A DNA stretch of 58,290 nucleotides, filler included, from Catajapyx aquilonaris (lineage: Eukaryota), in assembly GCA_000934665.2 (NCBI GenBank). It is 2 parts of 2 records of this genome, joined end to end, with 100 filler letters (N's around TTAATTAATTAA, not from the genome) between each part and the next. Parts side by side here need not be neighbours in the genome. Positions count along the whole stretch, not along the records: positions 29,197 to 58,290 come from JYFJ02004830.1; 1 more part is not named here. One strand, given 5' to 3'. The position numbers and the translations under genes were made by a program. The notes beneath the pieces were generated by a model. It did no database searches, was not told the DNA's origin, and saw nothing but the letters and a program-made list of their open reading frames with translations. Positions 1 to 58,290 of this stretch are shown here, in pieces. The number at the start of each line of letters is the position of its first letter. The first letter of the stretch is position 1.

Positions 1-620
1 CCCCCCCCCAATTGTGCGCATCAAGCTGGGTCCGGAAAAGCTCAATTCAACGTCCAATTACCCTGGATTACCGCGAATTATTGGGTGGACGCCTGGTTTC
101 CCTCCTCAGTTCCTCTCGCAGGAACAATGCGGCGCATCGGTGATGAATCGAGAGAGAGAGAGGAGGGAGGGAGGGAGAGGGAGGGAAATCATGATTAAGT
201 CGGCACCCACGATTTAAATACTCAATTTGCTCCTGGCCAACGATCAGCCTCCGGGTATGGGTGTGTGGGAGGGGTCGTTGTCACAAGGAGGAACTTTCCA
301 GGGGGCTCAACCAAGGGCCCCATGATTCCCGACCGCCAAACCCATCCCATTCCATGCCATCGGGATGGGGAGGAAAGAGGGGAGGGAGGGAGGGAGGGAG
401 GGAGGGATATCATCCATTCCCTCCCCTCATTCCACTACCTCCCTTGCTTTCTCAGCCTAGAATCTAGATCAACCGATTCGCAGTTGCCAAAAAAATGAAA
501 CCGCGCGATCACCTGATCTTCAGGGAAAAGAGACGGCGAGGGATTATTATGATTATTAATAATACTACGATAATTAAATACAATATTTATAACTAAGTTA
601 GTTGTCGTTTATTCTAGACA

Positions 621-958
621 GCCTCGAGTGAGAGAGTCGCCAACTTCTGACGTCACGCCGTCTTCGATTGGCTTTGGTCATTAATTATGGACTGTTTGTG
701 GTTCCGATGTGAGCAGCCATCTTGCATTGCTATGGAAAAAAGTGGCCGACTCTGACCTCACGGTCGACTCCAATTGTATGGAACCAGAAGGTCTGAAACT
801 ACTCCAGCCAATCGAAGTCGACCGTGACGTCAGAGCCTGCCACTGTTTCCATAGCAATGGAAGATGGCGGCCTCCATAGGACACGTGAACAGTCCAAAAT
901 TACTCTAGCCAATCAGAGACGATCGTGACGTAAGAAGTTGGAGACTCTTCCTCCAGGC
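621..958. mobile_element. Fold-back (fully palindromic) MITE-like element
   Basis: Arm ~621-782 is the imperfect reverse complement of ~803-958, with a ~20-nt loop. Examples: AGAGTCGCCAACTTCTGACGTCACG vs CGTGACGTAAGAAGTTGGAGACTCT; GCCATCTTGCATTGCTATGGAAA vs TTTCCATAGCAATGGAAGATGGC. Confidence 0.8.
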
Positions 959-977
959 ACAGGAACTGAAGAATCCC

Positions 978-1033
978 GTTGCTCTGGTAACCCCCGTTGC
1001 CATTATAACCCGTTGGGCCGTTGCTATGATAAG
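978..1033. promoter_or_regulatory. Three tandem RFX X-box-like motifs
   Basis: GTTGCTCTGGTAAC 978-991, GTTGCCATTATAAC 996-1009, GTTGCTATGATAAG 1020-1033, compared with consensus GTTNCCATRGNAAC. Confidence 0.45.
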
Positions 1034-3590
1034 AGGGGGCTGTGAGAGAGAAGGGCATGCGACAAACTCTTATACAGTCATAAGATATCCTGTAATAATA
1101 CGAATAATAGCTTACGAATAATAATCCTACGATATTATAACATTTCCGTCATGTCGTGCCGCTAAAGTGTTTCGGAAAGAAACAGCATGCGCCATCTACC
1201 GACTTCCTTCCCAACTTCTTGCGCACAAAACATTTAATCTGTGCCTGTTGCAAAATAGAAACTGCCGCCTAATCCTTCGTAAGGATGGCCGGATTGGTGC
1301 AAAAAACAACAACAACAACAACAGGACAGAAGAAAGAGAGAGAGTGAGGCAATAACGGCACAGAGTTTCAGTGCTCTGTGTATACAGTGCAGGAACCGGG
1401 CGCTGGGAGTATATAGGAACCATTCAGGAGCAATTTGGGAGTGTTAGTGGAGGCCTCCCGGAGCCGAGGCAATAAATGAGGCGTAAGATTGACGGTCCCA
1501 TCGGAAAACATGAGCACAATCGACAAGTTGCAGTCTCCGCAGAAAATCCGGGGGCCCCGCGTCCAATCAGTGGGGGTGAACTGATTAAAATGGCTGGCTT
1601 GCAAGTGCACCGGATCCCACACTGTCTTTTTTTCTACCCGGAGAAAAATAAAAGTGATGGCAAACACCAAACCCGGATCCAGCATCCTTTTTTTTTTACT
1701 TTTCTTTCTTCTTGCAGTTGGTGGAATGTCTCTCTCTCTCTCTCTCTCTCTCTACCTCTACAAATTGATTCCGCAACTGTCTCTGAGGCTGCTGCCGGCA
1801 TGACAAATCCCTTTCAAAGATCACTACCCTATCATTAGTCGGTGGTGCAGACCCATGGAATTGCCATTTTAGATTTCGGTGGGGAAAAGCGGCGCTGGAG
1901 CTCATTAGGAATCGCTTGCATTGGCAGATTCAAGGGAGGACAAGGAGCGGGCTGTCCTCCTCGAATCCCAGAAAAAAAAGAGAGAATTGCCTGAAAAAAG
2001 GAACCGGAAGCCAAATCACCACCAATGACACAAACCAATGAATAGTTAGCGAAAACAAATCGCCTTCTCGCGGACGCGGACAAGCTGATAGAGAGGGGGG
2101 GTTTAAATAAAAAGAAAGAAAGAAAAAGGAAGTGATGGTCCACAGTGGGGGATGAGATTTGGGTCCGAATGGTCCCCCCCCCCCCTTCCCACTAACAACA
2201 CCCGCTAATTTGAACTTGGGGACGATCCGAATTTCAATGGCCCGGAAAGGGCTCCAATAGCTCTTGATAACAGTATTTTTATTTGAGGTAAGGCCAGATT
2301 GAAGGGTGGGGGGGACTCTCCCCATCTCCCTCTCTCTGGGTGCTCCAAGTTTAATCTCTGCTCCGCATCTCGGTCCACACGGACACGTCTCAAATTAGAC
2401 GAGTTCGATGTGAGTTCTAGGCCAGACTGAAAAAAAGGCCAGCGAGTATAGGTCGAATCCAAAGTAGACCAAGATGGCTCCTAAATGGCTATGAATAAAT
2501 GGTATAGCATCCATAAAATACACTAGTTCTTCTCCCATCCATCAGAGGCGCTGCTCCCACATTACGCAGGCGCAGAACGGGGGGCCAATCGGAAGCCTCG
2601 GTCATACAACGAAGGATTTTAATATTATAGATATAATAAATAGAACTGATTTAATTTAAGGTGTGTTGCACTGCACCTTTTTAAAGAGTAAATGGTTGAA
2701 CTATGTCTACACCGAGTCACGCGCACGTCAGCAGAACATGCTAATTAGTCTCGCAAGGATACGCCCTTATTCCCAACCAGGCGCTAAAGGACCGGAAGCA
2801 GAACCGGTTACTGACCGGAAGACGGTGCCAAGTGTCGCCTTTTCCTGCCCCAGGACCACACCTGTCCTAAAAGAAGATGTCCTCGCTACTTTTAATGATA
2901 GTGCCAAGACCTTATTTTCAAGCACTATAGACACGTTCCCACGTTCATGTTTAAAAATGGGCAGCTGTAATAATAAGGATTCTGTTAATGGGGCTGATAC
3001 TGCGTTATCGATATTATCATCTAGTAATGAATGTTGCAAAGGAATTATTGTTTCAAGCAAGCTTCGTGAAAGAGGTTCTAAATAGAGCTCACAATATTCT
3101 TCAGCAGTCAACAGCCTGCTACGGAGAGTTGTTTCCATAGAATCACGTTCCTTGTTTCGGCTTGTCTTCAAAATTCTACTAGTGTGCTGCCTTCAGCTAA
3201 TTTTTTAAACGATGGAAGGTGAGTGTTAATTGCAAAAAAAGCACTTCGGGAAAGATTCCCTACTTCAGTCATGTACAATGGTGATATGGAAAACATACAT
3301 TATAAACTGTTTCCTAGCATATACAGATCAAAACAAGGGCACATCATTCTCGCATTTGATATTAGGAAATGTGCAAAAAAATTTGTTACAAAGGGATTTT
3401 TCAAATAAATTCGGCAGAAAATAGTTGTGTCCTGCACTTGCGAATGTGATAGGAAAATAAGTATCACTCTCAAAATCAAAATGTTATGTCTTTCATGTTG
3501 ACATGATGTGACTAATCTGTTGCGGCAGTATATTTGCTACTGTATATTAACTTGAACAATTTATCTCCATCTAGTTGATTATTTCGACAG

Positions 3591-6500
3591 ATCATATGGC
3601 GCTATTCGTAAGGCCATATTGCGTATGCTGCGAACATCATACGTCCACTGCTACCCAAATTACGAAAACGTCGTCCCCGGCCCAGATCATCAAGACGTTT
3701 GCGAAAGACTTGACCTTCTGGTGGACCGAAATTCTCCGTGGTACCATGACAATTACTGGTGCAGCGATTTGCACGACGTACTCTCAGTCGCCATCAACAG
3801 GAAGAGGCCCCTCACCTGGAAGCTTCTTTTCCAAAAGATGCTTACTCTTCGGCTGATCGACAACCAGGTTGGAAAAAAAATGTCGCAATATATTTAACTA
3901 GCGCACATGACATCGGTGTGTGTGCTACACATGCATGTGTCTCTCACCCAGTACTTTTTTTCCCCCAACCCACCCGCACACCCACCCAACCCATCACCAC
4001 AATGAGGCTCCCTTGCAGGTCGTTATTTTTGAATCCATTTACACATTCGCACAATAGAATGGACTGAAATTTTCAAACACACTGGCAACGCTCTTTAATG
4101 GAAAATTACACAGGCCGCCCCCTGGTATTGTGATCTACGACACGGCTGCACGTGTACCGAAGGGCATAAAATATACGCCGGCATCTATGTCCGACTAATG
4201 CAGACCATTCCATATCTAAATACCCGAATTGTTCCCAGAAGGCTTGCCCAACCCGACGCCAAACAACCCTACAAACATTTGCAGATAAATGAGCGGATTT
4301 TGAGGACAGCTTTCACTAACTTTTTTTTTGCACATACTGCTCGACTTTAATGCACTATTTTGAACAAAAAAATTGGATCGCATGTCTTGGAACGAAAATA
4401 CCGAACAATGATAATTGCGATGCAAATCAGATGCTGGGCATGAAGCCAAATTAATTGTATCGCTCGGGAGTTGGGATGAGAAGGAAAAGAGAGCTTTTGG
4501 ATCCCCACCCCCCCCCCCNCCCCCCCCCCTGCAAATGCGGCCTACCCAAATCTGCCAAACAATACATTTCCAGAGCAGTAAACCTGACGGCAGTCAAAGC
4601 ATCTCAATGTCTATTAGCGGATGGTGGAAAAATCCCATTGTAATCATAGCGGATCGACATCGATTGTCCCGAGCTGATCCAGTCCGGAACGATTGATCAC
4701 CGAGAGACACACGGTGGGGCATACAGAGAGTACATACCCACCCACCGGTACATAGATAACCCACCCAACTTCAATCCGAAATGCAGCCGAAATGAAAGCG
4801 GGGGGGGCCCTCGGAACATGCGTGCCCAGTATGCATTGGATTTAGCGTACAAATGGAATGCATACGTGATTCAACTATCCGTGGCGGAACTTAATAAATG
4901 GCGTTTCCACCGCCCCCTCTCTAGAAAGTTTTTTTTTGGAGAGTTTCCGCAGCTATATAGGAGAATTGCATCCCGAGCAGAGAGCAGCAGACCTAATGCA
5001 ATTGCTCGGATGCACCTGCACATGACGACTTGTACGTGAATGGTAGCGTACTTTACGTGCCGGTAGTCAGAGCGCACCTGGAATTGATCTAATTGTAGTC
5101 TGCGGATCCTCAGATTTTCCGAAAAACCCGTTTCACACACTGGTGCACATCAGGCTACATTCAGCTCTCATGTACGTACAGTACGTGCAGGTCCGATTGT
5201 GTGTGATGGACGTACGCTGAAGCAAGAAGCTGCAGAGTTAAACTCTCGGTAACTCCAAGAGCGAACTTTTTTTTTGTTCTTCGGCAGATTCCGGAGATGG
5301 ACAACTTCCTGACGCATTTCCAGTGTCTCCAACTGCTGTCGCTGGCGGACAACGGACTGGACAAAGTTCCTGGCAGGTACCTTCCACACCAGACCCTTCG
5401 AGTGCTGAACCTGTCCGGAAACAATATCACAGACTTGTCCCTCCTGCTGGACTGCAGCTTCCCGCATCTTCTGCTTCTGGACCTGTCTGGAAACAATCTC
5501 AAAGACGGTGAGCATCTCCCGCTGGTTTAAAAAAACGTCATGTTCTGGACAAACTTTGCGAAAACAAAAAAATTAACTCTAGAAAAAAGCGAGCGAAGCG
5601 AGTGGCTGCCTAAGGCCTGCGCCCTAGAAAAATGCGAACGAGAAGCGAGGGTTTTTCTAATTTTATTTTTAATTCTGCTGCGGCTGCGGCTCTTAATCGT
5701 CATATATATATAGACAGCTGCAGTCAGACTGTCCGGGACAGAGCGACAGTGAACAAAAAATAACTGCAAAGCACTTCACATATACGTTTGAAATATTTGG
5801 GAAAGGAACGCAGTGTTATACAAAAATTCCATTCCAGCCAAATGTAGAGTTGGATGGGTATATAGGGTGGGGGGAGGGGGCTTTTCAAAACCAGAGCAGA
5901 CTCTACATATATTCTGTCATGTTCTGATATCAGTTTAGTCAGCTGTGTACCCCCCCGCTTTTCGTTTTCACATCATTCGCATAAAATGTACCAGCCGGAC
6001 ATATTTTTTTTTAAAGTTTGAAAATTGTGCCTACCAAGTGAAGAGAAATTTAAGTGAAAAAAGTATGTAACGCAGCTAAAGTTATCCTGTGGCGAACGTA
6101 CGAAAAAACCTGGGCGTCAGATTTACATTTTTAATCTCTTACATAATAAATTGCGTGGTTTCTGGAATAGCTTATCGTACAGTGGCCTACAAGCCTCTCT
6201 GGCACACACACACACACACACGTACACACTAGAAAGGCGAGGCCTATTATACGCCTAGCGCCTCCCTTTTTGAATTTTTATCCATGTGGCACATGAAAAG
6301 AGGGGTGTTGGTGGGGAAGCCGACTGGTTAGTTATTTCGCTTCAAAGCAAGCCTCAACTGTGGTAATTGATAGAGAATTATGGTAACGTCATAATGAGGG
6401 GAGGCCCAGCAACGGGGCGATAAAGAGGAGCTAAGATATACATCTGCATCTCTTTTTAACGCCGGGGCCGATTATTCAAACGAGATTGCGCCATTTACAT

Positions 6501-9500
6501 ATGAGGCGATTCTGCCAAATAATTTAAACTTTTCCTCGCCAATTTTAGTGTGTGTGTGAGCAGGATAATGGTTACTCCCAGTTAGTGAACTCTGTAACTA
6601 TAGCAGAAAATTTGTAATAAGGTCTTAGCACATTTGCAGTTTGCGTCTTCTCATAAATTTGTATTAATATACAGTACATCAATGCAAATTGGTGCGTGGG
6701 CTTCCCAAAACATGCGAGTGCGCTAATTTATTGAAATATCATTCCCTCGATGCACGGATGGGAAGATTATCTTTGCGAGACCGAAAAACACACGCGCGTG
6801 TTATGCTCCTCCATGGTCAATTGGGCACCGGGAAATATTTGTCTTGTGCACTTGGGCATGATCTTTTGGTTTTGCAATAATTGTTTTGGTGTCAATCTTT
6901 CTGCTTGCTGGGGCCTAGTATAAATAATTGTAATATCTGCTGGAAAAATGGCTGTAACATTTCTGCCCAGTGGTTTAAAAAAATTTAGTTAAACAGAGCA
7001 CGCAGTCCCGGGAATATATATTTTTTTCAGTCCAAAACTTCAGACGCACATTTCTAGCGCACCTGAAATTTTTGGAATAACCTCAATGTTTTCAAAGAAT
7101 ATTATCACACCGACAGGACACTAACTAAAAAAATTACGCCATATACTACCACTTTAAAAAAAAAATGCATTTGCAGGACTTCAAAAGGACACGCGTATAG
7201 CATGTCGAACTACCCGCGAAAAATAGGGAGAGAATATATAGCGGCATGGAGAGAGAGATAGAAAAAAAAGTAATTTAATAGATGCGCCGCATTCCGCTAA
7301 AATCAATAGAAAGAGTTGCATAGATGAATAGAATATTCATCTGGGTGTTATAGAGGGGCCTGCTGGTTTCGGTCGCAGAATGTAGCCAGATGCAGTTTCG
7401 TTCTTTGTTACAATAATTCAAGCTCCGCCGCACACGCAAAAATCTCTCCTATAGTTTCAACTGATGCTAAAGTGCGTTTTTTTAAAAAAATATATACATT
7501 TCCCCCCCGGCAAAACCGCAGAGTATATAAATTATGTTCATGTACGTGGGTTTTGCAACTTTTCGTTTTCTTGGCCTGCTATATACTGCATCATAGGCTA
7601 TACATATGCACTATTTTGCCATTTGATTGCTGGCGAAAACAATCTGCCCATATTTTGGCATTGAGCTCTGAATTTCATGGAATACAGTTTGGTCTGAACT
7701 GCCAGTTAACCTTTGACATCAGGGGGAGTCGAATAACTTGCTGCCTTGCGAAGGCAGCAAATCTTCCTGAGATGAGTAAAAATTAAAGCAAAATAATCCG
7801 AGCGCAGTGCTTTAACCGCGAAATGCGGGCCATGAAAAAAAAAAACATGGTACAAAACATTTCTGGCTGTTTCCGGCATTTCTCCAGACGACACCATGTA
7901 ATCTTATAAATTATTAAAAGTTGTTGCAGTTTATCACTCGGGCGTTTTCATAACGCGGCGAGGCGAAGTGTTAAATATTACTGCATGAGGAAATTGTATA
8001 GGAGAGGCTTTTTGATTAGGCAATCAATATATTAGTTTCAATCACAAATTATTAGAGTCTCCAAAAATGTTGTTTAATGATAACTAATGCGCGCTCATGC
8101 TTTGCTCATTTTTGTAAGGGAAACCAATATTGTAAAATAATAATCGATTTTTATTACATGTCAGCTTCGAACTGTGCCACGTTTAAAACAGGATGCAATA
8201 TACGCCTTTCCATATAAAATTAAGGTAATAGTTCCTGCACGTTGCAATATTGCTTCCCCTGGCCATTTGAAATCTTTCAAAAAATGCAAGTGTGTAACAC
8301 AAATAATTGATTATTATTAGTGTTATTACATTTTTTGTTAATTCATATACGAAACCAATGCAGACGCTGCAAGGATTCGTGGAGTAAATATCTGACCTAC
8401 ACAAACCGTTCTCAGTTACCGTACAAATGTGCTGTTGTATTACTACATCTGAGGCGTTGAAAAGCTTTTTACACCGTAATTTCATTTGCGGGCATTCTGT
8501 ATTATGAAATATCGCTGCCCTTTTTTCACGCTTTTGTTGCAGTCAACAGAACTCCTGCTGGTCACCCGCTCCTTTTTTTATATATTTCCAGGAGAAGCAA
8601 ACAGGTTTCCTTTTCTTTTTCTTCTCCTCCCCATACAACCTCCCTCCCCCTCCTCCCCCCTGGTCTTTCTTTGTTTTGGTAGGAATTTCAGTATTAACCT
8701 TTTGCCCACGATTCTTTACGACTTCATCCAAAGCAAAGGTTATTCTTCTCTTTCAAGAAGGGGGAAGAAGGAAGGGAAAGAAAAAAAAAGTCGAAACATT
8801 GGAGTTGTCGGACCACTTTAAGAGCAATTTGTCAAATTCCATCCGTCTGTAACTCCCAATATTATATTCTCCCCCCCCCCCCAAGTGAAGGTATCCATCC
8901 CTCAACAAAACAGAAAAAAATTTCATCGCATTTTAAAATTTTAAAATTAATTACACAGGGTGACTGAGATGGGACAAACCTCAAGTGTCATGAGTCGAAA
9001 TTATTTTCCTCGGTACATATCCCGGCCTCTGTAGGTCATAAAATGCAAATGACAATTGATTTAAATTAGTCTGATTATCAAGACTAATTGATTCCCTCAC
9101 CCCACCCCTACCCCCCATCTACCAGCTGCGCTTAGGACCAGAGATGCAACAATCCCATGATTCCGCGGAAGGCTCCCGAAGAGTTAGACTAGGCGTGCAA
9201 GTCGAATTGAAATTAACCGCAACCTGAATTATGATGCAATTTGGCCGCGCTTCATGCCGAATCCGCCGGTCCTCGGCCAAAAAAAAGAGCCAGGTTCTCT
9301 CTCTTTTTTTTTTGCAAAAAAATAGTAAAAATTTTTGCACTCCGAGGGCAAGTCTTGCTCGTCACGTATACTTGCGGCCTCATCAGTCGGGAAATCAAGT
9401 GTCGGAAAGTTATTGGTGATTCTACCAGCTGGATGCATGTAGGCTACGTATTATAAGAACTGTAGGCTATCAGTTAAATGTTAATACAAGTATATCATCA

Positions 9501-12500
9501 ATACAATTTAGAAAAAAAAATGTAGTAATTTAATCAGACATTTTCCGGCCGAAGCCTGATAACTATTCTGATTTCGTTTCGTAAAAAAATGTCTTAATTG
9601 AAGCCACGTACTTTTTTTCTGTACACCTTGTTGCTGAGATAAACAATCAGTAACTTTTCCAGACGCTTGATGAGTTGATTGGCCCAGGTAAGGCTCATTT
9701 CCGTCTCGCTGGCCATGCACGCAATTAGACATACCAAGGTGAATTAGAACTGATTCGGTGGCCAATTGCTGGTCTCGAGATAAAATAAAGAAGCAGTGGC
9801 GCGAAAAGAAACATCTTGGGAAACATTGTTGGCAAGACTTGTAGCCTTCCACGGGGAGGCCGTCTCTTGCTGATCACGAATTATTTCTCTGGGGCAGTAT
9901 CAACAACAACAACAAAAAATTAGGATGGTTCCTAGGAGCAGAAAAAAAAGCAACCGTCCAGCGATGCCAAGTGATATGTTTCCAGCAGACCATGGGACCG
10001 TTTTCCAGTCTCGTGAGCGTCCGAGGAATTACTTGCGTACCTAGACCCTCTTGAACAGCACTGTACATTGTACGCCCGCAATTTATGCTTCCTTTATCCG
10101 GAATGTAACAATGCGAAATGTACTGCCAATGTCAGTAATGAGCAAAACTCTGTACCGCTCTGTACTCTACTCCATTCACAAATTCTCCTGCCATCTGTGA
10201 GCCGTTGGGAAAACCAGTTCTGTTCCCAGGCAGCAGCCATTCATTGCTCTGCTATCTCTCGGCATTACTGAAAACTACATGTTGGTGTACTGTTGCTGAA
10301 TTATTACGCGTAAATCTGCACCGTTCTGTACACTAAATGCAACAATTAATTGATGTCACATCGCCTTCATATTGCTCCAGCTTTCCAAATCACTGTAGGT
10401 GGAGGTGTTTTCACTTAAAACACTTCAATTACGCAGAGAGTAGCCTACCTAGACCAAATAATCACTGGATAATCTCCATGCACTTTCCCAAAGTAACTCC
10501 CCCCCCCCCTGCCTAAAAAATAAAATGGAAGGTTTAGTTTTCCTCTATAAAATAAACAGCCCGATTGATGAAGTGTGGGTGGGGCACTTATGGCTCGAAA
10601 AAATATTGACCCTCCGTTTAGATAGTGGCTTCGATCAAGTGGCTCGGAATGCTCCCGGACTTCAATTACTGGATTTGACTCACAATGACGTTATTGGAAC
10701 ACGAAATCTGCTGCAATCCCTCAAGCACTGCACTCGTGTGAAAAACCTGCACCTGGAAGGCAACCCTTGCTCTGTGAGTACTACTCTATGCAAATTCATC
10801 AGTGTGGGTTGATGCAACCAACTTTTGATTCAAAGCTGCGGTAAAACTGGCTCAAGAGTAATTGCAATCAGCGAAAATAATGTCAGCACTTTACCACTCA
10901 GTGGAATTATTACATAAAGTGCTGTTGTCATACTTCTTAAGTGGAATAATGCCGAGAAAAAAAATTTAAACAGAAATCATACATTTTCATCTTTATAATA
11001 ATTACTTATCCCTGTTGAAGTAGTCTGCCCATGTTCCCTGGTCTGACAGTGTGAACTGGTGGCAAGCGGTCCGTTTAAATTGATTCGTCTTTTCGCATGC
11101 CATTCTTCAGTACAGCTGGTGCTACGTGTACGACGTGATGACCACTCTGCCCAATTTGCTTAGCCTGGATGGGTCCGGAGCGATTCGGCCCTTTCCGGTG
11201 CCCACCCCTAGCGAGGAACTGGAGGTCATTCTGCCAGATCCGGACACCAAAGGTGTTTTCCAGTTGAAAGTGGATCGCGTCATGGGTCACGGCTCCCAAC
11301 CAAAGGTGACCCAAATTTTCTTGATTAAACGAAATCGTCTTGTGCGTCACCCATGTGATCATTCTCTGCACACATGTGTGTGTTGTCATCCTGCTAATTT
11401 TTTTTAGAGGCGTCAATGACGTCCAAGTGGGGAATACAAAAGGATTGTCGGAGAAGGCCTCAATGCGCGATCACGCTTTAACTTTGCGTGGCATTAACTT
11501 CATGCTCGGCTTTCGACATGGGAACCTATAGATCACAGGGGCGTGTGTGACTAATGCAGAGATAATTCTTTTGCAAGTCATTCTGGACACGGTGTTTCCG
11601 GTAGAAATTCGATAAGAAGGAAATGAAATTTCTCGATCTATCGTTCCCCGGATGCATCGTTTTCCCGCATCCATCGAAAAACGATAAATCGAGGTTGGGC
11701 TGTGCAGGCATTAAAAATTGCAGGTTTTAAGTTTGTCTACATGCTTTTGAGCAAAAAATATATATTTTTTCAGTTGACCCACTCATTCAATTCGCAAAAT
11801 CTTTTTTCGAATTTTAGTTGCAAAGTCTTATGATTCAAATAAAAAATTACTATTAAAATTCAATGAGGGCCGGGTCTACACACAGTTATGAGTGAAAATT
11901 TGATTCCAAATTAGCAATGTTTGCAAGAAATTGAAATCACTCGTAGGTGAGAGCCATAATCTCGTAACAAAAATTGAGAAATTTAAACTGAACTACTAGC
12001 GAGTGAAAATTACTCAAATTGTGTCATAAATCTCACAGAAAAATTAACAAATCCCCGGATTCGTTTTCCCCCAGGAAATCAAAAACTGCGAGATATTATT
12101 TTATGTGGAGCTGATCTCACTGGAGGAGGCAAGAGAAGAAGAAGAAGCACGCAAACTACAGGCCAGTGCAAGCAAAAAGAAACCCGTGAACACCAAAGGC
12201 AAGAACAAGCCTCTCGACACCAGTCAAAGCAAGTCGGGCGGTGGGAACAAGAAGGCAGGAGGTTCGATCCAGGAGGAACCTGTGGTCAGCGGCAACAAGG
12301 GAGAGGACAATCAGACGGAGGAAGGTCAACAGCAGTCACAGGATGAACCTATCGTGCCCAAGAAATTCCGGATCCAAACGGAGCACATTGCCTGGCAGCA
12401 AAACAACATGCAGTTCCCTTCCACGGTCGAGTTCGAGTTCGAGGATTTGGCGAAGATGAGGCACATTTTGGAAGATGGGATCGAAGCCAGGTTTTGCAAG

Positions 12501-15182
12501 GAAGTGGTCAAAGTAAGCATTGTTCGATAGTGATCGTAATTGTTAGCTGAAAAACATTCGCTTAATCTATAAGGCGTCAGTCAAATTATTAAGGTAACAT
12601 TTTTTTCGATTATAAGAATGCGAATGCCAGGGAACAGTCGAAAATTTTCATTGGCGTTCAGGCTTTGGTTTGAAGTGTCGATAAACAATGTGTCAGGTGG
12701 ACAAAAATATCAACACATTCATTCAGGTCAAGATATGTTGCAGTTTGCGACGGACGACGGCGATAGCAAAGACTCCAAAGACATCGCAGACGGCAAAGAC
12801 GCAGCTAAGAAAGCGAAGCCAAAGCCGAAGGGAAAAGGGGTAAGAAGCTAAAACCATTAATTATGACTGTATATTATAATGGAAGGGTTTTGAATGCAAA
12901 AAAAACACGTTAAACGTTCAAAATAATAGGGAAAAAACCATCTCCTGAATTTTAAACTGGGGTAATATATTTTTAAGAAAAGCAACATACTATCACAAAG
13001 CGTCATAGCCTTTAGAGACTTCTAATGTTTGTTTGTTTGTTTGTCCATGGCAAGAGGTTTCCGTGGAACCAGACCGTGCGAACAATGGGCTCCGCTGCTA
13101 GTTATGTTATGAGATACACTTATAGCAGTGTATCTCGTAACATAACTAGCATCGGAGCCCATTCTTATGTACTTAATAATATTGTTCATTTTCATTTTAA
13201 ATCTACAAATACCTACACAAATTATCTTTTTAAATGTGTTGCGCCCCAAATAAAGTTAACAATGATTACAATATATCTCCATGCAGAAAGAACCGGAGCT
13301 AGAGAAGGTGGTTGTGAGCGTGGATGTTCTAGCTCGGTTCCAACTTCCGAACCTGAAGAACCTCAGTTGGAAGTCGTCCCCGATGCAGTTCTTCTGGAGC
13401 AAAGCAGGCGGCGGAAAAGAGGCCAGGATATACCCCGGAATGCTCGGGGTAATTTTAATTGACATTAATTTGGCATATTCCTATTGCAAGATTTCATGAG
13501 ACTCCTTGGTCTATTCCAGGAGCTGACCTACGATGAGTCAAAAGGTAAGGGCTGCAAAAATGTGTACATTGTCCATCAAAGGGGGTGACATCATGGAATT
13601 AACAATGCGGCGGCTACGTGTACACAAATTATTGCGCAATCAAAGTCCAGCGGTCAGAGTGCAAAGGGGGCGAAATTTGGCCTTCGAGTTAAACCTTGAA
13701 CCTTACAGCTTCATCTCTGTTCCTTCGTCTTATCGTCTACACCTGCCGTGGCAGTCATTTTTGTTTAAAAATTAGTAGACTTTGCGCTTCAGAAAAAGAC
13801 ATTCGCATTGGCTCGGCAAACGGATCGCATTTTTATGAATGGTGAACTAGCCTTCATTTTGGAAACTACATAATAAATTCGCCCATATTTTTGGGATTTT
13901 TTTTGGCGTATTCCGTTTTAAGAAATCAGTTTCAGTTCCGGAGATATTGGCGTTTTTTCGTAGGCAAATGGTGACGTCACTGCATGTTTCCCTCGAAAAT
14001 GTTGACGTCACGCGAAGTGAAATGAACGCAAAAATGATGTTATAGAACGCGCCCCGGCAGGTTCGTAAAATAATTCGTTGTACTGTGCTGGACACGGCTG
14101 GACATTTGAGCACTCCAAATGTTTACTTAGTTGCCAGGTAACGGGCGCGTTTTTACTCTAAGCCGCTCAAACCGCTTTGTACGTGGCAGTGATGCCACCA
14201 GGTCGGAAATATCTGTCTCCCGAATTTGGCACATAAAGGCCCCCTTTCTCCACCTCGATGGCCTACAGCCGCCTTGCGAACGCTTTCCGTCGTGTCCGCG
14301 GTTACTTCAAAGTCAAATTCCTCATATCTCGCAGTCAACCAGGCATTTCAGTGTACCCTTTCGATTGGCACCACCCGGCTGCCCCGTTTTTCCCGCCAAT
14401 TTTGAAGGCACTTTTAAATGTGCCGTAATTTATCCAGTAATGCCATTTTGATGCAACAGAGTGATGGAATGTATGTTTACAGGCATGGGCTAGCTAGTTA
14501 TGAACAAAAATCCCAAATCCCAGACCAAGGCTAGTTCCCCATTAGGCCTGCGACTCACACGACGCCAAAATTATGAGATAACTCGTCTTATCACTCTGTT
14601 AAATCAACAACCTTCCCTAATCATCTTATGTAGCAAACCATAATATTATCATACCTTATTTGAACTCCGTCAAGAATAGACTCATAATAATAGATGACGA
14701 CAAAAAATGTGAACGTCAATCTTCCGGCAGAAACGTGCTTGATAACATTTGTGATATCCATTCATATTTTTCAAAAAAAAAAAAGTGATCAAACGTCGTC
14801 GCTCATTACGCTGCCTTACAATATTTTTAAAGCCTATTTTGCCAACTCTAATTGTTGGGCTTCTGCAGTCTACCTGATTCGTGATTCTAATCTCTAATTA
14901 ACGTGTGATTTCGAAGCCATCGCAGCGGCTGTGAAGGTGGCGAAGGAGGCTGCAATGGCCGCCGAGAAAGCTAAACAGAAGGACGATGCGAAACCACCCC
15001 CAAAAGGAAAGGCACCTGCAGCAGGACCCAAGGATAAGAAGAATGCGGGTCGCATCCAGACCTTGTTTCCTCGACCTTACCCTAACAGCCTGACCTGCCA
15101 CCTTCAACTTGGCCTCCAGAGCATGTGGGAGAAGTTGCCCGAGATTGTGGTGGACAAGAAGGGCAAGAAGAGCAAGAAGTGA
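3591..15182 (+). CDS. LRRC43: Leucine-rich repeat-containing protein 43-like (spliced; true N-terminus uncertain)
   Basis: Frame-consistent GT-AG exons 3591-3867, 5288-5507, 10622-10773, 11111-11305, 12075-12512, 12744-12839, 13287-13448, 13520-13544, 14917-15182(TGA). LRRs LQLLSLADNGL, LRVLNLSGNNI, LLLLDLSGNNL, LQLLDLTHND, VKNLHLEGNPC. N-terminal ...RNSPW...TLRLIDNQ and a Lys-rich tail with C-terminal PNSLTCHLQL resemble LRRC43 as I recall it. First in-frame ATG at 3625; the frame is open from the acceptor at 3590. Confidence 0.78.
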
Positions 15183-17495
15183 CCTGGTCGTTTCAACATC
15201 GATTCGTTGAACAGGAGACGTCACCATCAGGAGTTGCGTCACGGGAGTCTCGGAATCGCAATGCAAATTTATTTGCCGTCGACAAGTGAATAAAAAGAAT
15301 CGCATTGAGAAAACCGGTGTTGAGAAGGATTCACGGCCATTGCCAGGGGCCGATTCATTTACTGGATGGGAAATGGAGGAGGGGCGTAAGAGTGATTCAA
15401 TTTCGTTCATGGTCACGGTTGTAAAGAAAAGGGTCAGCAGGAAGGTCACACGCACGAAAATCGTGCGAATGAAATGTTTCTAATCGATTCAAGTTAAATA
15501 GCAAATTATCGCGAATAATTTCAGATTTTTTAACCTATAAATTGTGTTCATAAAACCATCTTATAAAATAATGTTTGTGGAACCGAGGTTAATGCGACAA
15601 AACCGCGACGTAGAGAGAGAGAGGAGTTTATTTAATTCATGACGTGCGTTCCCAATTTCATCCCACAATCATTGAGGTGATGAATAATATAAGTCAAATA
15701 AGTGTTCCCCCTAAGAGGCCTCGGGTCCATCACGTAGTCTAAAATGATTATATAATTGATTTACACTATGGTGTGATCTAAAAAATGATTTGCAGTATTT
15801 TTGGTTGACCATTTCTCTTAATTGCATCCATTTTGCATTACATAACATCACGAGCCAAAATAATATAATTTCCTCGAAAGGTTCAATATCCTGGAGGCCG
15901 AACTAAACAGTGACGATGAAACCTATCTTCGACCGAACACGTTTCAATCATAATCTGAAGTTTGCAATCCTCATTACGCGTGGCAGGTGTTAACAGGATA
16001 TACTGACAGCATGTGCAAGAAAGAGTGGAGTTTGAACTTTGAAATATGCAGCACCTTTGAACACCAGCAATCTAATCGATGTTCGAGGCTCTACTTCTTG
16101 CAATAATAAACTTTCACTTCATCATGGCAAATAAAAATAGCGGCATAATCGCGACTTGTGTCCCGTTTCAATGCCCTCAAAACAAAGCTAGTCCGGTGAT
16201 TCATGTCCAGAAAATGAGAAGAACCTCTCTAATTTGCCAATAAAAATTTATCGTGGTACTTTTTATGATTCTTCTTCTCTCCAGTAAGCGTAGACGACCC
16301 GACGAGATGTTAAGCTGCTGAGAACTTTATTAAATCATGACGTCGGTCAATAACCTTCAGGGGGTTACCCAAAAAATCTCGGGTAATCCCCACAGACTCC
16401 ATGAGATTTCTGGATGTGTTCCTGGATCCAGTTCAATAGGAAAAGTCAACTCCTGCCCGGTAGTTCATGTTCTCCCTCTATTGACGTCAGAAGGTTGCCT
16501 TGCTAGGTCAATTCCCCAAAAACCAGAACTCTCTAAAATATGGGGGACTTCCTACCGTATACTACGTGCTCGGCACATTAAAACAGGTGCATTAAGGTCA
16601 AGGTCAATATCTCGCAAGGCTCGAATATAAGGAAAAATAATTTCAACGACATTTTGTACGATTTTCTGCGACATATTTTATCCTGCAAGCTATTGTGGCA
16701 ATAAGACAACATGTCATCTATCATTAATCTGTTTATAATTATTTTTACCAGCATAACATTGATTTATGAATCGGAGAATTTGTTACAACGTAACATTATT
16801 GTGAAGATTATTGACACGAAAAAGAGTAATCATTTCGTGTTATGGGGCTGATAAGGTGAAGGCGTCTTAACGACTGGTACAAACTAACAGCATCATTATC
16901 CTTATCGGCATTAGGAGGGGGGAGGGAAACGCTTCGACTTTTTTAAAAAAAACCTAAAAAAATACGCCCATGCAGAGGAAATACCATGCATATCAGAAAA
17001 CGTGTCCAAACATGGGCAATAAGGACATTAATACGTATTTAAAAATAAATCTCTTTCATATACGTTATGGAGATATTTATCAGCGAATGAGTATTGACGA
17101 GATTTAGATCCGGCGGAATCGTGGAACCGGAAGTGCATCTCCGGCGCAGACGCGTCCGAACCGACACTGTGATCCTGGCCCTACAATAATGTCTCTCTCC
17201 GACAAGGTGTGTCTGTGGGAAAGATTCTTGGAGCAATCATCTGTCGGTGTGCGCACGTCTCCAAGGCCACCCCCGCCTCTCCAACACTACTTGATGTGCA
17301 CAGTGGCAGGGCTCCTCCACCAGCCATCATCGTAATAAGAAGGCAAGGCTTGGCTGGCCCAAGTCCACTACCGAACCACATCAGGGTCTGCCCACCTGGG
17401 GAGTTACTCAGTCCAGAAGCAACCACGGCGACGACAACATCCAGACTCAGAGGAGGGTCTCACACGTATTGCGACACCCCTGACAGGCCACAGAC

Positions 17496-20400
17496 ATGGC
17501 TTTTGGACATCTCAACTGCTTCAAGAAGAAGGTGAGAGGCCGGATGCGGTGTGACCAACAATTTTTTACAATTAAACAAAAAAAAATCCGAATTGGTGTA
17601 ACTCACCAGGCTTCGTACTTGAGAAATTATACGGGCACTTGTCACATGATCCTATCCAGCCAGTTGGCAATTAGTTATGAATTTGTTACTTAATTAATTA
17701 ATTAATTAATTAAGAAATTAAAAAGGACAATAGTGTGTGGTAGGCGATGTGTGATAACTGATAAGTAACCAACATAGCAAAGAGTTAATTTGAGATACGC
17801 ATGCAATCCTCATTGATATTTAATTACTTTATTATTACAAACGATAAAATGTAACTATTGAGGCCCTAATTCGTTTGTAGAAACATCGTGTGGCAAGCTT
17901 TCCCGCCACGCGCAGGCGTACAAGTGGCATGAAAAGACCGGCTGAACACGTGTTTAGGCCTCGTCCTCCATCCGTTAGTTTGCATGTTCGTGACACTAAT
18001 TGCGGTTTTAATTTCTGGCGTTAAAATGATTTGTTGTTGAGAGATTGCTTGCTTTTGGACCTGGTCACGCTCGGTGTGGAGAGAGAACTATTGATCATGT
18101 TCACGAGATCGATTGCTGCATCCCTACCAATGCAATGGAGCTGGGATTGTCCGAGAGGAGATTCCACGTGCAAGATTCGGGAAGGGGGAGAAAAGTTATG
18201 GGATGTCCGTTCCAGCAACTAATTTATATAAGAGACGAGAGAAAAATAATGTCGTTTGAAACATCTGAATTTTTATAATATTTTCAAATTCAAATTGTTT
18301 CATGTTGGCAGCCCTGCTTCCACTCTTTCCTCGCTTGCCCTCCAGAGAAGATGCCCCCCTAATTGTTGCTGCAGTCTTCTCTGGTTGCTGGAGTGAACAA
18401 TCCACAGCTTCTGAACTTGGATACTTTACTTATGTGCACTAGCATCCAATGGAATTTCAGGCGATGCATTGTAATGAGTCTTATTGTTAAAGTATGATCG
18501 CTTTCACCAATGGTGTTGGAAATAACAGGGGTAGTTGCATAATAATTATTAAAATGCAAATTGGCCTTTTCTTTAAAACGGTCCATGGTTTGGGTCCGGT
18601 TCATTGTTACATTTCAGATTTGCAGGTGTAGTGGCAAGTGCACATTTTTGATCAGCATGGAAGAAATTAATAGGGCATAAGAAGCAAGTGTTCTGAAATT
18701 TGAGTGCTTGACACGTCCCATGACGTCAGTGACATCGGTGACATGCTTTTAAAACGTTTATGGCCAAGATAAGAGAAGACTTTTCGAATATTCATATTCA
18801 GGTGATTGTCGGTGGATATTGTACTGCGACGTGATCATTAATTTCTATACAATTTCTTCTCTTCAAATAGCGCCAGTATTTTTGAATTAGATTTTAATTC
18901 AACAGCATCAATGTCGAAATTTGTCGTAATTTTTTGTCGATTAGTGAACATATTATTTTCACTTACAAACAGAAGGCCATTCTAGATGAGACAGTAGGCG
19001 ACTATTTCAAACGGAAAAAGTAAAAATCACTCAAACTGACATGAAAATTTCTCAGATTCTCAGATTTCAAATCAATGCAAAATCTTACGAAAACGACCGA
19101 TTTTCAACTACAAGATTTGCTTACGGTAGCTTTAATCATGGCACTTAAAGTTTTCCTTTCATAGCAAAAATGCGTATAAAAGGCACCCTTTCTTCTCTAA
19201 ATATGTTGCGCAGCCATATGGTCTATCGATGGTTCCTATAACCGTCAGCGATCTATACGTATTGGCAGTTCAGCAGGAGCGAATCCAATTTAACTGCTCG
19301 TGAAAAACATGACTCGCACCATTAATAATTGAAGAGTAACTACAGCTTGTTAATGCAGGCTAGTTGCACGGGATATTACACATCAGAGTCTATTGGGCTT
19401 TTCCTGTCACCCGTTTTGCCTATACCACATTTCCCTCCATTGCATTGGATCGAACGTACACTTTTCCTCTCTGAGATTTATTAGTCAATTTATTATTCAT
19501 AATTTTTTATAGAGGATTGAATAATTATTTCCAGTCAACCAGTAGTGGCTGCTGAAACCGTGTAATCAATCACGGAAAAAGTTTGCATGGACTCTGACAA
19601 AGCGTGCAAGGTTCATATAAGTAGACGAACTTTGTTCGTAGTTTTATCGCCGCAACAAAGGTAGATCAAGGAAATACATACTGATTGTGCAACTGCCTAA
19701 GGCCTAATATTAGATTAAGAAATGTTTGCAGAATTCGAGAGATGAACACGACAGCAAACATGCAGGCCACAATGTGTTACTAGGTGTCACGTTGAAGTAT
19801 ATTACTTATGAAAATTGAGATTTATTCGCCACAATTATTTTTAATTTTATTATTGCACAGTCATTGTGGCAGTCTCCTTCGGATCCAATTGGACTCTGTA
19901 CTGTACCAACATGAGGTCTTAATTCTTTGCATAGTTGTCTCTCGCCTTGTTTACCTTATTGAAAGAGGTTTAATGAACCAATGAATTACGCGATTGGCTA
20001 TTGCGTGCAGCTTACTGTACTGGTGACTTGAGTGCAATCATGAGTACAAAGACCTTTCTGATCGGGCTGCACAGCTCAATCCAGAAGTACTTAAGTGCAT
20101 CAACTGGTATGTGTGCAAGTCCATGATCATTCCGGGTTCATAATAATCGTGGTGACAAGCGAATTCCGACATGCGACATGGGAGTCAGTGTACAGATTAT
20201 TGCACCGCAGTTTAACGTGGATGATAAAAGTGCATTACATTTGGCCTTATCAGAATCGCAAGACTGTAATGACTTGATCTGATTATCTCCTGCATAATGC
20301 ATGCATTTCATGATATCATTTGTAGTTTTTTTTATGACATTGGTTTTAGAACTAACTATGCAAGGCCTCTCAAGGCCAAACAGACTCTTTAAAATAAATT

Positions 20401-23400
20401 GCTCACAACGCAGATAGCCTGCGTGATATCCGTAAAATCATGCATTCTTTATAGTCAGCAACTCGTAAAAGTAGTTACATCGCACGAAAATATGCAAGCA
20501 CTCCGAACAATGCCTTCAAAAAAAAAAAAAAAACTCCTAAAAAGATATGCAAAGGCTCATTGGTCAGAGAGCTTTCCCTCTCTGCAGCACCAGCAACTCA
20601 ACATCTCTCGGTTAAAATTGTGCAAATTTTCAGAAGCAAATGGAGGTAAATGGGAAGGCCGCCGAGGTTGGAACGCAAGACAACAATGCGGAGGAATCCG
20701 GAGACGAAAATCCGGAAAGAGGAAACTGGGACTCGAAGATGGAGTTTCTTCTCTCGTGTTTGGGTTACGCCATTGGAATTGGAAGCGTCTGGAGATTTCC
20801 GTACCTGTGTTACCGCAGCGGAGGAGGTCAGTGATATGCGAACTTATATGTCTTGCCAAAATAATATAGTCGCCAATATTTGCAAAAAATTATGGCAAGT
20901 GACTGATGAAAATGCCATTAAATTATGAACACAACTTTATATGGCGAAACGCATCTTTTAAACTGTGATGAGTTTATAAGCAATGTAGCATAATAAATAT
21001 ATAAATGGATAAATAAATATAAATAAACTGGCCCCTATTATGCAAATGGTCTCGCACTGGTTAGTGTGATGCAACATAACGGAAATGCAGCGTAAATTAT
21101 TACATACACGCAAAGAGAGAAGGGCAAGGTTCTCGTTACCTGACCACCGACTCTCGACGAATAATTGCATTGTTGTATCACGGCAGTGCGATAACAGTCC
21201 TTGCGTGCTAGCCTTGAAAAATGTCAGTCTGGACAGGGAGCAGGAATCGTAAATCATAGCAATCAGAGCCAAAGTCGACCTCACACCAAAATAAAGCCAT
21301 AAATCAGGCCTTAACAATGCCCAGCTCTCATAATAATGGTCTTTTTCTCTCCAGGAGCCTTTCTGGTTCCCTACCTGATCATGCTTTTCGTCTGCGGGAT
21401 ACCCCTCTTCTTCATGGAGACCATACTCGGACAGTTCAGCAGCCAAGGATGCATCACGGTCTACAAAATCTGTCCAATTCTCAAAGGTGAGTAGATGGAA
21501 CACCTGGCAAATAAAAGGACAAAAATGAATAAATATTGAGTCACGCCCTTCATGTACACAGGAAGAAAAATAATGTTGATAAAAATAACCCCAAAAATAT
21601 GTGCTAGAGTACAGTTTTACGAGTACCGGTATTTTTTTCTGAGTCAATTAGGCTCCTTGAGGGGACATCGACACATATATTAATGATCAAATATTACATT
21701 AATTATAAATGTTCGTGTTTCTGTTTGTACTATACGCCATTATAACATTCACACATATACACTAGCTGTATTTAATTTTTAAGGTAAAAATAATTTATTT
21801 CTCCGACTTCAGATTTAGCTGAAATCACATTTTCATCAACTCACATTATTTTGTGATTAGTACATTTCCAAGAAATCCAGTTCTGTCCGGATTTTTTTTT
21901 ACGTAAACAGGATTACCCCCCGTCGGTGCATTTTCAGAGAAAAAATTATACGTTTTCGAGAGGAATTCCCACAATCTAGGAAAGGTACGCACATAACCGA
22001 GCAAATTTTTTTGCTTGAGTTTGCGTCTGATTTTTTGCATGATATTATTACGTCAGATTCAACGAAACCGTTTGTTTTTTCCCAGAAATGCCAACATAAA
22101 TCCCAGGAATACACCGGTTGTGTTTCACCGAACTCTTCCAAGCCAGTTTGTCAAGTTTCTTGGCATATGCGCACGAAGCGGAAATTTATTCTCGAACTTT
22201 TGAAGTATTAAATTCAATTTGACTGACACTATATAGCAATCCATGATGATTTGAATGAGGACCAAGCTGCGTAACACGCATCGCTCATAAAATGTTATAA
22301 CACGGTTCAGCTTTATTGCGTAACCATGCTTTTGATTGGTACAGCATCTTAAAAGTCTCAATTGTCAGCCAATCAGTGTGGACCGGCTAGTTTTTCTATG
22401 AAAACATTGCCGACCTTGGAAAGCTATAGTTGCGGTGACCATGAGAGTTCATTAACAAAGTTGGCAGGCTTCCACACAACGTCGTACGGCTTCCAGATCG
22501 ATCATTAAGTTCTAATGATGTCTGTTAAGAAGAGATGCTCCAGATAGGACCTTAAAGAGAGCTCAGCTTGTGATTTGGTCCAAAACAATTAATTTTCGAG
22601 CGAGATTTTAACGACGCAATAAATCGTAAAATTCGCAAATAAATCAGGCGTGATTGAGGAAATCATAAAATTCACGCTAGGTCCGGAATCAGTGCAGAAT
22701 TCCAAGGCCGTCTAATTCTTGTTCGTTACAGCCACAATCACACCTAATTACACACCATTTTTTGCCGTCACATCACGCATCTAACCATTTCATTTAAAAT
22801 TATTAGCCGGTTCAATTGATATTTGCGTTCAGATTTTATACTTTTTCTCATCGAAAAAGTCGTATAGAACGGTTCTGTCCGTCCGTCTGTCTGTGGACAA
22901 GTATCAGCGCCTAAACCAAAAGAGAAAGCTACAAACGGTTTTAGGATTCGGTTTCAGCGTGACCAAAATAGGTTCCATAATCAACTTCCGGGTTTCCGGG
23001 TTCACTATCCGCCAAGGTCAAGTCCACAGGCGGGTGACATTGAAATGAGACTGACAACACTCGATGTCATTGTTGCCCAATAATGAGAATGGCATCGTGT
23101 GGCAACGAAGTTGTCAGTCTCATTTCGCGCTGCCTAATGAGAAAAAGTATATTCGAATCACGCTCGCGTGATTTTTTTTTTTCAATCTTGTTCCTATGTA
23201 ACAGCTAGTGTTTCTTCTCAGGTGTTGGCTTTGCGACAGTTGTGGTCAACTTCATAGTGACTTCTTATTACAACGTGATAATAGCGTATCCACTGTACTT
23301 CCTGGCCGAGTCCTTCACCTCAACTCTTCCTTGGAGTGACTGCAACCAGTCGTGGAACACTGACAAATGCTTCAAGGTGAAAATTAGTTCAGAGTCCGCT

Positions 23401-26400
23401 CCTCTGTTCTATTGTTGTCTGAACCGCGTCTGGCCCGGGTTTACATATAATTATAACCTTTACATTGTGACTTTATACAGCCGAGCCTCGAGGACGACCA
23501 GCAAGTGCCATCGGTGCTTGCCAGCATGTGGAACACGTCTTCGAGCCAACACATCACTCAGATCATCAAGACTCCTGCCGATGAATACTTCCAGTAAGTG
23601 AGAAATGCAAACAACCCGCATATTCATGACCCAGCATCGCCTTTGCATCGCATGTGAGGGTGCACAATATGATAAGGAGTGTGCGCCAACAATGGGGCTC
23701 GGACCTTTAAAAAATGTGCGGAATAATAATAATAATAATTGGCCATACACTGACACGTAGAGATTTTTCTTTAAAATATTAGTTTTTTTGGTTCAATGAA
23801 AATATGATATGAAGAAACATTATTTTAACATATTTTCAGCAATCACATCCTGGAAATGTCGGATGATATCAGCGAGGTCGGAACCATTGTTTGGCAGCTG
23901 TTCATCTGCAACGCTGTGTCTTGGATTTGCATATTTCTGTGCATCCTCAAAGGTGTCAAGTCTGTGGGAAAGGTGTGTATTAATTGTGTTGTACAATAAT
24001 TCAATAATATTAGTCTACTAACTGAATCGGGTTTCTTGTCTGTAAGTTGCTTATTTTAACGGTCAAGTGTTTGCATAATTATACAGTACGACATCTGATA
24101 CAATATCAAGGGACAAACTGTTTCAGTAATAGAAATCAAAATAATTGAGAAATCCCAATTTTGTTAGAGATACTTTCGCGCTAATATTATTTTGAATCAG
24201 TGACTATTATCAGGGACTAATGTTATTATATTTTTAGCCAGTGCCATGCCAATCAGCGATACCGTTTGACATATTGTAGCGCGTGTTATAAACTGAATTT
24301 TTCGCTTCTTTTCTGCGTATAGGTGGTGTATGTGACAGCAACGTTTCCATTTCTCATTCTATTTGTCCTGCTCATTCGCGGGGTCACACTACCTGGCGCC
24401 ACAGAAGGAATCCTCTTTTATATCACACCACAATGGGACAAGCTCACCGAGTTGAAGGTATGTTACGCGACAACATCAAAGTACAAAAGTAGTAAAAATA
24501 GTCAATCTCTATTATTGTACTTTAACATGTGTAAGGAAGGTCCAAATCACTGAGATACGCTTGTTATACAAGATGCCATGGCCTGTCATCCTGATTACCT
24601 TAATCAACTTGACAATATTGCGTATTTTTCTTGCCACTCCAGGGTGTAAAGTGCATGTAATGTAATACACGGAGAGTACCACATCAAGCGACAAATAGAT
24701 TAGATAACTACTACGTGCTCTATCTCCTTCTTTTGGTACTGTAAACATAACTCATGCCGTGCGGGAGTTTTTTGCTCAATTCGCGACACTGGATAAACAC
24801 TCCTTTCGCATGACCGGCATGACTAAATCAATTTTTTATAACAATTTACGAGAAGAAAAATGATCTTAACACCTGAGTCGTCGAGACAAATATTTTCCAT
24901 GTGGTATTATTATTGTATTTTTCTTTGTAATTTCAAGTGTAATATTGTGTGTCTAATTTTCTTACAGGTTTGGGCAGATGCTGCGGTCCAGATATTTTTT
25001 TCGCTTGGACCCGGTTGGGGTGGTATTGTCAACATGGCCAGTTACAACAAATTCAGGAACAACACCAGACGGTAAGGTTATCGCCACCTTTAAATTTCTG
25101 ATGACACTAAACATAATTTAAAAAAGTGTTTAATTACCTTTCACAGAGACGCATTCTTGGTGCCCATTGTCAACTGCGGCACCAGTATTTTTGCAGGCTT
25201 TGTTGTGTTTTCAGTACTGGGATTCATGTCTTACAAGACGGGAGTTCCTGTTCAGAACGTGGCCACCGGAGGTACGGTCTTAATATTGACACGTTCGTGT
25301 CACACATTAATACAATAATTCTTATCTCACAAAATTCAGGACCTGGACTAGCTTTTGTTACATATCCAGAGGCGATAACTTATCTGCCCATGTCCCCAAT
25401 ATGGGCTGTGTTGTTCTTCCTAATGCTCTACACGTTGGGGCTGGACAGCATGGTGAGATCTAAAGTTCCTCTTGTGGTAGGTAATGTGAGGTTAATTATT
25501 GTTACCATTGCAGTTTGTACAAATTGAAGCCATCGTGTCCAGCGTACTGGACGAGTACCCGTCATTTCGCAAGCATAAACTGGCCGTAACATTTGGATCC
25601 TGCTTCACAATGTTCCTGGTGTCTCTCACGTGCATTACAAACGTAAGAATTTTATATGGTCTCATTTATTGCCAAATTACAAATAATATATTTAGTGTAA
25701 ACAGGATGGTTCAAAAATGATCTTATTGTTTCAGAATGGAATGTACATATTGCAACTTCTGGATTGGTATGCTGCTTCAATGTCTGTGATCCTAATATGT
25801 TTAGCTGAAGTTCTCATAGTAGGATGGATCTATGGCAAGTTGGACTATAAATACTCAATTCCAATCAATCATGAAAAGGAATACTGCATAGTTCAGGAAT
25901 CTAAACGCAGCATAAGTTTTCTCTCTCTCAGAACTTTCGCTGCTTGATTCTACTTTCACTCATCCACTTCATTCTCTCTATTTATTGCATACAGGGTGAC
26001 TCAAAACTATCCATTTTAGACTTACACTGACTCAGGACTTATAGAGTTATGACTCACCCTGTTTATATACATGTGCTTGTGGAAACAATCCTGGTAAATG
26101 TCACGACTTTCGCTGAAGCTTTAATATTCGTGTTGAGTACATTTTAAATTTTCCCTGCAAAAACACAAAATAGGACATAACTTTGTTACAAGGATGTCTT
26201 TAGCGTTCTTTCTGTTCCTGCAGTGCTGCAGTTCGTTGTTCCCCAGGTCAAACAGCAAGCACTCCATTATCGATCCCTGTCATCGAGGATTGCGCACGTA
26301 AGGCGTTTCACGGACCTTGCAATTGTTACATGAAAGAAAAGTAATTACATTCTGTTTTATTATGACTATAGGTTCTTAAAATCACGCAGCAAGTTTTTTT

Positions 26401-27364
26401 TAATTGGTAAAAATTGCAAACTATAGGCATATTTAGCAAAAACTTTGCAGGCAGCGTGCGGACAGTTGTTAAGCGACGTTAACATTGTTTTGCATATAGA
26501 CAAGAGTGTCTTAAAACGTAGCACAGTTCATATTCATGTAAGTCGTTTCCACTACTTTCTCACTATTCATTGTCATTTTGCTTCCTTTCAATTGGACTCG
26601 AATCATACTTGGTTTTCATTGCTACAAAATTCTTCAAAATTAATATGCACATTCCCGATTCGCACAATATTGGCTGACCTCTTCACATATTTCGCATTAA
26701 AGTGTGTACAGCTGCTAGTTGTCATTAACATGCAATTAATTTCCGTAGGTTGCGGTAATTTCGTCCGTGATCTGGAGTTCATGATTGGAGAGAAGATATC
26801 AAACGGATGGAAGTGGTGCTGGATGTTCATTACTCCAGGCGTTTTGCTGGTGAGTCAATAACATCAATTGCGATTTACTTTAATTTTTGTTAATTAATAA
26901 TTTGCAATTGTAGTTCATCTTCTTGACGACGATAATCTTCAACACGCCAGTTTCATACAACCAGATAGTTTTTCCGAACTGGGCGCAAGCAATAGGATGG
27001 ACATCGGCCGGAATGTCCATGATTTGCATACCACTTTACATAATTTTTAAAATAGCAACCACTAAAGGATCACTCAAGGAAGTAAGTATCGGTCTTGGTA
27101 TCGGTGAATATTTTGTTAATAACATTTTCTAACTTCTTTAAAAAACTTATAATTTCATAGCGCATCGTATCCAATTTCCGTCCAAGTCCCGATTGGGGGC
27201 CAAGGCACCCAAAATTCCGGGAAGAATGGAAGATTCATTGTGAGGAAAACCCTGTGCCAAAGTTTCAACTCAGGAGCCTTTTCTTCAGCACAAGAAGTCC
27301 CTCAGTCATCAATTCCCAGGAGCAGTGCAAAGAGTCTGAGCTTAAAAAAATCGAGATTCCGTGA
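17496..27364 (+). CDS. SLC6 sodium/chloride-dependent amino-acid transporter (glycine transporter-like), ~646 aa
   Basis: Exons 17496-17531 (less certain; alternative ATG at 20640), 20634-20826, 21355-21486, 23222-23376, 23481-23593, 23840-23972, 24323-24457, 24968-25071, 25147-25271, 25340-25452, 25514-25642, 25735-25834, 26749-26849, 26914-27081, 27161-27364; total 1941 nt, in frame. Motifs [96 protein letters not shown]. Gly rather than Asp in TM1 and Trp in the TM6 unwound region point to an amino-acid/GlyT-type carrier. Confidence 0.93.
22834..23182 (+). mobile_element. Helentron-associated (DINE-1/HINE-like) non-autonomous element in an SLC6 intron
   Basis: Perfect 15-bp subterminal inverted repeats TATACTTTTTCTCAT (22837-22851) and ATGAGAAAAAGTATA (23137-23151); GTCY microsatellite at ~22876-22894; 3' stem-loop AATCACGC-TC-GCGTGATT (23156-23173); T-rich flanks. 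Confidence 0.85.
23042..23126. mobile_element. 85-bp inverted-repeat element nested in the DINE-1-like element
   Basis: Perfect 17-bp inverted repeats GAAATGAGACTGACAAC ... GTTGTCAGTCTCATTTC. Confidence 0.6.
25992..26061. mobile_element. Tiny Tc1/mariner-like MITE remnant
   Basis: TA-CAGGGTGACTCA ... TGACTCACCCTG termini (12 bp, one mismatch). Confidence 0.45.
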
Positions 27365-29006
27365 AAATCCTCAAATGTTAGAATCAAATTTTAGTCGCGT
27401 TCTAAATTAATTTGCCGGAAATTTCTTTAATTTTTTTTGGCACGTTACCATCATGGTGACGCCAAAAACATCCATTGCAATATTGGCCTACAAAGCCAAT
27501 AAGTAGGTTTTTGACTTTTAAAATGCCATCTTTTTAAACGAAAAAAACAAACTTTTCCCTTTGTTTGTATTATTACTTTGTACATATTTCACTTGTTACA
27601 GACCATGTTGGTCCAAGTCACTCGCATATCATTTTCATCAATCACATAAATGCAGTGCAGATAATGATATTTCATACCAGGAGTCCGGCTAAAATGATGT
27701 TTACAATACCGAAACAGATAACCAATATTTTCTTATATAAAAATTGGAGAATTTATCCCAAGTTGGGGTAGGTACTAACTAAAACAGGATTAGACGGCGT
27801 TTTAATACAGAATTTGTTAAAATTTATATGCCTCGAATGCTCACGAAATTTGAAATAATGGCAAATATATCGAGACTAACCTAATATTATTATTCAAACA
27901 GTTCAAGACTGAAATGAATAATATTGAGATTAGTAGCTTACTGGTCAGCTGTCAATTACATCTCCGAATTACTGCTGCATATTGAAGGTCAACAAAATAT
28001 TGTGTACAGTACATGTACGATCTCGTTGAATACCTCAGTTATCACTGTTATCAATTGTTGAGATGATGATTGATAATCTTCACGCTAAATATAACTAAAG
28101 TGACTCATCATCTGCTCATCGTCGTATTCTCATTAATCGTAAGCAATCATGTCGTTGTCAGTAATCACTTTTAAATTAAATTATGATTACTCGAGGGAAT
28201 ATAGCTGCTGTAAACAAGTTGCAAGTTTAAAAAAAACCCATTTATTTTCCAAAGTAGGCTCCAAAGAAGGCAACAATTATCCCACACTAATGAGACCAAC
28301 AAATAATTGTATTTTCTACTGGAATCATGAAGCTCAACAGTTGTGCCAAAATTTACCGCGCGTTTATGCAAATATATCATAGGGAAATCAGATATTTTGT
28401 AAAAATGTAACATTTGTGCAACTGATGATTTTTGTAAAAAAAAAAACAACAAACAAACACGATACATTATATTTTTTAAAACCCCACTTTTAGTCAATTA
28501 ATTCATTAATTGCAATACTCACCTACATCAGCGTTCATGATTGTGATACTCTCATGTCATTATTTTACAGACACTTACGAAGACTCGCCTGAACCGGTTC
28601 ATAATATTAAACATTATTAAAATAAATAAATAAATAATAATAAGAATTATTATTCCGCAAATATCAAATATTTATCTACCTATTTATGCATATTTATGTA
28701 ATTATGTCTGTAATTTTTTTTGCACTCTTGCATGTAATAATATGAGGAATCGCGTCACTCTAACCATTAGAAGTGGACTAGAAGGAACCTGGTCGTGTGT
28801 GGCAATAGTATTTTCTCACGATATATTTTGATTAATGTCCTACCTACGTACATGCTTCCCAGTATTCCCACACATGTGACACATGTTCTGAGTACAGTAG
28901 ACTGTACTCGCAGATACACTGTGGTGTATTCCGAACAGTCAAACGTATAGAATATCCATCATACTTGGGCTTTGCCAACAATATGGAACAGTATGGAAAT
29001 ATTATA

Positions 29007-29096
29007 CAGGGTGTTTATTGTAACTCTGCAAAGACTTTCAGGGGTAATAGAGGAGACCAAGACAAGAATTTTTGACATAGGAACCCGTGTCCGGAA
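29007..29096 (+). mobile_element. Tc1/mariner-like element end, truncated by the assembly gap
   Basis: TA followed by CAGGGTGTTT..., a typical mariner-type terminus, running into the Ns; the other end is not visible. Confidence 0.45.
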
Positions 29097-29196
29097 NNNN
29101 NNNNNNNNNNNNNNNNNNNNNNNNNNNNNNNNNNNNNNNNTTAATTAATTAANNNNNNNNNNNNNNNNNNNNNNNNNNNNNNNNNNNNNNNNNNNN
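29097..29196. other. Artificial assembly gap/spacer
   Basis: 44 N + TTAATTAATTAA (stop codons in all six frames) + 44 N = exactly 100 nt. Confidence 0.95.
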
Positions 29197-29786
29197 GAAA
29201 AAATTGTGCCAATTTTTTGTGTGCCGTTCAAGTTTGTGCTGTGCAGTACCAAACAAACAGGCAGATAATCTCCTGTAAGGTGGTGGGCTGAAAAGTTGGA
29301 AGGAAATTGCATAACTCGTTGCATAACGGGGTTTAATTATGCTTTTTGTGTGTGATTTAAAGCATATTATCATGTTGGTGATGACTTGGTTCAAATTGTA
29401 AGTGGAGATAACATGACAAAAATGATGGACCGTATTATCCTCGGTATTATCAGTAACAGAGTCATCAAAGGCCTTGTTGAACGGCCAAGGTCAAGTGGGG
29501 ATAAACTGATGGGGCCTCCCAAGGGTAGATAGTGGGAATATGCTAGAAAAAAAGGAAATGATTTTTCCTCATCCGCATTGTATTATGCAGATTACTAATT
29601 TGAGTGATGGCCTGCATTTTGCAATGTTACAAACATGAAAAATGAGACAATGGCATGTATTGGGTATGGCATAAGCAGCCTGCAAGTGTAGCATGAATCA
29701 TAATGAACGACAGCAATTAATTGTCCTTAATTGAGGTTATATTAGTCACCATTTACAATGCGTAACGTTTCTCTTCCTGTTGACAG

Positions 29787-30245
29787 GCTGCAGGAGAACC
29801 AGTGAAGTTGACAGGCGAGCTGGAAGGCCTGGCGGCTGGACTACATGGTTTCCATGTTCATGAGTTTGGTGACAACACCAATGGTTGCACCAGTGCAGGA
29901 GCTCACTACAACCCGAAGGGCGTGGATCACGCAGGCCCCACCGATGCGGTTCGTCATGTGGGCGATCTCGGCAATGTAACCGCAGGCGCTGATGGAAAGG
30001 CAAAGATTGATATCACAGACAAAATCATAAGTCTGCAAGGACCAGAGTCTATCATTGGGCGCACCATGGTGGTAAGTGTTAGGTCGTATATGTACTAAGA
30101 GCTATTCTTGTCAACTGACTCTCTCCTGTTTCAGGTACATGCTGACCCAGATGACCTGGGCAAGGGTGGCCACGAGCTGAGCAAGACCACAGGAAATGCC
30201 GGGGGTCGCCTGGCTTGCGGTGTAATCGGATTGACAAAGCTGTAA
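29787..30245 (+). CDS. SOD1: Cu/Zn superoxide dismutase, 5'-partial (first exon not found, probably at or beyond the gap)
   Basis: Exons 29787-30071 and 30135-30245(TAA). [24 protein letters not shown]...HAGP...RHVGDLGN...[40 protein letters not shown], with all metal ligands, both disulfide Cys and the catalytic Arg. AATAAA at 30458-30463. Confidence 0.97.
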
Positions 30246-30781
30246 AAGAGATCAGCTCAAACTGGACATTCAGAAGAGTCCTGTATCCTGGACCAGATTT
30301 GTGTACCTCACTGTTTATTAGCATAGAGGTTTAACGTTCCAATGGTTACGCCTTGTTGATTTTGAACCATCCTTCCCTGCAATATACAGAAGATTTTGTT
30401 CCGCCACGCTCAACAGGTCGACCTAGCGGTGATTGATCCACTGAATTAATGTTCGACAATAAATTTTGATGCAATTTACACCATCGGCATATTCGCATGT
30501 CAGCAAGTGCCACAAAATTCAGGCACTAATTAACCCCTAACATACTGTTGCTCATAAATTGCACTGCACTTTAACATTACTGCAATTTACAATGGAATGT
30601 AACGCTAAATATGAAGGTAGCCTGTAAAATTTTAACTGACATGCCAGCTTAGTTCTGCAACACTTCATAGTGTCAATTTTAATTAGCGAAGTGCACACTC
30701 GTAATTAAAAATCAATTTCAGCCATTATTATGTTATTTTGAAGATTTTTAAGAAGAAAAGTTGTCAACAGATGGCAGAAGT

Positions 30782-30845
30782 ATGGCCATAGATTCAGATG
30801 ATGAGTCCGCTACGGGTACAATTGTCGTCCATGTTGGTGCAGGCA
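30782..30845 (+). other. Putative orphan exon or uORF encoding a Taspase1/type-2 asparaginase-like N-terminus (MAIDSDDESATGTIVVHVGAG)
   Basis: ATG at 30782; strong donor A|GTGAGT at 30845/30846; unspliced ORF ends at TGA 30851-30853. The motif IVVHVGAG resembles the first strand of TASP1/ASRGL1/IaaA. Confidence 0.4.
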
Positions 30846-30928
30846 GTGAGTGACCCAAGTTGACTAGATCTAGTCCGAAGCATCAGGAAAAAGAAGGGGC
30901 GAACGAAAGGAAGGGCGACCCGAGGGCG

Positions 30929-33900
30929 ATGGCGGAGGTGGAACAGGAGACTCGGCGGAACCTGGAGGCCGCCGCACATGTGCTGCTGGTAAGGGGCAGG
31001 TCAAAGGGCAAAGGTTGGGGGAAAAAGAACGGGGCGGACACCACCAAGGGAAACACGACGGCCAGGCCTAATCGAAGCTTTGTTCCCAGAAATTAATTAG
31101 AACGTGTCATGCTGTGGAAATGTGCAACCTACAGGTAATTAGGAAATAATTAGTATGTGACATCTGATGGAAATGTTAGCGACTGTGTGTGTGAAACAAT
31201 GGAAAGTACTTACCTTGTGTGAATAAAATGATTTGTTGCCACATTTGGGAGTAATGATTTGCTGACTGACGACTAACCTTCGTGTTAGGCTCCACCTAAT
31301 CTGGTGAGCAGTGACCAGCGTCATGCAGCCGAGGCGCTCTTTCTGGAGTTCCGCAAGACCAAGACTCCTTTTATGCTCTGCAGATACATACTCGGTAATT
31401 ATTCGGTAATGCAGTGGTTGCTGAAAGGGTCCTCTAACAATTGTTTTATAAATTTCAGAATCAAGTGGTTCGGAATATGTACTGTTCGAGGCTGCTGCTC
31501 TCTTGCAAGAGGCTGTGGTTCGAGAATGGGGGACGGAATCTGGCCTGCAAGGCGGTGCAGACGCGGAGGCCCTGCAGTCATACCTCCTGCAGTTGGTGCA
31601 GCGTCCTGACCTTCCCGGCAGCGTAAGGAGCCGCCTCCTACAGTTGGTGGCTGTACTGGTGAAACGTGCCTCTCTACAAGATGGTGGAGGACAGAGGGCT
31701 CAACTTCTAGATCATCTGCAACAAATGCTGCTGCAATCAGGCGGAGGTGGGGAGGAGCTGGCCTGCGGGATTTTGCAATCTCTTCTGGAAGAGTTTGGAA
31801 CGACTCTCCACTCAGCTGATATGGGTCTTCCCTGGGAGGAGCACCTGAAAGCCAAAAGACATTTCGAGGGTGGAGGACACCTGCAGAGGATCTTTCGTCT
31901 GTGCCTGCAGGTGCTGGGAGGGATGCTGACCAGTCCTGCAGCTGTCACAGGAGGACCAGCCTTCCCCCACGCTGGCCTACTCAGACGGCTGCTGGCCTTG
32001 CTGGAATCAGTGCTGACCTGGAACTTCGTCTCTCTCAATCATATCCTTTCTATCAAATAATTACACTGAAATGGCAGTTGCTGAAGAGTGCAGGAACATT
32101 GAAATAATATTGGTAGTGGGGAATGGTGATATTACAGATTAAATTAAGACAAAGTGTCAGTGTTTTGGATCCCTGAGGATCGTGTTCTAGGGGTTTTAAT
32201 GTGAATGGAAAATCCTGTGCTGGCACCAAACAATATTGTTACCAAATTGGTAAAATTCCACTTTATCTTAGGTCCGTAATAGATCAGTTTCCGGTTTCAC
32301 TATTTCGTTTTTTGAAAGTTGGTGGCCCTACTGCCGTGCATTCATATCTTACAGTAATGTAAGCACAGGAAATGTAATTAACCACAATGGGGAGTGCATG
32401 ACCTGTAGTTGTGTAGTGTCCTATACATTTTATAACTTTCTTAACTTGCTGGCACTGCCAAAGAAGTTGATGGGTATGTACGAAGCAAACCAGAATCCAT
32501 CGCTGCGTCCTGGAGTGGCCTGGAAAGAAGTTTTTCTAGAGTCCAACCTGATAGAAATGTTCTTTCAGGTAAGAACAATTTGCCTACATTTTGATTTGTT
32601 TATTCTGATTCTGAAGTCTTATTACCTTTTTTATATATAAATTTGTTTATTACCTCCTATATAAACCAAGACCACACTCCAATGTAAATGATATTTCACA
32701 TTGACATTAACACAACCTTTTAATTGCGTTTTGGATGACCAAATCATGTTTTTTGATGTGATGTGTTTTTCTCCTCAGCTTCGTTGGCTAGCACGCACTG
32801 ACACCCTAGCGCTCCACTCCTGGAGCAACTGCATGGTGCAGCTGGCATCCCTGAATGGGGCTCTCCTAGGCACGAAGGAAGATAAAGTCCACTACCTGTC
32901 TTCCTTTCTCCAGGGTGGCTACCTGACCCTCCTAGGTTCCACTGATCTCCAAGGAGACGAGGTCCTCGGCCTGGCCCAGTCCACGCGAAACTTGGTCCTG
33001 TTCTTCCCTCCCAATCTTCTTCCTTCCCTCTCTCCTGCCCTGCAGCACTCATTCCTACACCACCTGACGACTCTCACCTGTCACCTTGCCAACCTTGCAG
33101 CACAGGAGGAGGCCAGCCTAGGGTCTGTCTTTACCTCCGTATCTTCTGATGACAGAGTGGCCTGGGATTCCTTGGAGCGCTTGCTGGAAGCCTGGACAGT
33201 GCTGTCAGGGGAGGCTTCCTCCTTGCCCACCAACTTACTTAGCGAAGGGGCATGGATGGTCTTCCAGGAGTACCTCAAGAGCCACCTGGCACCTCCGCAG
33301 GGGATACGAGGGGCTGCCGCACCAGTGGAGGTTAGCTTCGTCGGCTGCGTTTTCTGTCTTTATGCTCAGTCTCTGCTGCTGTTGTAGATTAATGTCACTA
33401 CTGATTGCACTAAAAGTAACAAATTTTTTTATGTCACAGCGGGATGGACAGGATGAAGAGGAAGAGGTGGATGAGGTGGAAGAGACTGACTTGACCCGAT
33501 GCCGGGATCAGCTGCAGGCAATAGGAGCATTGGCCAGGCTGGTTCCTCAGCGGTCTCTCCCAACCTTGGTGACTCTCCTTCGCCGAGGAACTGCACAGCT
33601 CCAGAGCCTTCTGCATCACTTGGCACTGCAGGGAGTTGGGATAGCATCATCCAGACGCCTCAGAGATCTGCAAGAGGATTTGCACTGGTTGATGCTGGTG
33701 GCCGGGTGGGTGTTGGCTCCAGATCAGGAAGGAGAGACTGCACTAATTCCGTGGGAGCTGCTCAAGGAGAGCCAGGACATGGTGCAAGGTGGAGGAATTG
33801 TTCCTAGGATTGACTTCCCACAGGTGAGAAAGCACTTACGAATCAGATGACTGCACGTAACTGCAATTTTTATTAACATTACAAGCTGTTATTTCCCTTC

Positions 33901-35805
33901 CCCAACCTTTATGGGCAAATTGAATAGTCTGAGCTTACGGTTTGCTATCATTCTTCAGATGGTTCTTCAGGAGGTGGATAGTGAAGGTGAAGAAGAGCCT
34001 GGTGGTGACTGCCTCGTTGCTCTGGCTGCCTGCACCCTTCGCCTTGCACATGTTGATGCCAGTACATGGGGTGCATCCACCCTCTCCCCTGCAGCAAGCC
34101 CCCTCCTGTCCGCGTCCGTCCTATGGTTCCTCCGAAAATGGTCTGCAGCGTACCTCCTTCCTCCTGAGAGCCTCTACGCTCATCTGGCAGCTCCTCTCCA
34201 GGCAGCCTTTGGCCGTGACACCCCTTCCGCTGCATGGACTGTTCGCTTTTTGTTAGGCCTTGCTGCTACGTACTTACAGAACTGTGGGGGTGAGTCAGAC
34301 GTGATTGATGGGGCAGTCTCGCTGCTGGTGTCCCTGGCAGAATGCAAGCACAAGGGTGGAGCAGTGATGGCTGCCGCTGACAGCCTAGGAGCACTTGTAG
34401 TCATTTTGCATGGAAAGAAGGCGCTAGGAGCTGAGGGGCGACGAGGACTAGCTCGTGCACTGGTGGCCATTGGTGGGTCTGCAGATCGGCCAGCTCGTGA
34501 TGAGTTTTGGGGACGTGTGTTACGCCCTGTCATAGAGTCCCTAAGTACTGATCTGAGCTCACCAGCACATCGAGACATCACACTCTCCCTCCTAGACTGC
34601 TTAATTGGAGCAGCACGTGCAACCCAAGCAACTACAGCCACTCCTCTGTTCCAAATGGCACTCCGACCTGCACTGAGGGTGGCACCAGGACTGTTTCGTG
34701 CAGCTGCCAACTACGGGGAAGTGCAAGTCGGGCTCCTTGAGGTTTACGACGAGGCAGCACAGAGGACCCTGTGCTACCTCCCCCCTGATGAGTCAAGAGA
34801 GTTCTGCGGGTATGCACTGGCCTTGGTGGCAGAGTTTAGGAGAGTGAGAGGAACCAGCCTAGTGTTGGAGCCAGGGTCAGAAGAAGATACGTACAGGCAC
34901 ATACTGCTGCTCATGCAAGTAGCAACTCACCTCCTGGGGAAGGATATGCTCGGTAAGATGATTCACAACATATCACGTTGAAATCAGCAGTTTCTACCAC
35001 TTTATATATACTTCTAGCTGGATAGGTGGGGTAGAGATGCAAGTTTCGTGAACAAGCCTCCCAAAAATAGAAACCTTACATTGTTGCTCAATCTTGTACT
35101 TGTCAGTGTTGACTAGTGCATTGTTTTGTTTGCTTTATTTCAGACTTCGGTGAGTGTGTGCCTGAAGGGAACAATGAAGAAATACGTAGCATCCCATCAG
35201 AGGTTTGCTTGTCTGCCCTGGACACACTCCTTCCCCTCCTGACTGGGGAGCTCCTCCGCTTCCCTTCACTGTCCCTCCAGTACTACAAGTTGGTCTCCCT
35301 TCTCTGTGAGATGCATCCCCAGCAAGTCCTCCAACTGGGTCTGCAGCTGCGAGGCCCACTCCTAGGGTCTCTCGAGGCTGGGTTGACCGGATTCTCAGGT
35401 GATGTGGCCATCCTCTGCTGCGATGCCCTTCAGTCCCTCGCCAGCTGCGTGTCCTCAAGTGATGGACCAACTGCAAGTGACTGGCCAGCACTTCTCAGGC
35501 CGTTTTTGGAGGGACTACTGCAGCCGCTGGTTGGAGGCCAGCTGGCTCCCGAGTCCCTTGCGTCTGCTTCTTCCGCTCTGTTTGCTCTCCTCTGTGCACT
35601 TCCTGATGCTCTGCCATCGCTGTCCCATGCACTGTTACGTCATGTGCAAACCCCAGCAGATGCTGTGAGGCTCAATCAGGCCCTGTCCGATTTGCTTCAG
35701 GGTGTTCTCCCCTTGCTGCCCCCTACGAGACCTAAACGCATACATTTTCGGGACAACTTTGATAAGTTCCTCTTTGTTGCCAGGGGCATCATTCTCATTA
35801 AGTAA
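30929..35805 (+). CDS. XPO4: Exportin-4, 1150 aa
   Basis: Exons 30929-30988, 31289-31394, 31459-32040, 32456-32568, 32779-33330, 33440-33823, 33959-34952, 35144-35805; 3453 nt in frame. Motifs LEAAAHVLLAPPNLVSSDQRHAAEALFLEFRK, YVLFEAA..LQEAVVREW, HLAPPQG, EDLHWLMLVAG, FLRKWSAAYLLP, LLRFPSLSLQYYKLV, FRDNFDKFL. AATAAA at 36354-36359. Confidence 0.93.
32041..32455 (+). other. U12-type (minor spliceosome) AT-AC intron in XPO4
   Basis: 5' end ATATCCTTTC at 32041, branch site TTTCTTAAC at 32437-32445, AC acceptor at 32454-32455. Removal joins AAT C|TG CCA (N-L-P-K-K) in frame; read-through hits TAA at 32058-32060. Confidence 0.93.
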
Positions 35806-36424
35806 ATTGAGACTCAATCTTGCTGAGCTGGGATAATGCTGTCACTCTGGGATTGTAGCGATTAAAAAAAGAAGAAGAAGAAACACTTGGGCCATCTCGA
35901 CTGTCGAATTTGGCCAAAGTGTCTTGTCAATCAGGATGGATTGTCTCAGAGTGTACTTACACGATTCTCACCTTTTTACATTAATATATAGAGCCAGTGT
36001 GAAGATTTTTGTACATTACTATTCAGTGTTTTGCCTTCCATATCTAAGGATGCTTTTCAACGCGTACTGTATTATTGCATTTACTGTGGTCTGCTCCCTG
36101 GTTATATTTTGCATTGGCAACTGCTGGAAATGGCGTAGACAACACTCTTCACAGGCCCCTCTTCTCTCTTTTTTTTTTGTGTGTGTGTGTTTCTCGCCCT
36201 GCTGTCATGTGTAATGTTGCAATACTGTTTTTTTTTTGCCCAGAATATTTATTTGTTGCATCATTTTCTAGTGAAACTTGTACAGTAATCGTCACTGAAA
36301 TTGTTTATCACAAGGCAATGAGCAATCATTGTATTTTTATTTCACAGCTGGGAAATAAACTGTACAGTTTTCCATGTAAAACGGTGCCTTTTACTATGCA
36401 TCGATGAACTCGCTTGCAAACTAC

Positions 36425-36535
36425 AGGTGACGAGTCAACGTGTCAGACACATGCACCTAGGTGATAAGTCAACGTGTCAGACACATGCACCTAGGTGATG
36501 AGGCAATGTGTCAAGAGTCACATCTAGATGATATA
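36425..36535. repeat. 34-bp tandem repeat (~3 copies) between XPO4 and ATE1
   Basis: AGGTGAYRAGTCAACGTGTCAGACACATGCACCT at 36425 and 36459, with a degenerate copy at 36493. Confidence 0.8.
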
Positions 36536-36810
36536 AGTGTGTGAATCCCAGGCGATGGAAGTGTCATGGGCTGTACTTTTTGAGTAAGCCCGCCTTCAGT
36601 TTCCTAGTACCGTTGCTTGCCACGAGAGGTCAGGAGCATCTTCCTCAGCAGACTATAGTGACGTCATCATTTGGCCATCTGGGGGAAGGGGGGGAAGGAG
36701 GGGGAGGAGGACTATCATTCGATAGAACCCACCCAAATGAAAGGAAGGGTGGCTCCCCATTATTTTCATCTATTTATTTCTCTGATGTGATTGAACCAGT
36801 ATTAGCAGCC

Positions 36811-42361
<5,551 letters not shown>

Positions 42362-43403
42362 GAGTAACACTGTTTTATTTGGTTCAGGGAGGCCGTTGTT
42401 GACATGGCCATGAGGGAGGTGGCGGTAAAGTTATTGAAAAATCTGCTGTGATTCAACAGAACTGTTTGTAGATGTTTTAACTGAGACCCACAACAATGCA
42501 TTATTAAAGAGCTGTTAGCTCTGACTTCGTGTCTCATTTGTGTTCTAGGGTGATTCCTACTTGCAATAATAGTTGAGAGAAGTTTGGTCCATCAAGATTC
42601 AATGGGTAGTTTTCACCTTTTTTTTATACAAGGTCACTGACACCATGAGATGACGTCAGTGACAGTACATTATGTGACAAGACCCAAGTCCAAAGTTGCT
42701 AAACCTGTCTGTTATCTTTTTAGAAGCACTCTGAACATTATTCTGGCCTCCCTACGCAGTCAAAAAACAAGCGGAAACATTTCTCATGGCTCGTTAAAAG
42801 GTCCTTGAAAAGGTGAATAGGTATGCGAGTTTCTTCAAGACTTGCATATGTTTTTGTTTCATGATCTGTTCTTGCATATAAGGGTATTATTTTTATAACA
42901 TCCTTGAAGGATTACTACAGTATGCGGTTCGCCCCAATCAATAACTTAATTGCATTTAATCACATCATAACACAGATTTGTGGACTTGTCATGTATCCAT
43001 ACTAAATATTTGTACAGGCCAGAAACTGCCTTTTTTTTTTTTCATGGGTCGTCCGGGGTTGCCTCGGCCGTTACATGGTAGCACATTGCAATCCCCTGGG
43101 TTGTTCATTGCAGATTAATTTTAATCTCCCACAGCCAGTTTTCACAACACTTGTTCCAAGTTCTGCATCACGCAATCTGTACTGAATTGTACAATTTTTT
43201 TTCCCCCGGCCATCTCTTGACGTATAAGCACCGTGCTGCCGGTGCGGTTTTTCCTGACTGCCTGTACACACACAATCCGTGACTACCCATCCACAGCATC
43301 CATCAGCCTGCAGACGAGAGGGGCAGAGAGTGGAAGAGAAGGGGGGGCAATGCGGCTGTACTCGTCACGGGGGTTTGAATTGAACGCCCTTGGGCCTTCG
43401 AAG

Positions 43404-43436
43404 TGACGTCAATTGTGACGACCCCCGATGACGTCA
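43404..43436. promoter_or_regulatory. Paired CRE/ATF palindromes in the GC-rich putative promoter of the ankyrin/SOCS gene
   Basis: TGACGTCA at 43404-43411 and 43429-43436. A downstream donor GG|GTAATT (~43685) and an acceptor at 45072 suggest a non-coding first exon. Confidence 0.4.
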
Positions 43437-45153
43437 ACTGGTCGGCCGCGTCCGAAATCCACAGGATTCGGACGCGCCCTTTCCTACCCCCTCGCCACCT
43501 CCCCCGGGGGCAAGAGAAAAGAGTGGAAAAAAAAAAAACAACAAACAGAATTCGCAGCGGGCAGCGCATGGGGCAGAGTCCGCCCCAGGGCAGCAGCGGG
43601 ATGGCCGTGCCGAGAGTGGAACTGCCAGTGTAGAGGCAACCAGGGTCTTGTTTTGCTGGCCTGGGTTTGCTGCACTGCGCGCGGGTAATTATTCCTTCCA
43701 TTCAGCTGGTTTCCAGAGGGTGGGATGGAGGGGGAAAAAATAGGGGGTTTTTCCTTCCGTATGGAACTTTTGTGGGGCACTACTGGCAACCGGGGCACCA
43801 AGGTTCCTGAACCAGTAGGGGCAGACCTGCTGTTACGTCAACCATGAACGGCAGAACTAGCTGGACCAGATGATTGATCATTTTCAATTCGTGGAGGTTG
43901 CACCGGTTGTTTCTCTGTATTGCGCTCATTTACATTGCCTGAGAATAATGGGCCAATTTGTAGCTATTGGCAAGTGTGCGTAGAATCAATTTGGCTGACT
44001 GGGGATAGTATGGTGAGAGTAGGATTGTTGGCCTACTGTATGTAGGTCATGATGAATATTATGGTTATGCTAGGTGGACAGATGAGGACATTTTCTCATC
44101 CCGTAGGAGGGGTCAAAATATTCGGATGGAAAGGTGCAATTTGCACTCCAAAGTTATGATTTTCACTCCAAAGTGAGCCATGGAGTGCATAGTTTGCACT
44201 CCAGTTTTTTTAACGTAGCTAAACCCAGTAATTAAAAATTAAGCATTTCGATGCAATTTGCACGTGGACATAAAATTTAAGTTTCGACCCCTGCCTTAGT
44301 CAAACCTATAGTATACACAGGGTGGAAAAAATTTCTAAATCAATTGATACAGATAATTTATTCCAGATTCAGGCTATCCAAGTTTAATGCCTGGACACCC
44401 TCTGAATATGGGCTCAGCTTATACCATGGCCCAATTAAATTGTGCTAATCTTCATTATTTAAACATTGTTGGTACTACCGAACAATTTTTAATCGGGAGA
44501 AGCAAACACAAGATTTAAAGCAACATCATCACATGGGCAATATTTGATGCTTCAGGTTCATATTTCCCCAAACACTTGCCACCACCTGGGAATGATCTCA
44601 TCTCCAGAAGTTCTGTACGTCACTAGCAATATATGGTTTGTAATTCCTCTGCAGCTTTGTTTATTTTTCTCATAGCTGACATGCGTGATCTGAAGTGTCA
44701 CCAGTGGATTTATCCTCATGCAGTTCATTACTGTCAGAGTTGATTAGCGTGTAATGCCATTTCAAACAATTATATAGCATTAGTAAAATATCCTGCAAAT
44801 GGACAACAAGATATATCCCATATCTTTCATGTTTGTTTCTAGAGCACAGATAAAGAGCAGTGGTGGATTTCTTCTGTAAAGTGTAATAACCTCTCTTCTG
44901 CGCAACAGTATCGACTGTAACTAGAGGAAAATATCTTTACAACTTGATATATGTGGTACCTACTGTTTTTGGGGAAGGCAAAGTGGCCAGCAGTAATGCT
45001 TGTGCCCGCAGATCCCAGGTTGAATCCCAAGTCTGCTGGTGTCTGTAACAATTGAATTTGCATTCTTTGCAGGAGACTATTTAGTAGATATGTGGACGTG
45101 GGTAGATCAGCGGTGAGGACAGCTGCTGCATTAGGTACTTGTCAGGTGATGCA

Positions 45154-48100
45154 ATGGGCAGCACCCTCAGCCATTTCTTTCAATCGGGAAGCGCCTTGTT
45201 GTCGTCATCCAACCATCGAGGCGTATCAGAGCAGACCAAGCGTATCATGCGTGTCATCTTTGATGTGCTGGGATCAAATCCACGTGTAACTGTGCAGAGG
45301 CTTGAGGGACTCCTGTCACAGATTCCAAAGGTATAAATGTACTCACTGTCCACGATCCAGCTTCCTCTGACACCAGTGTTTGCTTCCAGAATGAGAACAT
45401 TCTTTTAGTCCACAATGAAGAAGGTTACAACGTCCTTCAGAAATGCGTTGGGATCAACAACTTGGAGATGACCAGGTGGATTCTCTGTAGAGGTGTTGAT
45501 GTGAACCGCGGGGCTTGCTCTCTGCCCTTGCACATAGCCTGTCTGAAGGGGTACGATGACTGCGTGGAAGTTCTACTCAAGTATGGGGCCAGAACAGATG
45601 TAGAGGCTCGCATGTGCTGGCCTGGACCTCACAACCAGAACTGCGAGGAAAGGGGAAAATACTGTGAGCAATTCCTCCTTTTGCAACTTCACTTCTCTCC
45701 TACTTCTGTCTAGTGTATTTTATAAAATTGTGGGGTAAGAACCAATGGTTCAATTGCCAGTATTTTATGTTGTTCTAAATTGGTGTTACAGAAAGTGTAA
45801 CGACATGTAAGATTGTAATAGACCACTTGAATTACTTCAGGCTCAAGCTAATGCATTTTGGTGTATATGTCACGCTTTGTGATTTGCGCAATCTGTAAAT
45901 GGCTGTAGTTTAATTGTCTTTATATCAAGGGCGTCACTGTAGGCAAGAGTACATAAATCAGTAACAGAGCCGCATTCTTTCCCTTTTTTTCATTCTACAA
46001 AGGCATGCATGATGAATCTCTGGTTGATCGCTCTAGCGACAAGCTTCAGAGTGCCATCTACTATGCCATCGATGGTGATCAGGTACTCCACCTCTTGCTC
46101 TCAATGGACCTGTATTATTAAGTAGTGCATAATTTTCTCCAATATTCTTTGACTCAGCAAATGAAAATTTAGTGTGAATGTGAGTGATATGAGACTGACG
46201 CTTTACTCTTATGCAGGTGGACATCCTGGAGCTGCTAACCCAGCAGGGCGAGGAGCACTGGTTACCTTGGCAGCAGAAGAGGCCACTTTTGCACATAGCT
46301 TGCGAGAGAGGAGCCTGGAATTGTGTCAAGTTCCTGGTGGCGGAAAGGGCTGAGGAGATTAATCAGTGTTATGACGAGTTCTATCCCATCCACCAGGCAG
46401 CACTGCATGAACCAAAGTTTGTGGAGTTGCTCATACAGGTGAGACGAACACTGTTTAATTGAAAATTGAGTGTAATGAAGTTTGCCTGGGAACAAGTGGC
46501 TGGGCAAATGGACTGTAAGGTAGCAAAATAATGGCAAAATAATGTGGCAGTAAGCGTTTCCCTGTGTAATAAATATTTTCACTTGTAGGCTGGGGCGGAA
46601 ACGTCTGTCCGCACTGCAACGCAGCAGATGACCCTCCTGCATGTGTTGTTTTTGTGTGGCAAGAAGAGTGCAGAAGATACCCTGCACACTGCCCGATTGC
46701 TGTTGGACCATGGCTTGCAAGACCTGCTGAACAAACCTGACTCCCTTGGGAACACACCACTTCATGCTCTCATTGTCCGGTGAGACATTTGACACTTTCC
46801 ACTGCTTCATGTAAAGAAGCTGATTATTATGTTTTTTCGCAAGTGTTGATGGCTGAATAGGCCAGTTTCACAGGACATGATTTTTCACAGGTATGCCCTT
46901 GAGGAGGCACGTTATGTGTACAACCAGGAACCAGTACCTTGGACGAAGTGGGATCTCCTCCACCTAGTCCGTTTCCTACTGCAGAAGGGAGCAAAGGACT
47001 CTATTAACCAGCCAGGAAATTCCGCCCTGGCCTGCGTCCTAAGGCATGTGCGAGACTGGGAGTTTAGGTACGAGCTTCTCCACATGCTGCTGCAGGAGGG
47101 AGGTAATCCTAATGTGGTAGGGAGAGACGGATCTGTCCCACTCATGGTATGCCTTGTGCCACTCATCAACAAGGACCCATTGCATCACTTCACACACACC
47201 ATGAAGGCAAGTTTACTGGATGACATTCAGCCGTTTATATCAAGTACGCTGTAATGAAAACCTGTGCAGCGCAGGGAATTAACTGTTCTCTTGAGAACCA
47301 CATCCTTTAGAAAAATGTAATTTAACGTTTTTCCTCATGTTTTAGGTTTTCTACCTGAACTGCGTTCGTCTCCTGTGCATTCATGGGGCCAATGCAAACT
47401 GCTCGTCTCGGTCCCACCTAACCCCCCTGCATGTGCTTGTCTTCACGGCCAACGAGAACATGGCTCTAAGCCGGGAGCAAGAAAAGGCAGACAACTTTGC
47501 TTTCATACGTGAACTCCTTATACTTCTCCTGAAATATGGGCTGGACCCAAATCTGCGCTTCTCTCAGCGCACCCCTCACGTCCTTTTGGCACTCCTGGAC
47601 TTGGTAAACTCTTCTCGCCAGCCTCGCGACCTGGATCATGTGTATGACCTCACTCAGACTCTGTTGTCGTATGGGTCCGATCCAGATGCCTACCTGGGGG
47701 GGACTGAGCCCACTATTTGCCACTCGCAGTCATCACTGTACCTGAAGAGGGATGCCAGTCAGGTTTTGGCTTCATATGTGCAGGCACGTATTCATCTTGG
47801 AGTTGGAATAGCATTTTAAAATTATCCTCTTTGCAATGAGCAATTAAACATCCTATAATATGTGATCTTAGCCTTTAAGATAGCAGTTCTCATATACTTA
47901 ACCATTCCCATTGCAATATTTGATAGGTGGTGAGCCGCAAAGAAGAATTATTGGCAGACCCACAGCAAAGGTTTGCCCGACTGCTGTGGCTTTACCACCA
48001 GACCATGAGCCACCGGCCCCTCTACGCCTGCCTGAAGATGCTGGCTGCATCTGGTGCTGGCAACCCTGGGGCGTCTGGGCCGGGAGCAGGACCAAGGGCA

Positions 48101-48316
48101 AGGGGTGGGACAGGCGGGGCAGCCAAGGCTCCAGCCACACCGCAGGTGTCCACGATGGCCGGCCTTCTGCGGAACATGCACATGCAGCCCCGATCGCTGA
48201 AGCAGCTGAGCCGCCTGAGCATATATCACTCACTGGGACGCAAACCAGCCCTGCACATTGGCAAGCTCCCACTGCCCACCTCGCTCAAGGACTACCTCGT
48301 CTCCTTCGAGCCCTGA
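45154..48316 (+). CDS. Ankyrin-repeat and SOCS-box protein (~695 aa), predicted N-myristoylated
   Basis: Exons 45154-45330, 45390-45663, 46003-46082, 46217-46438, 46589-46779, 46891-47206, 47346-47783, 47927-48316; 2088 nt in frame. Ankyrin motifs PLHIACLKG..CVEVLLKYGA, LLHIACERG, PIHQAA, GNTPLH, TPLHVL. C-terminal SOCS box PRSLKQLSRLSIYHSLG...KLPLPTSLKDYL. Starts MGSTLS. Confidence 0.88.
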
Positions 48317-49126
48317 TGGGCCTCTATATCACCTTCTCCCTTTCCCCTCGCGTTCACAGACTGACTGCACTGCCAACATTTTTTGCCAAGTGCCTGCACC
48401 CCTGTCCCCTTCGCCGTCAAGCGTGTGCCAGGGGAAGGGGAATATATATTTTTCTGTCCGACTCTACCGAAGGACTGGAAGACGACAAAGAGTATGTGTA
48501 TACCGTATACAAAAAAAAGAAGTCAGGACAGGATGTTGTTAAAAGGGTGTTGGGATGTGTGTGTGTGCATGTGTGTGCGTGATTTTGTTGGTACAATGTG
48601 TGAACAGGTGTATCTTTGGGATTTACTTCCTCCCTACACCTTCCCCGTTTCCAGTCTTAAAACAGTGTAGTCCCATCCTTCCTCCGATTAAAACAATGTT
48701 ATGCCCCCCCTTTCAAACCCTCCTTCCAAGAAATTATTATGGGTCCGTTGTATCGTCTGTCCCGTAACATATTAGGCTTTTATTGCAAGTCCCGACTGAT
48801 GTCCATATTTGAAAAGGGCAAATTTCCTGTTTTACTTTTGCAATGTGAAAAGGAATTTCCTGCATTAAGCAGTGTAAAAATGCTCAAAACGTTAAACCCT
48901 GTGTATTATTTCTATTCCTCTACTAGTAGTGAACCCAAGGGGTTAACTACTTGACTGTAAAGTAGCTACTGGAGTACTTGGGAGTACCGAAGTGGTTATA
49001 ACACCTTGAGTGAACCCATTGCCAAAATTTGGATACATGGCCCTCCACCACCACTTGGACGTCGTACGATATGCCGAAGCCAGATGACTACGACTTTATG
49101 GTAACTACATGCATCTAGGTGATTAG

Positions 49127-49443
49127 CAGGGGCGGATCCAGACTTTCAATTGGGNGACAACTGTCATTCGAGAGACTCCCGTATGACTCTGACTAATGAT
49201 TGGCAATGGATGACATTTCTTGTCAAGCCCAGCAGATCCTATTCCTTCCTTGTAGATAACTTCTGAATTAAAAAGCGAAATGATGAGAGAAGAGGTGTGG
49301 ACAGTATTTGATGAAATTGGTAGCACTTTTTCAAAAAAATCATCCTAATTTGCAGATTAAAATTTTAAAAATATTTCGCTTCCCCCGGTTTGGGGGGGGG
49401 GGGGTCATGACCCCTGTGACATCCCCCCCTGTATCCGCCACTG
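49127..49443. mobile_element. hAT-type MITE with a perfect 8-bp target-site duplication
   Basis: TIRs CAGGGGCGGATCCAG / CTGTATCCGCCACTG; TSD GTGATTAG at 49119-49126 and 49444-49451. Confidence 0.88.
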
Positions 49444-50152
49444 GTGATTAGCGCGTGAAGAAACGGTCACTCTGGCCAATAATTCTATGTATGACTTGAC
49501 AGATTTTTGGCATCTGAAAGTGATAACTATATGGTAACTACATGCACCTAGGTGATGAGTCAGCGCACGTAGGGACAAAGTCACGCCTAGCCAATTCTGT
49601 GTGACATGTTTTTGGCAACACACCGGCCGATTTTAAAAGCTAATCAGGGTAACATCAATCCGCAACCCGTTTCAAACCGGCCAATCACATCCGTTTGTTG
49701 TACATGCCACCCTGAACAGCACAATCTGGCATCCCTGCTTTTCCGCCTCCCCTCCCTCTTCCCTCCCCAATCCAACAAACAGGCGTCACTTGGCAACCCC
49801 GCTTTTCCATTCTATCCCGAGGATTAAATGTCGTTGGGCGAACGGGATCCGTCGCCCCGATCGAATCCGGAATCATCTGGCGGACATCAGCACAGGAGGC
49901 GACCCTGCACTGCCCCGGACAGACCCTGAAGGTGCCCCCTGCCAGCCCCCGGCACCAGACGGACTCGAACACGGCTTGAGTGTCATCCTCCCAACAGTTT
50001 TCTCCCGAGTGGGTTTTTCCCCCCCCCTTCCCTCTGTCCGTGTTCTGAAGGAGAAGAAGAAGCAATAATAANTTTACAAGAGAGAATATTTTCCCCTTTT
50101 TAGCGCCATATCCCTCTGTCCGTGTTCTGAAGGAGAAGAAGAAGCAATAATA

Positions 50153-53100
50153 ATGGCCTGCGCTACGCTGAAGCGGAGTTTGGAGTTCGACCCTCTCCAC
50201 AGCCCTGGAAGCTCCAGGCCGCCCAAGAGGAGGCGATGCATGCCCATCTGCATGTCCAGCTCGGCCCCTCCCACCAGGCAGCACCAGGTCGACCCTTCGC
50301 CCTTCTCGGATGCAGTCAACAAGCTCACACCAGGTCTGTGTTGCGTACAGGGAGGAGGGCCTACCAGGCTGTACCAAGTCGTACCAAGTAAACGAGTGTG
50401 CGTTGACGCAATCACGCAGCGAGGTCGTTCCGAGGCCAAATAAATTGAGCAAAGTTGTTCCGAATGGGTAGTGCAACCTACCCGGAACAGTCCCGAGGAC
50501 AACAGTCGCTTGTGCAATAAGAGACTGCAGCAAAAGTACTAAGCCGCATTCACATGCGAGCGATTTGATCGATGATGTTGCAGCGATGTACCCCCGCGAG
50601 CGAGACGGCAGCCCCTTTTTTGACCAATATCCGACTCAAATTAATGAACTCTTTTTGGACTGAGCTGCTTCAGGCGTATGTTCGTGTACTTATGACAGTA
50701 TATTTGATAACGTAATAGCTGAGATTGGTGGAGCAGCCTGGCGAAGGGAAGGGCCTGCTGTCTCCATCTTTATGCTCGTGGGTGTACAGAGCGAAATTCG
50801 CCCCGAACTATCAGTCTCATCGTTGATCAAATTGCTCACATGTAAGTGTGACTTAACAGACTGAAACATGTCACTTTTGCAGTAACAGACTGAAACAAAA
50901 GTCGCTTGTGCAGTAACGGACTGGAATAGTTTTGCATGGAGTCAGTACCAAGTCAAGTTACAGGAGGATAATTCTGCAGAATTATCTGATGTGTGCTAGT
51001 TCATGCGGCCATTGTGCAAAATAACATGCTGATGGTTTGAAAAGCGGCACTGATTCTATTGTGCTGCTACAGCAAGTTGCGACATGAGTATGTTTCTGTA
51101 CTGAGGAATATGGCTGTTGGATTTGTCATAAACTTGTCCCTTGTTTTTGATGAATTTAGCAGATATTTAGCTTCTAGAATTTTCTCAGAGTCGCCGGTCC
51201 GGACTGGTTTGGCTAATGTATTCACATACTCCGCATCAGGACGGGTCTATTTCCATGGGTGACTTACACCTGAGGGGGTAATTACATAACTGTGGTGCAA
51301 TGAAACAGCTGACACATCAGGAATTTTGACCTTGCAAATCATTCCGACTCCACTGGCACCGTAATATTCTAAGGATTCTAAATTAGGATAATTTGGCCCT
51401 AGCGTGATGTCACATGCTGCATCTGAAAGGTTAATAGTTGTGTTTACATTAGTTTTCATAGGCTGACATGTAGTATAGGGAAGTTGCTGGGGAGCCATGA
51501 TACACGTGTCGTTAGTCCTTGGTGAAGTTGCAGGTTTTATGTAGTATAAGCTACAAGTTGCATTGCGGAATGTTTGTAAGGCTTGAATTGTGTATTACCA
51601 TGCGAAATACTTATCATTAAGCGAAAGTACAGTCATAGGCATACGTAAACACACAGATTTGGGATGTCTAATCTGATGATGTCATGCAAAGATTGGGCAA
51701 AGTCTGAAATGCTTTTCTGAAGAAATGGGGGATTTGTTGCGGTGGGAAAAAATTTGGAAATTTTCTCAAGGTGGCAGCTGGGGATGGATAGTGGATGGCA
51801 ACCTTGCTTTGAAGGCCATGCCTTTAGGATATCCATACGGTTATTAGGACGGCTGTTTTATCTATTCGAGGTGTAATTATACCTTCTTATTCTTAGATAT
51901 GAATTGTTTGTATGGGATTTTTTATGTCAGGCCTCTGCAATTAAATGCATTGGAATGTCTTGCTATTATTCAGTGCTGAGTTGACGCAGATTCCTCGTGG
52001 CATTGCAGTAATTGTCACGCGCAATGAATAAGTCTGGAATTTGTTGCACCCTTGGAACCAATGCGAAATTGGTGGGTTACCAGTAGTTATGGATGAGGCA
52101 TTATGTGCAAAACTTAATGGAAATTAGTTAACAGGGATTGGGGAGAGTTTCGATTAGTTCTGTCTTGTGTTCGCTTGGATTTTCTGTTGGGCTATACTGT
52201 TTCCTCCGACTCAAAACCTGTCACAGCGCAGCCTGTGAATAAAGTTGGTCATAAAGTGTGATCCCCTAAAAGGCCCCAGTTGTAGGCTTATCACAGGGGA
52301 GCCCATTATTATTATCCCACTATTTGTATCGCAGTAAATAATTACATGTGCATGTGAAGGTTACATACTGTCTCCGATAGTCCCAATTTACAGCTTCAAT
52401 TATCTTCTAACCGTTCCCAGACCTTAAAGTATCCTCCTAGAGGCATAATAATCATGCATTTGTGGTGCAAATGCCTGGCATGCTGAAGTATTATCGCCGT
52501 TTCATGGTGCACACCCTGTTAATGTTATTAGCGGCATTACCAATAGATCACATTGCAATTTACATACAATGTAATTGGCAAAATCGTGCAGATTATTTGA
52601 CAAAGTGGAGAACAGGTTATCAAATTTTTCAAACATTGGGCAGGGATGGCAGTGTCATACATCTGACGATGATAACAAAAGTTGGAGGTACTCTCAGTCC
52701 AACAAGAATTGTCGCAGCGGCAGCGCACGAACTACAATCTACGAGCACAGGGACACGAGAGACTGTAGTTCGTGTGCTGCCGCTGCGACAATTCTTGTTG
52801 GACAGCAGGTATACACCAGCAGATTCACACCACAGTTAATTTTATTGCTAAAAATAGTTTTGCCATGTTTAAAGGGAAAATTTTTGGATATAGGTTTTTA
52901 TTAAGCAATCCAAATGTCACCTGAAGGGTTTAGGCTTCCTTGGGAGGAAGTGTGGAACTGGGAACTTTTTTGTTTTGTTGCAATACCATTATTTTTCACT
53001 GTTGAATGTAGCATAGCCCTGAGTTACAACAAATATTTCCTTCCATGGAAACTCGACCAAAAATATTGCAAGCAGCCATGACTTTTTTGAAAAATCCATC

Positions 53101-54079
53101 TCCTAATGTACAAATGGAAAAATTTGACACGGAACAGGTGCAAGAGAACATGGGTGTGAGGCGAGCATTAATGGTATCTCAGTTTGCACACGTAACGTAT
53201 TCCACATCCATGATATTGCTTTGAGGATGAATATCTGCAACAAAAATTCAATGTGACACATGTGTCTCTTAGCCGCAATTACAATATCTAATTGCTCCAT
53301 TTTCTTCCACAGAACGCATTGCAGCCAATATCCGGGAGGAGATGCGGCGCCTGCACCGGCGCAAGCAGCTCCACTTTGAAGGGGAGAGCTCATCGTCTGG
53401 ATCAGAGAGCCCTTCTCCGCCAACCTCCCCCTCCAGCGGCAATCTACCTTCCCGCCTGTCGCACCATTCGCAGTCTGCCACCACACCCACCCCATCCATG
53501 ATGGGCCATCGCCCTCATCTCCATCTTCACTCTGCTCCAAGGGACAAGCCTCTCTTCACCTTCCAGCAAGTAAGTCCTTCCTTCCTTTGCATTCAGAATT
53601 TGCTGCTAATGCTCTGCTACTCTTTTCGTTGTGCAGGTGAGGATGATCTGCGAGCGCATGGTACGTGACAGGGAGAGTGAGCTGGTTCAGGAGTATGACA
53701 CAGTGCTTAACACCAAGCTGGCAGAGCAATACGACGCCTTTGTCAAGTTTACTTATGACCAGATCCAGAAGCGATTTGAAGCTGCTGCTGCTCCCAGTTG
53801 TAAGTTATGGAAAGAAAATTCCTGCAAGGAATGTGTCGCATTTGCATGTGTTGTATCGTAGGTGGTGGCATCAGTGTGTCACTTTCATGTGGATGAAAAA
53901 TGTAGTTTTCCATATTTACAATGACATGAAGAAATGGTGGTGGCTCACAATTATGTGTAGTTATGAATTAGCTTGGTCCTTTTCGTTTACTTACAACTGG
54001 TGTTTTTGTCTTTGAATTACGACAACTCTTTTTGCGTATTACTGAGACATTGCTTTCCTTTGTTTCAGACCTGTCTTAA
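50153..54079 (+). CDS. akirin: Akirin (subolesin), 203 aa
   Basis: Exons 50153-50333, 53313-53569, 53637-53799, 54069-54079. [14 protein letters not shown]...[51 protein letters not shown]-terminal PSYLS. AATAAA at 55012-55017. Confidence 0.97.
50540..50855. mobile_element. Harbinger-like MITE in akirin intron 1, same family as the ATE1 intron cluster
   Basis: TAAGCCGCATTCACATGCGAGCGATTTGATC ... GATCAAATTGCTCACATGTAAGTGTGACTTA. Confidence 0.7.
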
Positions 54080-55855
54080 GTTGCAGAGGAGCATCCATAT
54101 GACCCACGTGCCTAAAAGAACCGACGCATCCAGTTGGGTGAGGGGGGTGACCCCCTGAGCCCCATTTAGCTTGTGTTTTAATAATTGCCAAACGGCACTG
54201 CGGTTTAAATACTACGCATAATAAGGGTATATTGTGTATCACTACCAACATTTTGGAAGGGAAGTGGGAAAGTTGTTGCCAAGTGGACTCTTCACGTTCC
54301 CCCCCATTGCCTACCCCTCCCTTCATAGTTGCATGTAGGGTTTAGATATTTGAGGAGTGCAAGAAAAGTGGCCTTTGGTGAAGTCATTGGGCGGCATACT
54401 TTGCCTCAAAAAAACGAAGCCTCTCCCTACCTCTCCTCCCACCCTCCTTCCGACCAACCAATCCAACTTGCACCTTCCTGTGATCATACCAATGCCCTTA
54501 GCCTGACTATTAACCCTCCCTCCCCTCATCCATTCGTAGTTGTAGGACCATTGCTTCTTGTGTATATGGAGAACAAGTTGGTGAAGACAGTGCTGTTTCG
54601 AGGAGAGTGACACTGGGTCATTCGTGCCACATATTACAAGTTGGGAAAAAAGAGGACTGACGGGACGTGATTGCCAATTGCTAATATTGCTTATATCTGT
54701 CGCCGGGGTCAATGCGGAGGCTGAGAGCTTCTGCGGCATGTCACCCTAGTAGATGTGTTGTGGAGTAGACAAGTTGCAGCGCTGTCTGAGTAGTGATTTA
54801 TGCAGTCCCTTACCCCCCTCCCCTCAACTTTACAATACCCTTGGAACCGGATAAAACTCAGTGACTCAGCAGCGCAACAAAGAGTGGCAGTGGATTTGCA
54901 CTGCAGTGTACACGTGGTTGTCTACAGTCTTTTTTGTACAGGTTTTGCTCTAATCATATAATCATCCCCCCCCCTGGAAATGCCCTGTTCCCCTCTTGTG
55001 ACTGAGCCCGAAATAAAGTTGTATGGGTCATTTGCTCATACTCAGTTTATGGCAACTCACTTTTTTAAACCTCGTCAATGCCTTGTTGTAGACTTCCAGC
55101 AAGACAAACCTAGGTCAAGTTGTTGTGTGTAACGTGGTAAGGTGTGACTGGATTTCTCGTGCATTGTTTTGAGTGTGATTGTGGCAGTATTCCGTGTCAT
55201 GGGCAGGGCCTGCATGTGGTCTTTGCCCTTACCTGTCTTGTAGATAGGGCGCTTCTCCTTGGGACGGCAGTATTGTTGTTAGTGTCACTTTCAAGCCAGT
55301 GTAACAGAAGATGGTCATTTGAACACATTTTGAAATCAATACACCTGTCTGCTCTCTTGTCGCTAAAATGTCGCCTTTGGAATAGTACTGGTATAACAAA
55401 GGACATCAATGGCTGAACACTATCATTCAGTTTAACTAACAATGAAAGGCATGTGACGTCAGTCCTGTTCTAAGACAATGTATTTAAGCTAATTGTTGAT
55501 CTGCATCATGAAACAAATCTTTTTGCATGGAAAGCCTCTTTATTGCACACAAGTTAACATGAACTTCAGGTACATGTAGCATGATCTTAAAAATAATGCT
55601 TGCCACGTTCTCATACTTTCTGTGATGGTCAAACGTTTTCTTTAACGCAAGTAATGACTTGACTAAAAACAAAGGGAAGAAGACAGTAGTAGTTTGTACT
55701 TGCCGACAGTGAAACTAATTATTGGCTTACTGGTATTGCATTCAACGAAGACTGTTACAACCTTAACAAACAAACAAAAACTAAAGGAGAAAAAAGACAT
55801 TAGGATGGGAAAGATATGAGCGAGGCACTTGGTGGCAGCTAGACTTCTGTCGTGA

Positions 55856-57669
55856 TTAATGGTGCAGTGCTGCGGTGCCAGCCAGTACGGTGGTCCTCTG
55901 CAAACAATATTTTAATGTCATGATGCAAGTACTCGGTGTTTCCAAACTAACCTCCTGTGGTGTACACCACTCCCAAGAGAGCAGTCCCTTGGCGTCGCAA
56001 GGCACCTCTGGCACAACAGCCCTCTGCTCAAACATCTTGCACAGGGCACTCAGCATCACATCAAAGGCTTCATCGCTCCATTCCTCCTCACCCTCATCTC
56101 CACCACCATTCTCAGGAGCTCCCTTAGCTCCACCCAGCAGCACATGTATCATCTCGCCCTTGGGCTTCCTGCTAAGAACCTTGGGTAACTCCCAGCCCAA
56201 GAGATACATTGCATCCACTCCCATGTCAAACTCCAGGAGTGGTCCCCTCCTATTTTGGGGGGCAAGCACCTTCACGCGCCGCACCCAACGGCAGCTAAGT
56301 TCCAGATCTTGTTTCTCATCGTATCCAGTGAGATCAGGATTGCCTGGCTCGGGTCTCTGGACACTGACAGCAAGCGAATGGGTACCAACGTTGATGTCTA
56401 CCCACCAGTTACGGTTGACTGGCTTCTGCAGAAAGTGATATAATTAATGTAAGCAATTTATCATCCAAAAACTAACTGGTGGTCAAGGAAAGAGTACGGG
56501 TAGGTCATGGATCCACCTTGCAATTACTAACTATAAGTCCAAAGTAGGGTGTCATTGACAATCACGATTGAAACCTGACCATCATTTTTTATATAAAATA
56601 TTGTCCTTGCAGTATTTGTAATTTATCAGCCATGTCAACTTACATAAGGATGAAGCTCCAGATCACCCATGAAGAACCTGTTACAAGTGTATGAAAATAC
56701 TGTCCTGCTGGAATGTGCAGAGCGGTTCAGGTAATTCAAGAACAAACGGCAATCCTGAAAACAATATTGTGGCATGAGTACGGTACTGCTACATCTAAGA
56801 TGTGAGAATGACATGTGACAACAACCTGTGCCGAGTTGGTGCGAGGGAACTTGGCTTGCATCATCTTCTTGTATGGAAACCAATCCTTCAGCAATGCTTC
56901 GTTACTCTGACAAGTGCGGAATATGTACTCCAGGCAAATGACACACTTTAATTGCAGGGGGTAGTAACCCATCTGAACCAGTGCTGCGCTCATTTCTGAC
57001 CTGTTCAGAATGGAACAAAGTGTCTCTCAACTGTTTCATATACAAACTGTGACAATACATACAACTGCTTCTTGTACACGTTGGCAAAGGCAGGCATAAT
57101 CCCATTTGGAAAATAGTTGAAGACCTTCTCCATGACCTCACATGCTTCCAGCCTCCTCTCATGAAGCGCAGTGGTCATCATCACCGTCTGATGCAGGGGC
57201 CTCCACATCCAGCAAGCCGTGCTCATATCCCAGTTGCCTGCTAGCTTGTAGAGCAGCGAGATCATTGCGGAGCAGTCATCCCAAGCAGTGGCCGACCCAA
57301 CTCCTAGGTCCGCATTCCACTCCACTAGCGCAGTGATGATGGTAATCACCGAAGCCATCATATCCTCAGTCAACTGCTTCTTCTCATAGGCCGCGGTCAG
57401 GTTGATGGTCACTTGAGCAATCTGATCCTTGGTCAGCTTCTTCTCATTCTTTGGAAATAATAGAGGGTTATTATGTCAGCCACAGATGGTTATGGGCTCA
57501 CCTTGGCTGTCCTGATGGCATTGACGAGCCTATCCATGGCCAGGCTGGTGAGGGTGGCCGTGGGCTTCTGCATGTGCTCCAGGAGTCCAGGGAGCCCCTC
57601 TGCAGCCGCCTTGCTCACATGCATGTTGAGGCTCGGGGCCAAATACGCTCCAGGACCAGGGGACGCCAT
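55856..57669 (-). CDS. SYCP2-like meiotic axis protein, N-terminal ARM + PH(Spt16M-like) module only (~450-470 aa)
   Basis: Minus-strand exons 57669-57502, 57448-57063, 57000-56826, 56754-56644, 56425-55856 (possible extra in-frame 54-nt intron 55951-55898), all GT-AG and in frame. MGYYPLQ..C.EYIFR, DCRLFLNYLN....RTVFSYTC..FFMGDLEL.P and WWVDINVGTHSLAV match remembered SYCP2 motifs GDYDLQ..EALCR, DCRIFLN..N....RRVFTFPC..AFLD..EL..P and FWIDFNLGS. Minus-strand AATAAA at 55544-55539. Confidence 0.72.
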
Positions 57670-58290
57670 CGTTACTTTTGCAATCAACTCTGGCTGATGG
57701 AACACTGGGGGACAAAATGGCGGCCACCAACGGTCAGATTCACAGGGATGCCAGACGATGCAACCGGTTTATTTTTGACGACCGTTGACGACTATGGGAA
57801 GCGATGGCCAAGAAGACTATAGGCACCTGCTGATTTTTAATGTGCTTCTTTATGCTTAAACGCTTTACGAAACATTATTTTTATTCTGCCTGGCGTTTCA
57901 TTATCTCCAAAATAATGTTGCCAAATGTAGTCCGGTCGCCACCACTGGAGGTTACCAGATGGCAGCACCACATTACGTGGGGGCCAGATTTTACACTATG
58001 AATATTTTAAGCGCAATTAATATACCAATTACGCATGTCGAATGTGCAAAATGTGTTTTACGACAGGACCTTACCTGAAATAGCGTCATAATTTGATAAT
58101 GTGCAAATATGAAAACTTGTGGGCCGTTCATAGTCTGTGCTGATAGGTGTGAGTTGGTGCCATGTCGCTATGACAAGGCAGGAGATGCATCTGCAGTCAA
58201 AATATCCATATGGATGATACATATGGATATCGTGTTGTTTTCGGTACACCAAATCAACACAACATCCATATGTATCATCCATGAGAAACA

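Follow-up and report, generated by a model that had tools for sequence, protein, structure and literature searches.

The locus and its gene model

In a 58,290-nucleotide stretch of DNA (filler included) from Catajapyx aquilonaris (GCA_000934665.2), referred to here as the window, the minus-strand reading of positions 55000-58290 contains a SYCP2-like gene whose ATG starts at 57669 and whose TAA stop lies at 55856-55858, with akirin and several further genes on the opposite strand (Table 1). An earlier note had placed the gene at 55856-57669 on the minus strand, limits that proved exact to the base, and the intact five-exon open reading frame of about 470 aa that it described was reproduced as 469 aa with GT-AG introns. 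This five-exon model is a single open frame in which the exon phases fit together; its four introns measure 53, 62, 71 and 218 nt, GT...AG ends are present in 4/4, and a stop codon stands in frame shortly upstream of the ATG (frame 57490..57768). Inside the last exon of the model there is a stretch of 54 nt (55951-55898) that is stop-free and has a GC content of 0.35, within the range of the other introns, and when this is removed as an intron the gene has six exons and encodes 451 aa with an unchanged C-terminus. Since the stretch has both an intron-like GC content and GT...AG ends, I prefer the six-exon, 451-aa model as a prediction over the five-exon, 469-aa model.

Table 1. Coordinates of the SYCP2-like gene, its alternative 3' coding segments and its neighbours, in positions of the window.
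Feature	Position	Strand	Remarks
Exon 1	57502..57669	-	Residues 1-56; start codon; donor AAG|GTGAGC
Exon 2	57063..57448	-	Residues 57-184 and two bases of the residue-185 codon; modelled helical
Exon 3	56826..57000	-	Residues 185-243; G-Y-x-P-x-Q and W-F-P motifs
Exon 4	56644..56754	-	Residues 244-280; starts D-C-R-L-F-L-N; matches mouse SYCP2
Exon 5 (six-exon model)	55952..56425	-	Residues 281-438; modelled beta-rich; W-V-D-I-N motif
Exon 5 (five-exon model)	55856..56425	-	Includes the 54-nt stretch
Optional 54-nt in-frame intron	55898..55951	-	GTTAGT...TTTGCAG; 18 more residues if retained
Last coding segment	55856..55897	-	13 residues and TAA
AATAAA poly(A) signal	55539..55544	-	About 312 nt past the TAA stop
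Akirin, last conserved exon	53610-53861	+	Matches Akirin-2, 7NHT, E 4e-17
AATAAA of akirin	55012..55017	+	Sole plus-strand AATAAA after the last conserved exon of akirin
Ankyrin/SOCS-box gene	45.3-48.3 kb	+	Further along from akirin
Arginyl-transferase exon; SLC6 transporter exon		+	Beyond akirin

The open frame is more than chance, and both codon usage and the contrast in GC content between exons and introns support coding. The exons have GC contents of 0.43-0.63 compared with 0.35-0.42 in the introns and 0.38 in the 3'UTR, and the GC3 of the coding sequence is 0.64. When a codon log-likelihood was trained on the neighbouring genes of the window, the sense frame scored highest of all six frames, at +0.257 per codon, while the remaining five ranged from -0.278 to +0.080. 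The stop-to-stop frame of exon 5 spans 195 aa, a length reached in none of 200 shuffles of 54001-58290, and that of exon 2 spans 156 aa, which was reached in 20 of the 200.

The positions of the two AATAAA signals on opposite strands imply that the SYCP2-like gene and akirin converge, with their 3' ends face-to-face and about 0.5 kb between them, and the next 10 kb past the SYCP2-like gene are filled by the plus-strand genes for akirin and the ankyrin/SOCS-box protein. When every minus-strand frame was screened crudely by composition, none that looked like a coiled coil turned up downstream until 5.2-5.6 kb, about 50 kb off. The TAA stop stays in frame whether or not the 54-nt intron is removed, and the longest helices in a low-confidence model of exon 5 (pLDDT 43) have 17-18 residues. 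Taken together, the stop, the poly(A) signal, the convergent akirin gene and the lack of a coiled-coil-like frame downstream argue against a nearby tail: the gene as predicted encodes no coiled coil and has no room nearby for one, and I consider it likely that the protein is truly tail-less. The two remaining structural claims of the earlier note, a poly(A) signal with the 3' end of akirin close by and a missing coiled-coil tail, thus hold as well, the former at 55539-55544 and 55012-55017, and the latter in a protein that ends at residue 451 or 469 with no coiled coil before that point.

Similarity to the N-terminal module of SYCP2

The sequence searches, Pfam scans and fold predictions each used single exons or contiguous pieces instead of the joined protein, and all of the negative results that they gave are weakened by these single-exon queries. 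Seven pieces were searched against the PDB chain sequences (177,635) by phmmer. The 37-aa peptide of exon 4 had a sole match at E <= 10, to 5IWZ_A, the crystallised N-terminal region of mouse 'Synaptonemal complex protein 2', with a full-sequence E of 0.0098 at 19.4 bits and a best-domain E of 0.057 at 17.1 bits. Without any gap, query residues 1-34 pair with 263-296 of the chain, and 14 of these 34 are identical; in the spliced protein the matched segment is residues 244-277, with residue 244 set against mouse residue 263, and the match therefore spans the ARM/PH junction at a similar distance from the N-terminus as in the mouse protein. The other six of the seven pieces gave no SYCP2 match among the PDB sequences: either nothing was returned, or the best matches were unrelated proteins with E between 0.11 and 2.1; exons 1, 2, 3 and 5 were each without a 5IWZ match in these single-exon searches, as were queries of 22 aa and 40 aa around the W-V-D-I-N motif. 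After seven PDB searches an E-value of 0.0098-0.057 is borderline, and a chance match is made less likely by the unique target and the equivalent position, such that similarity to the SYCP2 N-terminal ARM-PH domain is detectable in exon 4, marginally. In Pfam, none of the five exon pieces, scanned as single exons, matched any family at E <= 10, including the SYCP2 domain profiles SYCP2_ARLD and SYCP2_SLD, and the matching segment of exon 4 falls at the junction of the two SYCP2 domains.

A second comparison is with the SYCP2 of the silkworm Bombyx mori (XP_037874109.1; 1,800 aa), which has been confirmed on the axis by antibody; insect SYCP2 is reported to be missed by blastp from mouse and to have required PSI-BLAST and Phyre2 (Xiang et al. 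2023, PMC10151401). I compared this sequence, taken from Fig. S5 of the supplement to that paper, with the SYCP2-like protein by eye, counting residues by hand and after the hypothesis had been formed. Read in this way, G-Y-x-P-x-Q stands at residue 194 in silkworm and 196 in the SYCP2-like protein, W-F-P at 226 and 225, Q-D-x-R-x-F-L-N-x-x-N at 250 and 243, C-x-R-F-x-x-G about 20 residues after the latter motif in both, and W-x-D-I-N at 291 and 288. A hand tally of substitution scores, made with no tool, puts the pairwise E against silkworm SYCP2 at the order of 0.01. Weak scores are to be expected of a true invertebrate relative, since a blastp search from mouse misses even the insect SYCP2. 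The SYCP2 likeness that had been claimed for this gene in the earlier note is thus supported in part, by the exon-4 match to 5IWZ, the silkworm motifs seen by eye and an end to the gene without a coiled coil; Pfam and six of the seven pieces gave it no support.

The predicted structures are of low confidence. The AlphaFold model of exon 2 (single sequence, single exon; pLDDT 55) is all helical, with six helices, and in that of exon 5 (no alignment; pLDDT 43) the first 135 residues form five strands along with two helices, and a short sixth strand comes near the end. In mouse, residues 1-390 of SYCP2 contain an ARLD of 14 helices and then an SLD built of a beta-sheet and two helices (Feng 2017, PMC5498334), and the helical-then-beta layout of the models would agree with this ARLD and SLD arrangement; exon 5 would probably supply the rest of the PH-like subdomain and a C-terminal helix. 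The nearest ESM Atlas clusters to exon 5 were all PH-like (PH_RDR2, RME-8_N, Vps36 GLUE, GRAM and BBS5), with scores of 0.78-0.82 that are to be read as leads, and for exon 2 a GAIN cluster at 0.75 was not useful. The best Foldseek E for the low-confidence exon 2 model was 0.59, and 5IWZ was absent among the matches listed in the fold searches, an absence that carries no weight as to the fold with query models this poor (pLDDT 43 and 55).

Searches for homologues in larger collections were negative throughout. In a word-indexed search that covered longer proteins only, exon 5 gave 1,088 candidates with none at E <= 0.01, exon 2 gave 164 candidates, again with none, and no candidate at all came up for exon 4 extended by 5 flanking residues that the intron encodes. 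An exhaustive phmmer search with exon 5 found 0 matches at E <= 0.001 among 1.84 billion representatives, and among metagenome contigs 0 were confirmed out of 78 and 151 pattern matches. With no homologue of exons 2, 4 and 5 found in these collections, there is no sign of conservation or purifying selection in the searches.

Family standing and competing explanations

Judging from the sequence, the gene probably encodes only the N-terminal module of SYCP2 without the filament-building tail, and it is quite likely that the protein is a diverged relative of that module. In such a protein, a helical armadillo-like part (exons 1-3) would be packed on a PH/Spt16M-like part (exons 4-5), a tail of some 35 residues would come next, and the long disordered linker and C-terminal coiled coil would be missing. 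By definition, a 'SYCP2-type' protein has the order ARM-PH-coiled coil (Tromer et al. 2021, PMC8131943). A coiled coil was looked for here and is absent, and for this reason the gene is filed as an ARM-PH-only relative and not as a strict SYCP2-type member. No ARM-PH-only SYCP2 relative was found in the passages of the family literature consulted, which describe coiled-coil-only offshoots (SYCP3, ASY4, KKT16) and full-length paralogues (SYCP2L, KKT17/18). On balance, and by a narrow preference, I favor the view that the locus carries an intact and compact gene whose product, a divergent SYCP2-family protein, consists of the folded N-terminal module alone and would act as a non-polymerising adaptor or competitor. 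Of the two readings offered in the earlier note, a stand-alone ARM-PH paralogue would be preferred to an orthologue with a lost tail if a full-length SYCP2-like gene is present elsewhere in the genome. The more specific proposal that it is a natural ARM-PH-only SYCP2 paralogue, present beside a full-length SYCP2 and regulating the meiotic axis in soluble form or repurposed outside meiosis, is a tentative one and rather doubtful.

It is unlikely that the gene instead encodes a lineage-specific protein unrelated to SYCP2, in which case the exon-4 match and the short motifs would be due to chance or convergence. That SYCP2 was matched by only one of the seven PDB searches, with a best-domain E of 0.057, that none of the five exon pieces had a Pfam SYCP2 match, that protein and metagenome searches gave no homologues and that the low-confidence models gave no usable match in fold searches would all agree with such a protein; however, 5IWZ was the sole match in 177,635 PDB sequences and pairs residue 244 with 263 at the ARM/PH junction, silkworm SYCP2 comes from a second phylum relative to mouse and has the five colinear motifs at near-equal positions (by eye), a layout of helices and then strands and a folded length of about 410 residues agree with the N-terminal region of SYCP2 (390 residues), and the weak scores are those expected when even insect SYCP2 is reported as undetectable by blastp from mouse (PMC10151401). 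The poly(A) signal 312 nt on and the convergent akirin 3' end about 0.5 kb further, the plus-strand genes (akirin and ankyrin/SOCS-box) over the next 10 kb, the stop that is in frame with or without the last small intron and the distance of about 50 kb to the first coiled-coil-like minus-strand frame at 5.2-5.6 kb make it decidedly unlikely that these exons merely open a longer SYCP2-type gene, whether its transcripts skip the terminal exon and splice onward to distant exons or its linker and coiled coil were split off through an assembly error or gene fission. In favor of such a gene, the GT donor at 55952 is of good quality, and 620 nt of the window remain upstream of the ATG.

Partial gene duplicates are common, and the homologue searches gave no sign of conservation, both of which would suit an unexpressed or decaying partial duplicate of the 5' end of a full-length SYCP2-like gene, namely a young pseudogene that is still open. 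Yet all six exons are open with every splice site canonical, and the codon-usage signal lies in the sense frame. A similarity index that recovers most proteins at 70% identity gave no stretch resembling exon 2, exon 5 or the locus, which speaks against a recent copy provided that the full-length gene is among the indexed sequences, and an old unexpressed copy would have lost its open frame; I therefore regard a pseudogene as very unlikely, and return to the favored reading of an intact gene for the N-terminal module alone.

Possible mechanism and relation to known systems

I infer the expression, localisation and binding partners of the SYCP2-like protein from what has been described for its relatives. 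Mouse SYCP2 without its coiled coil is reported to reach the axial cores with weaker chromatin binding and no recruitment of SYCP3 (PMC2063860), and the N-terminal region of mouse SYCP2 to bind centromere proteins in two-hybrid assays (PMC5498334). By the same token, the ARM-PH module could carry the C. aquilonaris protein to meiotic chromosome cores or centromeres, where the lack of a coiled coil would prevent its co-assembly with SYCP3 into axis filaments and it might serve as an adaptor that does not polymerise, or compete with a full-length SYCP2-type protein. In SYCP2 and Red1 a closure motif that binds HORMAD proteins follows directly after the folded N-terminal domain (West 2019, PMC6349405), and the tail of about 35 residues sits in this place in the SYCP2-like protein and could conceivably bind a HORMAD as well. 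If the gene were a paralogue, its product might take up the sites on chromatin, cohesin or centromeres that full-length SYCP2 uses, and possibly its HORMAD too, and such occupancy in the absence of polymerisation might cap or tune axis assembly; alternatively, it may have been repurposed outside meiosis in the manner of SYCP2L and KKT17/18.

Which partners the ARM-PH module of SYCP2 and Red1 engages along chromosome arms is described as an open question (West 2019, PMC6349405), and a 2026 preprint reports no mouse equivalent of the fungal/plant cohesin contact. If the interpretation given here is true, the ARM-PH module would have a function of its own that is separable from filament formation, and the protein would offer researchers a compact, soluble handle for finding the partners of this module. 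Should the family link or the expression fail, the gene would be simply an orphan.

Several known systems invite comparison. One is mouse SYCP2 itself (5IWZ; residues 1-390), which resembles the SYCP2-like protein in that exon 4 aligns at a matching distance from the N-terminus, in folded length (390 residues compared with about 410) and, if the low-confidence models of the SYCP2-like protein are right, in a helical first half and beta-rich second half. The two differ in that about 1,100 further residues follow in mouse SYCP2, comprising a closure motif (395-414), a disordered linker and the SYCP3-binding coiled coil, whereas the SYCP2-like protein ends about 35 residues after the folded module and has diverged too far over the remainder of its sequence for phmmer. 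With Bombyx mori SYCP2 it shares, by eye, five short motifs that surround the ARM/PH junction in the same order and at near-equal residue numbers, and these two proteins have in common that neither is found from mammalian SYCP2 by blastp. The best experimental analogue is mouse SYCP2t, a SYCP2 lacking the coiled coil (Yang et al. 2006, PMC2063860), although as described there it was made by an engineered deletion and retains the long linker, while the SYCP2-like gene would be a natural form with the folded module alone.

The wider family also provides precedents for diversification by duplication and domain loss. Coiled-coil-only paralogues of the SYCP2-3 family are reported to have arisen four times, SYCP3, ASY4 and KKT16 being SYCP3-type offshoots that consist of the coiled coil only, and SYCP2L and kinetoplastid KKT17/18 are reported to have taken on new roles at centromeres or kinetochores (Tromer et al. 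2021, PMC8131943). The derived forms described in that work keep the coiled coil, and the SYCP2-like gene would be the reverse partition, with the ARM-PH part only. If the reading holds, C. aquilonaris would add the missing ARM-PH-only partition to a family that already has coiled-coil-only offshoots, as the mirror image of SYCP3.

Neighbouring genes and assembly gaps

The candidate SYCP2-like gene on the minus strand is accompanied by several plus-strand features, listed below together with the open frames and repeats considered in what follows. For akirin, the neighbour converging on the SYCP2-like gene, the C-terminal exon matched Akirin-2 (7NHT) at E 4e-17, and none of the three akirin pieces scanned against Pfam was assigned a family. 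The ASB-type gene combines Ank repeats (E 4.6e-09) with a SOCS_box (E 2.6e-13), and the series of long open frames, for which Pfam returned nothing at E <= 0.01, is probably one big multi-exon gene. Two runs of 44 Ns each (29097-29140 and 29153-29196) and isolated single Ns at 4519, 49155 and 50072 are read as assembly gaps, the two runs lying within the 100 joining letters, not from the genome, that separate the two records.

Features in the window, with strand and supporting match
Feature	Position	Strand	Match or property
Sodium:neurotransmitter symporter exon	23209-23598	+	SNF, E 6.3e-19
Series of long open frames	31452-35802	+	202, 231, 376 and 230 aa
Exon with arginyl-tRNA-protein transferase C-terminal domain	41548-42174	+	ATE_C, E 1.4e-32
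ASB-type gene, ankyrin-repeat and SOCS-box	45306-48313	+	Domain matches Ank, SOCS_box
Open frame antisense to akirin promoter and first exon	49688-50635	-	316 aa
Akirin gene	50153-53861	+	C-terminal exon matching Akirin-2
Open frame antisense to exon 5 of the SYCP2-like gene	55860-56435	+	192 aa
G-C-C-G-C-C-A-T-T-T-T-G	57713-57724	-
Inverted repeat	58202-58282		32 nt, 91% complementarity, 9 nt separating the arms

Antisense open frames

The 192-aa frame opposite exon 5 scores lower in codon usage than the sense frame of the SYCP2-like gene, so it is probably an incidental result of how GC-rich the coding strand is. The 316-aa frame lies in a GC-rich region and for this reason is probably due to chance.

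Upstream of the SYCP2-like gene

At the window edge, approximately 550 nt 5' of the ATG, the inverted repeat encloses a nested 14-nt palindrome and could form a hairpin or mark where a small transposon ends. Closer in, some 45-55 nt 5' of the same ATG, stands the short string listed in the table, which looks similar to a YY1-type promoter element.
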